This document shows, piece after piece, positions 1 through 64,000 of a stretch of DNA of 64,000 bases. The notes below the pieces were generated by a model. That model was not told the origin of the DNA and searched no databases. It saw only the letters and a program-made list of their open reading frames with translations. The stretch covers positions 5,600 through 69,599 of the forward strand of contig JASBVM010000048.1 in NCBI GenBank assembly GCA_029961055.1, in the 5' to 3' direction. The stretch is from Bacillota bacterium. GTDB taxonomy: Bacteria; Bacillota; Sulfobacillia; JAIMAT01. Position 1 is the stretch's first letter, and every line of letters begins with the position of its first letter. A program made the position numbers and the translations under genes.

Positions 1-212
1 AGCACCTCGACCAGCTTCTCGAGCTGGCGGCGGAGCCGCTCCCGGTCGCGCTCGTCCCCCTTGCAGACCAACGTGATCCGCGACACCGTGGCATCCTCCG
101 TGGGCCCGACCGCCAGGCTCTCGATGTTGAAGCCGCGCCGGCTCACCAGGGAGGCGACCCTGGCCAACACCCCGGGCTCGTTCTCGACCCTCACCGCCAG
201 CGTGAACTCCAT
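1..212 (-). CDS. ilvH: Acetolactate synthase small (regulatory) subunit, N-terminal part. The gene continues past the window start.
   Basis: Reverse complement of 1..212 translates [54 protein letters not shown]..., the ACT-domain IlvH/IlvN signature. ATG at 212..210 follows a GGAAAGGGGGTGAGG RBS. Confidence 0.85.
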
Positions 213-270
213 GGCCTCACCCCCTTTCCGCCCGTTCCGGCTCTCCGGCCCCCGGCGCGACTCCCCGCCG

Positions 271-560
271 GGGCGAAAAAAAGACCCCGCCCCTTGAAGG
301 GGCGAGGTCTCTCGCGCCTCGCGGTACCACCCTTGTTCGCGGAGGATCGCGCCTCCGCCTCTCTTCCCGGTAACGGCCCGGTGTGTCCGGGTCGGCGCGC
401 CCTACTTTCGCCCGCCTCCGGCCCGCTTCCGCACGGAGCGGAACGCCCGGTCGGGGCGGGGATGGTTCGAGCGCGCGGCTCGGGACGGAGGGCTCGTGCC
501 TGGCGGAACCGGTTCGCAGCAAGCCCGGCTCTCTGTCTCCGCCGGCGGCACGCGCGCGGT
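271..560 (-). promoter_or_regulatory. T-box riboswitch leader upstream of ilvH (tRNA-sensing transcription antitermination element).
   Basis: Minus strand reads AACAAGGGTGGTACCGCGAGG (T-box consensus AGGGTGGNACCGCG; plus 319..335), then an 11-bp stem-loop plus U7 terminator. An AGAGAG-containing stem I candidate lies near 500..540. The specifier codon could not be assigned with confidence. Confidence 0.7.
276..309 (-). terminator. Intrinsic terminator of the T-box leader (GACCTCGCCCC-TTCAA-GGGGCGGGGTC followed by TTTTTTT on the minus strand).
   Basis: 11-bp GC-rich stem with one G-U wobble and a T7 run. The stem's 5' half can pair alternatively with the T-box sequence (antiterminator). Confidence 0.75.
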
Positions 561-940
561 CCCTCATCGCCTGGGATACGGTCGATTGTGGCGGGTGCGG
601 GGCGGCCGGTTCCGGCCGGTTGTTGGCAGCGATGCTATCCAAGCGGTTGTCAGGAAGTCAAGGGGACGAAGCGGCGAATCCGCCCGAAAACGCAGCTCAA
701 AGCAACCAAAGGGGCGCCTTTCGCCCTCTAGACCGTCCGGACTTGTGAATGGGCGAACTGCCTCGGGCGGATCGGAGCCGGCGCGGGAGCGGGGCGGCCA
801 AGAAGAGGGCCGGCGCGGTGAGGCGCGGAGGCAGGAGTCCCGCCGCAGACTCCGTATACCTACCACCATCTCCGCGTCACCGGCCGGCCTCCGGCGCTCG
901 TCCCCCTTGCGAGCTCGCGACGCGGAGAGGAGGCTGGCGC

Positions 941-2404
941 ATGCCAGCGCGGACGCTCTTCGAGAAACTCTGGGAAAGCCATGTGGTGGAGGAGGAGCCC
1001 AGCGGGCAGGCGCTCCTCTACGTGGACCTGCACCTGGTCCACGAAGTCACCTCGCCCCAGGCCTTCGAGGGGCTGCGCCGGGCCGGTCGTCGCGTGCGGC
1101 GACCCGACCTGACGGTGGCCACGATCGACCACAACGTGCCCACGGAGCCCGGCCTCCTGACGCCCGACCGGATCGCCGATCCCGTCTCCCGGCGCCAGGT
1201 GGAGGCGTTGGCGGCCAACTGCCGGGAGTTCGGGGTGCCCCTCTTCGGCCTTGAGAGTCCCGACCGGGGGATCGTCCACGTCATCGGGCCGGAGCTGGGC
1301 CTCACGCAGCCCGGCAAGCTGATCGTCTGCGGCGACAGCCATACCGCTACCCACGGTGCCTTCGGGGCGCTCGCCTTCGGCATCGGTACCAGCGAGGTGG
1401 AGCACGTGCTGGCGACCCAGACCCTCTGGCAGCGCCGCCCGCGGACGATGGAGGTCCGCCTCGAGGGACGCCTCGCCCCCGGTGTCACCGCCAAGGACCT
1501 GATCCTCGCCTTCATCGGGCGCCACGGGCCGCGGGTGGGGCAGGGCTACGCCATCGAGTTCACCGGGCCCGTGGTGGAGGCGATGACCATGGAGGAGCGG
1601 ATGACGCTCTGCAACATGGCCATCGAGGCCGGGGCGCGGGTGGGCCTGGTGGCTCCGGACGAGACCACCTTCGCCTACCTGCGCGGGAGGCGCTTCGCCC
1701 CCCAGGGCCGCGCCCGGGAGGAGGCGCTCTCCCACTGGAGGGCGCTGCGCAGCGACCCGGGGGCGCGCTACGACCGGAGTCTCACCTTCGACGCCTCCGG
1801 GGTGGCGCCGCAGGTGACCTGGGGAACCCACCCGGGCATGACCGTGGCGGTGACGGAGGCGGTCCCCGACCCCCGCGCCCTCGAGGATCCCGTGGAGCGG
1901 GCGGCGGCCGAGCGGGCCCTCGCCTACATGGGGCTCGAGCCGGGTACGCCGGTGGAATCGATCCGGGTCGACCGGGTCTTCATCGGCTCCTGCACCAACG
2001 CCCGCCTGGAGGATCTGCGCGCGGCGGCGGCGGTGGCGCGGGGGCGGCGGGTGGCCCCGGGGGTGCGCGCCATGGTGGTGCCCGGCTCGGAGGGCGTCCG
2101 CCGGCGGGCGGAGGCGGAGGGGCTCGACCGCGTCTTCCTGGAGGCGGGCTTCGAGTGGCGCGCCTCCGGTTGCTCGCTCTGCCTCGGCATGAACCCCGAC
2201 GTCCTCCGGCCCGGCGAGCGCGCCGCCTCCACCTCCAACCGGAACTTCGAGGGCCGCCAGGGACGGGGCGGCCGGACCCATCTGGTCAGCCCGGCGATGG
2301 CGGCGGCAGCGGCCGTCGCCGGTCACTTCGTCGACGTGCGCCGCTGGCTGGACGGCGGGGAGAGCGGCCGGGCCGCGACGGCGGCCAGGGAGGCGGGTGC
2401 CTGA
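941..2404 (+). CDS. leuC: 3-isopropylmalate dehydratase large subunit.
   Basis: [16 protein letters not shown]...GDSHT...; ATG at 941 after a GGAGAGGAGG RBS. The 749 ORF start is an upstream artefact. Confidence 0.9.
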
Positions 2405-3056
2405 TGGAGCGCTTCACCCGGCACACCGGGCTGGTGGCGCCGCTCGACCGTCCCAACGTGGACACGGACGCCATCATCCCCAAGCAGTTCCTGAAACGGA
2501 TCGAGCGGACGGGTTACGGGCCCTTCCTCTTCCACGACTGGCGCTACCGGCCGGACGGCTCGCCCGATCCGGACTTCGTCCTCAACCAGCCCCGCTACCA
2601 GGGGGCCACCATTCTTCTGGCGCGGGAGAACTTCGGCTGCGGCTCCAGCCGCGAACACGCGCCCTGGGCGCTCCAGCAGTACGGCTTCCGGGCGATCGTG
2701 GCGCCCAGCTTCGCCGACATCTTCGAGGCCAACTGCCTGCAGAACGGGCTCCTGCCCGTCCGGCTGGAACCCGAGGCGGTGGAGGAGCTCTTCCGCCGGA
2801 CCGGTGACCAGCCCGGCTACCAGCTGACGGTCGACCTGGAACGGGAGGAGGTCCGCGACGCCTCCGGCTTCGTCGCCGCCTTCCGCGTCGATCCGGAGAG
2901 GAGGCGGCGGTTGCTGGAGGGAGTGGACGACATCGACGTGACGCTCGCGCGGGAGGCGGCCATCGCCGCCTTCGAGGCGCGGCGGCCGAGCTGGTCGGAG
3001 ATCGCTTGGGCGGCGGCCGGGGAGGCCGCCGGCCCGGGACGGGGGGGACGGGAAGC

Positions 3057-3060
<4 letters not shown>
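2404..3060 (+). CDS. leuD: 3-isopropylmalate dehydratase small subunit.
   Basis: [39 protein letters not shown]...; ATGA overlap with the leuC stop. Confidence 0.9.
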
Positions 3061-4793
<1,733 letters not shown>

Positions 4794-4805
4794 GGGGGAG
4801 AGGCT

Positions 4806-5498
4806 TTGACGGGCGGAGGGCGCGGTACCGCCGCCGGCGGAGGGACAGGCCGGCTGGAGCGGCTGCTGGGCGGGCAGCGGGTGATCGCCGCCGTGCGGAC
4901 GGCGCGCGAGTTCCAGCGCGCGCTGTCCGCGCCGCCGCGCCTCATCTTCCTCCTGGAGAGCCGGCTGGTGCAGCTCCCGGGCCTGGTCCGGGAGGCGCAC
5001 GGGGCGGGCAAGGCGCTCTTCGTCCATGGCGACCGCGTGGAGGGACTCAGCCCCGACGAGGCAGGGGTCGACTTCCTGGCCACCAGCGTGGTCCCCGACG
5101 GGCTCATCTCCACCCACCCGGCGGTCATCGCCGCCGCCCGGGCGCGGAGGCTGCAGGCCGTCCAGCGGGTCTTCGCCCTGGACAGCGCCGGCTTGGCCTC
5201 CGCCCGGCGGTTGGCGGCACAGGGAGAGGCGGACGCGGTGGAGATCCTGCCGGGTCTGCTTCCTCGCGTGGTCGCGCGCTTCGCGCGGGAGATGGGGCGG
5301 CCGGTCATCACCGGCGGTTTGCTGGAGAGCCGCGAGGACGTGGAGGCGGCGCTGGCGGCCGGGGCTCGTGCCGTCTCCGCCAGCTCGGAGGCGATCTGGC
5401 AACTGGCGGACGAAATGGAGAAAGAGCGTTTCGGTCACCGGGAGGAGTCGGCCGTGGAGGGACGAATAGAGGGTCTCACAACCAGTTCCGATTCGTGA
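4806..5498 (+). CDS. glpP: Glycerol-uptake operon antiterminator (G3P-responsive RNA-binding regulator GlpP).
   Basis: KALFVHGDRVEGLSPDEAGVDFLA and the overall sequence are collinear with B. subtilis GlpP (PF04309). TTG start 12 nt after the ilvD stop, preceded by a [13 protein letters not shown]. Confidence 0.75.
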   Translation: MTGGGRGTAAGGGTGRLERLLGGQRVIAAVRTAREFQRALSAPPRLIFLLESRLVQLPGLVREAHGAGKALFVHGDRVEGLSPDEAGVDFLATSVVPDGLISTHPAVIAAARARRLQAVQRVFALDSAGLASARRLAAQGEADAVEILPGLLPRVVARFAREMGRPVITGGLLESREDVEAALAAGARAVSASSEAIWQLADEMEKERFGHREESAVEGRIEGLTTSSDS

Positions 5499-5630
5499 TC
5501 GGAGCGACGGGCAGAGAGGGAGAGGTCCCGCCGCGCGTGCCTGGCATCGTCGGTGCCGGGCCGGGTGGCCGCGGGGCCTCTCTTCGTTACGTCCGCGCGA
5601 GAAGTCCCGCGATCCGGACCGGCAGGTGGG

Positions 5631-5666
5631 AGGGCCGCCAGGCGATGCGTGGCGGCCCTTTTCTGT
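5631..5666 (+). terminator. Leader terminator in the glpF 5' UTR, the probable GlpP antitermination target.
   Basis: GGGCCGCCA-ggcgatgcg-TGGCGGCCC followed by TTTTCTGTT, located between glpP and glpF. Confidence 0.65.
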
Positions 5667-5780
5667 TGGGCTTGGCGGGCATCGTGGCACACACCCAGTC
5701 CGCCCGGGGAGGGGGTGAGCGGCGAGGGGGCGGGTGGACCCGAGCCCGAGGCCAAAGACGCGGCATGCTCGTGGGAGGCG

Positions 5781-6500
5781 ATGATGCACGTGTCACCCTA
5801 CCTGGCCGAGTTCGTCGGTACGGCCATCCTGATCGTGCTGGGCGACGGCGTGGTAGCGAACGTCCTTCTGAATCGGTCGAAGGGACAGAACGGCGGCTGG
5901 ATGGTGATCACCACAGGGTGGGCCCTGGCCGTGGCGATCGCCGTCTACGCGGTCGGCTGGATCAGCGGCGCGCACATCAACCCTGCCGTCACCGTGGCCC
6001 TGGCCGCCATCGGCAGGTTCCCCTGGTCGGAGGTGCCGGGCTACATCGTGGCGCAGGTGCTCGGCGCCTTTGCGGGCGCGGTCCTCGTCTGGCTCGCCTA
6101 CCTGCCGCACTGGGGTGAGACGGCCGATCCCGACCTGAAGCTGGCGGTCTTCTCCACCATGCCCGCCGTGCGCAACTACCCCCTCAACTTCCTGACCGAG
6201 GTGATCGGCACGGCCGTGCTCGTCCTGGGCGTCCTGTTCATCCCCGACCGGCACAACGCCATCGGGGGCGGCCTGGTGCCGCTGCTGATCGGCGTCCTCG
6301 TATGGGCGATCGGCCTCTCGCTGGGCGGTCCCACCGGCTACGCCATCAACCCGGCCCGCGACTTCGGCCCGCGCCTGGCGCACGCCGTCCTTCCCATCCC
6401 GGGCAAGCGCGACTCGGACTGGGCCTACGCCTGGATACCGATCGTGGCCCCCCTGGTGGGCGGCGTCCTGGGCGCGCTGCTCTTCCATGCCATCTGGTGA
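5781..6500 (+). CDS. glpF: Glycerol uptake facilitator (aquaglyceroporin).
   Basis: Two NPA boxes ([16 protein letters not shown]) and a MIP-family TM pattern. ATG 5781/5784 after GGGAGG. Confidence 0.88.
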
Positions 6501-6504
6501 GGTG

Positions 6505-8007
6505 ATGTCGATGTCAGGCAAGTACGTCCTGGCGCTGGACCAGGGAACCACCAGCTCGCGCGCCATCGTCTTCGACCCCGACGGCCGCGTGGTGGGCATG
6601 AGTCAGAAGGAGTTCCGCCAGATCTTCCCCCAGCCCGGCTGGGTGGAGCACGACCCCGAGGAGATCTGGCAGAGCCAGCTGGAGACCGCCCAGGAAGCGT
6701 TGCGGAAGGCGCTGATCGAGCCCTCGGACCTGGCGGCCATCGGGATCACCAACCAGCGCGAGACCACCATCCTCTGGGACCGCGGCACCGGCAAGCCGGT
6801 GACGAACGCCATCGTCTGGCAGGACCGGCGGACGGCGCCCATCTGCGACCGGCTGCGGGAGGAGGGTCGGACCGAGTGGTTCCGCGAGAAGACCGGCCTG
6901 GTGGTCGACGCCTACTTCTCCGGCACCAAGGTGCAGTGGATCCTGGACCACGTGCCGGGTGCCCGCGAGCGGGCGGAACGGGGCGAGCTGGCCTTCGGCA
7001 CCGTCGACAGCTGGCTCATCTGGAAGCTGACCGGAGGAAGGGTGCACGCGACCGACTACTCCAACGCCTCCCGCACCCTCCTCTACAACATCCGCGAGCT
7101 CCGCTGGGACGAGGAGATCCTGCGCGAGCTGCGCATCCCGGCCTCGCTCCTCCCGGAGGTGAAGCCCTCCAGCGGTCGCTTCGGCGAGACGGACCCGGGC
7201 CTCCTCGGCGCCGCCATCCCCATCACCGGGGTCGCCGGTGACCAGCAGGCGGCCCTCTTCGGGCAGGGCTGCTACGAGCCGGGCATGGCCAAGAACACGT
7301 ACGGCACCGGCTCCTTCGTGCTGCTCAACACCGGCGAGCAGCCCGTCCCCTCGGCCCACGGGCTGGTGACCACCATCGCCTGGGGACTCGGCGGCCGGGT
7401 GGTCTACGCTCTGGAGGGGAGCATCTTCGTCACCGGTGCGGCCGTCCAGTGGCTCCGCGACCAGCTGGGCATCGTCCGGACCGCGGCCGAGACCGAGGAG
7501 CTGGCCAGGTCGGTGGAGGACACCGGCGGCGTCTACCTGGTCCCGGCCTTCGTCGGCCTGGGTGCGCCGTACTGGGACGCCTACGCCCGCGGGACGTTGA
7601 TCGGCGTCACCCGGGGTACCGGGCGCGCCGAGATCGCTCGCGCCACGCTCGAGTCCATCGCCTACCAGAGCCGCGACGTGCTCCAGGCGATGGTGGAGGA
7701 TGCGCGCCAGCCGCTGAAGAGCCTGCGCGTGGACGGCGGCGCGTCGATGAACAACTTCCTGATGCAGTTCCAGGCCGACATCCTGGACGTGCCCATCCTG
7801 CGGCCGGTGATCGCCGAGACCACCGCCCTGGGGGCCGCCTACCTGGCAGGACTGGCGGCGGGCGTCTGGGAAGACGTGGACGAGCTGGCGGCGAAGTGGC
7901 AGGTGGACCGCCGCTTCGAGCCCTCCATGCCCGAGGAGCGCCGGCAGGCGCTGCTGGAGGGCTGGCGGCGAGCGGTGGAGCGGGCCCGGGGGTGGGCGAG
8001 CGCCTAG
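6505..8007 (+). CDS. glpK: Glycerol kinase.
   Basis: [19 protein letters not shown]...[11 protein letters not shown]...; alternative start 6511. Confidence 0.92.
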
Positions 8008-8078
8008 ACCTGGCCCGCCACCCGAACACAGGGAGAAAGCGGGGTATCAAGGCGACGAGATCCGATCCGGTCGAGCAG

Positions 8079-10205
8079 GTGAAGGGACGCTCGGAGGGGG
8101 AGCCGGTGGTGGTGATCGGCGCCGGCTCCACCGGCGCGGCGCTGGCCTACGACCTGGCGCTGCGCGGGCTGCCGGTGCTGGTGCTGGAGCGGGGCGAGCC
8201 CGGCTCCGGCACCACCGGCCGGAACCACGCCCTGCTCCACTCCGGCGCCCGGTACGTGGTCAGCGACCCGGAGTCGGCCCGGGAGTGCGCCGTCGAGAAC
8301 CGCATCCTGCGCAGGATCGCGCCGGAGGTGGTGGAGCGGAACGGCGGCCTCTTCATCGCCCTGGACGAGGAGGATCTGGCCTACCGGCCGCGCTTCCTGG
8401 AGGCGGCGGAGGCGGCGGGTGTCCCGGCGCGGGAGATCACGCCCGAGCAGGCGCTGGCGCTGGAGCCCGAGCTCAACCCCGGGCTGAAGGCGGCGGTCCA
8501 GGTCGAGGACGCGGCGATGGACCCCTACCGGCTGGTCCTGGCCTGGCTGGCCAGCGCCGAGGCCTACGGCGCGGTGGTGCGGCCCTACTCGGAGGTGACC
8601 GGGGTCCGGGTGGAAGCCGGCCGCGTGCGGGGGCTGGAGGTTCACGACCTCCGCTCCGGGCGGCTCTACTTCCAGCCTGCAGCCCTGGTGGTCAACGCGG
8701 CCGGGCCCTGGGCCGGGCGGGTCGCGGCGCTGGCCGGCGTCCGCGTTCCCGTCGTGCCCAGCCCGGGGGTGATGGTGGCCACCGCCGTCCGGCTCAACCG
8801 GCGGGTGGTCAACCGCCTCCGCCGTCCGGGGGACGGCGACATCATCGTCCCCCAGCGGCAGGCGTCGCTGATCGGGACCACTTCCTGGACGGTGGAGGAG
8901 CCGGACCTGCTGGAGGTGCCACCCGAGCACGTGGCGCTGCTGATCGAGCAGGGAGCGCAGCTGATCCCCGCCGTCCGGGGCGCCCCCCTGCGCGCCGCCT
9001 TCGTGGCGGCGCGGCCGCTGGTGGCCGGCAACGTGGAGGAGAGCGGGCGGGAGATCTCGCGGACCTTCCAGACGTTCGACCACGAGAGCCGGGACGGCGT
9101 GCGCGGGCTGATCACCATCGCCGGCGGCAAGACCACCACCTCGCGGGCCATGGCCGAGGCGGCGGCCGACCTGGTCTGCCGGAGGCTGGGGTTCGAGGCG
9201 CCCTGCCGGACGGCGGAGCTGCCGCTCCGGAGCTACCGCCTCTACCGGCCGGCGCCGCCCGTGGAGTCGGGGAGGAGCCACCGGCCGGAGGGGCGACCCG
9301 GTCCGGGGGTGCGGCCCCGCAGCGCCGCGGCTCTGGCGGGCCCGCTCCCGGCACCGGCGTCCCGGGGGGCCCGCCCCTATCCGGTCCGCCTCCGCCTGCG
9401 GCGGAGCCCCCGCCTGGGCGGCGGGGGCGGCGAGGGCGAGAAGGGCGACGAGGGGAGAGCCCGGTTCGAGGAGGTGAGCGTGGAGGACGCATCGGGGGAG
9501 ACGCTCCTCGACCTTCTGGAGCGGCTCCGCTTCGGTCCCGTGCCGGACCTGGTCTACCGGGCGTCCTGCCATCACGCCAACTGCGGCAGCTGCGCGGTGG
9601 AGGCGAACGGCGTGGAACGGCTCGCCTGCGTCGCCCGGGTGGAGGACCTGGTGCCGCCGGGAGGACTTCTGACGCTGGAGCCGCTCGGCTCCCTGCCCTG
9701 GGTCGCCGACCTGGTGGCCGACCTGAGCCCCCTCCGGGCGCGGCTGGCGGGGTTGGAGGCGCCCCCCAAGGCCGTCCTGGAGGGGCCCGGGGGCGGCGAC
9801 GCAGGGGAGCCGGGGGGCGAACGCTTCCCGGACTGCATCGAGTGCGGCGCCTGCCTGGCAGCCTGCCCGGTGGTGGCGAGCGATCCGGCGTACCTGGGGC
9901 CGGCTCCGCTGGCGGCCGCCCTGCGCGCGGTCGGCCAGGCGGCGACCCCCGCGGAGGCGGCCGCGCGGCTGGCGGCCGTGGACGGTCCCGAAGGCGTCTG
10001 GCGCTGTCACCAGGCCTTCGAGTGCAGCGAGGTCTGCCCCGCCCACGTCGACCCGGCGGGGGCGATCCTGGCGCTCCGGCGTCTCTCGGCGCGGCGGCAC
10101 CTGGGCCTGGGCGCCCGCCTGGAGCCGCGGGCGCCGGAGCCGCTTCTGGCGGAGGAGGGCGGCCGGGGCGGGGGCGGCCCGGCAGAGAGGAGGTCCCGCC
10201 CGTGA
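8079..10205 (+). CDS. glpA: Glycerol-3-phosphate dehydrogenase (GlpA-type FAD subunit) fused in frame to a complete SdhB/FrdB-like iron-sulfur domain.
   Basis: The N-terminal ~400 aa are collinear with E. coli GlpA (VVVIGAGSTGAALAYDLALRG, TGRNHALLHSGARY, GDIIVP, SLIGTTS, GGKTTTSR). A ~70-aa G/P/R-rich linker follows. The C-terminal ~245 aa carry CHHANCGSCAVEANGVERLAC (2Fe-2S), CIECGACLAACP (4Fe-4S) and CHQAFECSEVCP (3Fe-4S), and there is no in-frame stop between the parts. The start is uncertain (GTG 8079, or GTG 8106/8109 after GGAGGGGGAG); the 7449 ORF start overlaps glpK and was rejected. Confidence 0.75.
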   Translation: MKGRSEGEPVVVIGAGSTGAALAYDLALRGLPVLVLERGEPGSGTTGRNHALLHSGARYVVSDPESARECAVENRILRRIAPEVVERNGGLFIALDEEDLAYRPRFLEAAEAAGVPAREITPEQALALEPELNPGLKAAVQVEDAAMDPYRLVLAWLASAEAYGAVVRPYSEVTGVRVEAGRVRGLEVHDLRSGRLYFQPAALVVNAAGPWAGRVAALAGVRVPVVPSPGVMVATAVRLNRRVVNRLRRPGDGDIIVPQRQASLIGTTSWTVEEPDLLEVPPEHVALLIEQGAQLIPAVRGAPLRAAFVAARPLVAGNVEESGREISRTFQTFDHESRDGVRGLITIAGGKTTTSRAMAEAAADLVCRRLGFEAPCRTAELPLRSYRLYRPAPPVESGRSHRPEGRPGPGVRPRSAAALAGPLPAPASRGARPYPVRLRLRRSPRLGGGGGEGEKGDEGRARFEEVSVEDASGETLLDLLERLRFGPVPDLVYRASCHHANCGSCAVEANGVERLACVARVEDLVPPGGLLTLEPLGSLPWVADLVADLSPLRARLAGLEAPPKAVLEGPGGGDAGEPGGERFPDCIECGACLAACPVVASDPAYLGPAPLAAALRAVGQAATPAEAAARLAAVDGPEGVWRCHQAFECSEVCPAHVDPAGAILALRRLSARRHLGLGARLEPRAPEPLLAEEGGRGGGGPAERRSRP

Positions 10206-10597
10206 GCGCGCGGGAGTGGCGGCGCTGGTTCGCTCCCCGGCGGCGGGCGCTGGGCAGCTGGGCCTTCGCCCTCAACCGCTTCAGCGGCCTTCTCCTGGCC
10301 GCCTACCTGCTGGTCCACCTCGGCGTCCTCAGCCTCCTCCGCCGGCAGAGCGACAGCTACGACGCCTTCGTCCACGCCGTCAGCTCACCGCCGGCCCTGG
10401 TGGCCGACCTCCTGCTGGTGGCGGTCGCCCTGGGGCATGGGCTCAACGGCGTGCGGCTGATCGCCCTGGGGCTCGGCGCCCGGCCCGAGCGGCAGAAGCT
10501 CTGGTTCTGGGGGCTGATGGCGGTGGGCGTCCTTCTCTTCGCCTACGCGGGCTACCGCATGCTGGGGCCGGTCATGGCGGCGGGGGTGAGCGGATGA
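10202..10597 (+). CDS. SdhC-like membrane anchor subunit (cytochrome b type, ~131 aa, 3 TM) of the GlpA-FeS complex.
   Basis: GTG 10202 overlaps the glpA stop (GTGA) after a GGCAGAGAGGAGG RBS. RFSGLLLAAYLLVHL... are hydrophobic helices with conserved His. Confidence 0.6.
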   Translation: MSAREWRRWFAPRRRALGSWAFALNRFSGLLLAAYLLVHLGVLSLLRRQSDSYDAFVHAVSSPPALVADLLLVAVALGHGLNGVRLIALGLGARPERQKLWFWGLMAVGVLLFAYAGYRMLGPVMAAGVSG

Positions 10598-10941
10598 ACC
10601 ACTCGTACTCCGCATGGGGTTGGATTCTGCAGGCCGTCTCGGGAGCGCTGCTCCTCTTCTTCCTGGGGGAGCACATCGTCATCAACCACTTCTCCGGGCT
10701 GCTCACCCGGGCGGAGGTGATCGGCCACCTGCGCAACCCCTGGTGGTGGGTGGTGGAGAGCGGCTTCCTGGTGACGGTCACCTTCCACGCGCTGGCGGGC
10801 ATCCGGGCCGTCCTCTTCGACCTGGGTCTCGACGCCGGCTGGCGACGGCGGGTGACGCTGGGAGCATGGCTGTTGGGCGCGCTGATGGTGGGCTACGGGC
10901 TCTGGCTGACCTGGGGCCTGGTGGCGCAGGGCGGCGCCTGA
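10594..10941 (+). CDS. SdhD-like second membrane anchor subunit (~115 aa, 3 TM).
   Basis: ATG 10594 overlaps the previous stop (ATGA). MNHSYSAWGWILQAVSGALLLFF...TFHALAGIRAVLFDLG. Confidence 0.55.
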   Translation: MNHSYSAWGWILQAVSGALLLFFLGEHIVINHFSGLLTRAEVIGHLRNPWWWVVESGFLVTVTFHALAGIRAVLFDLGLDAGWRRRVTLGAWLLGALMVGYGLWLTWGLVAQGGA

Positions 10942-11014
10942 ACACCGGTGGACCGCCCGCGCCGGCGGTCGGCCGCGGGCGCCGCCAGGCGCGATGAAAG
11001 GGAGGGTGGCAGGG

Positions 11015-12010
11015 ATGAAGAAGCTGATCAACCGGGTCGAAGACGTGGTCGACGAGATGCTGGACGGCTTCGCGGCCGCCCACGCGGACCGGGTCCGGCG
11101 GCTGGAGGGGACGCAGGTGATCGTCCGCGCCGACGCCCCGGTCCGGGGGAAGGTGGCGCTGGTCTCGGGCGGCGGCTCCGGCCACGAACCGGCTCACGCC
11201 GGCTACGTGGGCGAGGGCATGCTGGATGCGGCGGTGGCCGGGGCGGTCTTCACGTCGCCCACCCCGGACCAGGTGCTCGCGGCCATCCGGGCGGTGGACG
11301 GCGGCGCCGGCGTCCTCCTGATCATCAAGAACTACACCGGCGACGTGATGAACTTCGAGATGGCGGCGGAGATGGCGCGGGCCGAGGGCATCCGGGTCGA
11401 GCAGGTGGTGGTGGCGGACGACGTGGCGGTGGAGAACTCCACCTTCACCACGGGGCGCCGTGGCATCGCCGGCACCGTCCTGGTCCACAAGATCGCCGGC
11501 GCGGCGGCCGCGGCGGGGAGGAGCCTGGACGAGGTGAAGGCGGTCGCGGAGAAGGTGATCGCCAGCGTGCGCAGCATGGGCATGGCGCTCTCGCCCTGCA
11601 CCGTGCCCGCCGCCGGCAAGCCCACCTTCGAGCTGGCCGAGGACGAGGTGGAGATCGGGATCGGCATCCACGGCGAGCCCGGGGTCCGGCGCGAGGCGCT
11701 CCGGCCGGCACGGGAGATCGTGGCCGAGCTCGCCGCCAAGGTGCTGGACGACCTGCCCTTCCAGCGGGGCGACCGGGTGGTGGCGCTGCTCAACGGCATG
11801 GGAGCCACGCCGCTGAGCGAGCTGTACGTGGCCTACCACGAGCTGCGGGCGGTGCTCCGGGAGCGGGGCGTGGAGGCGGCGCACAGCCTGGTGGGCGAGT
11901 TCATGACCTCGCTCGAGATGGCCGGCTTCTCGGTGACGTTGCTCAGGCTGGACGACGAGCTGGAGCGCTACTTCCTGGCGCCGAGCCAGGCGGTCGCCTT
12001 CCGGCGCTGA
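11015..12010 (+). CDS. dhaK: Dihydroxyacetone kinase, DhaK (DHA-binding) subunit.
   Basis: MKKLINRVEDVVDEMLDG...SGGGSGHEP...; RBS GAAAGGGAGGGTG. Confidence 0.9.
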   Translation: MKKLINRVEDVVDEMLDGFAAAHADRVRRLEGTQVIVRADAPVRGKVALVSGGGSGHEPAHAGYVGEGMLDAAVAGAVFTSPTPDQVLAAIRAVDGGAGVLLIIKNYTGDVMNFEMAAEMARAEGIRVEQVVVADDVAVENSTFTTGRRGIAGTVLVHKIAGAAAAAGRSLDEVKAVAEKVIASVRSMGMALSPCTVPAAGKPTFELAEDEVEIGIGIHGEPGVRREALRPAREIVAELAAKVLDDLPFQRGDRVVALLNGMGATPLSELYVAYHELRAVLRERGVEAAHSLVGEFMTSLEMAGFSVTLLRLDDELERYFLAPSQAVAFRR

Positions 12011-12165
12011 TTCCGGGGAAGGAGCGGGCGGCGGAGGCCGGGCGCGGCGGAGCCCGGGAGAGCGCAGACACGGGGGAGACACGGGGAAGAGACGTCTACC
12101 ATGAGGTACGCGCGGCGTCCGGCTTCCGCCGGGCGCCGCGGTGCCGGGGAGGTGCCCGGAATCGG

Positions 12166-12846
12166 ATGGCGGAGGAGATGGACCTGGAGCTGGCTCGCGC
12201 CGCGATCCGCGCCATGGCGGCGGCCATCCGCGAACATGCGCAGGAGCTGACCGACCTGGACGCGGCGATCGGCGACGCCGACCACGGAACCAACATGGAC
12301 CGCGGCTTCCAGGCGGCCTTGGCGCGGCTGGACGGCGGCCAGGGAGACCTGGGCGGTCTCCTGCGGGACGTGGCCATGGCGCTGATCTCCACCGTGGGTG
12401 GCGCGTCGGGACCGCTGTACGGGACCGCCTTCCTGCGCGCCTCGACCCCCCTGGCCGGGCGGTCGGCGGTCTCGGCGGCAGAGGTGGAGAAGGCCCTCGC
12501 CGCCGCCGTCGAGGGGGTGCGTGAGCGGGGCGGTGCCGCGCCCGGGGAGAAGACCATGGTCGACGCGCTGGTGCCGGCCCTGGAACGCTTCCACGCCGCG
12601 GTGGAGCAGGGCGCCGGCCTCGCCCGGGCGCTCGCGGCGGCGGCGGAGGGCGCCTGGCAGGGGGCGAGGCAGACCGTCGACCTGGTGGCGACCAAGGGGC
12701 GCGCCTCCTACCTGGGCGAGCGGTCGCGGGGTCATCAGGACCCGGGCGCCACCTCCTCGGCGCTCCTCCTGCAGGCGGCGGCACGGGCGCTGGCGGGCGA
12801 GGGGGAGCGGCGGGCGGCCGGCGGTCCGGGCGGGGGCGCCGGCTGA
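12166..12846 (+). CDS. dhaL: Dihydroxyacetone kinase, DhaL (ADP-binding) subunit.
   Basis: MAEEMDLELARAAIRAM...DADHGTNM... Confidence 0.85.
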   Translation: MAEEMDLELARAAIRAMAAAIREHAQELTDLDAAIGDADHGTNMDRGFQAALARLDGGQGDLGGLLRDVAMALISTVGGASGPLYGTAFLRASTPLAGRSAVSAAEVEKALAAAVEGVRERGGAAPGEKTMVDALVPALERFHAAVEQGAGLARALAAAAEGAWQGARQTVDLVATKGRASYLGERSRGHQDPGATSSALLLQAAARALAGEGERRAAGGPGGGAG

Positions 12847-13238
12847 TGGTGGGGCTGGTGCTGGTCTCGCACAGCCGGCGGCTGGCCGAGGGGCTCGAGG
12901 AGCTCCTCCGCCCGCTGGCGGGCGACGTGCCGCTGGTGCCGGCGGGGGGCACCTCGGACGGCCGCCTGGGCAGCGACGCCACGCGGGTCGCGGAGGCTTG
13001 CCGCCAGGCGGACCGGGGCGACGGCGTCCTCGTCCTGGGGGACATCGGCAGCTCCATCCTCAGCTCGAAGCTGGCGCTGGAGCTCCTGGCCGCCTCCGAC
13101 CCGGCGATCCGGGTCCGCATCGCCGACGCGCCCCTGGTGGAGGGCGCGGTGGCGGCGGCGGTCCAGGCCAGCCTGGGCGACCCGCTGGAGGCGGTGGTGC
13201 GCGCCGCCGAGGAGGCGGGCCGTCAAGCCAAGCTGTGA
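12846..13238 (+). CDS. dhaM: Dihydroxyacetone kinase phosphotransferase subunit (PTS EIIA-like DhaM).
   Basis: MVGLVLVSHSRRLAEGLEELL...; the ATG overlaps the dhaL stop. Confidence 0.8.
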   Translation: MVGLVLVSHSRRLAEGLEELLRPLAGDVPLVPAGGTSDGRLGSDATRVAEACRQADRGDGVLVLGDIGSSILSSKLALELLAASDPAIRVRIADAPLVEGAVAAAVQASLGDPLEAVVRAAEEAGRQAKL

Positions 13239-13282
13239 AGGGTCCGATCCGGGAAGAGGGTGGAGCCCTGGGACGAAGGGGG

Positions 13283-14454
<1,172 letters not shown>

Positions 14455-14467
<13 letters not shown>

Positions 14468-16290
14468 GGCGGAGCCTCCAGCAGGGCCGGCTCCTCCACC
14501 AGCAGCTCCTGCTCCAGCTCCCACATGCGCCGGTAGAGGCCGCGCCGGGCGAGAAGCTGCCGGTGGCGCCCGCGCTCCACCACCCGCCCGCGATGGAGGA
14601 CCACGATCTCGTCCATCGCCTCCAGGCCGGCCAGACGGTGGGTGACCAGGAGGAGGCTCCGCTCCCCCAGGTGGGCCAGGAGCGCCTCCATCAGCCGCTG
14701 CTCGGTCAGCGCGTCCAGGCCGCCGGCGGGTTCGTCCAGGAGGAGGATCGGAGCCGGCCGCAGGAGCGCCCGCGCCACCGCCACCCGCCGTCGCTCGCCG
14801 CCCGAGAGCCGGAGCCCGGCCTCGCCCACCTGCGTCGCCATACCCTCGGGAAGCCCGGCCCACCATTCCTCCAGCTGCGCCACCCGGAGCGCCCCGCGCA
14901 GCTCCGCTTCGCCCGCGCCCGGGCGGCCCAGGCGCAGGTTCTCGCCCAGGCTGGCGTGGAAGAGGTGGCTCTCCTGGGCCACCACGCTGAAGAAGGAGCG
15001 GACGAGCGCCGGCTCCATGCCGCGGGTGGGGCGGCCGTCCAGGAGGATCTCCCCCGCCTCGGGGTCGCGGAAGCGGACGAGCAGGTCGAGGAGCGTGCTC
15101 TTGCCCGATCCGCTGGGCCCCACCAGCGCCACCCGCGCGCCCGGCGCGAGCGAGAGGTCCAGGTCCGCGAGCGCCGGCCGCTCCGCGCCCGGGTAGGTGT
15201 AGCGGAGCCCCCGCACCTCCAGGCGGACCGGCCCGGCGGCCACCGGCTCGACCTGCTCGGCCGGCGCCGCGGAGGGCGACGCAGAGACCGGTCCTGAGGT
15301 CAGCGGCGGCAGGGGAGGCTCGGGCACCGGCGGGGGCGTCCGCTCCAGCTCCTCCAGCCGCCGGGAGGCCTGGACGCTCTCGCCCAGGCCCGCCAGGGCG
15401 GCGGGCAGCGGCATCACCGCCTCGAAGGCCGCCAGGGCGGCCAGCGCGACGGCGGCCACCTCGGGGCCGGGCAGGTGGCCCGCGCGGACCCGAGGCACGG
15501 CGAGCAGGAGGACCGCGGCCATGGCCAGGTTCTGGGAGAGACCGAGCAGCGCGCCGGTCAGCGCCTCGGCGCGGCGCAGCCCGCGCTGGTGCCGGATGAG
15601 GCGGGCGCTGGCGGCGGCCAGGCGGCGAGTCCATGCGCCTTCCTGGGAGAAGGCGACCAGTTCGGTCATCCCATGGACCGCGTCCACGCCCAGGGTGGTC
15701 AGCTCCGCCCGGGCGGCGGGCAGCGCCTCCGCCTCCTGCCGCGCCAGGCGGTGGGAGAGGGCGGGCAGCACCGCCCCCGCCAGCAGGTAGAAGAGGCTGA
15801 AGGCCAGGGCGAGGGCGAGCCCCCGCGGGGCCAGGATCGCCCAGCCCAGGAGGAGGGTGAGCGCCGCCACCGCCGGCGGGTAGAGCAGCCGCAGGAAGAG
15901 GTTCTGGAGCGTCTCCACGTCCTGGACCATGCGGCTGAGCAGATCGCCCCGGCGGATCCCGCCCAGCCCGGCGGGTGCCAGCGGCGCCAGCGCCCGGTAG
16001 AAGGTGACCCGCAGCTCGGCCAGGAGGCGGAAGGTGGCGTCGTGGGTGACCAGCCGCTCCAGGTAGCGGAAGACGCCCCGGGCGATGCCGAAGAAGCGGA
16101 CCCCCACGATGGGCACCCAGAGGAGCAGGATGGTGCTGGGGCGGAGGGCGGAGGCCGAGATCAGGTAGCCCGAGACGGCCAGCAGGCCGACGTTGGAGCC
16201 CACGGTGAGCAGGCCGAGCAGGAGCCCCAGCGAGACCCGCCGCCGGAGCGGCCGGAGGAAGCCGAGCCAGCGCCGCAGGACCCCGTCCAC
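14455..16290 (-). CDS. cydD: Thiol-reductant ABC exporter, permease/ATPase fusion (second cydDC-type subunit).
   Basis: N-terminal 6-TM domain plus an ABC ATPase (LSGGERRRVAVARALL, Walker A/B). Sits in the cydAB operon; the C/D naming is ambiguous. Confidence 0.8.
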
Positions 16291-16292
16291 CG

Positions 16293-18086
16293 CTACCCCT
16301 CCCCCTGCCCGGCGCCGGCCGGTGCGCCCGATCCCACGTAGGCCCGCGCGAGCCGCGCGTAGAGCCCGCCCTGCCGGAGCAGCTCCCGGTGCGAGCCCGA
16401 CTCCACCAGCCGGCCCTCCCGGAGGACCAGGATGCGGTCCATCTGCCGGATGGTGGCCAGCCGGTGGGCCACCACCAGCGCGCCGCGACCGGCCAGCAGG
16501 CGGCGGAGCGCCTCCTGGACCAGCGCCTCGCTCTCGGGGTCGAGGTGGGCGGTGGGCTCGTCCATCACCAGCCAGGGGGCGCCGCGCAGCCAGGCGCGCG
16601 CGATGGCCAGGCGCTGCCGCTCGCCGCCCGAGAGACCGGCCCCTTCCTCGCCCAGCTCCGTCTCCAGGCCGAAGGGCAGGCGGCGGACGAACTCCTCCGC
16701 CCCGGCCGCCCGGAGCGCCGCCCAGAGCTCCGCCTCGCCGGCTCCCGGCTTGGCCAGGCGCAGGTTCTCCGCCACGCTTCCGGCGAAGAGGTAGGGCTGC
16801 TGGGGGACCAGGGCCACCTGGGCGCGCCAGGCGAGCGGTCCGATCTCCTCCAGGGGGCGCCCGCCCACCCGGATCACGCCCGCATCCGGCCGGAGGAAGC
16901 CCATCCAGAGCGCGAGGACGGTGCTCTTCCCGGCGCCCGTCGGCCCCACCAGCGCGACCCGCTCACCCGGCTCGACGGCGAGGTCGAGCTCCTCCACGGC
17001 GGGCCGGCCGGCCCCGGGGTAGGTGAAGGTGACCCCCTGGAAACGGACGGCGCCCGTGCCGGCGGGCACCGCCGCGGGAGATGGGACGGCATCCTGCGCC
17101 CGCCCGGCCGTGCCTTCCGTCTCCGGCCAGGCGGCCGGCTGCTCCAGGATCTCGAAGATCCGCCGGCTGGCGGCGGCGCCGGTGGCGGAGGCGTGGAACT
17201 GGGTGCCCAGCGTGCGCAGCGGCTGGTAGATCTCCGGCGCCAGCAGCAGCACGAAGAAGGCGTCGCGGAAGGGGATGCCGCCGCTCAGCAGGCGGAGCGC
17301 CAGCGCCACCGCCACCACCGCGGTGCTGATCGAGGCCAGGAGCTCCAGTGCCAGCGCCGACAGGAAGGCGATCCGCAGGGTGGCCATGGTGGCGGTGCGG
17401 AAGCGGTCGCTCACCCGCGCCACCGCCTGTTCCTCCACCCGTTCCAGGCCGAAGAGCTTGAGCGTCGGCAGCCCCTGCACCACGTCCAGGAAGTGGGCGC
17501 TCAGGCGCGCCATCTCCCCCCACCGCCGCCGGGCTGCCACCGCGGCCTGGCTTCCGATCAGCCACATGAAGAAGGGCAGGAGCGGCAGGGTGACCAGGAA
17601 GAGGAGCCCGGAGACCCAGTCGCGCGGGAAGACGAAGGCGACCAGCAGGAGCGGCACCAGGGCGGCCAGGGCGAGCTGCGGCAGGTAGCGGCTCAGGTAG
17701 CTCTCCAGCTGTTCGACGCCCTCCAGCAGCGTGTTGGCCAGCTCGCCGCCCTGCTCGCCCACCGCCTTGGCCGGGCCCGTCGCCAGGAGATGGCCGGCCA
17801 GCCGCTCGCGCAGCTCCTGCTTCACCCGCGCGGCCAGCTCGAAGGCCGCCAGATCGCTCCCCCAGGCGAGGAGCGCCCTGGCCAGCATCACGGCCAGCAG
17901 GGCGGCCGCGGCGCCCGTCAGGGCGGGGAGGGCGGCCCCGCGCAGGAGAACCCGGTCGACGATACCCGAGAGAAGCCAGGCCTGGGCGGCGGTGAGCAAG
18001 CCGGCCACCAGCCCCAGGACCACCACCAGGACGAGCAGGTGGCGGACCGGCCGTACCCGCGCGATCAACCTGCGGTCCATGCCCAT
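16293..18086 (-). CDS. cydC: Thiol-reductant ABC exporter, permease/ATPase fusion (first cydDC-type subunit).
   Basis: LSGGERQRLAIARAWL; start MGMDRRL at 18086 with a GAGGTGAGG RBS. Confidence 0.8.
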   Translation of the reverse strand: MGMDRRLIARVRPVRHLLVLVVVLGLVAGLLTAAQAWLLSGIVDRVLLRGAALPALTGAAAALLAVMLARALLAWGSDLAAFELAARVKQELRERLAGHLLATGPAKAVGEQGGELANTLLEGVEQLESYLSRYLPQLALAALVPLLLVAFVFPRDWVSGLLFLVTLPLLPFFMWLIGSQAAVAARRRWGEMARLSAHFLDVVQGLPTLKLFGLERVEEQAVARVSDRFRTATMATLRIAFLSALALELLASISTAVVAVALALRLLSGGIPFRDAFFVLLLAPEIYQPLRTLGTQFHASATGAAASRRIFEILEQPAAWPETEGTAGRAQDAVPSPAAVPAGTGAVRFQGVTFTYPGAGRPAVEELDLAVEPGERVALVGPTGAGKSTVLALWMGFLRPDAGVIRVGGRPLEEIGPLAWRAQVALVPQQPYLFAGSVAENLRLAKPGAGEAELWAALRAAGAEEFVRRLPFGLETELGEEGAGLSGGERQRLAIARAWLRGAPWLVMDEPTAHLDPESEALVQEALRRLLAGRGALVVAHRLATIRQMDRILVLREGRLVESGSHRELLRQGGLYARLARAYVGSGAPAGAGQGEG

Positions 18087-18192
18087 GACCGGAGCCTCAC
18101 CTCGACGCGGGGGCCGGCCCCAGGGGGCCGGCCCCACCCTTGCTTCCTAATCTCCCACGTGCAGGCTCGCGAAGCCAGCCAGGCCGTCGCCC

Positions 18193-19206
18193 TCAGTAGA
18201 TCAGCCTCTCGCGGACGCCGATCCGCTTCCGGAAGATCCAGTAGGTCCAGGCCTGGTAGGCGAGGACGAAGGGGACCAGAGTGACCGCGACGATGGTCAT
18301 CACCTTCAGCGTGTACGGGCTGGAGGAGGCGTTGTAGACGGTCAGATTCCAGGCCGGGTTGAGGCTGGAGATCATCACGTTCGGGTAGAGCCCCAGGAAG
18401 ATGGTGGCCACCGCGGCGACGATCATCACGCCGTTGAGCACGAAGGCCCAGCCGTCGCGGCCGCGGTCGAGCATCGGCCGCACCGCCAGCAGCGCCAGGC
18501 CGCCGACCACCACCAGGAGACCCGGCAGGAAGCCCGGCTTCTGGAAGAGGTCCGTGGCGAAGTAGCTGTAGACCGCGAAGAGAGCGGCCACCACCGTGGT
18601 CACGGCGCCCACCCGGCGCGCGGTGCCCACCGCCCGGTCGCGGAGCTCGCCCTCGGTCTTCAGCGCCAGGAAGAGCGCCCCGTGCAGGGTGAAGGCGAGC
18701 ACGGCGAAGAGGCCGCCCAGGATGCCGTAGGGACCGAGCAGCGTCCAGAGCGTCCCCGTGTAGTTCATCTTGGCGTCGATGGGCACGCCGTGCACCAGGT
18801 TGGCCAGCGCCACGCCCCAGAGGAGCGCTGGCAGGAGGCTGCCGACAAAGATCAGCCAATCCCAGGTGTTCCGCCAGCGCCGGCTCCCGTCGCGGCTCCG
18901 GTACTCGAAGCCGACGCCGCGGACGATGAGGGCGAGGAGCATCAGGACCAGCGCCAGGTAGAAGCCGCTGAACATGGTCGCGTACCAGTTGGGGAAGGCC
19001 GCGAACATCGCCCCGCCGGCGGTGATGAGCCAGACTTCGTTGCCGTCCCAGTGGGGGCCCACGGTGTTGAGCAGCACCCGACGCTCCTGGTCCGAGCGAC
19101 CGAGCCAGGGAAGCAGGATGCCCACGCCGTAGTCGAAGCCCTCCAGGAAGAAGTAGCCCACGAAGAGCACGACGATCAGCGCGAACCAGACCGTGTTCAG
19201 ATCCAT
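18193..19206 (-). CDS. cydB: Cytochrome bd ubiquinol/menaquinol oxidase subunit II.
   Basis: MDLNTVWFALIVVLFVGYFFLEGFDYGVGILLPWLG... Confidence 0.9.
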   Translation of the reverse strand: MDLNTVWFALIVVLFVGYFFLEGFDYGVGILLPWLGRSDQERRVLLNTVGPHWDGNEVWLITAGGAMFAAFPNWYATMFSGFYLALVLMLLALIVRGVGFEYRSRDGSRRWRNTWDWLIFVGSLLPALLWGVALANLVHGVPIDAKMNYTGTLWTLLGPYGILGGLFAVLAFTLHGALFLALKTEGELRDRAVGTARRVGAVTTVVAALFAVYSYFATDLFQKPGFLPGLLVVVGGLALLAVRPMLDRGRDGWAFVLNGVMIVAAVATIFLGLYPNVMISSLNPAWNLTVYNASSSPYTLKVMTIVAVTLVPFVLAYQAWTYWIFRKRIGVRERLIY

Positions 19207-19219
19207 TCGCCTTCCCTCC

Positions 19220-20614
19220 TCAGACGCCCACGCCCGGCTCGACGCCGACCACGGGGGCCGCCTCCGCTTCGGTGCTCTCCAGGCCGAGCCGGACGTACTT
19301 GAGCGTGAGGTAGACGTCGGCCGCGGCCATGACCGCGTAGAGCAAGGTGAAGAGGCCGAGGCTGAGCCCGACGTCCAGCGCGCTCACGGTCGGCGAGACC
19401 GCGTTGGCCGTCTTCAGGAGGCCGGTCACCACCCACGGCTGCCGGCCGATCTCGGTCATCAGCCAACCGGTGGTGTTGGCGATGTAGGGCAGCGCGATCG
19501 CCCAGACGAGCAGCCGCAGGAAGCCTCTCCGCGCGCCCAGGTCCCGCTTCCTCCACATCAGGACGGCGCCGTAGATGCCCAGGATGAGCATCAGCACGCC
19601 GGCCAGCACCATGATGCGGAAGCTCCAGAAGGTGACGCCGACGGGCGGCACGTAGTCCCCGGGACCGTAGCGGGCCACCGCCTGCTGCTGCAGCTCGGCG
19701 ATGCCCGGCACGCTGCCGGAGAGCCTGCCGTAGGCCAGGAGGCTGAGGGCGTACGGGATCTGGATCTCCAGGTAGTTGCGCTGGTTGGCGCTGTCGGGGA
19801 TGGCGAAGAGCGTCCACGGCGCCGGATCCGGGCTGGTCTTCCACAGCGCCTCCGAGGCCGCCATCTTCATCGGCTGGGCGCTGACCAGGTGGACCGCCTG
19901 GGCGTGGCCCATCACCACCACCAGAAGGCTGAAGACCGCCGCGAAGAGGACCCCCAGCCGGAGCGAGCGGACGAAGAGATCGGGATGGTGCCCGCGCAGG
20001 ATCTGGTAGGCGCTGATGCCGGCGACGAAGAAGCCGGCGGTGGCGTAGGCGCCGAAGATGACGTGCGGGAACTCCACCCAGAGCTGCGGGTTGCCCAGCA
20101 GGGCGAAGAAGTCGACCATCTCGGCCCGGCCGTGACGGAGGACGAAACCCACCGGCTCCTGCATGAAGGAGTTGGCGGTCAGGATCCAGAGGGCCGAGAG
20201 GGTGGTGCCCAGGGCCACGAGCCACATGGAGGCCGCGTGGAGCGACTTGGAGACCTTGTCCCACCCGAAGATCCAGAGTCCGAGGAAGGTGGACTCCATG
20301 AAGAAGGCGAGCAGCGCCTCCACGGCCAGGGGTGCCCCGAAGATGTCGCCCATGAAGCGGGAGTAGTCCGACCAGTTCATGCCGAACTGGAACTCCTGGA
20401 GGATGCCGGTGACGACGCCCAGCGCAAAGTTGACCAGGAAGAGCCTGCCGAAGAATTCCGCCAGCTTCCTGTACGCCATGTCGCCGCGACGCACGTAGAG
20501 CGTCTCCAGGATCGCCACGAGGACACTCAGGCCCATGGTCAGCGGCACAAACAGAAAGTGGTAGACGGTCGTGACGCCGAACTGCCATCGCGCAAGCAGA
20601 AGATTCAGATCCAT
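19220..20614 (-). CDS. cydA: Cytochrome bd ubiquinol/menaquinol oxidase subunit I.
   Basis: MDLNLLLARWQFGVTTVYHFLFVPLTMGLSVLVA... plus a Q-loop. Confidence 0.9.
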   Translation of the reverse strand: MDLNLLLARWQFGVTTVYHFLFVPLTMGLSVLVAILETLYVRRGDMAYRKLAEFFGRLFLVNFALGVVTGILQEFQFGMNWSDYSRFMGDIFGAPLAVEALLAFFMESTFLGLWIFGWDKVSKSLHAASMWLVALGTTLSALWILTANSFMQEPVGFVLRHGRAEMVDFFALLGNPQLWVEFPHVIFGAYATAGFFVAGISAYQILRGHHPDLFVRSLRLGVLFAAVFSLLVVVMGHAQAVHLVSAQPMKMAASEALWKTSPDPAPWTLFAIPDSANQRNYLEIQIPYALSLLAYGRLSGSVPGIAELQQQAVARYGPGDYVPPVGVTFWSFRIMVLAGVLMLILGIYGAVLMWRKRDLGARRGFLRLLVWAIALPYIANTTGWLMTEIGRQPWVVTGLLKTANAVSPTVSALDVGLSLGLFTLLYAVMAAADVYLTLKYVRLGLESTEAEAAPVVGVEPGVGV

Positions 20615-20810
20615 ACTCCGCCCTCCTCGCCAGGAGCGCGCACCTGCCGGCTGTGGGGCGAGGCAAAAGACAACTTTACCGTGAAAAAATAGCCTCGCTC
20701 CTACCTAAGCGTACGCGAGGCCCTATCCGCGCTGAAATCACCCAACAGGGGGATCTACGCCTGGCACGAAGGGAGGATGGGGCGGAAGCTGCCCGGAACA
20801 TGCCGCAGCG

Positions 20811-20858
20811 TCGCAAAAAAGCTGCCCGGGCTGCGAAAAATAGACGCCCGGGCAGCTT
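20811..20858 (-). terminator. Intrinsic terminator downstream of the osmC-like gene.
   Basis: Perfect 12-bp inverted repeat AAGCTGCCCGGG...CCCGGGCAGCTT followed on the minus strand by TTTTTTG. Confidence 0.7.
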
Positions 20859-20882
20859 CGGCCAGATCCGGTGGCGTTCGCC

Positions 20883-21419
20883 TCAGCGGCGGCCGACGGG
20901 CGTGACCGATGCTTCCAGGGGTACCGGGTTGCGCAGGCACCAGGTGGCCGGGCAGCGCTCTTCCGCCAGCCGCAGGAGGCGGTCCAGCGTCTCCTGGGGG
21001 GCGTCGCTCTCCACCTCCACCTCCCAGCGGAGCGCGTCGAGCGCCGGCGCCTCGCTGACGCCGAAGAACCGCGCGAAGTTGAGGTCGGCCGTCGAGCGGA
21101 CGTGGAGCGAGCGAAGCTGGACGCCCTCCAGCGCGGCGACCAGCGCGTAGGTGGAGGCGAAGCAGGCCATGGCGCCGTACATGCAGTACTGGACGGCGCT
21201 GGGGGCGAGACCGTTGCCGCCCATGTGGGGCGGGAAATCCGCCTGGAGCGTGACCTGCCCGGCCCTGGGGGTGGCGAGCGAGGCGGCGAACTGGGGCTGG
21301 CCGTCCTGGAAGTTCCAGTCGCCCTCGAGGACGACGGTCTGCCGGGTGCTGCCGCCGGAGGCGGCCTGGTCGATGGTGGAGCGCAACGCCTCGACGTCGA
21401 CGTTCTGGAACACGGTCAT
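20883..21419 (-). CDS. OsmC/Ohr-family peroxiredoxin-like protein.
   Basis: 178 aa; MTVFQNVDVEALRSTIDQ...CMYGAMACFASTYALVAA..., the two-cysteine OsmC fold pattern. Confidence 0.7.
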   Translation of the reverse strand: MTVFQNVDVEALRSTIDQAASGGSTRQTVVLEGDWNFQDGQPQFAASLATPRAGQVTLQADFPPHMGGNGLAPSAVQYCMYGAMACFASTYALVAALEGVQLRSLHVRSTADLNFARFFGVSEAPALDALRWEVEVESDAPQETLDRLLRLAEERCPATWCLRNPVPLEASVTPVGRR

Positions 21420-21486
21420 CCCTCCCGGGCGTCCGGCCGGCAGGCCCCGCCTCCGCCGCGGTGCGCGGAGGGTGCCCCGCCGGCTC

Positions 21487-21508
21487 TATTCAATCATGCC
21501 ATTGAATA
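21487..21508. promoter_or_regulatory. AT-rich 8-6-8 palindrome TATTCAAT-catgcc-ATTGAATA in the osmC/arsR divergent promoter; candidate ArsR-family operator.
   Basis: Perfect inverted repeat in a ~70% GC background, 38 bp upstream of the ArsR-rhodanese start and 68 bp upstream of the osmC start. ArsR/SmtB repressors bind TGAA/TTCA-containing 12-2-12-type dyads. Confidence 0.55.
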
Positions 21509-21545
21509 TACCAAAGAATGCGGGGAGACCAAGCGGGGTGAGCCG

Positions 21546-22322
21546 ATGGGCGACGGTGGAGATCGGTCTCCGGCGGGGCGCATGGCTGCGGACGACCGCG
21601 CCGCCGCGGAAGGGGAGGCCTTGGCAGGGCTCGCCCGCTTCGCCCGCGCCCTGGCCCACCCGCACCGGCTCCGGCTGCTCGGCCTCCTGGCGCAGCGCCC
21701 GCGGACGGTCGAAGCGCTGGCGGAGGCAGCCGGGCTCAGCGTGGCCAGCGCGTCACAGCACCTGGGCGTCCTGCGGCGGCAGCGGCTGGTGGTGGCCGAG
21801 CGGCGTGGGCTCTACGTCGAGTACCGCCTGGCGGGTGAAGATATCCTCGGCTTGTGGCTCGAGCTGCAGAGCGTGGCCGCGCGGCACTCGGGCCGCCTGG
21901 CGGAGCTGGCGCGCGAGGCGGGCGGGCAGGGGGAGGGGCAGGGATCGGAGCCGCCGGTGAGCGCGGGCGAGCTGGCCGGGTCGCTCGACCGGGTGCTGCT
22001 GCTCGACTTGCGGCCGGCGGCGGAATTCGTGGCCGGCCACCTGCCGGGGGCGCATTCGCTGCCGCCGGAGGCGCTGGCCGCCGGGGCGCAGGCGCTGGAA
22101 CGGCTCCCGCGGGGAGCGGGGGAGAGGGTGGTGGCGTACTGCCGGGGGCCGTACTGCTTCCTCGGGCGGAGCGCCCTGCCCCTCCTGCGGCGACGCTTCC
22201 CCCGGATCCGGCTCCTGGCGGGAGGGTTCGCCGCCTGGAGGGCCGAAGGATACCCGGTCATCCGCGGGGACGCTGCGGCCGAGGCAGGTGGTCCGCCCGT
22301 CCTCCGCGCAGGGAGGCGGTGA
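21546..22322 (+). CDS. ArsR/SmtB-family winged-HTH regulator fused to a C-terminal rhodanese domain.
   Basis: HTH: LAHPHRLRLLGLLAQRPRTVEALAEAAGLSVASASQHLGVLRRQRLV. Rhodanese: LLLDLRPAAEFVAGHLPGAHSLP...VAYCRGPYCF (active-site Cys loop). Alternative start 21582. Confidence 0.7.
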   Translation: MGDGGDRSPAGRMAADDRAAAEGEALAGLARFARALAHPHRLRLLGLLAQRPRTVEALAEAAGLSVASASQHLGVLRRQRLVVAERRGLYVEYRLAGEDILGLWLELQSVAARHSGRLAELAREAGGQGEGQGSEPPVSAGELAGSLDRVLLLDLRPAAEFVAGHLPGAHSLPPEALAAGAQALERLPRGAGERVVAYCRGPYCFLGRSALPLLRRRFPRIRLLAGGFAAWRAEGYPVIRGDAAAEAGGPPVLRAGRR

Positions 22323-22326
22323 ACCG

Positions 22327-23490
22327 GTGCTGGACCTCCGAGCCGTGCGCGCGGAGCTTCCCGCGCTCGAACGCGCGGTCTATCTGAACACGGGCACGGC
22401 GGGGCCGCTGCCCCGGCGGGCCGTGGCGGCGCTGGAAGAGGCGCTGGCGCGCGAGGCCGGGGAGGGCCGGGCCTGGCCCGACCTCTGGCCGCTGGCCATG
22501 GAACGGAGGGAGGCGCTGCGCGCCCGGCTGGCCGCCTTCCTGGGGGCGGACCCGGACGAGATCGCCCTCACCCATCACACCACCGAGGGGCTGAACATCG
22601 TCCTCTGGGGGATCGAGTGGGAGCCTGGCGACGAGGTGGTCGCCACGGACGCCGAACACGAGGGCGGTCTGGTCCCTCTCTACCTTCTTCACCAGCGCCG
22701 CGGCGTCGGCGTCCGCTTCGCCCCCACCGGCGACGGATCGGAGGAAGCGGTGCTGGAGGGGATCCGCCGGGCGCTGACGCCTTCCACGCGCCTTCTCCTG
22801 CTCTCCCACGTCACCTACTCCTCCGGCGCCCGGCTCCCCTTGGCCCGGATCGCGGCGCTGGCCCACGAACGGGAGGTCCCGGTGCTGGTGGACGGCGCCC
22901 AGTCGGCGGGCGCCATCCCCGTCGACGTCCACGGCCTGGACGTCGACTTCTACGCCTTGCCGGGGCAGAAGTGGCTTCTCGGGCCCGAAGGGACCGGCGC
23001 GCTCTACGTCCGCTCCGACCGGCTGGCCGCCCTGCGGCCGGCCTTCGCCGGCTGGGGCAGCGTCCGCCACGGGTCGGTGGCCGCGGACGAACCCCGCCTG
23101 GAGCTGGCCGAGGGGGCGCGGCGCTTCGAAGTCGGCACCGTCTTCGAACCGGGGCTCGAGGCTTGGCGGGCGAGCCTGGAATGGCTGGAGTCGCTGGGCT
23201 GGGCGGCGATCTTCGAGCGGGTCGGGCGCCTGGCGGCGTACGCCCGCGACCGGCTGCGCGAGCTCCCCGGACTCCGGGTGACCACGCCGGCCAACGCCGG
23301 CGGTCTCCTCCACTTCGAGGTCGACGGGTCCGATCCGGTCCGCCTGCTGGCCGCGCTCCGGGAGCGGGGGTTCATGTTGCGCCTGACGCCGCGGCCGCAG
23401 AGGTTTCGCATCTCGACCGGCTTCTTCAACACGGAGGAAGAGATCGACCGTCTCGCCCAGGCTCTCTCGGAACTGGTCGGCTCCCGCTGA
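22327..23490 (+). CDS. Class-V aminotransferase (cysteine desulfurase / selenocysteine lyase-like).
   Basis: VYLNTGTAGPLP...LLLSHVTYSSGARLP...ALPGQKWLLGPEGTGALYVR (the PLP Lys region). GTG start after GGGAGG; the previous stop is 5 nt upstream. Confidence 0.7.
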   Translation: MLDLRAVRAELPALERAVYLNTGTAGPLPRRAVAALEEALAREAGEGRAWPDLWPLAMERREALRARLAAFLGADPDEIALTHHTTEGLNIVLWGIEWEPGDEVVATDAEHEGGLVPLYLLHQRRGVGVRFAPTGDGSEEAVLEGIRRALTPSTRLLLLSHVTYSSGARLPLARIAALAHEREVPVLVDGAQSAGAIPVDVHGLDVDFYALPGQKWLLGPEGTGALYVRSDRLAALRPAFAGWGSVRHGSVAADEPRLELAEGARRFEVGTVFEPGLEAWRASLEWLESLGWAAIFERVGRLAAYARDRLRELPGLRVTTPANAGGLLHFEVDGSDPVRLLAALRERGFMLRLTPRPQRFRISTGFFNTEEEIDRLAQALSELVGSR

Positions 23491-23620
23491 TCCTGGCGGC
23501 TTGAGGGTGAGCGGGCGGACTCCTCCTGGCGCCGAAGCGGGTCCGGCGGGCAGACTCCGACTGCAGGCCGAAAGCCAGGCTGCGAAGGTGGGATCACCGG
23601 TGGCACGGCGTGGTGGCCTG

Positions 23621-23821
23621 ATGTCGGACGCGCTCAAGGTCGAGCTGGCGCGCGAGCTGGGCGTGGCGGACGTGGTGGAGCGCGAGGGGTGGGGACCCGT
23701 CTCCTCGCGGGACTGCGGAAGCCTGGTGCGGCTCGCCATCGAGCGGGCCGAGCGTTCCATGGCCGGCGGGGCCCGGGCGGGGATCGGGCAGCCGGCCGGG
23801 AGCCCCCTGCTCCGCCGCTGA
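23621..23821 (+). CDS. Small acid-soluble spore protein, alpha/beta type.
   Basis: 66 aa; KVELARELGVADVVEREGWGPVSSRDCGSLVRLAIERAERSMAG matches the SASP alpha/beta motifs (E-A-E-GV, SR-GS-V). Confidence 0.7.
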   Translation: MSDALKVELARELGVADVVEREGWGPVSSRDCGSLVRLAIERAERSMAGGARAGIGQPAGSPLLRR

Positions 23822-23891
23822 GCCGGGCGCGCGGGCTGAGCCCCGCGCGCTGCCGGTGAGGATCGCCCGACGGTGAGACGTCCGCGAAAGG

Positions 23892-23922
23892 GAGCGGCCC
23901 GGGCCATTCGCCCGGGCCGCTC
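23892..23922. terminator. Bidirectional intrinsic terminator between the convergent SASP gene and fumC.
   Basis: Perfect 13-bp stem GAGCGGCCCGGGC-cattc-GCCCGGGCCGCTC. Confidence 0.6.
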
Positions 23923-23964
23923 GCCACGCCGGGGAGGGCGGCGGCCCCCCGCCCGTCCCGCCCT

Positions 23965-25362
<1,398 letters not shown>

Positions 25363-25517
25363 GCTGGGTACCCCCTTCCGGTCTACGAGCCTGATTTCGC
25401 CGGGGCCCCCTCATTTCCTCATCCGCCCGGAAGGCGGGCGCCCGCGCGGAGCGAATCGCCCTTCTAGCGGGGCTCCGCGCCGCCGCGCGGCGGCCCGGCG
25501 GGGAGGGAGGGTGGGCG

Positions 25518-26531
25518 GTGCGGGTGGTGATCACGGGCGGCACGGGGCTGATCGGTCGGGCGTTGTGCGAGAGCCTGGCCGGGGACGGCCACGAGGTGAC
25601 GGTGCTCAGCCGGAGACCGGATGCGGAGCGGAAGCGGCGCCTTCCTCCCGGTTGCCGCCTCCTGCCCTGGCCCGCCCTGCCCGCGGCCGAGCGGACCCTG
25701 TTGCCGGGGCCCCGGCCGGGCGAGTCCGACGGGTGGCGGCGCGCCCTGGAGGAGGCGGAGGCGGTCGTCCATCTGGCGGGCGAGTCGATCGCCGGCGGCC
25801 GGTGGAACCAGGCCCGGAAGGAGAGGATCCGGGGCAGCCGGGTCGCCTCCACCCGGGCGCTGGTGGAGGCGCTGGCGGCGGCGGAGCGGAGGCCGGGGGT
25901 CCTGGTCAGCGCCTCGGCGGTGGGCTACTACGGCCCCCGCGGCGACGAGGAAGTGACCGAGGAGTCGCCCCCCGGCTCCGACTTCCTGGCGCGGGTCTGC
26001 GTCGCCTGGGAGCGGGAGGCGGAGGTGGCCGAGGGGCTGGGGCTGCGCGTGGTCCTGCTGCGGACAGGGTTGCTGCTGGCCGCCCAGGGCGGCGCGCTGC
26101 CGGAGCTCGTCCGGCCGTTCCGGCTCTGGGTGGGCGGTCCCCTGGGCACGGGGAGGCAGTGGGTGCCCTGGATCCACCTGGCCGACGAGGTCGGCCTGAT
26201 CCGCTGGGCGCTGGAGGAGGAGCGGCTGCGCGGGCCGCTCAACGCCACCGCACCCGAGCCGGTCCGCCAGCGAGAGCTGGCGCGCCAGCTGGGGCGGGTG
26301 CTGGCAAGGCCGTCCTGGCTCCCCGCGCCGGCACCGCTGCTCCGTCTGGCGCTGGGCGAGATGGCGGAGGCGCTCCTCCTGGGCGGGCAGCGCGCGCTGC
26401 CCGCGCGGGCGCTGGCGCTGGGCTACCGCTTCCGCTTTCCGCGGCTGGAGCCGGCGCTCCGGGATCTCCTGGGCCCGCGCCGCGGGCGCGACGGCCCGCC
26501 GGGCGAGGAGCGGTACCCCTCCGGTCCGTGA
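25518..26531 (+). CDS. NAD-dependent epimerase/dehydratase family protein (YfcH/TIGR01777-like).
   Basis: MRVVITGGTGLIGRAL... Rossmann fold; GTG start after GGGAGGGAGG. Confidence 0.65.
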   Translation: MRVVITGGTGLIGRALCESLAGDGHEVTVLSRRPDAERKRRLPPGCRLLPWPALPAAERTLLPGPRPGESDGWRRALEEAEAVVHLAGESIAGGRWNQARKERIRGSRVASTRALVEALAAAERRPGVLVSASAVGYYGPRGDEEVTEESPPGSDFLARVCVAWEREAEVAEGLGLRVVLLRTGLLLAAQGGALPELVRPFRLWVGGPLGTGRQWVPWIHLADEVGLIRWALEEERLRGPLNATAPEPVRQRELARQLGRVLARPSWLPAPAPLLRLALGEMAEALLLGGQRALPARALALGYRFRFPRLEPALRDLLGPRRGRDGPPGEERYPSGP

Positions 26532-26559
26532 ACCGGGTCCGGAGGGAGGCCGCACCCCC

Positions 26560-27654
26560 GTGCGCGGGCGGAACGGAGAGGCGAGACCGACGCAGAAAAG
26601 GGGTTGGCGAACTTTGCAGGAGAGGATCTCCCGACCGCGCGGCCCCGAGGCCGCGCTCCTGGACGGCTACCCGCACGTCCCCTGGCGGCGCGGCCAGGTC
26701 AATCTGCGCCGGGAGCGGAACCGCTTCGAACAGGGTGAGATCGGCGCGGCGGCGCTGGCGGCAGCCTACGACGCGACGGTCCTGCGCATCGTGGGCGAGC
26801 AGGAGGAGGCCGGCCTCGACCCGGTCACGGACGGGCAGGCGCGGCAGGACGACCTGATGGAGCCGCTCGTCCGCGACCTGTCCGGCCTCGAGCCGGGCGG
26901 CCTGCTGCGCTACTACGACAACAACTTCTACTACCGGGCCCCCAGGGTCACCGGCCGGATCGCGGCGCGGGGCATGAGCCTGGCCGGCCAGGTCGCCTGG
27001 CTGGTGCGGCGGACGAGCCGCCGGGTGAAGGTGGTGCTGCCGGGTCCGCTGACCGCGGCCGCGCTGGTGGTGGACGAGCACTACCACGATCGCGAAAGGC
27101 TGCTGGCCGACCTGAGCGAGGCGCTCCACCTGCTGGCCGGGCAGGCGGTGGAGGCGGGAGCGGCCGTCCTTCAGCTGGACGAGCCGGAGCTGGTCCGCCC
27201 GCAGGGGGAGAACCGGGTGAGGGCCCGCCAGGAGCGGGCCGCCTGGCTGTCGGAGGCCCGGCAGGCGACGGCGCGGGTGGTCGAGGGGCTGGGCGCCCGC
27301 ACCCAGGTGGCGCTCTTCTTCGGCCCGTCGGCGCCCCTCCTGGACGAGCTGGCCGGCTGGCCGGCGGACGACCTGCTCTTCGACCTGGCTTCCGATCCCT
27401 CGCTCGTCGACGGGCTGGCCGGCGGGGGTTTCCCCAAGGGGGTGGGGCTCGGCTGGCTGGACGCGCGCCAGCCCCGCCTGGAGCCGGTGGAGGAGGCGGA
27501 GCGGCTCGTCGACAGGCTTTCCGGGAAGATCCCGCTGGAACGGATCACGCTCCACCCCAGCGCCAGCCTCGAGTTCCTCCCGGCCGACAAGGCCCGGGCC
27601 AAGCTGGAACGGCTGGGCGAGGCGCTGCGGGCGATCAGGGGGGATGGGCGATGA
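26560..27654 (+). CDS. Protein resembling the N-terminal (folate-binding) half of cobalamin-independent methionine synthase MetE.
   Basis: FEQGEIGAAALAAAYDATVLRIVGEQEEAGLDPVTDGQ...YYDNNFYYRAP... is collinear with the MetE N-domain. The true start is uncertain. Confidence 0.55.
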   Translation: MRGRNGEARPTQKRGWRTLQERISRPRGPEAALLDGYPHVPWRRGQVNLRRERNRFEQGEIGAAALAAAYDATVLRIVGEQEEAGLDPVTDGQARQDDLMEPLVRDLSGLEPGGLLRYYDNNFYYRAPRVTGRIAARGMSLAGQVAWLVRRTSRRVKVVLPGPLTAAALVVDEHYHDRERLLADLSEALHLLAGQAVEAGAAVLQLDEPELVRPQGENRVRARQERAAWLSEARQATARVVEGLGARTQVALFFGPSAPLLDELAGWPADDLLFDLASDPSLVDGLAGGGFPKGVGLGWLDARQPRLEPVEEAERLVDRLSGKIPLERITLHPSASLEFLPADKARAKLERLGEALRAIRGDGR

Positions 27655-28682
27655 CGACAGGCGGGCAGGGCGGCAGCCGGACCGGCCCCAGGAAGCTGGG
27701 CGTCCCCCACCGGACGCTGCGCACCACCGGGGTCGGCAGCCTGCCCAAGCCGCCCGCGCTGCTGGAGGCGCGGGAGCGGGCGCAGCGGGGCGAGATCGGC
27801 GCCGACGAGCTCCGGCGGCTGGAGCGGAAGGCCACGGAGGAGTGGATCCGCTTCCAGGAGTCGATCGGCATCGACATCCCCGTACACGGCGAGATGGAGC
27901 GGGGCGACATGGCCACCTTCTTCGCCGAGCTCCTGGAGGGTTTCACCATCTCGGGCCCGGTCCGCTCCTACGGGAACCGCTACTACCGGAAGCCGATCGT
28001 GGTCGGGCCGGTGCGCCGGGTCCGCCCGCTCACGGTGGAGCGCTGGCGCGAAGCCCAGGCGCTGACCGACCGGCCGGTCAAGGCGATCCTGACCGGTCCC
28101 TACACGATGTGCGACTGGTCCTTCAACGAGTACTACCCCGACCGCAGGAGCCTCGCCCTGGCGCTGGCGGAGGCGCTCCACGAGGAGGCGCGGGCGCTGG
28201 AGGAAGCCGGGGCGCAGTTCATCCAGATCGACGAGCCGGCCATCTCCACCCGGCCGGAGGAGATCGACCTGGCGATCGAGGCCCTGGGAAGGGTGACCGA
28301 GGGGCTCCGGGCCCACACCATCAGCCACATCTGCTACGGCCGCTGGGAGGAGGTCTTCCCGGCCATCCTCTCGCTGCCCGTGGCCCAGCTCGACCTGGAG
28401 ATGGCCAACGGCGGCTACGCGCTGCTCGACCTGCTGCGCCGCTATCCCTCCCACGGCAAGGAGATCGGGTTGGGCGTGATCGACGTCCACAGCCACCGGA
28501 TCGAGAGCGTGGAGGAGGTGAAGCAGGGCATCTACCGCGCGTTGGAGGTGCTTCCTGCCGACCGGGTCTACGTCGATCCCGACTGCGGCCTCAAGACGCG
28601 TACCGAGGAGGAAGCCAGGCGGAAGCTGGAGGTGATGGTGCGTGCCGTCCGGGAGGTGCGCGAGGAGCTGGGGCTGACGTGA
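27651..28682 (+). CDS. Protein resembling the C-terminal (Zn/homocysteine-binding) half of cobalamin-independent methionine synthase MetE.
   Basis: GVGSLPKP...IPVHGEMERGDM...IQIDEPAIS...HICYG...DPDCGLKTR (His/Cys/Cys zinc ligands). The ATG overlaps the previous stop. Confidence 0.7.
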   Translation: MTTGGQGGSRTGPRKLGVPHRTLRTTGVGSLPKPPALLEARERAQRGEIGADELRRLERKATEEWIRFQESIGIDIPVHGEMERGDMATFFAELLEGFTISGPVRSYGNRYYRKPIVVGPVRRVRPLTVERWREAQALTDRPVKAILTGPYTMCDWSFNEYYPDRRSLALALAEALHEEARALEEAGAQFIQIDEPAISTRPEEIDLAIEALGRVTEGLRAHTISHICYGRWEEVFPAILSLPVAQLDLEMANGGYALLDLLRRYPSHGKEIGLGVIDVHSHRIESVEEVKQGIYRALEVLPADRVYVDPDCGLKTRTEEEARRKLEVMVRAVREVREELGLT

Positions 28683-30634
28683 GCAGCCCCTTCCTGAAGG
28701 CGCTGGAGCAGGGGCCGCTCCTCGCCGACGGTGCCGTCGGCACGCAGCTCCACGCGCGGGGCGCGCCGCTGCAGGGTTCGCTGGAGCTGCTCAACCTGCG
28801 CTCGCCGGAGCTCGTCCTCGACCTCCACCTGGACTATCTCCGGGCCGGCGCGCAGCTGCTGACCACCAACACCTTCCAGGGGCACCGGCTGGCGCTCGCG
28901 CCCCACGGGCTGGAGGACGAGGTCTGGAACCTCAACGTGGCCGCGGTCAAGCTGGCCCGCCAGGCGCGGGAGATGGCCGGCCGCGAGGCGCTCGTCGGCG
29001 CCTCGGTGGGGCCCTGCCAGGGGGCGATGGCCCCCCTGGGCCGGCTGCAGGCGGAGGCGGTGGAGAGCGCCTACCGCGAGCAGGTGCGGGCGCTGGTGGC
29101 CGGCGGGGCCGATCTCTTCCTGCTGGAGACGTTCTCGGACCCGCGCCAGCTGGCGCTGGCGCTGCGCGCGGTGCGCGCGGAGTCGGACCTGCCCGCGGTC
29201 GCCTTCTTCACCTTCTCCGCCGACGGGACCACGCTCTTCGGCGCGCCCGTGGAGCGGGCGGCGGAGGAGTTCCTCGAGGCGCTGGACGGCCAGCCGCTGC
29301 CGGAGCTGCTGGGCGTCAACTGCGGCGCCGGGCCGGCCCCCAGCCTGGAGAGCCTGGCCCGGCTGGAGCGCGCCCTGGAGGAGCTTCTCCCGGCCGGACG
29401 ACGGCCGTGGTGGGCGCTCTCGCCCAACGCCGGGCTGCCTCAGCGGGTGGAGGGACGCGTCCACTACCCCGCCCATCCCGCCTACTTCGCCCGGACGGTG
29501 GCCCGGGGGCTCCAGCTGGGGGCGCGGCTGGTGGGTGGCTGCTGCGGCACCTCGCCGGAGCACGTGGCCCAGCTCCGGCTCGAGCTGGAGCGCGGGCACC
29601 CCGGGCCGGGCGCCGCCCGGAGCGGGAGACAGGGGGTGCTGCGCGCAGGGCGGGCCCAGCGAGGGCCCGGGACCGCCGGGGGCGGGGGCACGCCCGGCGC
29701 CCCTGCCCCGGAGGAAGCGACCGCGGCGGGGGAGGGCGCGGGCTCCCGGCTGGCCGCCCGACTCGGCCGGCGGCTGGTGCTCAGCCTGGAGCTCGACCCG
29801 CCGCGGGGCGCCGTGGTGGAGCGCTTCCTCGCCCAGGCGCGGGCGGCGCGGGAGGCCGGGGTCGACGCCGTCAACGTGGGCGACAGCCCCATGGCACGGG
29901 TGCGGATGTCCTCCCTGGCGGCCGCGCACCTCGCCCAGCGGGAGGCGGGCGTCGAGGCGATCCTCCACTTCACCACCCGGGACCGGAACCTGATGGGGCT
30001 CCAGGCGGACCTGCTGGGCGCCCATGCGCTCGGCATCCGGAACGTCCTGGCGCTGACCGGCGATCCCCCCGCCCTGGGCAACTACGCCCACGCCACGGCC
30101 GTCTACGACCTGGACTCGGTGGGCCTGATCCGGCTCCTCCGCCAGCTGAACGACGGCGAGGACGCCGCCGGCAACCGGCTGGCCCAGCCGACCCGCTTCC
30201 TCATCGGCTGCGCGCTCAACCCCGCCGCCGCCGATCTGGAGCGGGAGGTGGAGCGCTTCCGGGCGAAGGTGGCCGCCGGCGCCCACTTCGCCATGACGCA
30301 GCCGGTCTACGACCCCTCCGAGCTGGAGGTGGTCCTGGACCGGCTGGGCGGCCCGCCCGTCCCCGTCCTGGCCGGCCTGATGCCGCTGGCCAGCTACCCG
30401 CACGCCCTCTACCTGCACAACGAGGTGCCCGGCATCCGCATCCCCGAGGCGCTCCTCCGGCGCATGGAATCGGCGGGGAGCGAGGCGCACCGGGTCGGAC
30501 TGGAGGCGGTCCAGGAGGTGTGGGAGCGGATCCGGCCCTGGGTGGCCGGCGCCTACGTGGTCCCCAGCTTCCAGCGGGTGGAGGACGCCCTCGCCCTCAC
30601 GCGCTGGCTCCGGGCTCAGGAGCCGGCCGGGTGA
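28679..30634 (+). CDS. Bifunctional homocysteine S-methyltransferase / 5,10-methylenetetrahydrofolate reductase (YitJ-like).
   Basis: N-terminal Hcy-binding domain (ADGAVGTQL...GCCGTSPEHV) and a C-terminal MetF domain (FSLELDPPRG...HFTTRDRN...LALTGDPP). GTG 28679 overlaps the upstream stop (GTGA). Confidence 0.8.
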   Translation: MSSPFLKALEQGPLLADGAVGTQLHARGAPLQGSLELLNLRSPELVLDLHLDYLRAGAQLLTTNTFQGHRLALAPHGLEDEVWNLNVAAVKLARQAREMAGREALVGASVGPCQGAMAPLGRLQAEAVESAYREQVRALVAGGADLFLLETFSDPRQLALALRAVRAESDLPAVAFFTFSADGTTLFGAPVERAAEEFLEALDGQPLPELLGVNCGAGPAPSLESLARLERALEELLPAGRRPWWALSPNAGLPQRVEGRVHYPAHPAYFARTVARGLQLGARLVGGCCGTSPEHVAQLRLELERGHPGPGAARSGRQGVLRAGRAQRGPGTAGGGGTPGAPAPEEATAAGEGAGSRLAARLGRRLVLSLELDPPRGAVVERFLAQARAAREAGVDAVNVGDSPMARVRMSSLAAAHLAQREAGVEAILHFTTRDRNLMGLQADLLGAHALGIRNVLALTGDPPALGNYAHATAVYDLDSVGLIRLLRQLNDGEDAAGNRLAQPTRFLIGCALNPAAADLEREVERFRAKVAAGAHFAMTQPVYDPSELEVVLDRLGGPPVPVLAGLMPLASYPHALYLHNEVPGIRIPEALLRRMESAGSEAHRVGLEAVQEVWERIRPWVAGAYVVPSFQRVEDALALTRWLRAQEPAG

Positions 30635-31020
30635 GCCGCGGGCCGGCTCGCCTCCAGGAGCCGGCGGAGCCCGTCGGGCAGGCGGCGCGCCCGCCCGCTC
30701 GCCCGGTCGACCAGCACCTGGACCGTCTCGCCGCTGGCCACGGCCCGGCCGTCCTCGCCCTCGACCCGGTACTCCAGCGTGAAGGCGGAGCTGCGCACCT
30801 CGCCGACGCGCAGGCCGATGCGGAGCCTCTCGCCGAAGCGGGCGGGGCTCCGGAAGGTGCACCGCGCCTCCGCCAGCACCATCGGAAAGGAGCCGTCCAG
30901 CGCCCCTTCCAGCGCCTCCTCCAGCCAGAGGGTGCGGGCTTCCTCGAAGTAGGTGAAGTAGACCGCGTTGTTGACGTGGCCCATCATGTCGCAGTCGCGC
31001 CAGGTGACGCGCCGCGTCAT
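30616..31020 (-). CDS. Acyl-CoA thioesterase, 4HBT/YbgC family.
   Basis: 134 aa; MTRRVTWRDCDMMGHVNNAVYFTYFEEART... The ATG shares 1 nt with the cysE stop (TGATG). Confidence 0.7.
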   Translation of the reverse strand: MTRRVTWRDCDMMGHVNNAVYFTYFEEARTLWLEEALEGALDGSFPMVLAEARCTFRSPARFGERLRIGLRVGEVRSSAFTLEYRVEGEDGRAVASGETVQVLVDRASGRARRLPDGLRRLLEASRPAAHPAGS

Positions 31021-32021
31021 CAGGAAGCCGAACCCGTCCAGCTCCGTTCCCCCCTCGCGGGCTGCGCCGCGCCATGGGGCGGCCGCAGCTCCACCGTCGG
31101 CCGGTGGAGCACCATCGCGCCGGCCGGGACGCTCTCGGTCACCCAGCAGTTGCCGCCGATGACGGCGCCGCGGCCGACGACCGTCGAGCCGCCCAGGATG
31201 GTGGCGCCGGAGTAGACGACGACGTCGTCCTCCAGGGTGGGGTGGCGCTTCTGGTTGCGGATCAGCTCGCCGTGCTCGTCCTTGGGGAAGCTGAGCGCGC
31301 CGATGGTCACCCCCTGGTAGAGCTTGACGTGATCGCCGATCACGGCGGTCTCGCCGATGACCACGCCGGTCCCGTGGTCGATGAAGAAGTTCCGGCCGAT
31401 CCGGGCGCCGGGGTGAATGTCGATGCCCGTCACGCTGTGCGCATGTTCCGTCATCATGCGCGGGATGAGCGGAACGCCCAGGCGCCAGAGCTCGTGCGCC
31501 AGCCGGTAGACCAGGACGGCGAAGAAGCCGGGATAAGCGAGCAGGATCTCGTCGTAGCTCTTGGCCGCGGGGTCGCCGTCGTAGGCGGCCCGCACGTCGC
31601 CGCAGAGCGTCGCCCGGATGTCGGGCAGGCGCGCGATGAACTCCGCCGCCACCTCCTGCGCCCAGCCCATCTCGGGGCAGACCGAGCCGGAGGTGTCGCA
31701 CGCGTGGGGCCGGGCCGAGTGGATCTCGTCGGCCAGATCCCAGAAGATGTCGCCCAGGCGCTCGTTGAGCGCCGTGACGTCGAGGCGGACGGCCTGCCGC
31801 CCGCTGTAATGTCCGGGGAAGAGCACCCGGCGGAGTTTCCCGATCAGGCGGACCAGCCGCTCCGCGTCAGGGTACCGGGGGGCGGCGGGTTCCGGCAGGT
31901 CGCCCTCCCGATGCTCCGCGTGGAGCCGCTCGGCCGCCTCGGCCACACGCTCCACGGCTCGCTCCAGGACGCCGCGCGGGACCCGGCCGCCCTCCTCCTC
32001 CAGGTCATGGGCCAATGCCAT
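31020..32021 (-). CDS. cysE: Serine O-acetyltransferase.
   Basis: Hexapeptide repeats (GARIGRNFFIDHGTGVVIGETAVIGDHVKLYQGVTIG) and a SATase N-domain. ATG 32021 after an AAGGAGGG RBS; the 32141 ORF start was rejected. Confidence 0.85.
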   Translation of the reverse strand: MALAHDLEEEGGRVPRGVLERAVERVAEAAERLHAEHREGDLPEPAAPRYPDAERLVRLIGKLRRVLFPGHYSGRQAVRLDVTALNERLGDIFWDLADEIHSARPHACDTSGSVCPEMGWAQEVAAEFIARLPDIRATLCGDVRAAYDGDPAAKSYDEILLAYPGFFAVLVYRLAHELWRLGVPLIPRMMTEHAHSVTGIDIHPGARIGRNFFIDHGTGVVIGETAVIGDHVKLYQGVTIGALSFPKDEHGELIRNQKRHPTLEDDVVVYSGATILGGSTVVGRGAVIGGNCWVTESVPAGAMVLHRPTVELRPPHGAAQPARGERSWTGSAS

Positions 32022-32101
32022 CGCCCTCCTTCGCTCCCCCAATCTAGCATCGCGGGCGCACCGGCCGCATACGCCTGGAGCGAACCGCCGGGGGTGAGGC
32101 C

Positions 32102-32488
32102 ATGGGCGATCTGAAGGCGATGGCCGACCAGATCCGGGCACACGAGTCGGAGCTGGTGCCGCACTACGAGGAGCTGGCGCGGGCGGCCCAGACGCCCGCG
32201 GAGATCAAGATCGTCCACCAGCTCAAGTCCTATCAGCGGCTCCAGCTGCTCAGCCTCGAGCTGCTGGGCGATCGGGTGCCGGAGCGCTTCCTGGGCTTCG
32301 GGCGCGTCTCCGCCGACGACGTCAACATCCGCTCGGCACCCAACGGGCAGTCCAGCCTGGTGGGCAAGGTGCGGCAGGGCGACCAGGTGATCATCTGCAG
32401 CTACCAGGGCTACTGGGTCGAGGTCCAGGTGATGCACGGCCCGTCCGGGTACATCTTCCGCGACTACGTCCAGGAAGAGGGCGGCTGA
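32102..32488 (+). CDS. Hypothetical protein with an N-terminal helical region and a C-terminal bacterial SH3 (SH3b) domain.
   Basis: VNIRSAPNGQSSLVGKVRQGDQVIICSYQGYWVEVQ is the SH3_3 pattern. Confidence 0.5.
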   Translation: MGDLKAMADQIRAHESELVPHYEELARAAQTPAEIKIVHQLKSYQRLQLLSLELLGDRVPERFLGFGRVSADDVNIRSAPNGQSSLVGKVRQGDQVIICSYQGYWVEVQVMHGPSGYIFRDYVQEEGG

Positions 32489-32618
32489 GCGGAAGGAAGC
32501 CGCCCTCCCGGGGCGAAGCCGCTTCCCCACGGAGGCGGCTCGTCTGATCCTGCGCGACCCGGTCCACGGCGACATCCCACTGACGGCGGAGGAAGCCTGG
32601 CTCCTCGACGCGCCCGAG

Positions 32619-33833
32619 GTGCAGCGGCTCCGCTGGGTGCAGCAGCTGGGGACGGCCTACCTGGTCTACCCCGGGTGCCGGCACAGCCGCCTGGAGCACG
32701 GCCTCGGCGCCCTGGCGGTGGCCGGCCGGATCCTGGACGCGCTGGCCCGGAGCGGCTTCGCGCCGCCGGAGGAGGTGGCCCGGGCCGTCCGCGCGGCCGC
32801 ACTCCTCCACGACGTCTCCCACGTCCCCTTCGGCCACACCCTGGAGGACGAGCGCGGCCTGCTCCCGCGCCACGACCAGGGGTCGCGGCTGGAACTCCTC
32901 CTGGCCGGCGAGCTGGGACGGAGGCTGGAACGGCTCGACCTGCTGGAGCCGGTGCGCGCGATCCTGGAGCCGGCCGGGGCCGGGGCCGGGCCCGGCCCCG
33001 GGAAGCGCCGGCTGCCTCCCTGGGCTCGGGAGACCGTGGCCGGCACCATCGACGCCGACCTGCTCGACTACCTGCGGCGCGACGCCTACTACGCCGGGCT
33101 GAGACCCGGCTACGACGACCGCATCTTCCGCTACTTCGTCCTCGACGACGGCCACCTGGCCCTCAACCTGCAGGACCGTGGGATCGAACGCCCGGACGCC
33201 CGCTCCGAGGTGGTCCAGGTGCTGCGCACCCGCTACTTCCTGACGGAGCGGGTCTACTTCCATCATGCCAAGGTGGCCTCGGGCGCCATGGTCTCCCGGG
33301 CGGTGGAGACCGTCCTGGAGGCGGGTGCCCTGCGCGAGGCCGACCTGCTGGCGCACGGCGACCAGACGCTCCTCGACTGGCTGGCCCGGGGCGCGGGCCT
33401 CGACGGGGAGGAGGGGCAGGCGGTCTCCCTCCTGGCCCGGGGCGTCCTGGAGCGCCGCCTGCTCAAACGCGCCTACGTGCTCACCCCGCGGACCACCCGC
33501 CCGGAGGAGCGGGCGGAGCTGACCCGCCGCTACTGGCGCCGGGGCGAGGAGCGCCGGCGGCTGGAGGCCGAGCTGGCCGGGGAGGCCGGCCTCCCCGAGG
33601 GCCTGGTGGTGGTCTGGTGCGCCCAGGAGAGCGCTCTCAAAGAAGCGCGGGTGCGGGTGATCGGTCCCGCGGGCCGGCGGGCGCTGGAGGGCCCGGAGGT
33701 GGAAGCGCTGGACCAGGCCTACCGGGCGCTCTGGCGGTTCTATGTCTTCGCTCCTCCAGAGGCCCGCGGCCGCGTGGAGGAGCTGGCCGCGCGCCGCTTC
33801 GACCGCCCCAGCGAGCTGCGGCCGCTCGGCTAG
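32619..33833 (+). CDS. HD-domain phosphohydrolase (dGTPase/SAMHD1-like family).
   Basis: HSRLEHGLGA...LLHDVSHVPFGHTLED...DADLLDYLRRDAYYAG. The conserved N-terminal motif (ILRDPVHGDIPLT) continues in frame upstream to ~32544 with no ATG/GTG/TTG (see findings). Confidence 0.7.
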   Translation: MQRLRWVQQLGTAYLVYPGCRHSRLEHGLGALAVAGRILDALARSGFAPPEEVARAVRAAALLHDVSHVPFGHTLEDERGLLPRHDQGSRLELLLAGELGRRLERLDLLEPVRAILEPAGAGAGPGPGKRRLPPWARETVAGTIDADLLDYLRRDAYYAGLRPGYDDRIFRYFVLDDGHLALNLQDRGIERPDARSEVVQVLRTRYFLTERVYFHHAKVASGAMVSRAVETVLEAGALREADLLAHGDQTLLDWLARGAGLDGEEGQAVSLLARGVLERRLLKRAYVLTPRTTRPEERAELTRRYWRRGEERRRLEAELAGEAGLPEGLVVVWCAQESALKEARVRVIGPAGRRALEGPEVEALDQAYRALWRFYVFAPPEARGRVEELAARRFDRPSELRPLG

Positions 33834-33885
33834 GGAAATCCCCGGGAGGGCGAGCCATTCGTCCACAAAATCACATCTCACTCAT

Positions 33886-33914
33886 TTGAGGGAGAGGTCC
33901 TGGCCCGGTATAAT
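33886..33914 (+). promoter_or_regulatory. Sigma-A-type promoter of the qcr (cytochrome bc) operon.
   Basis: TTGAGG, a 17-nt spacer, then TATAAT (33909..33914) in an unusually AT-rich patch. A leader hairpin GGGCGTCG...CGACGCCC follows at ~33967..33994. Confidence 0.55.
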
Positions 33915-34016
33915 GAACCCGCATTACGATAGATGAACATAAAGGAAGCACAGTAACGATCCGTAAGGGCGTCGGCCGACCTGGTATCCGAACGACGCCC
34001 CAAAGGGGGGTCGGCG

Positions 34017-34793
34017 GTGGCAGAGCCCAGGCCCAACCTCTGGGAGCGGATCCGCGGGACCGCGCTCTACAGGTCGATCTACCGGACGCGCTACCCGGAC
34101 CAGCCTCGGTGGCAGTCCATGGTCATCCTGCAGAGCTTGGCGCTCCACCTGCATCCGGTCCGAATACCCAAGCGGGCCACCCGTCTCACCTACACGTGGG
34201 GGCTGGGGGGGCTGAGCGTCTGGCTCTTCCTCATCCTCACCTTCACGGGCGTCTTCCTGATGTTCTACTACGTGCCCGACGTGCCGGGCGCCTACTTCTC
34301 CATCCAGAACCTGGCCACAAGCGTCACCTTCGGCCAGTTCATGCGCAACCTCCACCGCTGGGCCGCGCACGCCATGGTCCTGCTGGTCTTCATGCACATG
34401 ACGCGCGTCTTCCTGACCGGCTCCTACAAGCGGCCGCGGGAGTACAACTGGATGGTCGGCGTCGGCCTCCTGGTGCTCACCTTCCTGCTCAGCTTCACCG
34501 GCTATCTCCTGCCCTGGGACCAGCTGGCGCTCTGGGCGATCACGGTGGGGACCAACATGGCCGGCTCGACGCCGCTCATCGGCGGCACCGTCCGGACGGC
34601 GCTCCTGGGCGGTTTCAGCGTGGGGCCGGCGACGCTGGTGCGCTGGTACACCCTGCACGTCATCTTCCTGCCGCTGGCGCTGATCGTGGGCATGAGCATC
34701 CACTTCTGGCGCATCCGCAAGGACGGCGGCATCTCCACCCCGATCTACGAGGAAGAGGAGATTGGGACCCATGTCCAGCAGCTTGCCGGGTGA
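34017..34793 (+). CDS. qcrB: Menaquinol-cytochrome c reductase cytochrome b subunit (b6-type, split).
   Basis: Heme-ligand His pairs in TM helices (FMRNLHRWAAHAMV..., LPWDQLALWAI). GTG start after AAAGGGGGG. Confidence 0.85.
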   Translation: MAEPRPNLWERIRGTALYRSIYRTRYPDQPRWQSMVILQSLALHLHPVRIPKRATRLTYTWGLGGLSVWLFLILTFTGVFLMFYYVPDVPGAYFSIQNLATSVTFGQFMRNLHRWAAHAMVLLVFMHMTRVFLTGSYKRPREYNWMVGVGLLVLTFLLSFTGYLLPWDQLALWAITVGTNMAGSTPLIGGTVRTALLGGFSVGPATLVRWYTLHVIFLPLALIVGMSIHFWRIRKDGGISTPIYEEEEIGTHVQQLAG

Positions 34794-35550
34794 ACGGACT
34801 CAACCGCTGGAGGAGGAAGGCGCACCCGCGCGGAACCCGCGCGAGCGCTTCTTCGAGGACGTGCCCGAGGAGGAGACGCGCTCCGTCTTCGTCTGGCCCA
34901 ACCTGCTCAGCATCGAGCTGGTCGGCGGCCTCCTGCTCCTGCTCCTCCTCAGCGTCCTGGCCGTCCTGGTCAACGCGCCGCTGGAGACGCTGGCCAACGA
35001 CGAGAAGACGCCCGACCCGTCCAAGGCGCCCTGGTACTTCCTCGGCCTGCAGGAGCTGCTCCTGCACATGCACCCGTCGCTGGCCGGCGTGATCGTGCCC
35101 GGAGTGGTCATCCTCGGCCTGATGGCCATCCCGTACATCGATCGGGAACGGGTCGGCACCGGCATCTACTTCACCACCAAGAAGGGGCTCCCCATCGCCC
35201 TGTTCTCGCTGGTCTACACGGCGGTCTGGGAGGTGGGGCTGATCCTGCTGGACCAGTACCTCCCCGCTGCCGAGGGCGGCCACGGCCTGGGCCCCTACCT
35301 GCACACGGTGCTGGGCTGGCCGGAGTGGATCTCCGCCATCGCGGTGCCGAGCGTGATCATGCTCTTCATCCCGACGCTGCTGGCCCTCATCGTGCGCAGG
35401 CGCTGGCAGGCCGACACGCGCGAGGTGATGATCGCGCTCTACGCCTTCTTCTTCGCCTCGTTCTGGACGCTGACCATCGTCGGGACCTTCTTCCGCGGGG
35501 AGAGCATGAACCTGGTCCTGCCGTGGAATCTTCCCGGCTTCAGCGAGTAG
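34771..35550 (+). CDS. qcrC: Cytochrome b6-f complex subunit IV-like protein (C-terminal half of cytochrome b).
   Basis: [11 protein letters not shown] (PEWY-type motif) and 3 TM helices. ATG 34771 after GAAGAGGAG; overlaps the qcrB 3' end. Confidence 0.8.
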
Positions 35551-35578
35551 CGATCGTCGGCATGGGGGTGAGCGTGGC

Positions 35579-36130
35579 GTGAGCGTACAACCGGAGGCAG
35601 AGAAGCCGTCGGCCCAGCCCAAGCCGGCCCCGGAGCCGGAGAAGGTGAGCCGGCGGAGGCTCCTGCGCTACCTGATGTGGGGGTCGACGGGCGTCTTCAC
35701 ACTCGCCGTGGCGGGGACCGGGCTGGGCATGTTCTGGCCGCGCAAGATCGAGGGCTTCGGCGGCAAGGTGGTCGCCGGCCCGGTGAGCAAGTTCGCGCAG
35801 CCCCTCAGCGTCACCGTCGTGCGCGAAGGCAAGTTCTACGTCTCGCATGTGACCAGGAAGTACGCGCCCACCGAGGGGCTGATCGCGCTCTACTGGCGGT
35901 GCGTCCACCTGGGGTGCACCGTCCCCTGGGTCCCCGCCGAGGATCGCTTCCACTGCCCCTGCCACGGCTCGATCTACGATCACGCGGGCAAGAACATCGC
36001 CGGACCGGCGCCGCGACCGCTGGACTGGATGCCGTTGACGATCGAAAAGGGGATCGTGGTGGTCGACACGGGCAAGATCAACCAGCGGCACGCGGTGGAG
36101 GCCGATCAGATCACGCCGCTCAACGGCTGA
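35579..36130 (+). CDS. qcrA: Rieske [2Fe-2S] iron-sulfur subunit.
   Basis: CVHLGC...CPCHGS boxes; N-terminal TAT-like RRRLLRYLM. Confidence 0.85.
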
Positions 36131-36145
36131 ACGGAGGGGAAGCAG

Positions 36146-36310
36146 GTGCTGCTGCAGCTGTCGGGCGCACGCGGGGAAGCGATCGAACTCCTGGTGGTCA
36201 TGCTGACGCTGGGCGTCTTCTACGTCTCGATGTGGGCCATCGACCGCTGGATCCGGACCGACCGGCCCGGGCAGGTCGCCCGCCAGGGAGGTGCCCGGGG
36301 TGGCCGATGA
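36146..36310 (+). CDS. Small (54 aa) single-TM protein, missing from the ORF track because of its size; possible small subunit of the bc complex.
   Basis: GTG 36146 six nt after an ACGGAGGGGAAG RBS, right after the Rieske stop. Hydrophobic core IELLVVMLTLGVFYVSMWAI. Its 3' end overlaps the cytochrome c start. Confidence 0.4.
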   Translation: MLLQLSGARGEAIELLVVMLTLGVFYVSMWAIDRWIRTDRPGQVARQGGARGGR

Positions 36311-37256
36311 ACCCGTCCAGGACCGCGAGCGGGTCTACTTCCTGGTGATGATCTTCTCCTGGCTGCTGGTCCTCCTCCTCGTCGGCTACGCCATCTACGA
36401 CCCGCTCCGCATGGCCGACGCGGCGGCGCAGCAGCGCCAGCAGTCCATCCAGAGCGGGGCGCGGCTCTATGCCCAGTACTGCATGGTCTGCCACGGTCCC
36501 AACGGCGAGGGCGTGGTCGGGAAGCCGCTCAACCGGCCGGACCTGCAGGGCGATCCGGCCGCCAAGCAGGACGTGGTGGCGATGCTGACGCAGACCATCA
36601 CCAACGGCCGGCCGGGCTCCACGGTGCCGCGCTGGGTCCGCCTGCCCGGCGGCGAGTGGGCCTCCTTCACCGCCATGCCCGCCTGGGGGCGGTCGCAGAA
36701 CGGGCCGCTCGACGAGCAGATGGTCAACGATCTGGTGGCCTTCATCATGAACGGCGACTTCGCCTTGGCCAACCGGTACACGCCGCCGGTGGGGACGGGG
36801 ACGCTCGGCCCGGCGGCTGCGTCCGATCCGGCCAAGCTGGCCACGCAGCTGCCCAAGCCCGCCGGCCTCGACGCCGGGACGTACGCGCAGGCGCAGAAGA
36901 TCGTCGGCAAGTACGGCTGCCTCAGCTGCCACACCATCGGCTCGGTGGGCGGCCGGATCGGGCCGGACCTGACCCAGGTGGGCAGCTGGGGGCTGGACGC
37001 CGACTTCCTCCAGGCGTGGGTGCTCCATGCCCCGACGGTCAAGGAGCGGGCGCCCGTCTACTGGTCCAACTACCAGAACCCCTTCCCCGTGCTGGAGCGA
37101 GCGCTGGGCAGCGGCGGGAAGGCGGACGGCCGGCTCGACCCGTTGCCGGCCCCGGTCCCCCTCCGCATCGGCACCGACATGCCCGACTTCTCCAAGGCGG
37201 GCATGACGCCGGAAGAGGCGAAGACGCTGGCCGACTACCTGCTCCACCTGAAGTGA
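36300..37256 (+). CDS. Membrane-anchored diheme cytochrome c.
   Basis: Two CxxCH motifs (CMVCH, CLSCH) and an N-terminal TM helix VYFLVMIFSWLLVLLLVGYAIY. Start GTG 36300 (after CAGGGAGGTG) or 36291. Confidence 0.75.
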   Translation: MADEPVQDRERVYFLVMIFSWLLVLLLVGYAIYDPLRMADAAAQQRQQSIQSGARLYAQYCMVCHGPNGEGVVGKPLNRPDLQGDPAAKQDVVAMLTQTITNGRPGSTVPRWVRLPGGEWASFTAMPAWGRSQNGPLDEQMVNDLVAFIMNGDFALANRYTPPVGTGTLGPAAASDPAKLATQLPKPAGLDAGTYAQAQKIVGKYGCLSCHTIGSVGGRIGPDLTQVGSWGLDADFLQAWVLHAPTVKERAPVYWSNYQNPFPVLERALGSGGKADGRLDPLPAPVPLRIGTDMPDFSKAGMTPEEAKTLADYLLHLK

Positions 37257-37262
37257 GGTCAC

Positions 37263-37272
37263 GGGGGGGGGG
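37263..37272. repeat. G10 homopolymer immediately upstream (4 nt) of the NERD-like gene start codon.
   Basis: acGGGGGGGGGGtccgATG. Confidence 0.9.
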
Positions 37273-37276
37273 TCCG

Positions 37277-38011
37277 ATGCAGCCGGCCGCGGAGTGGCTC
37301 TCGCTGGTCGCCACGCTGGCCTTCCTGGGCGGCGTGCTGCTCAAGCTCAACCAGCTGACGGGCTTCCCCTTCTTTCAGATGTTCGGCCTCTGGGCGCTGA
37401 TCGGGGCGATGCTCCTGGTCAGCCGCTGGGTCGAGCGGAACCAGGCGGTCCGGGTGGAGGAGAGCGTCCTGGAGCGGCTCCGGCAGCTGCTGCCCGCCGG
37501 CTCGCGGCTCCTCCGCCTGCGGCGGGACCGGCGGCTGCCCGGGCAGGCCGACCTGGTCATCCTCGCGCCGGCGGGGGTGGGTCTCCTCCTCTACGACCGC
37601 TCCTCGCAGCAGCGGCTGCGGCGAGGAGCGGTGCGGGCGCTGGGGGAGTCGGCGCGCCGGGCGGAGGAAGCCCGCCGGAGGGCCGAACGGCTCCTGGCGG
37701 AGGAGGGTGGGGCCCACGGTCTGGTGCTGCGCGCCGGCGTCCTCATGCTCCGGCGACGGGTGCGGGAGACGGAGCTGGAGGAGGCCCGGACGCTGGCGGA
37801 GGCCGCGGGCCGGGTCGACTTCCTCAACGCCGAGGAGCTGGAGGAGTGGCTCCACCCGCTGACCGGGGGAGGGACGTGGGAGGCCGGGGCGAGGGCGGCC
37901 TTCGCGCGACGGTGGCGCGACGAGGCGTCGCTGGAGCCGGGGTCGCGGGAGCCGGCGGCGGAGACGGCCCGGGCCGCCGGCCGGTGGGGAGCTCCCGGCG
38001 CGCAGGGCTGA
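37277..38011 (+). CDS. Membrane protein with two N-terminal TM helices and a NERD-like (nuclease-related) cytoplasmic domain.
   Basis: LPGQADLVILAPAGVGLLLYDRS resembles the NERD core; Arg/Glu-rich coiled C-terminus. Confidence 0.45.
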   Translation: MQPAAEWLSLVATLAFLGGVLLKLNQLTGFPFFQMFGLWALIGAMLLVSRWVERNQAVRVEESVLERLRQLLPAGSRLLRLRRDRRLPGQADLVILAPAGVGLLLYDRSSQQRLRRGAVRALGESARRAEEARRRAERLLAEEGGAHGLVLRAGVLMLRRRVRETELEEARTLAEAAGRVDFLNAEELEEWLHPLTGGGTWEAGARAAFARRWRDEASLEPGSREPAAETARAAGRWGAPGAQG

Positions 38012-38041
38012 GGCGACCGGGCCGAAAGGAGGAGGAGCGGA

Positions 38042-38470
38042 GTGGCTTACACGATCGTGGAGACCTGCATCGGCTGCTCGGCCTGCGAGAAGGTCTGCCC
38101 CACCGACGCCATCTGGGGCAGGCAGCGGGAGCTCTTCCACATCGATCCCGAGCTCTGCATCGACTGCGGCGCCTGCGCCCGGGTCTGCCCGGTCCAGGCG
38201 ATCCACGACGCGAAGGGCTTCTTCCCCCCGCGGATCGCCCGGCGCGCCGACTGGCCGAAGCCGGTGGTCAACCCGGACCTCTGCTCGGGCTGCAACTTCT
38301 GCGTGGACATCTGCCCCTTCGACTGCCTGGAGGTGGAGGGCGGTCCCATGTTCGGCATCGCCAGGCTGGTGCGGCCGAACGCCTGCGTCAGCTGCGGCGA
38401 GTGCGAGGAGGTCTGCATCAAGGGGGCGATCGTGGTCCCGGGCGTCCGCCGTCCCAGGGAGGTGGCCTGA
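38042..38470 (+). CDS. Ferredoxin with four CxxCxxCxxxCP motifs (two 2x[4Fe-4S] dicluster domains).
   Basis: CIGCSACEKVCP, CIDCGACARVCP, CSGCNFCVDICP, CVSCGECEEVC; GTG after AAAGGAGGAGGAG. Confidence 0.8.
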   Translation: MAYTIVETCIGCSACEKVCPTDAIWGRQRELFHIDPELCIDCGACARVCPVQAIHDAKGFFPPRIARRADWPKPVVNPDLCSGCNFCVDICPFDCLEVEGGPMFGIARLVRPNACVSCGECEEVCIKGAIVVPGVRRPREVA

Positions 38471-38508
38471 GCGGCGAGCCCGAGACTGGGGCCGGCGGTC
38501 CAGCCGGC

Positions 38509-39306
38509 CTAGTCGGCGTCGGCCTGGAGCGCCGGTTCGCGGCTCTGGTTCCTGCGGTAGATGATCTCCAGCCCCGTGAGCGTCAGGAAGGGATCGACCC
38601 TCTGGATCGTCTCGCTCTCCGCCGCCACCAGCTCGGCGTAGCCCCCCGTGGCCACCACGGCGGAGCGGCTGCCCAGCTCCCGCTGGATGCGGCGGACCAG
38701 CGCGTCCACCTGTCCCGCGAAGCCGAAGAGGATGCCGGACTGCATGGACTGGACCGTGTTCCGGCCGATCACCCGGGGCGGCCGCACCAGCTCCACCCGG
38801 GGCAGCTTGGAAGCGTGCTCGAAGAGCGCCTCCGTCGAGATGCCGATGCCGGGGGCGATGGCACCCCCCAGGTAGGCGCCGGTGGCGTCGACCACGTCGA
38901 AGGTGGTGGCGGTCCCGAAGTCGACCACCACCACCGGCCCGCCGTACTGCTCGAAGGCGGCCACGGCGTCGACGATCCGGTCGGCGCCCACCTCCCGGGG
39001 GTTCTCGTAGCGGATGGGCATGCCGGTGTGGACTCCGGGCCCCACCACCAGCGGCTCCACGTGCAGCTCCTGGCGGAGGAAGCGGACGATCGCCGCCAGG
39101 GAGGGCGGCACCACGCAGGCGACGGCTGCCCCGTCGACCTCCTCGGGCCGCTCGCCGGCCCGGTCGAAGAGCACCTTGAGCATCACCGCCCACTCGTCCG
39201 CCGTCCGCTCCGGGCGGCTGGAGACCCGCCAGTGGCGGACCAGGCGGCGTCCGCGGTAGAGACCGATCATGGTCGTGGTGTTGCCCATGTCCAGCGCGAG
39301 TAGCAC
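38509..39306 (-). CDS. coaX: Type III pantothenate kinase.
   Basis: MLLALDMGNTTTMIGLY...VVDFGTATTFD... Confidence 0.9.
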   Translation of the reverse strand: MLLALDMGNTTTMIGLYRGRRLVRHWRVSSRPERTADEWAVMLKVLFDRAGERPEEVDGAAVACVVPPSLAAIVRFLRQELHVEPLVVGPGVHTGMPIRYENPREVGADRIVDAVAAFEQYGGPVVVVDFGTATTFDVVDATGAYLGGAIAPGIGISTEALFEHASKLPRVELVRPPRVIGRNTVQSMQSGILFGFAGQVDALVRRIQRELGSRSAVVATGGYAELVAAESETIQRVDPFLTLTGLEIIYRRNQSREPALQADAD

Positions 39307-39363
39307 TTCCTCCGCTCGCCTCCGCTTGCAGACGTCTTCGAGGTCGTCGAAGCCTCCCGCCGC

Positions 39364-40134
39364 TCAGCCCGCGGCGCCGGTGGTCTCGCTGGCGCCCTTC
39401 GCCAGGCCGATGCGGCGCAGCGCCCGGTAGACGGGGACGGTCAGGAGCATGGCCACCAGGGCCTCCGGAAGTCCCTGCACCACGCCGATGCCCAGCGCGA
39501 TCTGCCAGGGCAGGTAGCCCCGCAGCGTCACCAGGGTGAGGACGCCCACGGTGTTGGTCAGGCTGCCCAGGAGAGCCGCCAGGGCCGGGCCCGTCTCTCC
39601 CCGCCGCAACCAGCGGAGCACCAGCCAGGCCGCGCCCGCGGCCACGCCCAGCGATGCGGCGAGGCTCAAGGGCGTCACGCCCGGGTAGGGGGACTGGACG
39701 GAGGTGGGGATGCCGTTGGTCAGCCGGTAGGTGGCATCCCCCAGGGCGAGCGCCACCAGCGCGGCCACCGCCCAGCGGCCGGCGCGGCTCTCCGCCGCCC
39801 GGAGCGAGGCGTAGGCGACCAGCCCGATGAGGATGCGGGGGACGAAGGCGACCAGCGGGTCGCTGAACATCACCCGGGCGACGGGGTTGGCGGCGTGGGT
39901 GAGCGCCTGCCAGTAGCTGAAGGTGCCGAAGAGGAGGCCGGCCCAGGCTCCGGCCAGCGGCCCCTCCGCCAGGGCGGCCAGGATGACCGGGATGTGGATG
40001 GTGGTGGCGGAACCGGCCGGCGTCGGCACGGGGATGAATCCGAGGGGGGTGAGGCCGAGGACGACCACCAGCGCCCCCATGAGGGCGGTGACCACCAGGC
40101 TGCGGGTACGCGAATGGGCCTGCGCGACGTGCAC
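39364..40134 (-). CDS. ECF-transporter substrate-specific (S) component; substrate unknown, possibly pantothenate given coaX downstream.
   Basis: 256 aa, ~6 TM; ECF S-component-like topology. GTG start after AACGGAGGGAT. Confidence 0.5.
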   Translation of the reverse strand: MHVAQAHSRTRSLVVTALMGALVVVLGLTPLGFIPVPTPAGSATTIHIPVILAALAEGPLAGAWAGLLFGTFSYWQALTHAANPVARVMFSDPLVAFVPRILIGLVAYASLRAAESRAGRWAVAALVALALGDATYRLTNGIPTSVQSPYPGVTPLSLAASLGVAAGAAWLVLRWLRRGETGPALAALLGSLTNTVGVLTLVTLRGYLPWQIALGIGVVQGLPEALVAMLLTVPVYRALRRIGLAKGASETTGAAG

Positions 40135-40345
40135 GGGAATCCCTCCGTTCCGGCTCCGCTCCCGCGGATGCCGTTCGTCGGACTGCGCCTGTCGCCTGGA
40201 ATCCGTCCGGAAGGCGGTGCGAGCCGAAGCTTTCGCCCGCCGGGACGATCCGGGCTGCTCCAGTATACACGGAGGGGGGCCGGGGCAGGAACCGCCCGCG
40301 CCCGCCGGCGGGCCGCGGAGGGGGCGGGCCGGGGGAGACCGGCGC

Positions 40346-40798
40346 TCAATCGAGGAAGCGCGCCAGGATGGCGGTCAGACCCGCGGCGATCAGGGGCCCG
40401 GTGGGCACTCCGCCCAGGAGGACGCCGACGATGGAGCCGACGATCAACCCCACCATGACGGAGGGCTGGCGGGCGAGGAGGTCGACGCCGTCCTTGGCCA
40501 CGTAGGCGGCGGCGGCGCTGACCACGACGGCGACGAGACCGGCGGGGCGGAGGAGCTCGCCGACGAAGTGGCGCAGGGAGATGCGGCCGTCCGCCACCGG
40601 AACCAGGATGGCCAGGATGAGCAGGAAGATGCCGGCGCTGATCCCGTACCGGCCGAGGAGGTGCAAGAGGGGATCGGCGCCTGCCAGGCGGAGGAGGATC
40701 AGCACCGCCGCCGAGCCGGTCAGCAGGCTGTTGCGCGAGACCAGGCCCAGCGCCAGGAGAAGGAGCAGGATGAGCATCGGCTCGGGCACCGAGAGCAT
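40346..40798 (-). CDS. Small hydrophobic membrane protein (DUF441/UPF0756-like).
   Basis: 150 aa, 4 predicted TM helices. Confidence 0.45.
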   Translation of the reverse strand: MLSVPEPMLILLLLLALGLVSRNSLLTGSAAVLILLRLAGADPLLHLLGRYGISAGIFLLILAILVPVADGRISLRHFVGELLRPAGLVAVVVSAAAAYVAKDGVDLLARQPSVMVGLIVGSIVGVLLGGVPTGPLIAAGLTAILARFLD

Positions 40799-40986
40799 GA
40801 CGCCGCCTCCTCAAGGGGTGGCCCCCACCAGCCCCCTGTTATTCGGGCCGGCGCGGATTATGCCGAGGGCTCACCTCGGTCAAGCGGGGCCGAATAGCCT
40901 GCTGCCGTGACACGCGGGCGGAGCGGGTTCAGGCGGCCCGGCCACGGACCTGGGCCGCCGCTCCGGCAGCGGGAGGAGGGGAGCAC

Positions 40987-41826
40987 GTGCGCGGACGCGG
41001 TTGGTCGGAGGCCTTCCCGTACCCCGTGGAGGGGCGTCAGGCCAAGCCCCGCGACGAGGGGCTGACCATGGTCATCGACAAGGGCCTGGGCTTGGAGCAG
41101 ACCCGCGACCTCCTGGAGCTGGCGGCGGAGCACGTCGACATGATCAAGCTCGCCTTCGGCACCTCGGCCCTCTACCCGTTGGAGCGGCTGAGGGAGAAGG
41201 TCCGGCTGATCCAGAGCTACGGGATCCCCGCCTACCCGGGAGGCACGCTCCTCGAGGTGGCGGTGGTGCAGGGGCGCTTCCAGGACTTCCTGGACGAGGC
41301 GGAGCGGATCGGGTTCGAGAAGCTCGAGGTCTCCGACGGCACCATCCCCATGACCCCGGACGTTCGCGCGGAGATCATCCGCATCTGCCGGGAGCGGGGC
41401 TTCGCGGTGGTCAGCGAGGTGGGGAAGAAGCACCCCGCCGACCGGGTACCCTCCAGCAACCTGGTGGAACAGGTGGCGGCCGACCTGGAGGCCGGCGCGA
41501 GCCACGTGATCATCGAGGGGCGCGAGTCCGGCAAGGGGGTGGTGATCTACCACGAGGACGGCTCCATCGACGACGACGAGCTGGAGTACATCGTGCGCAG
41601 CGTGCCGGACGTCCGCCGGCTCATCTGGGAGGCGCCGAGGAAGTCGCAGCAGCAGGACCTGGTCCTTCGCTTCGGCCCCAACGTCAACCTCGGCAACGTC
41701 CACCCGGAGGACGTCCTGGCCTGCGAGGCGCTGCGGGTCGGCCTGCGCGGCGACACGCTCCGGGCGGCTCTCCTCCGCCATCCCGAGCGCTTTCCCTTCC
41801 CCTACGCCCTTCAGCGGGACGGCTGA
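40987..41826 (+). CDS. comA: (2R)-phospho-3-sulfolactate synthase.
   Basis: EGLTMVIDKGLGLEQTRDLLELAAEHVDMIKLAFGTSALY is the ComA/YitD family. GTG after GGGAGGAGGG. Confidence 0.8.
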   Translation: MRGRGWSEAFPYPVEGRQAKPRDEGLTMVIDKGLGLEQTRDLLELAAEHVDMIKLAFGTSALYPLERLREKVRLIQSYGIPAYPGGTLLEVAVVQGRFQDFLDEAERIGFEKLEVSDGTIPMTPDVRAEIIRICRERGFAVVSEVGKKHPADRVPSSNLVEQVAADLEAGASHVIIEGRESGKGVVIYHEDGSIDDDELEYIVRSVPDVRRLIWEAPRKSQQQDLVLRFGPNVNLGNVHPEDVLACEALRVGLRGDTLRAALLRHPERFPFPYALQRDG

Positions 41827-42788
41827 GCGCCGCCGGAGCGGCCGAGGCGGTGCGGCCGCCGCCCGGCCGGGGCCGCGGACCCGGGGAGGCGCCGCCCCAG
41901 TTCGAGCAACAGCCGTCGCTCGATGCGGGCCAGCGCCTCCCGGCTCCAGCCGGCCACGTGCGGGGTGAGGAGGACCCGGGGGTGGCCCGCCAGCGGATCG
42001 GGCCGGGGAGGCGGCTCCTTCCGCACGTCCAGCGCCGCCACGGCCGGGCGACCCCGTTCCAGGGCGCGCGCCAGCGCCTCCTCGTCCAGGAGGTTGCCGC
42101 GAGCCGTGTTCACCAGGATCGAGCCGCGCCGGAAGAGGCGGAACCGCTCCTCGCCCAGCAGGTGGTGCGTCTCGCGCGTGAGCGGCAGGTGGAGGCTGAC
42201 CACGTCGGAGCGGGCGATCAGCTGGTCCAGCTCGCTCCAGCGGACTCCCGCGGGAGGCGGCTCGGACAGGCTCCGGGGCGGCAGGGCCAGGACGGTCAGC
42301 CCCCAGGCGCCCGCCAGCGTCGCCACCCGGCGGCCGACGGCTCCGAAGCCGACCACGCCCCAGGTGGCGCCGGCGAGCTCGCGACCTGCCAGCTCCAGCC
42401 GTTCCGAGGCGGTGGCCCGGCTCGAGCCGAGGGCGCGGTGGAGCTGGCGTGCCGCCGCCAGGGCCAGCGTCCAGGTGAACTCCGCCGTCGCCTCGGCGTT
42501 CTCGCCGGGGGCGGCCAGCACCTCCACCCGGAGGCGGCGCGCCGCCTCCAGGTCCACGTTGTCCAGCCCCGACCCCAGCCGGGCGAGGACCCGGAGCTCG
42601 GGCGCCAGGCGGGCGAGCAGGGGCGACCCGACCTCGGTCCGGTTCCGGACCACCAGCGCCCAGGGCCTCCGCCCTGCCGGCAGCTCCCCGTGCGCCAGCG
42701 CGCGGCCGTCGACGTAGACCGCCTCGTCCATCCGCCGGAGCGAGCGCCAGAAGAGCGGCGAGACGGGTTCCGCCACCCAGACGGTCAT
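41811..42788 (-). CDS. D-isomer-specific 2-hydroxyacid dehydrogenase (NAD-binding).
   Basis: GVVGFGAVGRRVATLAGAWG (Rossmann), SLHLPLTRETHHLLG, NTARGNLLDEEAL and the catalytic His region. Confidence 0.75.
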   Translation of the reverse strand: MTVWVAEPVSPLFWRSLRRMDEAVYVDGRALAHGELPAGRRPWALVVRNRTEVGSPLLARLAPELRVLARLGSGLDNVDLEAARRLRVEVLAAPGENAEATAEFTWTLALAAARQLHRALGSSRATASERLELAGRELAGATWGVVGFGAVGRRVATLAGAWGLTVLALPPRSLSEPPPAGVRWSELDQLIARSDVVSLHLPLTRETHHLLGEERFRLFRRGSILVNTARGNLLDEEALARALERGRPAVAALDVRKEPPPRPDPLAGHPRVLLTPHVAGWSREALARIERRLLLELGRRLPGSAAPAGRRPHRLGRSGGAQPSR

Positions 42789-42807
42789 CCACCTTCCCCG
42801 GCGGAGT

Positions 42808-43746
42808 CTATGCGCGCTCGCTCCACTCCTGCAGCCCGAACAACCGGGCCGCGTTGCCGCCCAGGAAGAGGCGGATGGCCTCCTCGGGCCAGCGCAGGTA
42901 ACGGGCCGCCCTGAGCTGGTCGGCCAGGTAGCGGACGGAGAAGCCGCGGGGGAACCAGCTGGAGTCCGTGCCGAAGAGGATCCGCTCCGGCCCCACCATC
43001 TCGTAGGCCTTCTGGAGCAACGACTCCAGCGTGAGCGGGTAGGGCATCCAGCGCATCCACTGGTTCGAACCGGAGGTGTCGATGTAGATGTTGGGCAGGC
43101 TCCAGCAGAGCTGGAGCAGATCCTGCCAGTATCCGGCGCCGAAGTGCGGGATGATGAAGGGGATGTCCAGGAACTCCCGCGCCACCGGCCAGAGCGTCAG
43201 CGGGCTCATCCGGGGCGAGTAGACCACGCCGCCGGCGTGGCCGAGCAGGCCGAAGTGGATCAGCACCGGGATGCGACGGTCCGCCAGGTACTTCCAGATG
43301 GGGCGGAGCGAGGGATCCTCGAACGGGACGGGCATCCGCGGCCCGAACATCTTGTAGCCGACGAAGCCGAACTCCTCGACGCCACGCCGGAGCTGCTCCA
43401 GCGCATCCGGCGCGGTCGGATCGTGGTGGACCATCCCCAGGAAGCGATCCGGATGGCGGCGGACCACCGCCGCCAGGCGCTCGTTGCCGCCCCCGGTGAC
43501 GAAGCAGACCCGCTCCACGCCATGACGGTCCAGCTCCTCGACCCAGCGGTCGGCCAGCTGCTCGGCCTCCTCGGGGGTCGACGGCGGTGGCTCGGGGGGA
43601 CCGGGGAACTGCCATTCTTGGCGCATCCGCTCGTCGCGCTCGCGGGCGTAGGCGACCAGGGCGGGATGCTGCGTGCCCGCCGGCGGCCAGGCACCGTAGA
43701 CGAAGTGGACATGGGTATCCAGCACGCGGAACCCTTCGTAAGCCAT
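42808..43746 (-). CDS. Amidohydrolase-2 family TIM-barrel metal-dependent hydrolase.
   Basis: VLDTHVHFV...PVLIHFG...FGTDSSWFP. Confidence 0.65.
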   Translation of the reverse strand: MAYEGFRVLDTHVHFVYGAWPPAGTQHPALVAYARERDERMRQEWQFPGPPEPPPSTPEEAEQLADRWVEELDRHGVERVCFVTGGGNERLAAVVRRHPDRFLGMVHHDPTAPDALEQLRRGVEEFGFVGYKMFGPRMPVPFEDPSLRPIWKYLADRRIPVLIHFGLLGHAGGVVYSPRMSPLTLWPVAREFLDIPFIIPHFGAGYWQDLLQLCWSLPNIYIDTSGSNQWMRWMPYPLTLESLLQKAYEMVGPERILFGTDSSWFPRGFSVRYLADQLRAARYLRWPEEAIRLFLGGNAARLFGLQEWSERA

Positions 43747-43808
43747 GGCGACACCTCCGCGGGAAGGCCCGCCGGAGAGGGCGGCGGGCCTTCTTCATCC
43801 TGTCCCGA

Positions 43809-44573
43809 TCAGGCGCTCTTCGACTTGCTGGCGAGCCAGCGCGTGAAGCCGCGGGCGATGGTCTGCCGGTTGGCCTCGGCGATGGCGGTGGTGAGCGGGA
43901 TCCCCTTGGGGCAGGCGCGGACGCAGTTCTGCGCGTTGCCGCAGTCCTCGACGCCGCCGGGCTCCATCAGCGCGTCCAGCCGCTCGTCCGCGTTGTAGCG
44001 TCCGGTGGGATGGGCGTTGAAGAGGACCACCTGCGCGATGGGCTGCGCGCCGATGAAGCGCGACTGGGGCCCGTAGTTGGGGCAGACCTCCAGGCAGACG
44101 CCGCAGGTCATGCAGCGCGAGAGCTCGTAGCGCCACTGCTGCTCCTGGTCGGAGATGCGCGGTCCGGGTCCCAGCGGGTAGGTGCCGTCGAGCGGGATCC
44201 AGGCCTTCACCTTCTTCAGGTTCTCGAACATGCGCGAGCGGTCGACGATCAGGTCGCGCACCACCGGGAAGGAGTGCATCGGCTCCAGGGTGATGGGCTC
44301 TTCGACCTTGTCCACCAGCGTGGAGCAGGCCTGGCGGGCGCGGCCGTTGATCACCATGCTGCAGGCGCCGCAGACCTCCTCCAGGCAGCTGGACTCCCAG
44401 GCGACCGGCGTCGTCGGCTGCCCGGCGGCGTTGACCGGGTTCCGCTGGATCGCCATCAGCGCGCTGATCACGTTCATCCCCGGCTCGTAGGGGACCTCGA
44501 AGTCCTCCCAGCGGGGCGTCGCCTCGGGGTTCTCCTGCCGCCGGATCCGCAGCTTGACACTCTCTCGGGCCAC
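43809..44573 (-). CDS. sdhB: Succinate dehydrogenase iron-sulfur subunit.
   Basis: CLEEVCGACSMVINGRARQAC, CMTCGVCLEVCP, CGNAQNCVRACP. Confidence 0.9.
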   Translation of the reverse strand: MARESVKLRIRRQENPEATPRWEDFEVPYEPGMNVISALMAIQRNPVNAAGQPTTPVAWESSCLEEVCGACSMVINGRARQACSTLVDKVEEPITLEPMHSFPVVRDLIVDRSRMFENLKKVKAWIPLDGTYPLGPGPRISDQEQQWRYELSRCMTCGVCLEVCPNYGPQSRFIGAQPIAQVVLFNAHPTGRYNADERLDALMEPGGVEDCGNAQNCVRACPKGIPLTTAIAEANRQTIARGFTRWLASKSKSA

Positions 44574-44604
44574 AGGCTCTCTCCCCCTCCGATTCCGAGC
44601 GGTC

Positions 44605-46344
44605 TCAGTCGTACTTGCGCGGGCGCGGCGGGATGAGCGAGGTGTCCACCGGCTCGTAGCTGAACTTCGGCCCGTCGGGCGTGAAGGTGACGATGGTCGT
44701 CTTCAGCCAGTGCTCGTCGTCCCGCTCGGGGAACTCGGGCTTGTAGTGGGCGCCCCGGCTCTCGTTCCGGTTGAGCGCGCCCAGGGTGATCGCCCGCGCC
44801 AGCTGGAGCATGTGGTAGAGGTGGGCGGTGAACTGCACCGACTGGTTGGTCCAGCGCCCGGCGTCGGGGGTGCCGATCCGCTGCCAGCGCTCCAGCAGCT
44901 CCTGGATCTTGGCGTCGGTCTCGCGGAGCCGGTCGTTGTAGCGGACCACCGTCACGTTGTCCGTCATGATCTGGCCCAGCTCCTGGTGGATGCGGTACGG
45001 GTTCTCCGTGCCGTCCATCCGGTAGATCCGCTCGTACCACTCCTCCGCGCGCTTCCTCTCCGCCTCGAAGAGGCTCTCGGGCAGGTCCCAGGCGTCCCGG
45101 TCCAGCCCCTCGACGTGCTTCTGGATGGTGGGCACCACCGCCATCCCGTCGTAGATGCAGGAGAGCAGCGAGTTGGCGCCCAGCCGGTTGGCGCCGTGGT
45201 GCTGGTACTCCGCCTCACCGGCGCCGAAGATGCCGGGCACCGACGCCTGCATGCCGTAGTCGACCCAGAGGCCGCCCATGTTGTAATGGACCGTGGGGAA
45301 GACCTTCATGGGCACCTTGCGCGGGTCGTCGCCCACGAACTTCTCGTAGATCTCCAGCACGCCGCCCAGCTTCCGCTCCAGCACGTCCGCGGGGATGTGG
45401 GTGACGTCCAGGTAGACCATGTTCTTGCCGTCGATGCCCAGGTGCTGGTTGACGCAGACGTCGAAGATCTCCCGCGTGGCGATGTCCCGCGGCACCAGGT
45501 TGCCGTAGTGCGGGTACTTCTCCTCCAGGAAGTACCAGGGCTTCCCGTCCTTGTAGACCCAGACCCGGCCGCCCTCGCCGCGGATCGACTCCGACATCAG
45601 GCGGTTCTTGTCCCCGCCTGGGATGGCCGTGGGATGGACCTGGATGAACTCGGGGTTGGCGTACTTCAGCCCCTGCTGATAGAGGATGCTGAGCGGCGCC
45701 CCGTCGTTGATGATGGAGTTGGTGCTCTTGCCGAAGATGACGCCCAGCCCGCCGGTGGCGATCACCACCGCGTTGGCGCGGAAGGCCCGGATCTCCATGG
45801 AGTGGAGATCCTGGGCGATGATGCCGCGGCCGATCCCCTGGTCGTCGATCACCGCCCCCAGGAAGTCCCACATCTCATACTTGGTGACGGCCCCCTCGAC
45901 CTCCCAGCGCCGGACCTGCTCGTCCAGGGCGTACATCAGCTGCTGGCCGGTGGTGGCGCCGGCGAAGGCGGTGCGGTGGAACTGGGTGCCGCCGAAGCGC
46001 CGGAAGTCGATCAGCCCCTCGGGCGTCCGGTTGAAGGGCACTCCCATGCGGTCGAACATGTAGATGATGTCGGGCGCCGCCTGGCACATGCCCAGCACCG
46101 GTGGCTGGTTGGCCAGGAAGTCGCCGCCGTAGACCGTGTCGTCGAAGTGCTGCCAGGGCGAGTCCCCCTCGCCCTTGGTGTTGACGGCCCCGTTGATGCC
46201 CCCCTGGGCGCAGACCGAGTGCGAGCGCTTGACCGGCACCAGCGAGAAGAGGTCGACATGGAAGCCCGCCTCGGCCGCGCGGATGGTGGTCATGAGCCCC
46301 GCCAGCCCGCCGCCGACGACGATGATCCGGTTCTGCTTCGCCAA
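44605..46344 (-). CDS. sdhA: Succinate dehydrogenase flavoprotein subunit.
   Basis: IIVVGGGLAGLM...HSVCAQGGINGA...RSHSV (covalent FAD His). Confidence 0.92.
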   Translation of the reverse strand: MAKQNRIIVVGGGLAGLMTTIRAAEAGFHVDLFSLVPVKRSHSVCAQGGINGAVNTKGEGDSPWQHFDDTVYGGDFLANQPPVLGMCQAAPDIIYMFDRMGVPFNRTPEGLIDFRRFGGTQFHRTAFAGATTGQQLMYALDEQVRRWEVEGAVTKYEMWDFLGAVIDDQGIGRGIIAQDLHSMEIRAFRANAVVIATGGLGVIFGKSTNSIINDGAPLSILYQQGLKYANPEFIQVHPTAIPGGDKNRLMSESIRGEGGRVWVYKDGKPWYFLEEKYPHYGNLVPRDIATREIFDVCVNQHLGIDGKNMVYLDVTHIPADVLERKLGGVLEIYEKFVGDDPRKVPMKVFPTVHYNMGGLWVDYGMQASVPGIFGAGEAEYQHHGANRLGANSLLSCIYDGMAVVPTIQKHVEGLDRDAWDLPESLFEAERKRAEEWYERIYRMDGTENPYRIHQELGQIMTDNVTVVRYNDRLRETDAKIQELLERWQRIGTPDAGRWTNQSVQFTAHLYHMLQLARAITLGALNRNESRGAHYKPEFPERDDEHWLKTTIVTFTPDGPKFSYEPVDTSLIPPRPRKYD

Positions 46345-46371
46345 GATCGTTGCCCCCTTTGCCCACGCCGC

Positions 46372-46971
46372 TTACGCCACGAAGGCGATGGCCGAACCCA
46401 CGCCGAGGACGCTGAGCGCCACGAAGAAGACGGCCAGCACCCACTGGGCCACCCGTTGCGCCCGCGGGCTGATCAGGATCCCCCAGTTGATCCCGAAGAG
46501 CCAGAGACCGTTGGACAGGTGCCAGGTGGCGGAGAGGATGCCGAGGATGTAGAAGGCCAGACCCCAGGGGCTGGACAGCTCGCCGGCCACCTTGGCGAAG
46601 CTGGCGCTGGGCCCGACGAAGCGTATCGTGAGCACGTGGTAGACGATGAAGACGAAAACAATCACGCCCGTGGCGCGCTGAAGCAGAAAGAACCAATTGC
46701 GCGCGAACGGGTAACGATTCACGTTGTACCGGGCGTCCCGCATGACGACGAATCCGTAAACGGCATGATAAAGAATCGGAAGATAAATGAGGAGAGTCTC
46801 GACCACGATGAGCGCCGGAAGGCTTTCCAGGAGGCGGACGACTTGGTTATAGGCGGCAGGCCCGGCAAAGGCGGCCGAATTGGCCCAGAGGTGGAAGATC
46901 AGAAAGACGCCGACGGGGACGACACCGCTCAGCGAATGCAGTCGGCTCCAGAAAAAGTGGCTGACGCGCAA
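46372..46971 (-). CDS. sdhC: Succinate dehydrogenase cytochrome b558 subunit (Bacillus-type single 5-TM anchor).
   Basis: TTG start (MRVSHFFWSRLHSLSGVVPVGVFLIFHL...) after an AAGGGAGAGAGG RBS; collinear with B. subtilis SdhC. The rest of the 1060-aa track ORF was rejected. Confidence 0.8.
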   Translation of the reverse strand: MRVSHFFWSRLHSLSGVVPVGVFLIFHLWANSAAFAGPAAYNQVVRLLESLPALIVVETLLIYLPILYHAVYGFVVMRDARYNVNRYPFARNWFFLLQRATGVIVFVFIVYHVLTIRFVGPSASFAKVAGELSSPWGLAFYILGILSATWHLSNGLWLFGINWGILISPRAQRVAQWVLAVFFVALSVLGVGSAIAFVA

Positions 46972-47044
46972 TCGGCCTCTCTCCCTTCGCCGTGCGCCCG
47001 GTCGAAGCCGCCGAGCGGCGGCAATGTTCCTCGACACGGGTAAA

Positions 47045-47053
47045 AGTATAGCA
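47045..47053 (-). promoter_or_regulatory. Extended -10 element (TGcTATACT) of a candidate sdhCAB promoter.
   Basis: AT-rich TGCTATACT about 75 nt upstream of the sdhC TTG start. Confidence 0.4.
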
Positions 47054-47118
47054 CCGGCCCTAGGTGATCCACCCGATCCCGGGGAGGCGAGGGCGGCCGC
47101 GTCGGCTGCGAGCGGCGG

Positions 47119-48819
47119 ATGGATAGAATGGCCAGAGGAGGTAGGGTCTTGCTCGGTCGCCGCACCCGTCATCTGGACCGGTTTCGGCAGGTCGCCCGGA
47201 CGCTCGGCCGCTTCGGCTTCGGCTGGGTGCTGGGCCAGCTGGGCCTGGCCGGTCTGGCCCCGCTGACCCCGCTCCGCGGCCGGCCCGAGCTGGCGAGGCT
47301 GAACCGCGGCGAACGGATCCGCATGATGCTGGAGGAGCTGGGCCCCACCTTCGTCAAGCTGGGACAGCTCGCCTCCACCCGCTCCGACCTTCCCCCGGAC
47401 ATCCTCGCCGAGCTGAGCAAGCTCCAGGACCAGGTCCCGCCCTTCCCCTACGCCGAGGCGCGACGGCTGGTCGAAGGCGAGCTGCGGCGACCGCTGAGCG
47501 AGACCTTCCGCGTCTTCGACCCGGTGCCGGTGGCCGCCGCCAGCCTGGGGCAGGTCCATCACGCGGTCCTCCTCGACGGCACCGAGGTGGCCGTCAAGGT
47601 GCAGCGACCCGGGGTCCGGCGGCAGGTGCGCGTCGACCTCGACCTGCTGCGGGAGCTGGCGGCGCTGGCCGACCGGCGTCTCCCCCAGCGCGGCCCGACC
47701 AGCTTCGTCGAGATCGCCGAGGAGCTCGCCCAGATGCTGGACAGGGAGCTGGACTACACGCAGGAGGCGAGCCACGCGGGTCGGATCGGCCGGTTCTTCG
47801 CCGGTTCGGACGAGGTGGTGATCCCGCGCGTCTACCCGGCGCTCAGCACCAGCCGCCTGCTCACCCTCTCCTGGGTGGAGGGGACCCACCTCAGCCGCAT
47901 CCTGGCCGGCCAGGACGGCGTGAACGATCCGGAACGGGTGGCGCGCCGGATCGGCAGCTCGATGTTCGACCAGATCTTCAAGCTCGGCCTCTTCCATGCC
48001 GACCCGCACCCCGGGAACATCCTGGTGCTGCCCGAGGGCCGGATCGCCTACCTCGACTTCGGCATGGTCGGGCGGCTGGGGCCGCGCCGCCGCGAGCAGT
48101 TCTCCTCCCTGGTCGTGGCGCTTCTCGAGCGGGACGCGAGCAAGATCGTGCGCGCCATCCTGGAGATGGGCATCGCCCCGGACGATCTCGACCTCCCCCG
48201 CTTCGAGGAAGAGGTGGAAGAGGTGCGCGACCGGTTCTACGACCGGCCGCTCCGCCAGATCCCCATCGGCGAGGCGGTCCAGGCGGTCCTGGGCCTCGCC
48301 TGGCGGTACCGGATCCGCATTCCCGGCGACTTCTCCACCCTGGGCAAGACGCTCATCACCCTGGAGGGGGTCATCGAACAGCTGGCGCCTGAGGTGAGCG
48401 TGGTCGAGCTGGCGGAGCCCTACGGGCGGGAGCTCCTGTGGCAGCGCTTCGACCCGCGCCGGGTCGCGCGCAGGGTGACGGACTCGGCCGGCGAGACCGT
48501 CCGCGACCTGAGCCAGGTGCCGCCGGCGGTGGTGCGTCTGCTGCACCGCGCGGAGGCCGGCCGGATCGGCTTCGAGGTCCGGGCGGAGCAGCTGGACCGG
48601 GCGGTCCGCGCCATCGAGCGGAGCACGGGCCGGCTGGCGACCGCCGTGCTCCTCCTCGCCCTCAGCGTCCTGGCCGCCGGCCTGCTGGTGGCCGCTGCGC
48701 TGCAGGCTCCGGTGGGGCTCCTCCACTCGCCCCGCCTCGTGCAGGGGTCGCTGGCGATGGGGGCGGTCCTCGTGCTGGCGCTCCTGCTGGAAACGATCCG
48801 CATGCTCCGGGGCCGCTGA
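47119..48819 (+). CDS. ubiB: ABC1/UbiB-family atypical kinase.
   Basis: FVKLGQLASTRSDLPPD...AAASLGQVHHAVL...VAVKVQRP... The start is more likely TTG 47149 (after GAGGAGGT) than ATG 47119. Confidence 0.8.
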   Translation: MDRMARGGRVLLGRRTRHLDRFRQVARTLGRFGFGWVLGQLGLAGLAPLTPLRGRPELARLNRGERIRMMLEELGPTFVKLGQLASTRSDLPPDILAELSKLQDQVPPFPYAEARRLVEGELRRPLSETFRVFDPVPVAAASLGQVHHAVLLDGTEVAVKVQRPGVRRQVRVDLDLLRELAALADRRLPQRGPTSFVEIAEELAQMLDRELDYTQEASHAGRIGRFFAGSDEVVIPRVYPALSTSRLLTLSWVEGTHLSRILAGQDGVNDPERVARRIGSSMFDQIFKLGLFHADPHPGNILVLPEGRIAYLDFGMVGRLGPRRREQFSSLVVALLERDASKIVRAILEMGIAPDDLDLPRFEEEVEEVRDRFYDRPLRQIPIGEAVQAVLGLAWRYRIRIPGDFSTLGKTLITLEGVIEQLAPEVSVVELAEPYGRELLWQRFDPRRVARRVTDSAGETVRDLSQVPPAVVRLLHRAEAGRIGFEVRAEQLDRAVRAIERSTGRLATAVLLLALSVLAAGLLVAAALQAPVGLLHSPRLVQGSLAMGAVLVLALLLETIRMLRGR

Positions 48820-48858
48820 CCGCGCCGACCGGGGGCGGCCGGGCCCGGCGCGCCCCGC

Positions 48859-49728
48859 TTGACGGCCTGGAAGGGCCGCCGGATAGTGACTAGCATGACA
48901 GGGCAGGGCTGCCGGAGGTGCGCCGTGAGGCCGTACAGCTTCTTCGCCCGGTTCTACGACCGGGTGATGCAGGCGATCCCGTACGCCGAGTGGATCGAGT
49001 ACGTCGAGGCGATCCTGGAGCGGTTCGAACACGAGCCCGCCAGCGTGGCCGACCTGGCGTGCGGAACGGGGAACACCACGCTGCCCTGGGCGCGGCGCGG
49101 CCTTCGCGTCTACGGGGTCGACCGCTCGCCGGAGATGCTGGACGAGGCGCGCCGCAAGGCGGCCGAGGAAGGGCTGGAGGTGGGCTGGCTGGAAGCGGAC
49201 CTCCGGGACTTCCTGCTGCCCGAGCCGGTGGAGCTGGAGACCTGCCTCTACGACAGCCTCAACTACCTGACGGAGGCGGACGACCTCGAGGCGGCCTTCC
49301 GGGCGGCCTACCGGAACCTTCAGCCGGGGGGCCTGCTGGTCATCGACATGAACACGGAGTACAAGCTGCTCCACGTGGAGCCCGAGACCTACTACTACCG
49401 TTCCGGGGAGGGGCCGGAGAAGCCGGAGGAGGAGTGGCACCTGATCTGGGAGCACGGCACCAACGCGGCCGAGCAGCTCTGGGAGGTCCGGCTGACCGGC
49501 TTCCTGCCCAAGCCGGGCCACCCGGGCTGCTACGAGCGCTGGGAGGAAGTCCACCGGGAGAGGGGCTACCCCGCCGCCGAGGTGGAGCGGCTCCTGCGGC
49601 GCGCGGGCTTCCGGGTGCTGGCCGCGTACGACGCCTATACCTTCGACCCCCCGGTGCCCGTCTCCGACCGGATCTTCTGGGTGGCCCGGCGCCCCGGCGG
49701 CTCCCGGCGCCTGGTGAGGCGAGGCTGA
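48859..49728 (+). CDS. Class I SAM-dependent methyltransferase.
   Basis: VADLACGTGNTTL...VYGVDRSPEML. Alternative GTG start 48925 (after GGAGGTG) gives MRPYSFFARFYD. Confidence 0.75.
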   Translation: MTAWKGRRIVTSMTGQGCRRCAVRPYSFFARFYDRVMQAIPYAEWIEYVEAILERFEHEPASVADLACGTGNTTLPWARRGLRVYGVDRSPEMLDEARRKAAEEGLEVGWLEADLRDFLLPEPVELETCLYDSLNYLTEADDLEAAFRAAYRNLQPGGLLVIDMNTEYKLLHVEPETYYYRSGEGPEKPEEEWHLIWEHGTNAAEQLWEVRLTGFLPKPGHPGCYERWEEVHRERGYPAAEVERLLRRAGFRVLAAYDAYTFDPPVPVSDRIFWVARRPGGSRRLVRRG

Positions 49729-50810
49729 TGCAGATCGGGATCATCGGTCTGCCGCTTTCCGGCAAGAGCACGCTCTTCCGCCTTCTCACCGGCGGGCGGA
49801 CGGAGGGAGCGCGGGCCGGGGGACGCGCGGACGTCCGCGTCGGCGTCGCCCAGGTGCCGGATCCGCGCCTGGACTTCCTGGCGGGGCTCTACCACCCGAA
49901 GAAGGTGACGCCCGCCACCATCCAGCTGACGGAGACCATGGGCTTCCTGCCGGGGGAAGGGGACCGGGCCCGGATCAACGAGTTCCTCAACGCGGTCCGC
50001 AGCTCGGACGCGCTCATCCACGTGGTCCGCACCTTCGAGAGCGCCGGACTGCCTCACCCGCGCGGCCGGGTCGACCCGCTGGCGGACGTGCGCGACCTGG
50101 ACCAGGAGCTGCTCCTGGCCGACCTGGCCGTGGCCGAGAGCGCTGCCGAGCGCCTCCGCCAGTCGAAGCGGCGCAGCGAGGAGGAAGGGGCGACCCTGGA
50201 GCTCCTGGAGCGCGTCCAGGAGGCGCTCGGCGCGGAGGTGCCCGTGCATGACATGGGTCTGAGCGAGGAGGAGCTCCGCCTCCTCCGGAACTACGCCTTC
50301 GTCACCGCCCGGCCGCTCCTGCTGGCGCTCAACCTGGCCGAGGAGCAGTGGTCCGCCCAGGAGATCCCGGGTCGCGAGGCACTGGAGGAGTACGCCCGCC
50401 GCCACGGCGAGCGGGTCGTCCCCTTCTGCGCCCAGGTGGAGCTGGAGGTGGCGGAGATGGAGCCGGGCGACCGCGAGGAGTTCATGCGCGCCTACGGCAT
50501 CGAGGAGACCGGGATCGAGCGCATCGCCAAGGCGGCCTACGCCTCGCTGGGCCTGATCTCCTTCCTGACGGCGGGGGAGGACGAGGTGCGCGCCTGGCCG
50601 GTGCCGGCGGGGACCACCGCCAGGCGGGCGGCGGGGAAGATCCACTCGGACCTGGAGCGCGGCTTCATCCGCGCGGAGGTCGTCGCCTTCGACGACCTGG
50701 CCCGCCTCGGCTCGATGAAGGCGGTGCGCGAGGCGGGGCTCCTCCGGCTCGAGGGGAAGGAGTATGTGGTCCGGGATGGCGACATCCTCAACATCCGCTT
50801 CAACGTCTGA
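49728..50810 (+). CDS. ychF: Redox-regulated ribosome-binding ATPase YchF.
   Basis: MQIGIIGLPLSGKSTLF... plus a C-terminal TGS domain. The ATG shares 1 nt with the upstream stop. Confidence 0.9.
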   Translation: MQIGIIGLPLSGKSTLFRLLTGGRTEGARAGGRADVRVGVAQVPDPRLDFLAGLYHPKKVTPATIQLTETMGFLPGEGDRARINEFLNAVRSSDALIHVVRTFESAGLPHPRGRVDPLADVRDLDQELLLADLAVAESAAERLRQSKRRSEEEGATLELLERVQEALGAEVPVHDMGLSEEELRLLRNYAFVTARPLLLALNLAEEQWSAQEIPGREALEEYARRHGERVVPFCAQVELEVAEMEPGDREEFMRAYGIEETGIERIAKAAYASLGLISFLTAGEDEVRAWPVPAGTTARRAAGKIHSDLERGFIRAEVVAFDDLARLGSMKAVREAGLLRLEGKEYVVRDGDILNIRFNV

Positions 50811-50849
50811 GGCCGCGCGGATCGGGGGCCGAGCCGGGGGTGGGGGCGC

Positions 50850-51263
50850 GTGCCGGACAACCTGAGCGTCGGGCGGGCCGCGGTCCGCATGGCCATCTCG
50901 CGGACGCGCGAGGAAGAGGGACGGCTCAAGGAGGAGCTGCGCGCGGAGGGGATCGCCGCCGCGGCGGTCGACCTGGGCGGCGACTTCGTCACGAGCCTGG
51001 CCAAGATGGTGGAGCGGGCCATCGTCGCCGCCCGGCGGGAAGGGGTGGTCCGGCCCATCCACGCCCACGAGGGCGCCGTCGCCGGAGCGGCGCGCGAGGC
51101 GCTGGGCATCGTGGGCCAGCGCGCCCTCGGGTTCAACATCGGCGGCAAGCTGGGCATCGCCCGGGGCGGAGGCCACCTGGCCGTGGCGGTTTTCGCCGGG
51201 GTCGGCCTGGTCTATCTCGACGACGTGGCCATCGGCCTCGCGCACCGGGCCGTGCCGGAGTAA
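50850..51263 (+). CDS. HutP-family (RNA-binding antiterminator-like) protein, orphan.
   Basis: 137 aa, collinear with B. subtilis HutP (LSVGRAAVRMAISRTREEE..., ...LAVAVFAGVGLVYLDDVAIGLAHRAV); no hut genes nearby. Confidence 0.5.
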   Translation: MPDNLSVGRAAVRMAISRTREEEGRLKEELRAEGIAAAAVDLGGDFVTSLAKMVERAIVAARREGVVRPIHAHEGAVAGAAREALGIVGQRALGFNIGGKLGIARGGGHLAVAVFAGVGLVYLDDVAIGLAHRAVPE

Positions 51264-51307
51264 CCGATGGGGCGCCGGACCGTGCCGCCCGGCACTTCTG
51301 CCGCCGG

Positions 51308-52423
51308 TCAGCGGTCGCCCCGCCGGCCGGGTTGCGGCTTCCTCCCGTAGAGCCTCTCGTCCACCAGCGCCAGGAGCTCCTCGGCGCTCCCCGCGTCGCG
51401 GCTCTCCGCCACCCCGAAGGTGAAGCCGAGGCGAGGCACCGGGCTGGCCGCCCCCTCCAGGGGGCCGGCGCCACCGGCCTCCAGTTGGCGACCTCTCTCG
51501 GCCTGGGTGAAGAGGGCCACCTCGGCGTTGGCCGCCTGGGTCATCCGCTGGGCGACGCGCTCGGCCACCGCGCGGGCGGTCCGCTCCTCCGTCTCCGGCA
51601 GGAGCAGGATGAACTCGTCGCCGCCGTAGCGGGCGGGCAGGTCGGAGAGGCGGACGGCCTCGGCCATGGCCCGGGCCGCCGCGGCCAGGACGCGGTCGCC
51701 CACGGGGTGGCCCACCCTGTCGTTGACCAGCTTGAAACCATCGGCGTCGAAGAGGACCAGGGAGGTCGGCCGGCCGCTGCGGGCGCTCCGTTCCAGCTCC
51801 TGGCGGAGCTGCTGGAAGAAGTGACGCCGGTTGGCGAGGCCGGTCAGCTCGTCGGTCATGGCCGAGGCGGCCAACGCGTTCTGGAACCGCCTCCGCTCGT
51901 CCGCCAGCGTTCCCAGCGCCCAGCCGGTCACGAGCAGGACGACCGCCAGGGCGCCGTCCAGCGGCAGAAGGTACGGCCGCCGGGCCAGCCCGTCGATCAG
52001 CACCACCAGCGCGGCGGGCAGGACGCCCAGGGCGACCGCCCGTCGCCGGTCCAGCGCCATGGCGTAGAAGAGGAAGGCGAAGAGGTAGAGCGACTGGGCG
52101 TACGGGAGCGGCAGGAGCGCCTGGGCGGCGGCAAGGGTGCCGAAGTCGAGCACCGCCGAGGCCAGCAGCCAGGCGGGGAGGTGCACACGCCGCAGGAAGC
52201 GGACGGAGAGCAGGATGGCCGTCGCGTAGAGGAGGGCGAAGAGCCCGAGGAGGAGGAATTCCAGGCTGCGAGCCTGCGGGACGAGGGTGACGAGGATGGC
52301 CAGGCTGGCCGCCCAGACGGCGAGCCGGGCGAGAGAGGTGGTCTGGCTGGTCTGCCGGCTCCGCACGCCGTGCACCCCCTGGGTCGGAGAGGGTTTCCAC
52401 CGTGTCCATCGACCTCCTGCCAT
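51308..52423 (-). CDS. Diguanylate cyclase (GGDEF domain) with an N-terminal multi-TM sensor domain.
   Basis: LTGLANRRHF...LVLFDADGFKLVNDRVGHPVGDRVL...RYGGDEFILLL. Confidence 0.85.
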   Translation of the reverse strand: MAGGRWTRWKPSPTQGVHGVRSRQTSQTTSLARLAVWAASLAILVTLVPQARSLEFLLLGLFALLYATAILLSVRFLRRVHLPAWLLASAVLDFGTLAAAQALLPLPYAQSLYLFAFLFYAMALDRRRAVALGVLPAALVVLIDGLARRPYLLPLDGALAVVLLVTGWALGTLADERRRFQNALAASAMTDELTGLANRRHFFQQLRQELERSARSGRPTSLVLFDADGFKLVNDRVGHPVGDRVLAAAARAMAEAVRLSDLPARYGGDEFILLLPETEERTARAVAERVAQRMTQAANAEVALFTQAERGRQLEAGGAGPLEGAASPVPRLGFTFGVAESRDAGSAEELLALVDERLYGRKPQPGRRGDR

Positions 52424-52440
52424 CCCGCCGAAGAGCCTGC

Positions 52441-52470
52441 GGCTTCTTGCCGTACCGAGCCTCCTGTGGT
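52441..52470 (+). promoter_or_regulatory. Candidate promoter of the aromatic supraoperon.
   Basis: TTGCCG, a 17-nt spacer, then TAAAGT upstream of aroH. Weak match. Confidence 0.3.
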
Positions 52471-52548
52471 AAAGTGCAGCGCAAATCCGGCCGCCCCGGG
52501 CGGACGGAGCGGAGCACGGAAAGACGGTAGGGGCTGTGGGAGGTTCCC

Positions 52549-53016
52549 GTGGGCAAGACGGAAAGACGGACTTCCCCCCAGGCGGGTGACGGACGCCTCT
52601 TCGTTGCGGCTGCGCAGGCCGTGACCCGCGGCGTGCGCGGGGCGACCACCGCGGAGAGCGACACGCCGGCGGCCATCCGCGAGGCGACCCAGGAGCTCTT
52701 GCGCGAGCTGAGCCGGCGGAACGGGTTCCGGCCGGAGGAGCTGGCCGCCCTTTTCTTCACCCTTACGCCGGATCTGACGGCGCTCTACCCGTCCAAGGCG
52801 GCGCGCGAGCTGGGCTGGATCCACGTGCCCCTGCTGGATCTGGCACAGGCGCCGGGACCGGGCTCCCCGCCCCTCTGCATCCGGGCGCTGGCGCTCTGGA
52901 ACACCCGGAAGCGGCCGGAGGAGATTCGACACGTCTACCTGCGCGGCGCGGCGGGCTTGCGCCCCGACTTGGCCGGCGACGGGGAGGGGGAGGCGGGTTC
53001 ACCTTGGTCATCGTGA
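52549..53016 (+). CDS. aroH: Chorismate mutase, AroH class (monofunctional).
   Basis: VRGATTAESDTP...LTPDLTALYPSKAARELGW...IRHVYLRGAAGLRPDL is collinear with B. subtilis AroH. GTG 52549 after GGGAGG; alternative GTG 52621 gives the canonical MTRGVRGATT N-terminus. Confidence 0.8.
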   Translation: MGKTERRTSPQAGDGRLFVAAAQAVTRGVRGATTAESDTPAAIREATQELLRELSRRNGFRPEELAALFFTLTPDLTALYPSKAARELGWIHVPLLDLAQAPGPGSPPLCIRALALWNTRKRPEEIRHVYLRGAAGLRPDLAGDGEGEAGSPWSS

Positions 53017-54068
53017 TGCGTGAGGGCGCGGAGGCTGCAGCCGTGGAGCGGGTGGTCCGGGCGGTGGAGGAGCTGGGCCTGCAGGCCCACCGCTCAGACG
53101 GCGAGCACCGCTCGGTGGTGGGTGTCGTCGGGGACGTCAGCCGTCTTTCGGAGGAGCTCTTCCTGCGCCTGCCGGGGGTGGAGCAGGTGGTCCGGCTGGA
53201 GCACCCGTACAAGCTGGCGAGCCGCGCCTTCCGTCCCGAGGGGACGCGGGTCTGGGCGGGGCCGGTGGAGATCGGCGGGCCCGGGATCGCGGTGATGGCC
53301 GGCCCCTGCAGCGTAGAGAGCCGCGAGCAGCTTCTGGAGGCGGCCGAGCGCGTCCGCGAGGCGGGCGCGACGCTCCTTCGGGGCGGCGCGTTCAAGCCGC
53401 GGACCTCGCCCTACAGTTTCCAGGGCCTGGGGGTCGAGGGGCTCCGGCTCCTGGCCGAGGCGCGTCGCCAGACGGGCCTGCCGGTGGTGACCGAGGTGAT
53501 GGCGCCCCAGGAAGTGGAGCTGGTGGCGGAGTACGCGGACGTCCTCCAGGTGGGCACCCGGAACATGCAGAACTTCTCCCTCCTCAAGGAGCTGGGCCAC
53601 GCGGGCAAGCCGGTCCTGCTCAAGCGGGGCATGGCCGCCACCACCGAGGAGTGGCTCCTGGCCGCCGAGTACGTCCTCGCCCACGGCAACCCCGACGTCA
53701 TCCTCTGCGAGCGGGGCATCCGCACCTTCGAGCACGCGACCCGGAACACGCTGGATCTCAGCGCGGTCCCCCTGGTCAAGCAACGGAGCCACCTGCCGGT
53801 GGTGGTCGACCCCAGCCACGCCACCGGCCTCTGGGAGCTGGTGACCCCCATGGCGCTGGCGGCCGTGGCGGCGGGTGCCGACGGCCTCCTCATCGAGGTC
53901 CACCCCGACCCCTCCCAGGCGCTCTCCGACGGACGCCAGTCGCTGCGCCCCGACCGGCTGGCGCGGCTGGTGGCCCAGGCCGACGGCGTGGCGCGGGCGG
54001 TCGGCCGCTGGATCCTCCGGCCGGAGCAGGCCCTCGAGCGGCGGCCTGCCGCAGCCGCCGGCCGCTAG
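53004..54068 (+). CDS. aroG: 3-deoxy-7-phosphoheptulonate (DAHP) synthase, class I-beta, with an N-terminal ferredoxin-like regulatory domain.
   Basis: GPCSVESREQLLEAAERVREAGATLLRGGAFKPRTSPYSFQGLG...KRG...VDPSHATG. Confidence 0.85.
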   Translation: MVIVMREGAEAAAVERVVRAVEELGLQAHRSDGEHRSVVGVVGDVSRLSEELFLRLPGVEQVVRLEHPYKLASRAFRPEGTRVWAGPVEIGGPGIAVMAGPCSVESREQLLEAAERVREAGATLLRGGAFKPRTSPYSFQGLGVEGLRLLAEARRQTGLPVVTEVMAPQEVELVAEYADVLQVGTRNMQNFSLLKELGHAGKPVLLKRGMAATTEEWLLAAEYVLAHGNPDVILCERGIRTFEHATRNTLDLSAVPLVKQRSHLPVVVDPSHATGLWELVTPMALAAVAAGADGLLIEVHPDPSQALSDGRQSLRPDRLARLVAQADGVARAVGRWILRPEQALERRPAAAAGR

Positions 54069-54080
54069 GAGGCGGCCGCC

Positions 54081-55001
54081 GTGCGCGAGCGGGCGGTGGC
54101 CATCCTCGGCCTCGGCCTGATCGGAGGCTCCATCGGCCGCGGCCTCGCCGGCCTGACGCGGCGACTCGGCTACGACCCCGACCCGGAGGCGCGCCGTCTC
54201 GCCGTGGAGGGGGGCGCGGTGGACGAGAGCCACCCGGAGCCGGGCCCCTGGCTGGGCGAGGCTTCCATGGTCCTCCTCGCCGCCCCGGCGGGCGCCCTGC
54301 CGGAGCTGGCGGCCCGGGCGGCGCCGTGGCTGGCGCCCGACGCGGTGGTCACCGACGTGGCCGGCGCCAAGGCGCGCGTGGCGGCGGCGCTGGCTCCCTT
54401 GCTCCCGCCGGGCCGGTACGTGCCCGGCCACCCGATGGCCGGGAGCGAGCATTCCGGCGGGCGTTACGCCGAGGCCGGCCTCTTCCGCGACGCCGTCTGG
54501 TTCCTCTGCCCGCCGCCGGGGTTGCAGGCAGGGGGCGGGGCCGAGGCCGAGGGCGAGAGCGCCTGGCGGCGGGTGGCGGCGCTGGTGGAGCGGCTGGGAG
54601 CGCGGCCGCGGCGCATCTCCGCGGAGGAACACGACCGCTGGGTCGCCCGGACGAGCCACCTTCCTTATCTGGTCGCGGCGGCGCTGGCCGAGGTCGCGGC
54701 CGAGGAGGATCCCGCGGAGATCCGCCAGGCGGTGGCGGGCGGCTTCCGCGACACCACCCGGGTGGTGGGGATGGATCCCGGGGTGGGCGCCGGCATGTGC
54801 CTTTCCAACCGGGACCAGCTGCTCCACGCCCTGGACCGTTTCCACGCGGCGCTGGACCGGCTCGAAGAGGCGCTCCGCCAGGACCGGGCGGAGGAGATGA
54901 GCGCGCTCCTGGCGCGGGCCCGGGAGGCGCGGGCGGTACTGCTGGAGGCGGGGGGCGGCGAAAGGGAGTCGCCGGTCTCCGCGGGGGGTGAGCTGCGCTG
55001 A
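54081..55001 (+). CDS. tyrA: Prephenate dehydrogenase.
   Basis: VAILGLGLIGGSIGRGL...VPGHPMAGSEHSG. Confidence 0.85.
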   Translation: MRERAVAILGLGLIGGSIGRGLAGLTRRLGYDPDPEARRLAVEGGAVDESHPEPGPWLGEASMVLLAAPAGALPELAARAAPWLAPDAVVTDVAGAKARVAAALAPLLPPGRYVPGHPMAGSEHSGGRYAEAGLFRDAVWFLCPPPGLQAGGGAEAEGESAWRRVAALVERLGARPRRISAEEHDRWVARTSHLPYLVAAALAEVAAEEDPAEIRQAVAGGFRDTTRVVGMDPGVGAGMCLSNRDQLLHALDRFHAALDRLEEALRQDRAEEMSALLARAREARAVLLEAGGGERESPVSAGGELR

Positions 55002-55003
55002 GG

Positions 55004-56281
55004 GTGGAGCCGCTCGACCGGCCGCTGCGGGCTGTGCTCCGGCCGCCCGGGGACAAGTCGGTCTCGCACCGGGCGCTCCTCCTGGCGGCTGCGGCCAAGG
55101 GGCGCTCGCGCATCGCGGGGCTCGGCCCGGGCGCCGACGTCAGGAGCACGCTGCGCGCCCTGGCGTGCTTCGGTCCCCGTTTCGAGGAGCGCGACGGCGC
55201 CTGGGAGGTGGAGAGCCCGGGGCTCGACGGCTGGCACGAAGCGGAGGACGTGATCGACTGCGGCAACTCCGGCACCACCCTCCGGCTCCTCAGCGGCCTC
55301 GCCGCGACACGGCCCTTCCTGACGCTCCTGAGCGGCGACGGCTCGCTCCGGCGCCGGCCGATGGACCGGGTGGCGGAGCCGCTCCGCGCCATGGGCGCGC
55401 GGGTCGACGGGCGCGGGGCGGGCCGCTACGCCCCCCTGGCGGTGCGCGGCGGCGAGCTCCGCCCGCTCCGCTGGCGCAGCCCGGTGGCCAGCGCCCAGGT
55501 CAAGTCGGCGATCCTCCTGGCCGGCCTGCGCGCCGGGGGCGAGACGGCGGTGGAGGAGCCGGCGCCCAGCCGGGACCACACCGAGCGGCTCCTCGCCTGG
55601 CTCGGCCTGCCGGTGGCGACCGAGGGGCGGCTCGTCCGCCTGGCGGGTCCCGCCACCCCTCCGCCCTTCCGGCTGGAGGTGGCGGGGGATCCTTCCAGCG
55701 CCTTCCCCTGGGCGGTTCTGGCCGTCCTGACGCCGGGCTCCGAGCTGGAGGTGGAAGGGGTGCTCCTCAACCCGCTCCGCCTGGGCGGATACCGGCTTCT
55801 CCAGCGGATGGGCGCCGACGTGGAGTTCCTGCCCGAGCGCCAGGAGGCCGGCGAGCCGGTGGGACGGATCCGGCTCCGCTCCTCCCCGCTCCGCGCCGTC
55901 CGCGTGGACGAGGACGAGGTTCCGGCGGCGGTGGACGAGCTGCCCCTCCTGGCCGTGGCCGCCTGCGCGGCCGACGGCGAGAGCCACTTCCGGGGGCTGG
56001 GGGAGCTGCGCGTCAAGGAGAGCGACCGCGTGCGCGCCATGGCCGAGGGGCTGGCGGCCATGGGCCTTCCCGTCACGGAGGAAGGCGACGGCTGGCGTGT
56101 GCGCGGTCCGGGGCGCGCCCGCTCGGCGCGCGTCTCCAGCCTGGGCGACCACCGCGTGGCCATGGCGCTGGCGGTGGCGGCCTGGGCGCTCCTCCGGCCG
56201 GGCGAGGCGGTGGAGCTGGAGGGGGCGGAGAGCGTGGCCATCTCCTACCCCGGCTTCTTCCGCGAGGTGAGGCCGGCGTGA
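55004..56281 (+). CDS. aroA: 3-phosphoshikimate 1-carboxyvinyltransferase (EPSP synthase).
   Basis: LRPPGDKSVSHRALLLAA...CGNSGTTLRLL...LRVKESDRV. Confidence 0.9.
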   Translation: MEPLDRPLRAVLRPPGDKSVSHRALLLAAAAKGRSRIAGLGPGADVRSTLRALACFGPRFEERDGAWEVESPGLDGWHEAEDVIDCGNSGTTLRLLSGLAATRPFLTLLSGDGSLRRRPMDRVAEPLRAMGARVDGRGAGRYAPLAVRGGELRPLRWRSPVASAQVKSAILLAGLRAGGETAVEEPAPSRDHTERLLAWLGLPVATEGRLVRLAGPATPPPFRLEVAGDPSSAFPWAVLAVLTPGSELEVEGVLLNPLRLGGYRLLQRMGADVEFLPERQEAGEPVGRIRLRSSPLRAVRVDEDEVPAAVDELPLLAVAACAADGESHFRGLGELRVKESDRVRAMAEGLAAMGLPVTEEGDGWRVRGPGRARSARVSSLGDHRVAMALAVAAWALLRPGEAVELEGAESVAISYPGFFREVRPA

Positions 56282-57153
56282 TCCGCCTGGCCGTGGTGGG
56301 CGACCCGGTGGCGCACAGCCTCTCGCCCGTCCTGCAGCGGGCCGCGCTGGCCGCGGCGGGCCTGGCCGGCAGCTACACCGCCCTGCGGGTGGAGCGGGGG
56401 AGGCTGGCCGAACGGGCGGCCGAGCTGGAACGGGAGGGCTTCCTCGGGCTGAACGTGACCATGCCGCTGAAGGAAGAGGCGCTGACGCTGGCCGCGGCCG
56501 CCTCGCGCCGGGCGCGCCGGGCGGGGGCGGCCAATACGCTTCGGCGCCGGCGCGAGGGCGGCTGGGAGGCGGAGAACACCGACGTGGAGGCGGTGGCGGG
56601 GGCGCTCCGGGAGGCGGGCTGGCCGCCGGGTCCCTCCCTGATCCTGGGGGCCGGCGGGGCGGCGGCGGGGGCGGCGCTCGCGCTGGGTGAGCTGGGCGCC
56701 CCCCGGGTCGTCTTCCTCGCCCGCAACCGGGCGAGGGGAGAGCGGTTGGCGGCGCGGCTGGCCGCCTTCTACCCGGGCACGGGCTGGGAGGTGGCCGACT
56801 GGCCGACGGGGGGCGCCGCGGAGAATCTGCAGGGCCGGGGCCGGCCGGCGGCCACGCTCCTGGTCCAGGCGACCCCGCTGGGCATGGAAGGAAGCGGGGC
56901 CCTCCACCCCTTCCCCCCGGAACGCTGGCTGGAAGTCCTCGCGCCCGGGGGTTGGGTGCTGGAGATGGTCTACCGGCCGCTGCGGACGCCGCTCCTGGCG
57001 GCCGCCGCGGAGCGGGGCTTCCGCAGCGTCGACGGGCTGGAGCTCCTCCTCCGGCAGGGTGCGGCCTCCTTCACTTACTGGACCGGGCGACCGGCCCCCC
57101 TCCGCGCGATGCGGGCGGCCCTGGAGGAGGTGCTGGCTTGTTCCGCTGGCTGA
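56278..57153 (+). CDS. aroE: Shikimate dehydrogenase.
   Basis: LAVVGDPVAHSLSPVLQ...GLNVTMPLKEE...; GTGA overlap with the aroA stop. Confidence 0.85.
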   Translation: MIRLAVVGDPVAHSLSPVLQRAALAAAGLAGSYTALRVERGRLAERAAELEREGFLGLNVTMPLKEEALTLAAAASRRARRAGAANTLRRRREGGWEAENTDVEAVAGALREAGWPPGPSLILGAGGAAAGAALALGELGAPRVVFLARNRARGERLAARLAAFYPGTGWEVADWPTGGAAENLQGRGRPAATLLVQATPLGMEGSGALHPFPPERWLEVLAPGGWVLEMVYRPLRTPLLAAAAERGFRSVDGLELLLRQGAASFTYWTGRPAPLRAMRAALEEVLACSAG

Positions 57154-58391
57154 CCGGGGGCGAGTCCCACGGTCCGGGGCTGACGGTGGTGGTGGACGGG
57201 CTGCCGGCAGGCGTGCCGCTGGCCGCGGAACGGCTTGCGGCGGAGATGGCGCGCCGCCAGCGCGGCTACGGACGGGGCGGGCGGATGCGCATCGAGCGGG
57301 ACCAGGCCCGCTTCCTGGGCGGCGTCCGGCACGGCCGGAGCACGGGAGCCCCTGTCGTCCTCTGGATCGAGAACCGGGACTGGCCGACCTGGGAGGCGGT
57401 GATGGACCCCGCCGGAGCGGCTCCCGCCACCGGGGCCGGCGAGGTCACCGGTTCCGCCCCCCTCACCGCCGCCGAGCGGCGAGCGGCGCCGGTGGAGCGG
57501 CCGCGGCCGGGCCACGCCGACCTGGCCGGGGCGCTCAAGTACGGCCACCGCGACATGCGGGACGTCCTGGAACGGGCGAGCGCCCGGGAGACGGCGGCGC
57601 GGACCGCCGCCGGCGCGGTCGCCCGCGCCTTGCTGGAAGAGCTGGGGATCGAGGTGGGCAGCTTCGTGGAGCGGATCGGTCCCGCCGCCTGGGAGCGAGA
57701 GCCCGCCTTCCCCGCCGATCCGGATCCGTGGCGCCGCTGGGCGGAGGCGGCCGAGGGCTCGCCCGTCCGCTGCCCGGACGGCGCCGCGGGGGCGGCCATG
57801 ATGGCCGCCATCGACGAGGCGCTGCGGGCGGGCGACACGCTGGGAGGCCGCTTCGTCGCCTTCGCCCTGGGCGTCCCCCCGGGCCTGGGCAGCTACGTCC
57901 AGTGGGACCGGCGCCTGGACGGGCGCCTGGCGCAGGCGATCCTCTCCATCCCGGGGGTGAAGGCGGTGGCCGTGGGAGCGGGCGAGAGCATGGCGGAGCT
58001 GCCGGGCTCGCTCGTCCACGACCCGCTCGAGCCCGACCCCCGCGGCCCGCGGCCCGGTCGCTTCCACCGCTCCAGCGACCGGGCGGGGGGGATCGAGGGC
58101 GGGGTGACCAACGGGGAGCCGGTGGTGGTCAGCGGCGTGATGAAGCCGCTGGCCACGCTGCGGAAGGCGCTGCCGTCGGTCCACATGCCCAGCGGCCGCC
58201 CCGGCGACGCGACCTTCGAGAGGTCGGACGTCTGCGTGGTGCCGGCGGCGGGCGTGGTGGCCGAGGCGATGCTGGCCCTGGTCCTGGCCGAAGCGCTGCT
58301 GGAGAAGTTCGGCGGCGACAGCCTGGAGGAGGTCCGCGGACGCCTGGAGGAGCGGCGCCGCGCCTGGGAGGCGGGCTGGCCGTGGGCGTGA
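57138..58391 (+). CDS. aroC: Chorismate synthase.
   Basis: TTG start (MFRWLTGGESHGPGLTVVVDGLPAG...) after GGAGGAGGTG; overlaps the aroE 3' end by 16 nt. Confidence 0.9.
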   Translation: MFRWLTGGESHGPGLTVVVDGLPAGVPLAAERLAAEMARRQRGYGRGGRMRIERDQARFLGGVRHGRSTGAPVVLWIENRDWPTWEAVMDPAGAAPATGAGEVTGSAPLTAAERRAAPVERPRPGHADLAGALKYGHRDMRDVLERASARETAARTAAGAVARALLEELGIEVGSFVERIGPAAWEREPAFPADPDPWRRWAEAAEGSPVRCPDGAAGAAMMAAIDEALRAGDTLGGRFVAFALGVPPGLGSYVQWDRRLDGRLAQAILSIPGVKAVAVGAGESMAELPGSLVHDPLEPDPRGPRPGRFHRSSDRAGGIEGGVTNGEPVVVSGVMKPLATLRKALPSVHMPSGRPGDATFERSDVCVVPAAGVVAEAMLALVLAEALLEKFGGDSLEEVRGRLEERRRAWEAGWPWA

Positions 58392-60049
58392 CCGCGGCGG
58401 GCCGGTCGCCGGCCCCGCGCCTGGCGCTGGTCGGGCTGAGCGGGAGCGGGAAGGGGACGGTGGGCCGCCTCCTCGCGCGCAGGCTGGGAGTCCCCTTCCT
58501 GGATCTGGACCGGCTGGTGGAGCTGGAGGCAGGCGCCCCCGTGGCCGCCATCTGGTCGGCGGAGGGCGAGGAAGGCTTCCGCCGCCGCGAGGCGGGCGCG
58601 CTGGAGCGGGCGCTGACGCTGGAGGCGGTGGTGCTCGCCACGGGCGGCGGGACGCCCCTCCTGCCCGGCGCGATGGAGCGGCTCCTCGCCTGGGGAAGGG
58701 TGGTCTGGCTGGACGCGCCGCCCGAAAGGCTGGCCGCGCGGCTCGAGGGAGAGGAGGCGCGGGCGCGGCCGCTCTTCCGGGGGGGAAGGCCGCTGGAGCT
58801 CCTCCGCCGCCAGCTGCAGGAGCGCTCCCCGGTCTACCGGCGCGCGATCCGGGTGGAGGCGGGCGGACCGCCCGGGGAGGTGGCGGAACGGGTCCGCGCG
58901 GCCGCCGCCCTGGGCGAGGACTGCCCGCCCCTCGAACCGCGCCTTCTGCCGGTGGGCGACCGCTACGAGGTGGAGATGAGCCTGGCCGCGCCCGAGCGGC
59001 TGGCAGGCTGGCTGGCGCAGCAGGGCGCCCGCCGGGCGGTGATCCTGGCCGAGCCGCTCACCGCAGCCCTGGCCGGCGTCGAGGTGGAGGAAGCCTGCCG
59101 CCGGCGCGGCCTGCGGGCGGAGCTCCTCCTCTATCCGGGCGGCGAGGAGGCGAAGCGCCTCCCGACGGTGGAGCGCCTCTACCACGACCTTCTCCGCCTC
59201 GGCGCCGACCGCTCCACCTGGCTCCTGGCCGTCGGCGGCGGCGTCACCACCGACCTGGGCGGCTTCGTCGCCGCCACCTTCCTGCGCGGGCTGCCCTGGG
59301 TGGCGGTGCCGACCACGCTGCTCGCCCAGGTGGACGCAGCCATCGGCGGCAAGACCGGCGTCGACCTGGAAGAGGGGAAGAACCTGGTGGGCGCCTTCTA
59401 CCCGCCCCGGCGGGTGGCGGTCGATCTGCGCTGGCTGATGGCGCTGCCGGGTGAGCTCTTCCTCGAGGGGATGGGGGAGGTGGTGAAGGCGGCGATCATC
59501 GCCGGCGAGCCCCTCTTCGGCTGGCTTGAACGGGAGCGCCCGGCGATCCTGGCGCGGCGGCCCGAGGCGCTCCAGACCCTGGTCGCGCGCGCGGCGGCGG
59601 TCAAGGCGGAGGTGGTGGCCGCCGACGAGCGCGAGGCCGGCCCGCGGGAGGTGCTCAACCTGGGGCACACCTTCGCCCACGCCCTGGAGGCGGCCAGCGG
59701 CTACCGGCTCCGCCACGGCGCCGCGGTGGGCGTGGGCCTCCGCCTGGCCGCGCGGCGGGCGGCGGAGGAAGGGCTCCTGCCGGAGACGGAACGGGCGCGG
59801 ATCGAGGCGCTCCTGGACGCCTACGGGCTGGGCGCCCCGCCCGGGCGGCTCGGCGAGGCGGCGCTGGGCGAGGCGCTGGCGGTGGACAAGAAGCGGCGGA
59901 GCGGCCGGCTCCGCCTGGTCCTGCCCAGGGCGGTGGGCGACGTCCGCACCGGCCACGCCTGTGACGCCGCCGACCTGGCGGCGTGGCTGGCCCGCGCCGT
60001 GGAGCGGTTATCCTGGGAGGCGGGGCCGGTGGGCGGTCCGGCTTCCTGA
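58382..60049 (+). CDS. aroKB: Bifunctional shikimate kinase / 3-dehydroquinate synthase (AroK-AroB fusion).
   Basis: N-terminal LVGLSGSGKGTVGRLLARRLGVPFLDLD (AroK). C-terminal LAVGGGVTTDLGGFVAATFLRGLPWVAVPTTLLAQVDAAIGGKTGV, HTFAHALE (AroB). One ORF; GTG 58382/58388 overlaps the aroC stop. Confidence 0.85.
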   Translation: MGVTAAGRSPAPRLALVGLSGSGKGTVGRLLARRLGVPFLDLDRLVELEAGAPVAAIWSAEGEEGFRRREAGALERALTLEAVVLATGGGTPLLPGAMERLLAWGRVVWLDAPPERLAARLEGEEARARPLFRGGRPLELLRRQLQERSPVYRRAIRVEAGGPPGEVAERVRAAAALGEDCPPLEPRLLPVGDRYEVEMSLAAPERLAGWLAQQGARRAVILAEPLTAALAGVEVEEACRRRGLRAELLLYPGGEEAKRLPTVERLYHDLLRLGADRSTWLLAVGGGVTTDLGGFVAATFLRGLPWVAVPTTLLAQVDAAIGGKTGVDLEEGKNLVGAFYPPRRVAVDLRWLMALPGELFLEGMGEVVKAAIIAGEPLFGWLERERPAILARRPEALQTLVARAAAVKAEVVAADEREAGPREVLNLGHTFAHALEAASGYRLRHGAAVGVGLRLAARRAAEEGLLPETERARIEALLDAYGLGAPPGRLGEAALGEALAVDKKRRSGRLRLVLPRAVGDVRTGHACDAADLAAWLARAVERLSWEAGPVGGPAS

Positions 60050-60114
60050 GGGTCGCAGGCGTCGACCCGGGACCCCCTTCCGGCCGACGGCGAGCTCGAG
60101 GAGAAGGTGAGGCG

Positions 60115-60927
60115 TTGGATCGGCTCTACGGGGTGGCGGTCCCCGATCTCCGCCGGCTGCCCGCCGGCCTGGAGGCGGGGGCGCTGGTGGTGGCCGCCCC
60201 CTCGCCCCGCGACTGGAGCGGGCTGCTGCGCGAGGCGGAAGCGGTGGCGCGCGGCCGCGGGCTGTGGGTGGTGGTGGCCGGGGCGCGGCGGGAGGCCGGC
60301 CGCCGGCTCCTCTCGGCCGCCTGCTTCGGGCCGGAGGGAGGACCGGTGGCCGTGCAGGACGAGCTCTTCCCGCCCGAGGGCTGGGCGCCGGGCGGGGAAC
60401 TGGCGCTCTTCGACCTGGCGGGTTGGCCGGCGGCGCTGGTGGTGGGGGAGGACATCCTCTGGCCGGAGGTGGCGCGCCTGGCCGCGCTGCGCGGGGCGCG
60501 CCTGCTGGCGGTGGCGAGCCTCTACCCGCCCGGGCGGCCCGCGGGGGCGGACGGGGCGGGGGCCCCGGGGACGGCGGCGGCGCCGCTTCCGGGCGGTGCC
60601 GCGGGCTGGGCGCAAGTGGCCGGCGGTTGGCAGGAAGTCCAGCAGAACCAGGTCTTCGCCGTGGAGAGCCCGCTCTGCGGCCAGCTGGCGGGGCGCTCCT
60701 CCGACGGCCGGCCGGCGGTCTGGGCGCCCTGCGAGATCACCCCCGGGGGCCGCGGCTGGCTCGACTGGAGCCCGGACCCCGAGCGGCCGGCGGCGGCCTG
60801 GCTCGATCCCGGCCAGCTGGCGTCGATCCGGAACGCCTATCCGCTCGAGCGCTTCCTCAACCCTGCGCTCTACCGGGCGCGCCTGGCGGAGGCCTACGAA
60901 CGGCTGACGGGAGGCGAACGTCGGTGA
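60115..60927 (+). CDS. Carbon-nitrogen hydrolase (nitrilase superfamily) protein 1.
   Basis: TTG start after GAGGAGAAGGTGAGG; ...ALFDLAGWPAALVVGEDILWPEVARLAALRGARLLAV... Confidence 0.6.
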   Translation: MDRLYGVAVPDLRRLPAGLEAGALVVAAPSPRDWSGLLREAEAVARGRGLWVVVAGARREAGRRLLSAACFGPEGGPVAVQDELFPPEGWAPGGELALFDLAGWPAALVVGEDILWPEVARLAALRGARLLAVASLYPPGRPAGADGAGAPGTAAAPLPGGAAGWAQVAGGWQEVQQNQVFAVESPLCGQLAGRSSDGRPAVWAPCEITPGGRGWLDWSPDPERPAAAWLDPGQLASIRNAYPLERFLNPALYRARLAEAYERLTGGERR

Positions 60928-62099
60928 GTCATGGCGAGGAAGGAAGGGGGTCCCCCGGGAGCGAGCTGCTTCCGGTCTCCGGGGGGGCGCCGCTCTTCCG
61001 CTTGGCGCCGGGCGTGGCGGAGGCGGCCCTGGGCGAGGCCGGCTTCGCCGGCTTCACCGCCGGCGCCGCGGCCGGCGAGCCGGAGGCAGCCCCCCGCCCC
61101 GAGGGGCGGGCGTCGCGAGGGCTTGTGCGGGTGGCGGCGGTGCAGATGGAGCTCCGGCTTCACCGGCGCGCCGCGGACTGGGCGCGGCAGGTGCGCGACC
61201 TGGGCCTGCGCGCCGCCCGCCGCCTGGCCGGTCTGGAGCCGCCCGCCAGGGTGGCCGGCCTCGCGGCAGGACCGGCGCTGATCGCCTTCCCCGAGGACGT
61301 GGCCACGGGTCTGGTCGGACTCCTTCCCGACATCGACGCGCTGGCCGTCCGGGCGGAGCGGGCCCTGCGCGGCGAGATCCCCGCGGAGGAGGCGCCGCGG
61401 GTGGCCGACGTCTTCGCCGCGGTCGGCCCGGCGGCGGAGGAGCTGTACACCCGCGTCTTCGCTGCGCTGGCCCGGGAGACGGGCGCCTGGGTGGCGGCCG
61501 GGAGCGCCAACCTGCCAGGCGGGGACGGCTGCGTCTATAATGTGGCCCACCTCTTCGCCCCCGACGGCCGCCTGGTCGGCCGACAGGCGAAGGCGCACCT
61601 GCTTCCCCTCGAGGCCGCCTGGGGCCTCGTCCCCGGCCGGGAGCTCCAGGTCTGGGAGCTGCCCTGGGGACGGCTCGCCCAGCCGGTCTGCATGGACGCC
61701 ACCTACTTCGAGACCTTCCGCATCGCCCGCGGCCTCGGGGCCGACGTGGTGGTCATCCCCAGCGCCAACCCGGAGCACCCGTACAACGAGTGGACCTCCG
61801 CCCGCGGGATCTGGCCGCGGGTGCAGGAGAGTCAGGTGTACGGGGTACAGGCCTCCATGGTGGGAAGCTTCCTGGGGGTGGAGCTGAGCGGGCGGAGCGG
61901 CATCTTCGCGCCCCTGGAGCTGTCGCCGGGGGGCGATGGCGTGCTCGACCGGCTGGAGGATCCCTACCAGGAAGGAGTGGCCGCGGCCGTGCTCGACCTC
62001 CGGGCGCTGGACGCCTACCGCTCCCGCCACCCGCTGGGCGCGCGCCTCAACCGCGCCGTGATCGGGCAGCTTCTGGAGGCGTACGGCCGGCTTGGGTGA
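60924..62099 (+). CDS. Carbon-nitrogen hydrolase (nitrilase superfamily) protein 2, with a ~70-aa N-terminal extension.
   Basis: LVRVAAVQMELR...CMDATYFETF (catalytic Cys region)...VVIPSANPEHPYNEW. GTGA overlap with the upstream stop. Confidence 0.7.
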   Translation: MSHGEEGRGSPGSELLPVSGGAPLFRLAPGVAEAALGEAGFAGFTAGAAAGEPEAAPRPEGRASRGLVRVAAVQMELRLHRRAADWARQVRDLGLRAARRLAGLEPPARVAGLAAGPALIAFPEDVATGLVGLLPDIDALAVRAERALRGEIPAEEAPRVADVFAAVGPAAEELYTRVFAALARETGAWVAAGSANLPGGDGCVYNVAHLFAPDGRLVGRQAKAHLLPLEAAWGLVPGRELQVWELPWGRLAQPVCMDATYFETFRIARGLGADVVVIPSANPEHPYNEWTSARGIWPRVQESQVYGVQASMVGSFLGVELSGRSGIFAPLELSPGGDGVLDRLEDPYQEGVAAAVLDLRALDAYRSRHPLGARLNRAVIGQLLEAYGRLG

Positions 62100-63570
62100 G
62101 GGCGAAGGGGTCGAAGGGGGGGCGGCCGCCCGGGTGGCCGCCCGGCTGGCAGCCGCCCCGCGCTTCGCCAGCCCGCCCGGGCTGGAGCGGATGCGGAGGC
62201 TGGCCGAGGCGCTGGGCCACCCCGAGCGCCGGCTCTCGGTGGTCCACCTGGCCGGGACGAACGGGAAGGGCTCCGTCTCCGCCATGGTGGCCTCCATCCT
62301 GGCTGCCGCCGGCCACCGGGTGGCCCTCTTCACCTCGCCCCACCTGGTCGGCTGGGAGGAGCGGATCCGCGTCGGAGGCCGCCCGGTGGGGAGCGGGACG
62401 CTCTGGGCGGCGCTGGAGGTGGTGGAGCGGGCCGACCGCCGCAGCCGGCGGACGGGGGAGCGGGAGCTCCTCCAGTCCGAGCTGCTGACGGCGGCCGCCT
62501 GGTGGCTCGCGGCTTCGGCGGGCGCGGAGTGGCTGGTCCAGGAGACCGGACTGGGCGGGCGCTTCGATCCGACCAACGCCGTGGAGGCTCCGCGGGCGGT
62601 GGCCTGGACACCGGTCGGCCTCGACCACACGCGCATCCTCGGCCGCACCCTCGCCGCCATCGGCCGCGACAAGGCCGGCATCGCCAAACGGGGGGCGGAG
62701 GCGGTCAGCGCGCCGCAACGCCCACCGGTGCGGTCGGCGCTGGAGGCGGCGGTGGCCGCCGCAGGCGGCCGCCTCCGCCTGGGCAACCGCGACTTCCGGG
62801 TGAAGCTCCGCCGTCTCCTGGACCGCTTCGCACCCGGGGACGGCCTGGGCGGAGTGCTCTTCGACTACCGGGGGCCGCGCTGGTCGCTGAAGGGCTTGCA
62901 GGTCCCGCTGGCGGGGGCGCACCAGGCCGGGAACGCAGCCGTCGCGGTCGCCCTGGCCGAGGCGCTGGCGGGGGTGGGCGTGGCGGTCGATCCCGAGGCG
63001 GTCCGGGCGGGCCTCTGCCGGGTCGCCTGGCCCGGCAGGCTGGAACCCTTCGTGGAAGGAGGCCGGCTCTGGGTGCTGGACGGGGCGCACAACCCGCACG
63101 CGGCCGGTGCGCTGGGCCGCTGGCTGCGGGGGAGCGGCGGCGTGCGGGCGACGGTGCTGGCCATCGGCAGCGACAAGGATGCGGCCGGGGTGGTGCGCGC
63201 GCTGGCACCGGCCGGCGGACGACTCCTCGCCCTGGGAGGCCGGCAGGCGGGCTTCACCTTCCACCCGCCGGAGCGCCTCCTGCGCCTCTGGCACGACGCG
63301 GGCGGCCGGACCCCGCTGGGCGCGGCCGCCTCGGCCGAGGAAGCCCTGGCCCAGATCCGGGCCTGGGCCGCGCCGGGCGACCGCATCCTGGTCACGGGCT
63401 CACTCCATCTGGTCGGGCTCTTCCGCCCGCTCCTGGCGGGGGCCTCGGGGCAGCCCGGCGCGGTTCCCGGCGAGGCTGTCCTCGCCGGGACGGACGGGCG
63501 GCCGGCCCTCCCCCGCGGGGCCGGCTTCGCGCTCGAGGATCCGGCCCAGCTCCATGTCGCCCAGCCTTAG
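62092..63570 (+). CDS. folC: Folylpolyglutamate synthase / dihydrofolate synthase.
   Basis: VVHLAGTNGKGSVSAMVASIL...TSPHL...VLDGAHNPHAA. The start is uncertain (TTG 62092 or GTG ~62146). Confidence 0.8.
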   Translation: MGEGEGVEGGAAARVAARLAAAPRFASPPGLERMRRLAEALGHPERRLSVVHLAGTNGKGSVSAMVASILAAAGHRVALFTSPHLVGWEERIRVGGRPVGSGTLWAALEVVERADRRSRRTGERELLQSELLTAAAWWLAASAGAEWLVQETGLGGRFDPTNAVEAPRAVAWTPVGLDHTRILGRTLAAIGRDKAGIAKRGAEAVSAPQRPPVRSALEAAVAAAGGRLRLGNRDFRVKLRRLLDRFAPGDGLGGVLFDYRGPRWSLKGLQVPLAGAHQAGNAAVAVALAEALAGVGVAVDPEAVRAGLCRVAWPGRLEPFVEGGRLWVLDGAHNPHAAGALGRWLRGSGGVRATVLAIGSDKDAAGVVRALAPAGGRLLALGGRQAGFTFHPPERLLRLWHDAGGRTPLGAAASAEEALAQIRAWAAPGDRILVTGSLHLVGLFRPLLAGASGQPGAVPGEAVLAGTDGRPALPRGAGFALEDPAQLHVAQP

Positions 63571-63845
63571 CCGGAAACCCCGCCGCTCGCTGAGGGGGGT
63601 GTAGGGAGGTCGCCCGGCGGCGGCTTCCTGATGCGACGAATGCGACGGAGAAGGCGAAGAAGAAGAGGACCGACCGCGCTCGATGGGATCCATGCTCCGC
63701 CAGCCTCCCGGGGACCTAGTCTGTGGAGGAGCCTCGCTCCTCCATTCACCAGGTCGCTGGGGTTCCGTGGGGCGGCTTCCAGGGGTCCGGGGACCGTCGG
63801 TCGATGTGACTGCCCTATAATTGCAGCCAGCAGGGAGGTGGCCGC

Positions 63846-64000
63846 ATGCCGTGGCTGTTCGTCATGTTCACCGCGGTGATCCTCATCCTCCTGCTGCTGG
63901 CCGACCACGTGAAGAACCGCTTCCAGCACACCCCGTCCAGCCGGCGGACCCTGGCGGTGGAGGGCCTCGCGGTGGCGGGGGGCGCCGCGCTGCTGGCCTG
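63846..64000 (+). CDS. Hypothetical membrane protein, 5' fragment; continues past the window end.
   Basis: ATG after GCAGGGAGGTGG; MPWLFVMFTAVILILLLLADHVKNRF... Confidence 0.4.
   Translation, partial: MPWLFVMFTAVILILLLLADHVKNRFQHTPSSRRTLAVEGLAVAGGAALLA

Follow-up and report, generated by a model that had tools for sequence, protein, structure and literature searches.

In the GlpABC enzyme of E. coli, electrons from sn-glycerol-3-phosphate (G3P) pass from the FAD of GlpA to the BFD-type [2Fe-2S] domain that GlpA itself carries, and from there to GlpB and GlpC, the latter a CCG-domain Fe-S protein. GlpD and the GlpA-CoxG system of Sulfolobus acidocaldarius are likewise built on a DAO-fold, G3P-oxidising flavoprotein that feeds a membrane quinone; in these enzymes the FAD reduces quinone directly, with no Fe-S cluster or haem, and contact with the membrane is monotopic or made via CoxG. 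Bacterial glpA was reported to co-occur consistently with glpB and glpC by Schmerling et al. (2025; Commun Biol 8:539; PMC11962113), who also drew, from gene order, a GlpA-SdhBCD complex for Thermofilum pendens (their Fig. 9b). This archaeal case is the one earlier mention of such an architecture in the literature; SdhB-, SdhC- and SdhD-like genes follow glpA in place of glpB and glpC, with an inferred role in Fe-S relay and membrane anchoring. Among succinate dehydrogenases, the type-A dihaem Sdh2 of Mycobacterium smegmatis (PDB 6LUM; PMC7447783) combines the flavoprotein SdhA (FAD_binding_2 and Succ_DH_flav_C) with a three-cluster SdhB and two three-helix anchors that provide two histidines each (His C47/C87 and His D65/D107) for haems bP and bD.

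Here we analysed a 64-kb stretch of DNA from a MAG contig, referred to below as the window. Judging from their sequences, three of its genes (8079..10941) probably encode a membrane-bound respiratory sn-glycerol-3-phosphate:menaquinone oxidoreductase with a complex II-like build, in which a GlpA head replaces SdhA. The parts are as follows.

8079..9263, + strand: GlpA-type FAD catalytic domain, fusion residues 1-395 (DAO, TIGR03377, identity to E. coli GlpA)
9264..9398, + strand: G/P/R-rich linker, residues ~396-440 (~45 residues; alignment with fused and unfused loci)
9399..10205, + strand: SdhB/FrdB-type iron-sulfur domain, residues ~441-708 (Fer2_3, Fer4_8, TIGR00384, 11 Cys)
10202..10597, + strand: SdhC-like anchor (SdhC'), 131 aa, 3 TM (Sdh_cyt; start overlaps the fusion stop, GTGA)
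10594..10941, + strand: SdhD-like anchor (SdhD'), 115 aa, 3 TM (Sdh_cyt; start overlaps the preceding stop, ATGA)

A GlpA head joined to an SdhB-type iron-sulfur domain

The interval 8079..10205 (+) translates as a single 708-codon ORF with zero internal stops, in which, as a first-pass annotation of this DNA had described, a GlpA head runs through the G/P/R-rich linker into an SdhB domain. The corresponding NCBI product, MDI3317913.1, has 737 aa and starts upstream of 8079; homologue comparison favours the start at 8079. The head matches DAO over residues 10-364 (Pfam, 5.6e-52), carries the GxGxxG motif as GAGSTG at residues 14-19, and shares 46% identity with E. coli GlpA over residues 6-386 of the latter, the whole catalytic domain. 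AF2 pLDDT is mostly >90 across this domain. At about residue 386 the alignment with E. coli GlpA stops and the SdhB-type domain is found instead; the fusion gave no Pfam match to Fer2_BFD, bearing out the claim that the BFD-like tail is absent. The GlpA model TIGR03377 (NCBIfam) matches at 1.2e-137 over positions 2-377 of 530, leaving its last ~150 positions unmatched, and the whole-protein score of 459.6 bits lies below the curated equivalog cutoff of 552.8 because the BFD domain is missing. GlpD-type models reach 88 and 80 bits, far below their cutoffs of 360 and 352 (NCBIfam), and the C-terminus is SdhB-type.

The C-terminal domain contains Fer2_3 (residues 457-551, 3.4e-19) and Fer4_8 (residues 585-657, 6.4e-10) in Pfam, and passes TIGR00384 (dhsB, NCBIfam) with 131.6 bits against a cutoff of 88. 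The three cluster motifs, CHHANCGSC...C at residue 497, CIECGACLAACP at residue 586 and CHQAFECSEVCP at residue 643, are complete, as had been proposed: all 11 ligand cysteines match E. coli SdhB positions and are invariant in our alignment (A1). The domain carries the predicted ligands for [2Fe-2S], [4Fe-4S] and [3Fe-4S] clusters, and in the PDB it comes closest to E. coli FrdB (1kf6_B, 2.4e-28), followed by Sdh2 of M. smegmatis (6lum_B, 1e-26). An assignment of this domain and the anchors to GlpC or heterodisulfide-reductase-type proteins, which the first-pass annotation had raised as an alternative, was rejected, since the matches are to SdhB/FrdB and SdhC/SdhD.

Membrane anchors of the predicted dihaem type

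The two small proteins encoded downstream each contain three hydrophobic segments (hydropathy) and match Sdh_cyt in Pfam (SdhC', 1e-12, 48.7 bits; SdhD', 5.8e-10, 39.8 bits; cutoff 25.8); the NCBIfam equivalog cutoff of 52.3 bits is not reached (47.5 and 34.3 bits). With their GTGA and ATGA overlaps, both anchors are translationally coupled to the genes upstream. Their closest PDB match is SdhC/SdhD of the dihaem M. smegmatis Sdh2 (6LUM). SdhC' aligns with 6lum_C at 3.3e-9, which places H39 and H79 at the haem ligands His C47 and His C87, and SdhD' aligns with the same chain at 1.9e-8, its H27 and H65 falling on ligand positions. Together the four histidines line up with His C47/C87 and His D65/D107 of Sdh2. 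In 74/74 loci they never vary, and the same is true of H32 and D76 of SdhD'. The earlier description of the pair as 3-TM, SdhC/SdhD-like anchors stands, and the four invariant histidines make it more specific: the anchors are of the type-A dihaem kind, with a predicted haem content and with SdhC' His39/His79 and SdhD' His27/His65 as the predicted ligands.

A widespread operon and its recurrent fusion

At least 213 species representatives carry the operon glpK-glpA(short)-sdhB'-sdhC'-sdhD'; the best 80 of them include 60 Chloroflexota and 15 Actinomycetota, and the four-gene unfused form is widespread in both phyla. Among these best 80 loci, short glpA is followed directly by sdhB', sdhC' and sdhD' in 77, glpK lies directly upstream in most of those having enough upstream sequence, and none is an archaeal GlpA-linked locus. 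Loci L001-L004 and L007-L009 have this gene order as well. When placed in a tree with a true SDH from archaea, SdhB of E. coli and the SdhB of the window's sdhCAB operon, the GlpA-linked SdhB' proteins are monophyletic (99/100); their nearest outgroup is L087, a Thermoplasmata locus for a true SDH whose two anchors have three helices each. A single recruitment from a type-A-like succinate dehydrogenase is the probable origin of the B'C'D' module.

The GlpA-SdhB fusion on which the first-pass annotation had centred is present; it is not the defining feature of the system, being a rare, recurrent and derived state of a four-subunit system, a state that arose at least three times independently. 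The fusion seen in the window arose separately from those of Actinomycetota, and its nearest relatives, at 62-65% identity, are unfused. Databases already list dozens of fused proteins of cultured Actinomycetota, under the name 'FAD-dependent oxidoreductase'. Recurrent independent fusion argues that the C-terminus of GlpA and the N-terminus of SdhB' are physical neighbours. The AF2 model of the window's fusion reaches a pTM of 0.78 despite a disordered 30-residue linker (pLDDT <50 at residues 398-429), which fits a defined docking of the predicted GlpA and SdhB domains.

The window's fusion is known from a single MAG contig; no independent copy was found, and the JGI metagenomes searched gave no close relative. 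Moreover, none of the nearest GlpA relatives (P0030, P0117 and P0031, at loci L007, L008 and L002) is fused, their sdhB' lying in another frame, the linker has G and C homopolymer runs, and one indel upstream of a stop could yield such a fusion. Composition cannot reveal the coding frame of the linker because all three codon positions are GC-rich. These points would suit an error of sequencing or assembly, or an inactivating mutation of very recent date, in an organism with separate glpA and sdhB' genes, which we nevertheless consider unlikely. Alignment with unfused (L007, L008, L002, L004) and fused (L001, L009) loci shows that the counterpart of the linker in unfused relatives is the C-terminal GlpA tail together with the spacer between the two genes and the SdhB' N-terminus; in length and composition it resembles the tail and spacer of L008 taken together, and also the linkers in genuine fusions encoded by isolate genomes of Actinomycetota. 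The fusion frame has no stop codon within 9150..9700 and the linker is stop-free in every frame; frames 0 and +2 have no stop, and the sole out-of-frame stop, the first of frame +1 at 9475, sits 79 nt inside the conserved SdhB' domain, so that undoing one indel would give a gene overlap seen in only 5/73 unfused loci. In addition, the flanking domains share a frame, with GC3 of 0.90-1.00 in both, and equivalent fusions are known in at least two other lineages. Were the fusion artefactual, the GlpA-SdhB'C'D' complex would still exist, as four subunits.

Gene neighbourhood and substrate

The fusion and its anchors are flanked upstream by glpP, glpF and glpK and downstream by dhaK, dhaL and dhaM, and two further respiratory loci lie in the window.

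4806..5498, + strand: glpP, glycerol-3-phosphate-responsive antiterminator, the cluster's regulator (Pfam G3P_antiterm, 1.3e-52)
5632..5667, + strand: terminator-like hairpin with U-run in the glpF leader (fold of 5495-5800, z = -3.3; UUUUCUGUU after the stem-loop)
5793..6500, + strand: glpF, glycerol facilitator (Pfam MIP, 1.9e-49; start codon uncertain, ORF opens at 5553)
6487..8007, + strand: glpK, glycerol kinase (Pfam FGGY_N, 4.2e-82; FGGY_C, 4.5e-49)
10994-12010, + strand: dhaK (Pfam Dak1, 1.8e-138)
12166-12846, + strand: dhaL (Pfam Dak2, 2.4e-54)
12846-13238, + strand: dhaM (Pfam EIIA-man, 2.8e-26)
18193..20614, - strand: cydAB, cytochrome bd quinol oxidase (Pfam Cyt_bd_oxida_I, 5.5e-172; Cyt_bd_oxida_II, 2e-115)
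43809..46971, - strand: canonical sdhCAB (Pfam, and tblastn with E. coli SdhA and SdhB)

The dhaKLM genes (10994..13238) form a dihydroxyacetone kinase system, a second glycerol route in the cluster, and the hairpin in the glpF leader is, by analogy with B. subtilis glp leaders, a candidate target of GlpP antitermination. As the first-pass annotation had stated, glpB and glpC are missing: tblastn with E. coli GlpB and GlpC returned no homologue in the 64-kb window, just a 25-residue ferredoxin-motif match, a result that holds for the window, copies elsewhere in the genome being possible. The sdhCAB operon, also pointed out earlier, encodes SdhC (199 aa, a single anchor with Sdh_cyt in two stretches), SdhA (579 aa; FAD_binding_2 and Succ_DH_flav_C) and SdhB (254 aa; Fer2_3 and Fer4_8). 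It is the organism's real succinate dehydrogenase, separate from the G3P enzyme, and because it is complete the SdhB/C/D-like proteins described here are unneeded for succinate oxidation.

The DAO family is functionally diverse, with glycine oxidase, sarcosine oxidase and proline dehydrogenase among the structural neighbours, and the score under the GlpA equivalog cutoff could be read to mean that the flavoprotein domain oxidises another 2-hydroxy or amino compound, as part of a different substrate:quinone oxidoreductase. This is highly improbable, as the low score is due to the missing BFD domain, and the catalytic part itself matches the GlpA model and E. coli GlpA closely. Residues R54, T270, R317, R332 and K354 of GlpD, which we take to be its G3P-site residues, align with the conserved fusion residues R58, T267, R312, R328 and K351. 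Furthermore, glpK lies directly upstream in most loci of two phyla, and the window adds glpP, glpF and dhaKLM.

The idea that the SdhB-like domain and the anchors are parts of a second succinate dehydrogenase/fumarate reductase, degenerate or misassembled, that lies beside glpA by coincidence, as the pipeline names and the passed TIGR00384 cutoff might suggest, can be practically dismissed, given that 77/80 loci have GlpA in place of an SdhA/FrdA gene, that the GlpA-linked SdhB' clade stands apart from true SdhB (99/100), that a complete sdhCAB is already present in the window, and that the genes are translationally coupled, here fused, to glpA. The partner of the SdhB-type domain is GlpA, fused to it in the window and adjacent in 77/80 of the best loci; among the loci examined, SdhA is confined to L087, the outgroup, and to the sdhCAB operon that the window carries separately. 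Unfused homologues are auto-annotated as 'succinate dehydrogenase / fumarate reductase iron-sulfur subunit', and proteins of the unfused operon are routinely mislabelled succinate dehydrogenase. A G3P:menaquinone oxidoreductase with an SdhB-like relay and SdhC/SdhD-like anchors, as predicted in the first-pass annotation, is strongly supported by glpK synteny in dozens of genomes.

Proposed electron path and comparison with known enzymes

In the mechanism that we propose for this G3P:menaquinone oxidoreductase, GlpF would bring in glycerol and GlpK would phosphorylate it. The reaction would run in the direction of oxidation, the N-terminal GlpA domain using its FAD to turn G3P into DHAP. From the FAD, electrons would enter the SdhB-type domain, to which the head is covalently joined, at its [2Fe-2S] cluster and move on via [4Fe-4S] and [3Fe-4S] into a heterodimeric anchor of two three-helix proteins. 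The anchor would hold two b haems by four histidines, in the style of type-A succinate:menaquinone reductases. Menaquinone, the presumed quinone, would be reduced in the membrane and the quinol reoxidised, for example by the window's cytochrome bd oxidase; the cydAB product is a plausible acceptor of the quinol made by the G3P enzyme.

Two features speak against this reading, and concern the quinone site that would be used and the electrogenicity of the reaction. E. coli SQR has a proximal quinone site to which we take Trp164, Ser27 and Tyr83 to contribute, and this site is conserved only in part: the equivalents of its Arg, Asp and His are kept, and those of Trp164, Ser27 and Tyr83 are not. 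Moreover, the potential of the G3P couple is much lower than that of the succinate couple, and menaquinone reduction should therefore be exergonic in the window enzyme. If a dihaem anchor fed a distal quinone site, this already exergonic reaction would run at the expense of the proton-motive force, which makes the conservation of the dihaem anchor puzzling.

Our comparison reveals that the window enzyme shares with E. coli GlpABC the catalytic flavoprotein, the presumed G3P-to-menaquinone reaction and a [2Fe-2S] cluster as first acceptor after FAD, whereas it lacks the BFD tail, GlpB and GlpC and replaces them with the three-cluster SdhB-type domain and two integral, predicted haem-binding anchors. 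With M. smegmatis Sdh2 it has in common the three-cluster SdhB and two three-helix anchors with two histidines each, but its flavoprotein is a DAO-fold GlpA instead of SdhA. The Sulfolobus enzyme resembles it in having a truncated GlpA without glpB/glpC; in contrast to that enzyme and to GlpD, the window enzyme has a full Fe-S wire and predicted transmembrane haem anchors. The earlier claim of a combination distinct from both GlpABC and GlpD holds in this respect, but the combination has precedent in Thermofilum (PMC11962113) and in the widespread separate-gene operon. The GlpA-SdhBCD loci of Thermofilum and the Thermofilales resemble the window in gene order and in the role inferred for the SdhBCD-like proteins, while differing in being archaeal and encoded by separate genes, whereas the window is bacterial, with GlpA and SdhB' in one polypeptide. 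The occurrence of bacterial glpA with sdhB'C'D', common in Chloroflexota and Actinomycetota, contrasts with the stated universal pairing of bacterial glpA with glpBC (PMC11962113).

Architecture of the GlpA–SdhB' fusion protein

The window protein is encoded by an uninterrupted reading frame of 708 codons (8079..10205, + strand) that is free of stops from 9150 to 9700, as the first-pass annotation had proposed in describing a single ORF of about that length. A GlpA-type flavoprotein domain is followed, through a linker, by an SdhB-type iron–sulfur domain (SdhB').

Features of the fusion protein (residue numbering of the fusion)
10–364: DAO (FAD oxidoreductase), Pfam 5.6e-52
457–551: Fer2_3, Pfam 3.4e-19
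585–657: Fer4_8, Pfam 6.4e-10
497: cluster motif 1 of the SdhB-type domain, CHHANCGSC...C
586: cluster motif 2, CIECGACLAACP
643: cluster motif 3, CHQAFECSEVCP

The fusion shares 46% identity with residues 6–386 of E. coli GlpA (tblastn) and matches the NCBIfam GlpA equivalog TIGR03377 at 1.2e-137; its score of 459.6 bits lies below the cutoff of 552.8 because only model positions 2–377 of 530 are covered. The alignment with E. coli GlpA is collinear as far as the conserved C-x8-C helix (CRRLGFEAPC), beyond which E. coli GlpA carries a BFD-type cluster domain that is absent from the window protein, so that the head indeed lacks the E. coli 2Fe–2S tail, as first read. Residues R54, T270, R317, R332 and K354 of E. 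coli GlpD, which we take to be G3P-site residues, align with R58, T267, R312, R328 and K351 of the fusion. The SdhB-type domain exceeds the cutoff of 88 of the NCBIfam SdhB/FrdB model TIGR00384 (131.6 bits) and is 28% identical to residues 19–237 of E. coli SdhB (tblastn). None of the 11 ligand cysteines varies across an alignment in which E. coli SdhB and the SdhB of the window's sdhCAB are represented, which bears out a complete SdhB/FrdB-type domain. The protein is deposited from this Bacillota MAG contig as MDI3317913.1 under the name 'FAD-dependent oxidoreductase'.

A C-terminal domain of GlpC or Hdr type was considered and rejected. Tblastn of the window gave no match to E. coli GlpB, and none to E. 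coli GlpC beyond a 25-residue ferredoxin motif; Pfam returned zero CCG-domain hits, and SdhB/FrdB models and PDB chains dominate the matches.

AlphaFold2 modelled both domains of the fusion confidently from 52 sequences (mean pLDDT 78.8, pTM 0.78), with disorder in the linker (residues 398–429) and the C-terminal tail. Such a pTM for 708 residues would otherwise be hard to obtain, and the model therefore likely places the GlpA and SdhB-type domains relative to each other. In a Foldseek search of the PDB, the N-terminal domain alone was matched, with GlpD, GlpO and glycine oxidase as hits at a TMq of at most 0.48, and no solved structure spanning both domains was found. The SdhB-type domain also carries two G/E-rich insertions, one in the first hairpin of the 2Fe–2S domain (window 9417–9464, residues 447–458) and the other between the ferredoxin halves (window 9756–9842, residues 560–588); both are shorter or missing in relatives and disordered in the prediction.

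Predicted dihaem membrane anchors

The fusion gene is followed by two overlapping genes for SdhC/SdhD-like proteins, each with three hydrophobic segments, in accordance with the original description.

Anchor genes
10202..10597, + strand: SdhC', 131 aa, Pfam Sdh_cyt, start within a GTGA overlap
10594..10941, + strand: SdhD', 115 aa, Pfam Sdh_cyt, start within an ATGA overlap

Among solved structures, both anchors are closest to chains C and D of 6LUM, the Sdh2 complex of M. smegmatis. Sdh2 is a type-A succinate:menaquinone reductase with two haems, of which bP is ligated by His D107 and His C87, and bD by His D65 and His C47 (PMC7447783). In ungapped alignment, H39 and H79 of SdhC' fall on C47 and C87 of 6LUM, while H27 and H65 of SdhD' occupy equivalent predicted ligand positions. 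These four predicted haem-ligand histidines are invariant in 74/74 related loci. Other invariant residues include R26 of SdhC' and D76 of SdhD', which align with E. coli SdhC R31 and SdhD D82, respectively, as well as a third invariant histidine, H32 of SdhD'. Q49 and L31 of the window SdhC' are exceptions, as relatives have glycine at these positions in 100% and 91% of cases, respectively.

Glycerol cluster and proposed electron path

The fusion lies within a glycerol cluster of the order glpP, structured leader, glpF, glpK, fusion, two anchors, dhaK, dhaL and dhaM.

Other features of the window
4806–5498: glpP (antiterminator), first gene of the cluster
5632–5667, + strand: terminator-like hairpin in the glpF leader, a GC-rich stem-loop followed by UUUUCUGUU
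10994–13238, + strand: dhaK, dhaL and dhaM (PTS-dependent dihydroxyacetone kinase), directly 3' of the anchors
14455–20614, – strand: cydAB (cytochrome bd oxidase) and a cydDC-like ABC transporter gene pair
46971..43809, – strand: complete canonical sdhCAB with a single 199-aa anchor

Since dhaKLM adjoin the anchor genes, both routes from glycerol to DHAP are probably clustered. The leader between glpP and glpF (5495–5800) is strongly structured (z = –3.3), and its hairpin looks like a GlpP-controlled terminator/antiterminator by analogy with the glp operons of Bacillus subtilis; Rfam and promoter/terminator scans of the cluster returned nothing else. The separate sdhCAB noted at first reading is confirmed, and together with cydAB it indicates that the organism has its own succinate dehydrogenase and quinol oxidase.

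The best-supported reading of the window enzyme is a G3P:menaquinone oxidoreductase. FAD would pass electrons from G3P to the [2Fe–2S] cluster and then to the [4Fe–4S] and [3Fe–4S] clusters, from which they would reach menaquinone through haem bP (and haem bD). Menaquinol could in turn be oxidized by, for example, cytochrome bd, a quinol oxidase able in principle to take electrons from the G3P enzyme. Menaquinone is the probable acceptor, judging from the quinones that Bacillota, Chloroflexota and Actinomycetota are known to contain. As DHAP/G3P has an E°' near –190 mV and menaquinone one near –74 mV, G3P oxidation by menaquinone is exergonic, unlike succinate oxidation by menaquinone, which leaves the strict conservation of the dihaem anchor unexplained.

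Relatives and distribution

A full-length search recovered about 30 fused relatives of 664–752 aa, those with a named source belonging to Cellulomonas, Pengzhenrongella and Actinotalea; identity is 44–49% overall and reaches 58% when the GlpA part is taken alone. It also recovered many unfused GlpA relatives of about 389–410 aa (54–65% identity), of which those with a named source belong to Symbiobacteriaceae, Chloroflexi and Limnocylindrales. Cultured carriers include Cellulomonas sp. P24 and Pengzhenrongella phosphoraccumulans for the fused form, and Thermanaerothrix solaris and Anaerolinea thermophila for the unfused one. At the unfused loci, a short glpA, usually with glpK in front, leads into one SdhB-like and two Sdh_cyt genes; the same two anchors lie 3' of the fused actinobacterial genes.

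An SdhB' profile, run against a single genome for each species, yielded at least 213 relatives. The best 80 comprise 60 from Chloroflexota, 15 from Actinomycetota, one each from Verrucomicrobiae, Gemmatimonadaceae and Thermoplasmata, and two unclassified. In 77 of these 80 loci, SdhB' is directly preceded by GlpA and followed by two anchor genes; only 4 of the 77 are fused, all four in Actinomycetota. The exceptions are a genuine SDH locus from a Thermoplasmata archaeon, SdhA included (L087), an isolated SdhB'-like gene that is flanked by prs and efp and lacks GlpA and anchors (L033, 3959–4630), and a broken or rearranged locus in which DAO fragments flank sdhB'–sdhC' and an alcohol dehydrogenase replaces sdhD' (L016, 3303–7029). 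In one Chloroflexi MAG (L078, 23–5477), glpB- and glpC-like genes lie directly upstream of a short glpA–sdhB'–sdhC'–sdhD' operon, so both types of G3P dehydrogenase can adjoin.

Unfused SdhB' proteins are named automatically 'succinate dehydrogenase / fumarate reductase iron-sulfur subunit' in JGI and '2Fe-2S iron-sulfur cluster-binding protein' in NCBI. The sole description of the type that we found is that of Schmerling et al. 2025, who drew a 'GlpA-SdhBCD' complex from gene order for Thermofilum pendens and stated that bacterial glpA co-occurs consistently with glpB and glpC (PMC11962113); our search found no bacterial description or biochemical work. The first-pass interpretation was thus right in substance and overstated in uniqueness, as the unfused type occurs in at least 213 species representatives and had been proposed from gene order for the archaeon. 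The window system is the fused bacterial form of this recently noted enzyme type, which is far commoner in Bacteria than the literature states and systematically receives the names of succinate dehydrogenase subunits.

Origin and authenticity of the fusion

Neighbour-joining analysis of GlpA domains groups the window protein with eight unfused proteins (bootstrap 90), and the sister group of this nine-member clade is free of fused proteins in 98/100 replicates. Fused proteins form three separate groups, namely the window protein alone, P0032 with P0036, and 29 actinobacterial proteins, indicating that the fusion arose at least three times. In 99/100 replicates, GlpA-linked SdhB' forms a single clade to the exclusion of the SDH of Thermoplasmata, E. 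coli SdhB and the canonical SdhB encoded in the window. This monophyly and the position of the Thermoplasmata enzyme as nearest outgroup suggest, with thin outgroup sampling, that SdhB' was recruited once from a type-A-like enzyme.

The window's own fusion is very probably genuine, and the enzyme architecture is independent of this question. Both domains lie in one frame with GC3 of 0.90–1.00 on either side of the linker, which is stop-free in every frame and resembles in length and composition both the GlpA tail plus spacer of an unfused relative (L008) and the linkers present in the actinobacterial fusions. Outside this frame, the sole stop in the vicinity is at 9475, already 79 nt into the conserved SdhB' domain, so that reversal of a single indel would yield an overlap known from only 5 of 73 unfused loci. 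In these five (L034, L053, L062, L066 and L074), glpA runs 65–658 nt into an out-of-frame sdhB', a pattern that may reflect frameshifted fusions, faulty assembly or overlaps of an unusual kind. Against a genuine fusion, and in favour of an indel joining two genes, the closest relatives are unfused with sdhB' in a different frame, and the linker contains homopolymer runs. Because all three codon positions of the linker are GC-rich, the GC3 frame analysis is uninformative within 9249–9380. The fusion is moreover known from one MAG contig without a second copy: an exact 39-nt linker sequence had 0 matches in JGI metagenomes, a protein-guided scan for copies found distant relatives only (42% identity or less), and an exact-product look-up gave no match, its protein cluster having a single member. 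This specific fusion is therefore unreplicated.

Complex II as a possible portable chassis

On balance, we lean towards a reading in which SdhB–SdhC–SdhD of complex II constitute a portable wire-and-anchor chassis that was captured once by a non-SdhA flavoprotein of the DAO fold. The product would be a large class of respiratory G3P:menaquinone oxidoreductases that has gone unrecognised in Chloroflexota, Actinomycetota and some Bacillota. If so, the three independent GlpA–SdhB' fusions would provide single-chain evidence for a flavoprotein/[2Fe–2S] interface that no solved structure shows. The strict conservation of the dihaem anchor, for a reaction that needs no help from proton-motive force, hints that the mode of coupling or the quinone site is unlike that of GlpABC and of classical complex II. 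SdhB, SdhC and SdhD calls would also be wrong in many MAG-based reconstructions of these phyla, and where unfused partners are mislabelled, Chloroflexota and Actinomycetota MAGs can be credited wrongly with a TCA cycle or fumarate respiration.

Biochemical confirmation would establish a complex-II-type enzyme with a dehydrogenase head other than SdhA/FrdA, in which the Fe–S relay and haem anchor are reused for another substrate, an idea raised so far from gene order alone in one archaeal group. It would add a third, widespread membrane G3P dehydrogenase to GlpD and GlpABC in Bacteria, contradicting the statement that bacterial glpA always accompanies glpBC. The natural single-chain proteins, including those of cultured Cellulomonas and its relatives, lend themselves to expression and to study of the FAD–[2Fe–2S] interface by EPR and cryo-EM.

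A phmmer search of 1.84 billion representatives returned 0 fused proteins among its best 150 matches, which gives no useful estimate of fusion frequency. The same search recovered about ten proteins of 920–1000 aa (P0275, P0277, P0282, P0287, P0289, P0291, P0296, P0318, P0327 and P0355). These have a GlpA-like domain at the N-terminus, match over additional stretches as well, and are presumably other GlpA fusions.

Follow-up and report, generated by a model that had tools for sequence, protein, structure and literature searches.

The locus described here lies in a 64 kb window, by which is meant the whole stretch of Bacillota DNA that was analysed. The four elements named in a preliminary description of this DNA, namely an OsmC-like gene, an ArsR-rhodanese gene, a class-V gene and a palindrome, were all found where they had been placed, and the features of the locus are as follows.

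20883..21419, minus strand: osmC-like gene, 178 aa, uncharacterised subfamily of the OsmC/Ohr superfamily
ATG 21546 to TGA 22322, plus strand: gene for an ArsR/SmtB winged-helix repressor fused to a C-terminal rhodanese domain, 258 aa
GTG 22327 to 23490, plus strand: gene for a Cys-free class-V PLP enzyme of predicted C-DES (L-cysteine/cystine C-S lyase) type, 387 aa
21487..21508: putative operator palindrome, TATTCAAT-CATGCC-ATTGAATA, a perfect 8-6-8 inverted repeat
20813..20858, minus strand: terminator-like hairpin 3' of osmC, with a 13-bp perfect stem (AAGCUGCCCGGGC/GCCCGGGCAGCUU) followed by U6
21651..21791, plus strand: HTH_20/HTH_5 DNA-binding region, residues 36-82, recognition helix SVASASQHL
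21969..22244, plus strand: rhodanese domain (Pfam Rhodanese), residues 142-233
22140..22157, plus strand: active-site loop C199-R-G-P-Y-C204, DNA tgc cgg ggg ccg tac tgc
22969-22971, plus strand: PLP lysine K215 of the class-V enzyme

As had been described, the osmC-like gene is divergent from the fusion gene (20883-21419 on the minus strand, 21546-22322 on the plus strand), and the 126-nt intergenic region between them contains one operator, located 38 nt 5' of the regulator ATG and 68 nt 5' of the osmC ATG. The class-V gene follows the fusion gene after a gap of 4 nt rather than the 5 nt first reported (TGA at 22320-22322, next GTG at 22327), and a Shine-Dalgarno sequence, GGGAGG, is found at 22311-22316, 10 nt 5' of this GTG. 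The tight translational coupling once proposed for the pair is not conserved, as the same gap measures 50 and 43 nt in two related MAGs; the fusion-lyase gene order is the same in both. No terminator was found in this gap of 4-50 nt in the window or the two related MAGs, and the fusion and lyase genes, running in one direction, are probably co-transcribed. On the other side, the hairpin 3' of osmC (RNA fold of -50.8 kcal/mol, z=-2.96) suggests a monocistronic osmC in the window and separate transcription of the downstream cydABDC genes; a perfect stem of this kind was not found in the relative L081, and the relative L083 has a different hairpin. Since no sigma-70-like promoter was detected at the osmC/fusion locus, overlap of promoter and operator is only assumed.

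The AT-rich operator proposed at 21487-21508 was confirmed as a perfect inverted repeat that is kept in relatives. It is unchanged in L081 and L083, being the sole conserved block of the intergenic DNA when the three genomes were compared, and it is the sole match within the window at up to three mismatches, where 0.02 would be expected. The core of the operator, TATTCAA-N8-TTGAATA, recurs at up to two mismatches 5' of the fusion gene in 61 of 80 distant loci from many phyla, generally about 55-65 nt upstream, and is absent at this threshold from the other 19. At no more than one mismatch, 51 sites fall in 19.2 kb of upstream windows versus 15 in the remaining 777.6 kb, which corresponds to an enrichment of about 138-fold 5' of the fusion gene, and six of the 15 copies away from the autoregulatory position lie directly 5' of TauE genes. 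Its position and conservation suggest a palindromic operator near the gene's own promoter, as is characteristic of ArsR/SmtB repressors.

The fusion of an ArsR/SmtB HTH with a rhodanese was borne out by a Pfam domain search, in which HTH_20 (1.8e-10) and HTH_5 (1e-8) cover residues 36-82 and Rhodanese (PF00581, E=3.3e-13) covers residues 142-233, and the protein, at 65.5 bits, clears the threshold of 55 set for the NCBIfam ArsR/SmtB model NF033788. The ATG at 21546 matches, on alignment, the annotated starts of the homologs P0002 and P0003. A shorter form of 233 aa, starting from TTG 21621, is given by the NCBI annotation (P0001). An AF2 model (pLDDT 86.4, pTM 0.81) places α1-α5 and the wing in residues 9-114, α6 in 116-125, a linker in 126-137 and the rhodanese domain in 138-240, and the ArsR half matches the folds of SmtB, CzrA, NolR and Rv0081 with an rmsd of 0.8-1.8 Å. 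The alignment of the fusion family shows no variation at A67, S70, H72 and L73. Inspection of the sequence revealed no Cys in residues 1-198, so that the SqrR/BigR-type pair in α2 and α5 is absent, nor were α3N/α5 metal-ligand residues, such as an α5 DxHx10Hx2E-type motif, visible in the ArsR domain. Membership of the metal-sensing subset of the ArsR/SmtB family is not supported on these grounds.

The active-site Cys ascribed to the rhodanese domain is also in place. On alignment, C199 of the VVAYC stretch falls on the catalytic Cys of 3TP9 (VYCRTGGRS in its rhodanese domain) and on the Cys of YCWGPAC in BH2092 (3NHV), whose loop is of the same CxGPxC type, and it occupies the position of the canonical rhodanese nucleophile; the absence of a catalytic Cys, named beforehand as an observation that would tell against the proposal, was therefore not encountered. 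In one BLASTP pairwise alignment with GlpE, it is C204, not C199, that falls on the catalytic Cys. The PDB relatives of the domain include 3TP9, 1YT8, 6MXV and BH2092, and its fold matches include 3GK5, 3TP9, 3NHV and YgaP; by fold and active-site Cys it fits a catalytic rhodanese, and it may have sulfurtransferase activity. C199 and C204, five residues apart, are the sole cysteines of the fusion protein and are invariant across the family, in agreement with the earlier suggestion that the rhodanese domain provides the sensor Cys in cis: at least 117 of 120 homologs carry AYCRG[PAT][YF]C, and V196-C204 (VAYCRGPYC) is nearly all invariant in 28 diverse family sequences. The CRGPYC loop is atypical for a rhodanese, with a second Cys where Arg, Ser or Thr is usual. 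Its spacing equals that of the UxxxxU motif, with two Sec, in the rhodanese-domain selenoprotein TsoB (PMC13188914), to whose NCBIfam model the domain is a weak match, and this points to a redox-active pair.

The class-V enzyme had been described as a cysteine-desulfurase-family aminotransferase, of which the class-V fold (Pfam Aminotran_5, PF00266, E=6e-60) and the PLP lysine were upheld. Its best PDB match is C-DES (1ELQ, E=1.5e-56, 195 bits), aligned nearly over the full length (residues 10-381 to 10-386), with SufS-type and other desulfurases next at 130-152 bits. The enzyme contains no Cys at all and lacks the RxGHHCA or SSGSAC Cys loop, which is deleted relative to 4W91/SufS, while the alignment with C-DES is ungapped across this region. 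Retained PLP-binding residues comprise VLVDGAQSAG, identical to C-DES, the His of DAEHEG and K215 of PGQKW, and the loop IRxIPxxxxLRISTGFYNT, with a short C-terminal loop, is common to the lyase and its C-DES-type relatives. The clade of the window lyase has only 0-1 Cys in total and carries KWLLGPEG in place of the KWLCGPEG of the lyase family; homologs at about 50% identity bear the JGI name L-cysteine/cystine lyase. Assignment as a cysteine desulfurase (SufS/CsdA/IscS/NifS) was rejected in view of the missing Cys and RxGHHCA motif and a score of 184 bits against the cut-off of 475 of the SufS model TIGR01979. Clustering with non-desulfurase class-V enzymes such as SGAT or kynureninase had been named in advance as an outcome that would count against the proposal, and it proved half true, since the enzyme groups with the non-desulfurase C-DES lyases and with neither of those two. 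As judged from its sequence, it is by class a C-DES-type cystine C-S lyase (KEGG K11325-type), and having no Cys it cannot form an enzyme persulfide. C-DES of Synechocystis is a cystine C-S lyase that frees cysteine persulfide (PMC8300815, PMC12494993), and relatives such as YcfC use other C-S substrates (PMC12494993). By analogy, the substrate of the window lyase would be cystine and the products cysteine persulfide, pyruvate and NH3. The "cysteine desulfurase-like" gene is hence re-annotated as a Cys-free C-DES-type lyase, which ties a poorly understood enzyme class to a candidate thiol-stress circuit.

The OsmC-like protein belongs to the superfamily claimed for it (Pfam OsmC, PF02566, E=5e-15), and on alignment with Ohr 3EER its C86 and C156 match both Cys of that protein, which is consistent with an OsmC fold bearing two catalytic Cys (ACF and CP motifs). 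Its designation as an OsmC/Ohr-like thiol peroxidase stands as far as the superfamily and both Cys positions; membership in a characterised equivalog does not follow, as the protein is below every NCBIfam equivalog cut-off, with Ohr models at 20-27 bits versus cut-offs of 89-240 and the best match, an "OsmC-related (seleno)protein" domain model, at 69 bits versus 95. The subfamily has an N-terminal extension of about 50 aa and an extra invariant Cys, with C79, C86 and C156 all invariant in 16 members.

The ArsR-rhodanese fusion family, with its invariant VAYCRGPYC loop and common operator, spans many phyla, with members in cultured Bradyrhizobium, Streptomyces, Cellulomonas, Alloalcanivorax and Mycobacterium; in a scan of one genome per species, the matches listed included more than 370 loci, and no functional study of the family was found in the literature. 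A census of the genes immediately flanking the fusion, made as crude ORF and Pfam counts and without a background control, gave metallo-beta-lactamase (11 downstream, 9 divergent), rhodanese (5 and 5), DsrE (2 and 2), TauE (2), and MFS transporter (6 downstream, 4 divergent) neighbours, and Pyr_redox_2/FCSD (SQR-like) genes were also encountered. The metallo-beta-lactamase neighbour at one locus (L008) has the persulfide dioxygenases 3TP9, 3R2U, 4YSB and ETHE1 as its best PDB matches, and about 9 of the 80 distant loci encode, no more than 6 kb away, a NifS-like desulfurase bearing the motif STGSACHA. An OsmC homolog was found within 6 kb of the fusion in none of these 80 (tblastn E<=1e-5), and the trio of OsmC, fusion and lyase occurs only in three closely related Bacillota MAGs. 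As these are syntenic over at least 16 kb, the adjacency of the trio is by itself weak evidence; beyond the clade, the closest homologs of the lyase and of OsmC have unrelated gene contexts that lack the operator, and a metagenome collection yielded no close relatives in which the linkage could be examined. The reactive-sulfur link drawn in the preliminary description therefore stands at the family level, where PDO-like, rhodanese, DsrE, TauE and SQR-like neighbours and operators before tauE are seen, and the persulfide-sensing unit drawn for this locus is narrowed by the restriction of its trio to three MAGs. Sulfide/persulfide-detoxification genes accompany the fusions of the wider family, whereas the candidate targets in the window are OsmC and a C-DES-type lyase.

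Taken together, the locus is best read as a divergent, autoregulated thiol-switch stress module, with sulfane sulfur as the most likely signal and peroxide as the main rival, a reading to which we assign a probability of about one half. The ArsR-family protein would bind the palindrome as a dimer in the 126-nt region and shut off both osmC, leftward, and its own regulator-lyase operon, rightward. The signal would be received by the fused rhodanese domain through C199-R-G-P-Y-C204, a role assigned to this domain because the DNA-binding half has neither Cys nor metal site. C199 would take sulfane sulfur from a low-molecular-weight persulfide or polysulfide, and attack by C204 would give an intraloop tri- or tetrasulfide, or a disulfide once sulfide is released. 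The altered loop might shift the packing of the rhodanese domain against α5/α6 of the ArsR dimer, upon which the repressor would come off the DNA. One output would be the OsmC-type two-Cys thiol peroxidase-like protein, the other the PLP lyase, which, like C-DES, may split cystine or related S-S/S-C conjugates, with pyruvate, ammonia and free cysteine persulfide as the products. What the sequences show directly is the domain make-up, the Cys inventory, the conserved operator and loop, the family neighbourhoods and the class of the lyase; that the protein represses, which signal acts, how the two Cys react and what the lyase splits are what we infer. Two points weigh against sulfane sulfur: the outputs in the window are not the canonical sulfide-detoxification set, OsmC pointing equally to peroxide, and a persulfide that induces a persulfide producer would constitute positive feedback, which is odd for detoxification.

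A wider proposal, which we put forward tentatively and with somewhat more doubt than belief, is that ArsR-rhodanese fusions make up a widespread class of one-component sensors for reactive sulfur, and that in the Bacillota clade such a sensor has been rewired to control a cystine lyase. The catalytic CRGPYC rhodanese would act as the in-cis sulfane-sulfur receiver for a Cys-free DNA-binding domain, every member would read one universal operator, TATTCAA-N8-TTGAATA, and cysteine persulfide made by the lyase could itself load the sensor. If so, an enzyme-coupled signal would let the cell gauge its cystine flux or its disulfide stress. To our knowledge, the known bacterial persulfide sensors (CstR, SqrR/BigR, FisR) have their sensing Cys inside the regulator fold; sensing passed to a fused sulfurtransferase active site would represent a different sensor design, which could account for specificity for sulfane sulfur over peroxide. 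Because the operator is sharply defined, regulons should be predictable genome by genome and checkable by simple DNA-binding assays.

The signal might instead be peroxide or disulfide stress, with H2O2 or an organic hydroperoxide converting C199 into a sulfenic acid and then a C199-C204 disulfide that releases the repressor, so that OsmC clears peroxides and the lyase clears cystine made by cysteine oxidation. The divergent OsmC/Ohr-type target with both catalytic-position Cys, the ability of a CxxxxC pair to make a simple disulfide, a C-DES-type homolog of Bacillaceae bacterium G1 whose gene appears to share an operon with those of an AhpC/TSA peroxiredoxin and an ODP/MBL protein, and the existence of ROS-sensing ArsR proteins such as RexT (PMC8960804) all lend it weight. 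Across the family, however, the neighbours are sulfur-oxidation/RSS genes and not peroxidases, OsmC accompanies the fusion at none of the distant loci, and the sensing Cys is part of a rhodanese active site, built for carrying persulfide. We hold the peroxide account to be unlikely and infer persulfide as the signal.

It is improbable, in our judgement, that the neighbours share no function or that the rhodanese has a catalytic or structural rather than a sensory role, in which case the repressor would autoregulate, the lyase would serve ordinary cysteine/cystine catabolism and OsmC would be a general stress protein. The confinement of the trio to three MAGs syntenic across the whole region, lyase and OsmC homologs that elsewhere lack the regulator, and the want of close relatives in the metagenome collection fit such an arrangement, but the single operator in the divergent region, the terminator-free lyase gap, the cross-phylum invariance of the repressor's sole two Cys and the recurrence of PLP sulfur-mobilising enzymes near family members speak for a unit. 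Even less credence is given to a metal(loid) or Fe-S sensor, in which the vicinal Cys pair, four Cys per dimer, would bind As(III), Cd, Hg or an Fe-S cluster. Such a sensor would suit the ArsR/SmtB membership and the NCBI name "metalloregulator", the affinity of Cys pairs for thiophilic metals, the MFS transporter and NifS-like neighbours, and the discovery of C-DES through Fe-S reconstitution (PMC8300815). Against it, the family neighbour counts are dominated by PDO, rhodanese, TauE and DsrE and include no ars, czc, cad or P-type ATPase genes, the ArsR domain has no α3N or α5 metal-site residues, and As(III) is poorly served by two Cys per monomer.

Set beside known systems, the proposed sulfane-sulfur module resembles the SqrR/BigR/HlyU-type persulfide sensors, SSN "cluster 4" (PMC10054925, PMC9774590), which are likewise ArsR winged-helix repressors on an inverted repeat and share, at the family level, persulfide dioxygenase, rhodanese and TauE neighbourhoods and, as proposed for the fusion, a Cys pair bridged by sulfane sulfur. 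In SqrR (C41/C107) and BigR (C42/C108) this pair lies in α2 and α5, whereas that of the fusion lies in the rhodanese loop; the BigR NCBIfam model gives 33.5 bits against a cut-off of 155, and the regulon differs, with OsmC and a cystine-lyase-type enzyme here. E. coli YgaV-YgaP also pairs an ArsR regulator with a rhodanese, and both YgaV (3CUO) and the YgaP rhodanese (5HBO/5HBL) are among the sequence or fold matches of the fusion, but they are separate genes and YgaP is membrane-anchored, in contrast with the single polypeptide and CRGPYC loop found here. C-DES (1ELQ/1ELU/1N2T) shares with the window lyase the PLP Lys, His and Asp/Gln motif, the lack of a catalytic Cys and the short C-terminal loop, although the similarity is moderate (195 bits) and KWLLGPEG marks the window clade; we know of no regulator linked to C-DES. 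SufS/CsdA (group II) and IscS/NifS (group I) have the class-V fold and PLP chemistry in common with the lyase but carry the catalytic Cys loop that it lacks. The TsoR/TsoB "tso" selenoprotein operon (NF045707, NF045694; PMC13188914) likewise joins an ArsR-type regulator and a rhodanese, with a two-residue redox motif, UxxxxU, spaced as the CxxxxC of the fusion, and a further parallel is the "OsmC-related (seleno)protein" model as the best NCBIfam match of the OsmC-like protein. Its components are separate proteins with Sec and a DsbD-like part, as opposed to one fused Cys protein, and all scores are far under the cut-offs (46 vs 115; 18.7 vs 805; 69 vs 95), so that the match is one of logic, not membership. 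Among solved structures, Mb0332/Rv0324 of the M. tuberculosis complex comes closest to the ArsR half (2KKO, 3GW2; E=4e-14, 43-45% identity, rmsd 1.2-1.4 Å); it was solved as the N-terminal piece alone ("fragment 1-100") and differs in its recognition helix (TTASANL against SVANASQHL). Full-length Rv0324, which has been linked to bedaquiline tolerance, presumably carries a rhodanese domain, and a Mycobacterium sp. genome (L023) encodes a 226-aa family member with AYCRGPYC. No paper mentioning Rv0324 together with a rhodanese was found in the literature searched, where network studies tie Rv0324 to hypoxia (PMC4916473), and Rv0324 may belong to the same ArsR-rhodanese sensor class.

The segment at 20883-23490 of this high-G+C genome comprises three genes and a divergent intergenic region of 126 nt between osmC and the ArsR-rhodanese fusion gene, which contains a single perfect palindrome. 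These components, already claimed in the preliminary description, were all recovered by Pfam, NCBIfam and inverted-repeat searches, and its sole factual slip was the gap between the fusion gene and the PLP-enzyme gene, put at 5 nt, which is 4 nt from the fusion stop to GTG 22327.

Main features of the module
20883-21419, minus strand: OsmC-family gene, 178 aa (Pfam E=5e-15)
21487-21508: candidate operator palindrome, TATTCAAT-CATGCC-ATTGAATA, a perfect inverted repeat; duplex of the region, TATTCAATCATGCCATTGAATA
21546 (ATG) to 22322 (TGA), plus strand: fusion gene, 258 aa, residues 36-82 forming an ArsR-type HTH and residues 142-233 a rhodanese domain
from 22327 (GTG), plus strand: class-V PLP enzyme, 387 aa (Aminotran_5 E=6e-60)

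The fusion protein passes the NCBIfam ArsR/SmtB model (65.5 bits; cut-off 55). The start of the PLP-enzyme gene is preceded 10 nt upstream by a GGGAGG Shine-Dalgarno sequence, and the NCBI annotation gives the identical 387-aa product (P0121). A sigma-70 promoter scan of 20600-24000 found none, hand inspection of the AT-rich palindrome disclosed no convincing -35/-10 pair, an Rfam scan of the entire window matched no RNA element, and a search 3' of the PLP-enzyme gene found no terminator (z=0.24). Since osmC is trailed in the window by a strong terminator-like hairpin, with a perfect 13-bp stem and a U6 run, cydABDC probably forms a separate transcript there, the picture being less clear in the relatives. 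Long ORFs antisense to real genes abound on both strands at 16389-27555, such as 16389-18284 (+), 19193-20692 (+), 22258-23907 (-) and 24085-25467 (+); such ORFs usually arise as an artefact where G+C is very high, and they are not genes.

The palindrome is unique in the 64 kb even when three mismatches are allowed (0.02 expected). Its core, TATTCAA-N8-TTGAATA, recurs unchanged in two related MAGs; their fusion proteins share 78% and 72% identity with that of the window, and their intergenic regions have otherwise diverged. Moreover, 61 of 80 distant loci have TTCAA-N8-TTGAA with at most two mismatches at a fixed distance 5' of the fusion gene; at no more than one mismatch, 51 sites fall within 19.2 kb of upstream windows versus 15 in the other 777.6 kb, an enrichment of approximately 138-fold, and the extended consensus is identical to the window site. 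The palindrome is, on this comparative evidence, the predicted operator of the fusion family, and a shared operator agrees with the invariant recognition-helix residues A67, S70, H72 and L73. Because it is conserved in the related MAGs and enriched 5' of fusion genes throughout the family, we strongly infer that the fusion autoregulates through it.

A protein search retrieved 153 relatives, nearly all of 220-250 aa with the same HTH_20 plus Rhodanese architecture, which are named only as "metalloregulator ArsR/SmtB" or "rhodanese-related sulfurtransferase". Scanning one genome per species yielded at least 370 fusion loci, distributed over Pseudomonadota, Myxococcota, Acidobacteriota, Actinomycetota, Chloroflexota, Gemmatimonadota and other phyla. 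Homologs are present in cultured strains as well, among them Bradyrhizobium sp. CCH5-F6, Cellulomonas carbonis and Alloalcanivorax mobilis. The motif AYCRG[PAT][YF]C is carried by at least 117 of 120 homologs, and V196, A197, Y198, C199, R200, G201, Y203 and C204 are invariant in a 28-sequence alignment. C199 and C204 are the only cysteines of the window protein; its ArsR half lacks Cys, and a metal site is not recognisable there either. AlphaFold modelling from the family alignment gave a confident prediction (pLDDT 86.4, pTM 0.81), in which a canonical winged helix (a1-a5) is followed by an additional helix, a6, then by a linker of 12 residues and finally by the rhodanese domain; structurally, Mb0332 "fragment 1-100" of M. 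bovis (2KKO/3GW2) is the best match to the DNA-binding half. An extra Cys in "LLCQGPRTVEAL", in the a2 region (window residues ~47-58), is present in about 35 of 120 family members, the window protein having Ala.

The active-site Cys ascribed earlier to the rhodanese domain is borne out by the HMMER alignment, which places C199 on the catalytic Cys of the 3TP9 rhodanese domain (VYCRTGGRS), and the solved rhodanese BH2092 (3NHV), recovered by the same alignments, has a loop of the same type, YCWGPAC. BLASTP against GlpE was ambiguous and put C204 rather than C199 on the catalytic Cys; this equivalence was set aside given the 3TP9 and BH2092 alignments, the typical hydrophobic strand and the "YC" context. 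An arsenate-reductase or Cdc25-type identity of the rhodanese domain was rejected, as the CX5R loop is absent. Selenocysteine normally takes the place of redox-active cysteine only. The model of the rhodanese-domain selenoprotein TsoB is weakly matched by the window rhodanese domain, as is that of TsoR from the same operon by the window HTH, and a review table gives TsoB a UxxxxU motif with two selenocysteines (PMC13188914). Since TsoB has selenocysteine at both positions, the analogy speaks for chemical activity at each of the two Cys positions of the CxxxxC loop.

The PLP enzyme contains zero cysteines. Its best solved relative is C-DES, the L-cysteine/cystine C-S lyase of Synechocystis (E=1.5e-56, 195 bits), with an alignment spanning the N-terminal to the C-terminal region, whereas SufS/CsdA-type enzymes reach at most 152 bits and need a gap at their RxGHHCA loop; the SufS model gives 184 bits against a cut-off of 475. 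In addition, homologs at about 50% identity bear the JGI name L-cysteine/cystine lyase and share with it PGQKWL(C/L)GPEG and a short IRxIPxxxxLRISTGFYNT segment. C-DES has no Cys in its active site and is not sensitive to alkylation, and the persulfide that it forms is a product-bound cysteine persulfide, not one carried by the enzyme (PMC8300815, PMC12494993). Relatives of C-DES such as YcfC use other C-S compounds (PMC12494993). The protein is accordingly classed by homology as a cysteine-free C-DES-type lyase with putative substrate specificity. Because it has no Cys and resembles C-DES, the former label of cysteine-desulfurase family is wrong in mechanism; the link to persulfide that it implied survives in another form.

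The genes immediately downstream and divergent of the fusion were counted by crude ORF calls and Pfam scans, without a background control, each column listing 25 Pfam families.

Pfam families of genes adjoining the fusion gene
Metallo-beta-lactamase: downstream 11; divergent 9
Rhodanese: downstream 5; divergent 5
MFS_1: downstream 6; divergent 4
DsrE: downstream 2; divergent 2
TauE: downstream 2; divergent, not among the 25 families listed
Pyr_redox_2: downstream, not among the 25 families listed; divergent 3
FCSD_central: downstream, not among the 25 families listed; divergent 1
FA_hydroxylase: downstream 1; divergent 10

One representative metallo-beta-lactamase (MBL) neighbour, at fusion-homolog locus L008, has persulfide dioxygenases as its best PDB matches (3TP9, 3R2U, 4YSB and ETHE1), and four MBL neighbours matched the NCBIfam models GloB (hydroxyacylglutathione hydrolase) and Blh (sulfur transferase/dioxygenase), all far below the curated cut-offs. 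Six of the 15 non-autoregulatory operator copies lie directly 5' of TauE/SafE sulfite-exporter genes (L009:6735, L022:4287, L042:1612, L047:5822, L069:7538 and L060:5011), and an identical tauE-side site, TTCAAGCATTCGTTTGAA, recurs in three loci. In about 9 of 80 loci (L031:5199-6134, L075:1994-2455, L026, L039, L052, L047, L010 and L009 among them), a NifS-like desulfurase with a bona fide catalytic Cys (STGSACHA) is encoded no more than 6 kb from the fusion; these enzymes constitute a distinct subfamily, AGHKLYAPKGVG ... ASTGSACHAG, with loci from different phyla. Such a gene set is controlled by the persulfide sensors CstR, SqrR and BigR (PMC9774590, PMC10054925), and the family neighbourhoods therefore point to reactive sulfur species as the ancestral signal. 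The membrane di-iron hydroxylase/desaturase superfamily FA_hydroxylase accounts for 10 of 70 divergent neighbours, at L020, L026, L029, L052 and other, mainly alphaproteobacterial, loci, with the divergent gene at about 5150-5975.

Around the module, both related MAGs have the same gene order as the window, cydDC-cydBA-osmC <> fusion-lyase-SASP-fumC, and they are syntenic throughout.

Genes flanking the module
16293-20614, minus strand: cydDC-type ABC transporter genes and cydAB
18193-19206, minus strand: cytochrome bd oxidase subunit II
19220-20614, minus strand: cytochrome bd oxidase subunit I
23621-23821, plus strand: small ORF resembling an alpha/beta-type small acid-soluble spore protein, SASP (MSDALKVELARELGV...)
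23965-25362, minus strand: class II fumarase fumC
25518-27654, plus strand: epimerase/DUF1731 gene, then a MetE-like (Meth_synt_2) gene

Among the loci examined, the linkage of OsmC, fusion and lyase is confined to this clade: 80 loci outside it showed no OsmC homolog at 6 kb or less from the fusion; lyase homologs at 68%, 51% and 49% identity occupy other contexts without the fusion-family operator; OsmC homologs at 44-55% identity adjoin YjbQ and other unrelated genes, also without the operator; and a scan of a metagenome collection found no close relatives. In Bacillaceae bacterium G1 (L087:5005-7679), the 49%-identity lyase homolog stands between a Lactamase_B/ODP (MBL) gene and an AhpC/TSA peroxiredoxin gene in an apparent three-gene operon, suggestive of a second, independent pairing of a C-DES-type lyase with a thiol peroxidase. 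At another lyase-homolog locus, L085, the gene lies 3' of an amino-acid ABC transporter, an MFS transporter and a DUF554 gene. The OsmC-like protein fits no characterised equivalog. It retains the two cysteines at the Ohr positions and has a third invariant one, C79 in "YC", seven residues N-terminal of the Ohr-type peroxidatic position C86; its subfamily (homologs P0242-P0263) is extended N-terminally by a conserved stretch of about 50 aa with a G-x-W...PQF motif.

In all three related MAGs, osmC is directly followed on its own strand by cydAB and the cydDC-type genes. As cytochrome bd is a sulfide-tolerant oxidase and CydDC an exporter of cysteine and glutathione, their position beside a thiol-stress module may not be accidental. 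The SASP-like ORF suggests a spore-forming lineage of Bacillota; a 73-aa gene holds its position in the relatives, with a faint Pfam SASP match in the MAG L083. Many genes of the wider neighbourhood belong to sulfur-amino-acid metabolism. In the relatives, a fused homocysteine S-methyltransferase/MTHFR comes after two half-size MetE-like genes, and beyond cydDC there is an IF-2B (MtnA-like) gene.

With a probability of roughly one half, the fusion would be an autoregulated repressor, in which rhodanese Cys199 accepts sulfane sulfur and would then be bridged to Cys204, a bridge that would free the operator from the repressor and thereby turn on osmC and the lyase gene. A persulfide-induced lyase that itself produces persulfide amounts to positive feedback, which is a puzzle for this sulfane-sulfur reading and could be sensible if the true input were cystine, sensed via the lyase product. 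The main rival, rather doubtful in our estimate, regards the C199/C204 pair as a peroxide- or disulfide-stress switch; OsmC as a target and the pairing of a lyase homolog with AhpC both fit it, whereas the sulfur genes found family-wide do not. That the genes are merely adjacent, or that the rhodanese domain is not the sensor, appears unlikely, and binding of a metal(loid) or Fe-S cluster by the Cys pair is the least likely reading, with very little weight.

The literature search retrieved no characterised ArsR-rhodanese fusion, no functional work on such a fusion, its CRGPYC loop or its operator, and no paper that mentions CRGPYC, BH2092 or "Rv0324 + rhodanese"; rhodanese modules in ArsR-type regulators appear in a passing remark only (PMC3817168). 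A Mycobacterium sp. genome carries a 226-aa member of the fusion family, and the N-terminal fragment of Rv0324/Mb0332 is the closest solved structure, a lead rather than a result. Full-length Rv0324 presumably has a rhodanese half. The SqrR/BigR-type persulfide sensors resemble the module in function; however, their defining Cys pair in a2/a5 is absent from the fusion, which consequently does not belong to that group. In its components, the module resembles E. coli YgaV-YgaP.

Follow-up and report, generated by a model that had tools for sequence, protein, structure and literature searches.

A probable split cobalamin-independent methionine synthase encoded next to a YitJ/SamT-type fusion gene in an uncultured Bacillota bacterium

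Three overlapping genes from the MAG of an uncultured, very GC-rich Bacillota bacterium (GC 73.6%) raise the question of whether the first two encode, as separate polypeptides, the two barrels of cobalamin-independent methionine synthase (MetE), and of what the third contributes to this module. The locus was studied within a window of 64 kb, i.e. the whole stretch of DNA analysed (Table 1). As the initial annotation had described, the three open reading frames lie on one strand and share 4-nt stop/start overlaps at both junctions (ATGA at 27651-27654 and GTGA at 28679-28682). A purine-rich, SD-like stretch is found 8-10 nt 5' of each start. Translation of ORF1, ORF2 and ORF3 would be coupled through these overlaps, and transcription would probably start upstream, possibly at a site shared with the preceding epimerase-family gene. 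The latter is a context gene, outside methionine chemistry, that may be co-transcribed with the methionine module. It is also present in L006, a relative that is 80% identical, and was not found at the Carboxydochorda or Sulfobacillus loci.

Table 1. Coordinates of the methionine module and of its 5' surroundings in the window
Feature	Position	Strand	Size or basis
Epimerase + DUF1731 family gene	25518..26531	+	337 aa; Pfam match
Spacer, epimerase-family gene to ORF1	26532..26613	+	82 nt
ORF1, probable zinc-less partner subunit of split MetE, stand-alone MetE N-terminal barrel homologue	26614..27654	+	346 aa
ORF2, probable catalytic Zn/homocysteine barrel of split MetE	27651..28682	+	343 aa
ORF3, predicted YitJ/SamT-type bifunctional protein	28679..30634	+	651 aa
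ORF3, homocysteine S-methyltransferase domain	~28688-29608	+	S-methyl_trans match
ORF3, MTHFR domain	~29771-30619	+	MTHFR match

ORF2 is a complete zinc-dependent catalytic barrel of MetE. It matches Meth_synt_2 of Pfam (261 bits), passes the NCBIfam model NF003317 'methionine synthase' (409.5 bits, cutoff 406) and is 63-69% identical to hundreds of bacterial 'methionine synthases' of ~325 aa. All the zinc and homocysteine residues of E. coli MetE are conserved (7/7), S30, E81, D194, H226, C228, E250 and C312 corresponding to S433, E484, D599, H641, C643, E665 and C726, which bears out the earlier reading of this gene as the C-terminal catalytic barrel with its Zn ligands. Furthermore, R110, R113 and W156 occupy the putative equivalents of the folate contacts R493, R496 and W539 of T. 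maritima MetE. The pterin-binding Glu of the latter (E583) has no clear positional equivalent, because the β4-α4 loop of ORF2 is ~10 residues shorter.

ORF1 is a 'hypothetical protein' in the source record. It had been read as a protein of ~360 aa starting at GTG 26560; this start (364 aa) is not conserved in two close orthologues, and the likely start is TTG 26614 (346 aa), which is used by the deposited annotation and aligns with the starts of these orthologues. No NCBIfam model reaches its cutoff on ORF1, and in Pfam Meth_synt_2 (76.7 bits) exceeds Meth_synt_1 (36.9 bits), as it does slightly in six further bacterial partners that were scanned. Taken as a single sequence, ORF1 scores 61 bits with the C half of solved MetE versus 9.8 bits with the N half, and the N half of E. 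coli MetE gives no tblastn match to it. Because the single sequence thus scores better on the C-terminal barrel, the claim of the initial annotation that ORF1 resembles only the N-terminal barrel is wrong as written. The residues of ORF1 at the zinc and homocysteine positions (G18/Q75/D189/A233/F235/D257/A317) nevertheless include replacements specific to N barrels: the equivalent of Cys643 is aromatic (F235), that of Glu665 is an Asp (D257) and the His is lost (A233). A further N-barrel feature is the FDNN-YYR motif, which matches WFDTNYHY. The AF2 model of ORF1 (pLDDT 91.2) has MetE structures as its best Foldseek matches (TMq 0.82-0.85). ORF1 folds as a MetE-type barrel, and the loss of its zinc site parallels that in the N-terminal barrel of one-chain MetE. 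With a dN/dS of 0.22-0.33, similar to that of its neighbours, it evolves, like them, under purifying selection.

The relationships of ORF1 are clearer at the level of its family. A genome scan returned 261 relatives of this partner from many bacterial phyla, and the loci of the best 80 of these 261 were compared; archaeal members (Gugararchaeum, Bathyarchaeia) also belong to the family. In hhalign comparisons, the profile of the partner family scores 305 with MetE N halves, 302 with MetE C halves and 493 with split-type catalytic barrels, and it recognizes the N half of C. albicans MetE (102.7 bits). The partner family therefore lies nearer to MetE N halves than do catalytic barrels (305 versus 134), although ORF1 taken alone does not, and it has diverged much less from the catalytic barrel than has the N barrel of one-chain MetE (score of 121 between MetE N and C halves). 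The His-x-Cys motif is absent from all 80 genome-contig partners (the best 80 of 261). It is likewise absent from all 132 cluster representatives of partner length (290-400 aa) among the 150 matches listed in a search of 1.84 billion proteins. Instead, partners display a non-ligand residue followed by Tyr/Phe and by Asp, and often keep the last Cys; this pattern agrees with the changes F230, Y232, D253 and C309 at the counterpart positions in the N barrel of T. maritima MetE (Pejchal & Ludwig 2005, PMC539065). With such replacements and a profile score of 305 against MetE N halves, the alternative considered in the initial annotation, that ORF1 is a generic UroD/MetE-superfamily protein, fails.

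The diagnostic N-barrel substitutions and the profile match to MetE N halves therefore lead to the reading that ORF1 and ORF2 are probably the two subunits of a cobalamin-independent methionine synthase (split MetE). Such enzymes were proposed by Price, Deutschbauer & Arkin (2021, PLoS Genet; PMC7857596), with PF1268 and PF1269 of P. furiosus as the prototype; the P. furiosus homologues are cited there as forming a physical complex. The methyl donor is a prediction, and that paper notes one bacterial case, encoded by adjacent genes of Sulfobacillus sp. hq2. Its authors recognized catalytic components by a score of at least 200 bits with PF1269 (phmmer), and second components by a length of at most 400 aa and a match to Meth_synt_1 that exceeds the match to Meth_synt_2. 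ORF2 has the features of the catalytic component (at most 400 aa, Meth_synt_2 match, unaltered residues for zinc (H, C, E, C) and for homocysteine (S, E, D)), and the two genes are adjacent, with a 4-nt overlap here, as in 63 of the 80 related loci. ORF1 reaches the Meth_synt_1 cutoff (36.9 bits for 27) but scores 76.7 bits with Meth_synt_2, and would therefore be missed by the automatic filter. However, this filter is an operational and not a biological rule, since its authors state that true partners are lost and acknowledge its failure for AMET1_0515 (PMC7857596). As in split MetE, a zinc-less Meth_synt_1/2-type barrel and a complete catalytic barrel, neither longer than 400 aa, are encoded by neighbouring genes in this order. 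Compared with the counterparts in Sulfobacillus MAGs, ORF2 is 66-69% and ORF1 37-40% identical. On sequence grounds, the module would thus be a further case of split MetE as described in 2021, whose function is predicted.

The pair also resembles one-chain MetE (E. coli b3829; T. maritima, PMC539065): it includes the same two types of barrels, in the same N-to-C order, with the zinc/homocysteine residues in ORF2, the disabling substitutions in ORF1, and a fold of ORF1 that matches MetE as indicated above. It differs from it by the presence of two polypeptides devoid of any interdomain linker. A frameshift or an error of assembly could in principle have divided a single metE gene into ORF1 and ORF2; in favour of this, the gene order is that of the domains of one-chain MetE, and a fused relative of 699 aa, P0255, exists. 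However, the two genes meet in a clean ATGA overlap that has an SD-like sequence of its own, the ~35-residue interdomain linker has left no remnant, and the overlaps have the same structure in the two close orthologues. The catalytic gene lies directly 3' of the partner gene, as a separate gene, in 63 of the 80 loci (best 80 of 261). These loci belong to at least 9 phylum-level groups, and their tblastn-estimated spacing varies from about -57 to +161 nt, one artefactual outlier aside. The broken gene is refuted by these comparative data and keeps practically no probability. The division of MetE into a gene for a non-catalytic N-barrel-type protein and a gene for the catalytic C barrel, as initially proposed, therefore stands.

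Homocysteine methyltransferase (HMT) and MTHFR genes follow the partner-catalytic pair in 24 of the 80 loci and are fused in 22 of them. The same three-gene order is found in MAGs of Bacillota, Limnochordales, Sulfobacillus, Actinomycetes, Ignavibacteria and Zixibacteria. The arrangement had been called unusual, which is overstated: it is correct but ordinary, because split MetE was described in 2021 (PMC7857596) and the gene order is common in uncultured bacteria. These neighbouring genes, together with the basic and Trp residues of ORF2 at putative folate contacts, also link the pair to folate.

One other reading concerns the donor of the methyl group. ORF2 alone could be a folate-independent core synthase of the MesA type, supplied by a corrinoid protein or methylcobalamin, ORF1 being an accessory or vestigial paralogue. 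Like MesA, MesB, MesC and MesD, ORF2 is a stand-alone catalytic barrel in the ~300-390-aa range with a zinc site, and it is devoid of the β4-α4 extension that widens the inter-barrel interface in one-chain MetE. Moreover, MesA is the core synthase nearest to the split-type catalytic subunits, a characterised MesA being 38% identical to one of them (PMC7857596), and 15 of the 80 partner-type genes have no adjacent catalytic gene. However, MesA-D act without any N-barrel partner, via corrinoid proteins or MesX plus O2 (PMC7857596), whereas here a conserved partner gene is adjacent. The adjacency recurs, with tight spacing, in most related loci, and the dN/dS of ORF1 equals that of ORF2. MTHFR, the maker of methyl-THF, is encoded in the same operon, as in the 24 loci mentioned above, and no B12-binding or pterin-binding domain is matched anywhere in the window. 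Among NCBIfam models, NF003317 scores best on ORF2, ahead of those at 166-181 bits, and DUF1852 (MesX, adjacent to MesD) was not seen among the neighbours scanned. Lastly, genes for a cytochrome bd oxidase, a cytochrome b and a cytochrome c in the window indicate aerobic respiration, in contrast with the carriers of MesA, MesB and MesC (PMC7857596). Folate-independent synthesis by ORF2 alone is thus improbable.

In the split MetE, ORF2, which has every zinc ligand and homocysteine-binding residue of the MetE catalytic barrel, would bind zinc and activate homocysteine. ORF1 and ORF2 would pair face to face, like the two barrels of one-chain MetE, and 5-methyl-tetrahydrofolate, probably polyglutamylated, would be bound in the cleft between them, its methyl group being handed directly to the zinc-bound thiolate. 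The conserved basic residues R32 and R99 of ORF1 may stand in for the folate contacts of the N barrel, and the C-terminal MTHFR domain of ORF3 would supply the 5-methyl-THF used by the pair. As the window covers 64 kb of the genome, further methionine synthases may be encoded outside it.

The partner is perhaps more than a passive lid. The Ser/Gln/Asp triad, which in catalytic barrels binds the amino-acid end of homocysteine, is kept by most members of the partner family; partners may therefore themselves bind a ligand, such as a glutamyl residue in the folate tail. The lineage of the window is atypical within this family and differs from split MetE as described by Price et al.: ORF1 carries an 11-residue β4-α4 insertion, DGYPH instead of GSYPK, and a Phe instead of a Tyr. 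The inserted helix occupies the position at which the catalytic barrel of one-chain MetE was enlarged; the interface between the barrels may thus have been rebuilt, here on the side of the partner. It can be imagined, although it is unlikely, that the partner is a slowly evolving survivor of MetE from before the fusion, perhaps ligand-binding, with an interface rebuilt in this lineage; in this scheme, the partner family is equidistant from present N and C barrels (305 and 302).

ORF3, whose start (GTG 28679) is consistent with those of its orthologues, is a YitJ/SamT-type homocysteine S-methyltransferase/MTHFR fusion. It matches S-methyl_trans (210.8 bits, residues 14-300) and MTHFR (117.4 bits, residues 365-617), the two domains being separated by a Gly/Ala/Pro-rich linker, and it passes NF006396 over residues 4-647 (623.5 bits, cutoff 453). 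The zinc ligands C247/C310/C311 of MetH are conserved as C215/C288/C289, and E28/D120/Q183 of MetF as E371/D462/Q541. It thus shares both domains and their zinc and catalytic residues with B. subtilis YitJ/SamT and differs from it by the length of its linker, by its translational coupling to split MetE and by the lack of an S-box in its lineage. The fusion had been recognized from the outset, but the proposed methyl-THF dependence of its methyltransferase does not hold: the N-terminal domain is only a Zn(Cys)3 homocysteine-binding barrel, without pterin-binding or B12 domain, and YitJ/SamT is described as an AdoMet-dependent homocysteine methyltransferase (PMC6302742). By homology with the B. 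subtilis protein, this domain would be a separate methyltransferase using AdoMet (including its inactive R,S isomer) or S-methylmethionine. A second methyl-THF route, as implied by the initial annotation, would exist if the domain instead bound homocysteine for a cobalamin-dependent MetH in several parts, with the B12 and pterin modules encoded at other loci. Among solved structures, homocysteine domains of MetH are indeed nearest to it (8G3H, 150 bits, versus 86 bits for 5DML, a stand-alone homocysteine S-methyltransferase). Nevertheless, this has little chance of being correct, given the absence of B12- and pterin-binding matches in the window, a fusion partner that is MTHFR and not a MetH module, the passing of the YitJ-type equivalog model by the full-length protein and the AdoMet use described for YitJ/SamT.

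Also unlike split MetE as previously described, the module is associated with a YitJ-type fusion and, among its relatives, with SAM-I riboswitches; neither association was found in the available text of PMC7857596. The window itself contains no Rfam family at gathering score, no match to a custom SAM-I model and, between 24800 and 27200, no SAM-type riboswitch at E<=10. The S-box had thus rightly been reported as missing upstream of ORF1: the RF00162 aptamer that characterizes SAM-I met operons is lacking in this leader. The spacer is devoid of riboswitches and of terminator-like or sigma-70-like sites, the promoter/terminator scan of 25200-31200 returned 0 sites, and conservation of the spacer with L006 and L011 is limited to the ~25 nt before the ORF1 start. 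The surprise expressed about the missing S-box was fair, since 38 of these 80 loci (best 80 of 261) have a SAM-I riboswitch 5' of the partner gene, as do L004 and L009. The lineage of the window thus lacks the riboswitch that would control this module in many of its relatives. Its presence 5' of so many partner genes links the pair to methionine metabolism; in two loci (L064 and L080), it precedes, in this order, a gene encoding a Cys/Met PLP enzyme and the partner, catalytic and fusion genes.

The module of the window is a further case of split MetE, a methionine synthase made of two separate proteins, an N-barrel-type partner (here ORF1) and a catalytic C barrel (ORF2), which is already described and widespread. 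In its passages on this type of enzyme, the work of Price et al. 2021 (PMC7857596) defines "split MetE" from PF1268 and PF1269 of P. furiosus, two adjacent genes whose products form a complex. These passages place split MetE mostly in Halobacteria and Thermoprotei, give Sulfobacillus sp. hq2 as a bacterial case of adjacency and predict that the methyl group comes from methyl-THF or from a different methyl-pterin. A biochemical test of split MetE was not found in the literature searched. The core reading of the initial annotation, i.e. a MetE split in two genes and followed by a YitJ-like fusion (ORF3), is right, and the finding is real. Its view of the arrangement as unusual is overstated, given this earlier description and the wide occurrence of related loci.

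Genes of the module and of its surroundings (window coordinates)
Feature	Position	Strand	Remarks
Cytochrome genes, first group	18193-20614		
ORF1, zinc-less partner	26560/26614-27654	+	ORF call; start 26614 favoured
Segment of the ORF1 insertion	27178-27234		ORF1 residues ~189-207
ORF1/ORF2 junction	27651-27654		ATGA
ORF2, catalytic barrel	27651-28682	+	ORF call
ORF2/ORF3 junction	28679-28682		GTGA
ORF3, homocysteine methyltransferase (HMT)-MTHFR fusion	28679-30634	+	ORF call; start GTG 28679
4HBT thioesterase gene	30616-31020	-	
Serine-acetyltransferase-like gene	31020-32141	-	
Cytochrome genes, second group	34017-37256		

At the protein level, the window shows 100% identity to a contig of a MAG labelled "Bacillota bacterium" (locus tag QJR14_10000). 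Translational coupling of the three genes, already proposed from the sequence, is borne out by the two stop/start overlaps and by the purine-rich Shine-Dalgarno-like stretch found 8-10 nt 5' of each start. Because of the high G+C content of the window (73.6%), the ORF3 frame is open back to 27644, 1 kb upstream of the true start, and a longest-ORF rule would give a 996-aa protein; the GTG start is fixed by orthologues. Many long spurious ORFs in other frames also overlap the real genes between 27644 and 30634. The annotated TTG start of ORF1 at 26614 aligns with the starts of two close orthologues, whereas the GTG at 26560, initially taken as the start, lies within an unconserved stretch. On this basis, ORF1 probably comprises 346 aa and is probably separated from the upstream gene by 82 nt. 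This upstream epimerase/DUF1731 gene may be co-transcribed with the module. The serine-acetyltransferase-like and thioesterase genes, which are also neighbours in L006, an 80%-identical relative, converge on ORF3, with a 19-nt overlap between the 3' end of ORF3 and that of the thioesterase gene. Genes encoding cytochrome bd oxidase subunits I and II, cytochrome b and cytochrome c flank the region, and this gene content indicates an aerobic or microaerobic respiratory lifestyle.

Related loci were collected by a scan of one genome per GTDB species relying on a partner-family profile and a single peptide pattern, which led to 261 confirmed partner-family stretches. The best 80 of these 261 belong to MAGs of Bacillota, Limnochordales, Sulfobacillus, Actinomycetota, Chloroflexi, Zixibacteria, Ignavibacteria, Eisenbacteria, Omnitrophota, Planctomycetales and Thermodesulfobacteriota; archaeal members of the family were found in Gugararchaeum and Bathyarchaeia. 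The catalytic gene is immediately downstream of the partner gene in 63 of the best 80 loci, with a spacing, as estimated by tblastn and one artefactual outlier aside, of about -57 to +161 nt; two loci end at a contig edge and 15 carry a solo partner-type gene. Homocysteine-methyltransferase and MTHFR genes directly follow the pair in 24 of these 80 loci, as one ORF in 22 of the 24. Carboxydochorda subterranea (complete genome) and a Sulfobacillus MAG have the full three-gene order as well. ORF1 and ORF2 could have been a single metE interrupted by a frameshift, a possibility raised in the initial annotation; it is rejected on comparative evidence, separate adjacent genes being kept in the 63 loci. 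This distribution shows split MetE as widespread in uncultured bacteria and not essentially archaeal.

ORF2 is a complete MetE catalytic barrel. Indeed, it matches the Pfam family Meth_synt_2 (261 bits), passes the NCBIfam equivalog NF003317 "methionine synthase" (409.5 bits for a cutoff of 406) and keeps seven out of seven functional residues of E. coli MetE, in line with the C-terminal barrel with Zn ligands recognized at first sight: S30, E81, D194, H226, C228, E250 and C312 correspond to S433, E484, D599, H641, C643, E665 and C726.

ORF1 had been described as resembling only the N barrel of MetE. As a single sequence, it is nearer to the C barrel, as indicated by its Pfam scores (76.7 bits for Meth_synt_2 vs 36.9 for Meth_synt_1) and by comparison with solved MetE structures (61 bits for the C half vs 9.8 for the N half); "only" must therefore be dropped, whereas the N-barrel assignment itself is upheld by N-barrel-specific substitutions. 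ORF1 shares 31% identity with ORF2 and is not matched by tblastn with the N half of E. coli MetE. With such Pfam scores, it would fail the filter of Price et al., as given in their account of the method, in which Meth_synt_1 must outscore Meth_synt_2; these authors themselves cite a true partner lost to their automatic filter (PMC7857596).

The zinc and homocysteine positions of ORF1 are occupied by G18, Q75, D189, A233, F235, D257 and A317, and ORF1 is thus not a catalytic barrel. In the N barrel of T. maritima MetE, the ligand His is lost (Phe230), the equivalent of the ligand Cys620 is Tyr232, beside an aromatic residue, that of Glu642 is Asp253, and Cys309, equivalent to the last-ligand Cys, is often kept (Pejchal & Ludwig, PMC539065). 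This disabling pattern is present in 80/80 partner proteins from genome contigs and in each of the 132 representatives of partner length (290-400 aa) found among the 150 matches listed from a profile search of 1.84 billion proteins. Across the partner family, a residue that is no ligand replaces His, Tyr or Phe replaces Cys, and an almost invariant Asp replaces Glu; the last position is Cys, Ala, Ser or Thr. Furthermore, the family and the N barrel have motifs in common (FDNN-YYR-P vs (K)WFD(T/S)NYHY; (T)YFG; DARN vs DGRN). In profile-profile comparisons (hhalign), the partner scores 305 against MetE N halves, 302 against MetE C halves and 493 against the split-type catalytic barrel, for 134 between the catalytic barrel and MetE N halves and 121 between MetE N and C halves. 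By these scores, the MetE N barrel has no closer known relative than the partner, which has diverged much less from the catalytic barrel than the N barrel has.

The AlphaFold model of ORF1 (14 sequences), predicted with confidence (pLDDT 91.2), has MetE chains as top Foldseek matches, with TMq values of 0.82-0.85 that are reported per whole chain and so do not separate N from C half, vs 0.55-0.58 for UroD. A generic protein of the UroD/MetE superfamily, envisaged in the initial annotation, is rejected on this fold match and on the MetE-specific motifs. The dN/dS values, all probably inflated by extreme GC3, are 0.22-0.33 for ORF1, 0.23-0.25 for ORF2 and 0.23-0.30 for ORF3; purifying selection thus acts on ORF1 as it does on the adjacent genes, and a decaying pseudogene is rejected.

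Several features set the lineage formed by ORF1 and two close orthologues (80-83% identity) apart from the rest of the partner family. These three proteins are the only members of the family with an 11-residue insertion directly after DEP(189-191), predicted to form an extra helix (ORF1 residues 198-206), which gives the β4-α4 loop the length found in one-chain MetE catalytic barrels. The insertion is faintly like the LPLR...YL.W segment of these barrels. The GSYPK motif of the family is replaced by DGYPH, and the Cys643 equivalent, Tyr in most partners, is Phe. Both ORF1 and ORF2 carry N-terminal extensions of ~20 residues.

The YitJ-like nature of ORF3 is confirmed by its match to NF006396 (623.5 bits for a cutoff of 453), by its S-methyl_trans (residues 14-300) and MTHFR (residues 365-617) domains and by its key residues, i.e. 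the MetH-type Cys3 zinc ligands C215, C288 and C289, and E371, D462 and Q541, equivalent to E28, D120 and Q183 of MetF. The proposal that its N domain depends on methyl-THF is not retained, since this domain consists only of a homocysteine/zinc barrel and its counterpart in B. subtilis YitJ/SamT is described as using AdoMet, preferably the (R,S) isomer (PMC6302742). As the nearest solved relatives of the N domain are MetH homocysteine domains, a role in a multi-part MetH keeps a slight chance, although a pterin-binding or B12 module was found nowhere in the 64-kb window.

The apparent lack of a SAM riboswitch, noted initially as a surprise, was confirmed. Rfam gave no match at gathering score in the whole window and only noise at E<=10 in region 24800-27200, and a custom SAM-I model built from relatives had no match in the window, in its close relatives L006 and L011 or in Carboxydochorda; a hidden riboswitch is thus rejected. 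Yet a SAM-I aptamer precedes the partner gene on the coding strand in 38 of the best 80 of 261 loci, and in L004 and L009, as found by the custom model and by Rfam itself. The absence observed here is thus lineage-specific, and the riboswitches of the relatives link the partner gene, on independent grounds, to methionine synthesis. In two MAGs of Sulfobacillus and Bacillota (L064, 2586-4984; L080, 2601-5002), the aptamer precedes the partner gene by 1.3 kb and is followed by genes encoding a Cys/Met-metabolism PLP enzyme, the partner, the catalytic barrel and the HMT-MTHFR fusion. Scans for consensus sigma-70 promoters and terminators (25200-31200) were empty, which is uninformative at such a G+C content. 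Two Actinomycetota MAGs have a TPP riboswitch on the 3' side of the split-metE pair (L090, 6021-6122, directly after the pair; L034, 7762-7861), which presumably belongs to the next, thiamine-related gene.

By comparison with T. maritima structures, ORF1 and ORF2 would sit face to face, and folate would occupy the cleft that separates the two proteins, bound chiefly to the catalytic barrel; the N-type barrel would give a few basic contacts and close the site. The MTHFR domain of ORF3 would supply 5-methyl-THF. R110, R113 and W156 of ORF2 occupy positions that probably correspond to R493, R496 and W539 of T. maritima, on the basis of motif identity and of a constant shift of 22-23 residues relative to E. 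coli, verified at the zinc ligands. In ORF1, motif alignment puts the invariant R32 and R99 at the positions of K18 and K104 of the N barrel. The folate-contact mapping is tentative, most of all for N-barrel residues. The pterin-binding Glu583 of T. maritima has no clear positional equivalent in ORF2 because its β4-α4 loop is ~10 residues shorter; two consecutive conserved Glu residues (E203, E204) are near this position. MTHFR in the operon (24/80), SAM-I before the partner (38/80) and the apparently kept folate contacts give indirect support to the prediction that split MetE uses methyl-THF.

The practical value of the finding lies in annotation and pathway reconstruction. The source record labels ORF1 "hypothetical", and neither ORF1 nor any of five scanned stand-alone partners from bacteria attains the cutoff of an NCBIfam model. 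Therefore, such genomes seem to have only a "core" methionine synthase, a reading that leaves them with an uncertain methyl donor. As a natural two-piece MetE, split MetE could also suit asking why direct methyl transfer from folate needs a second, catalytically dead barrel.

Some related loci depart from this organization. The 15 solo loci (L012-L014, L016-L018, L022, L025, L026, L029, L031, L048, L071, L076 and L087), from MAGs of Zixibacteria, Ignavibacteria and Omnitrophota, have a partner-type gene that lacks the zinc site, and no catalytic gene was found within up to 4 kb of flanking sequence. In L016 and L031 (Zixibacteria and Ignavibacteria MAGs), the only neighbours found are an upstream MiaB-like radical-SAM gene and GAF-response-regulator gene, which give no hint of a partner. 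In three sediment metagenome contigs (L001-L003, 7010-7909), the partner is followed by a gene encoding a 299-aa chimera that joins positions 1-169 of the Meth_synt_2 profile to positions 170-259 of MTHFR. An internal deletion seems to have joined the catalytic gene to the 3' end of an HMT-MTHFR gene, which makes the locus a degraded version of the three-gene module. Finally, P0255, a 699-aa protein from a Logan assembly, is a single chain in which a partner-type N half precedes a C half of the split-type catalytic kind (318 bits against NF003317 at residues 373-698); it is either a split MetE that was fused again or an intermediate.
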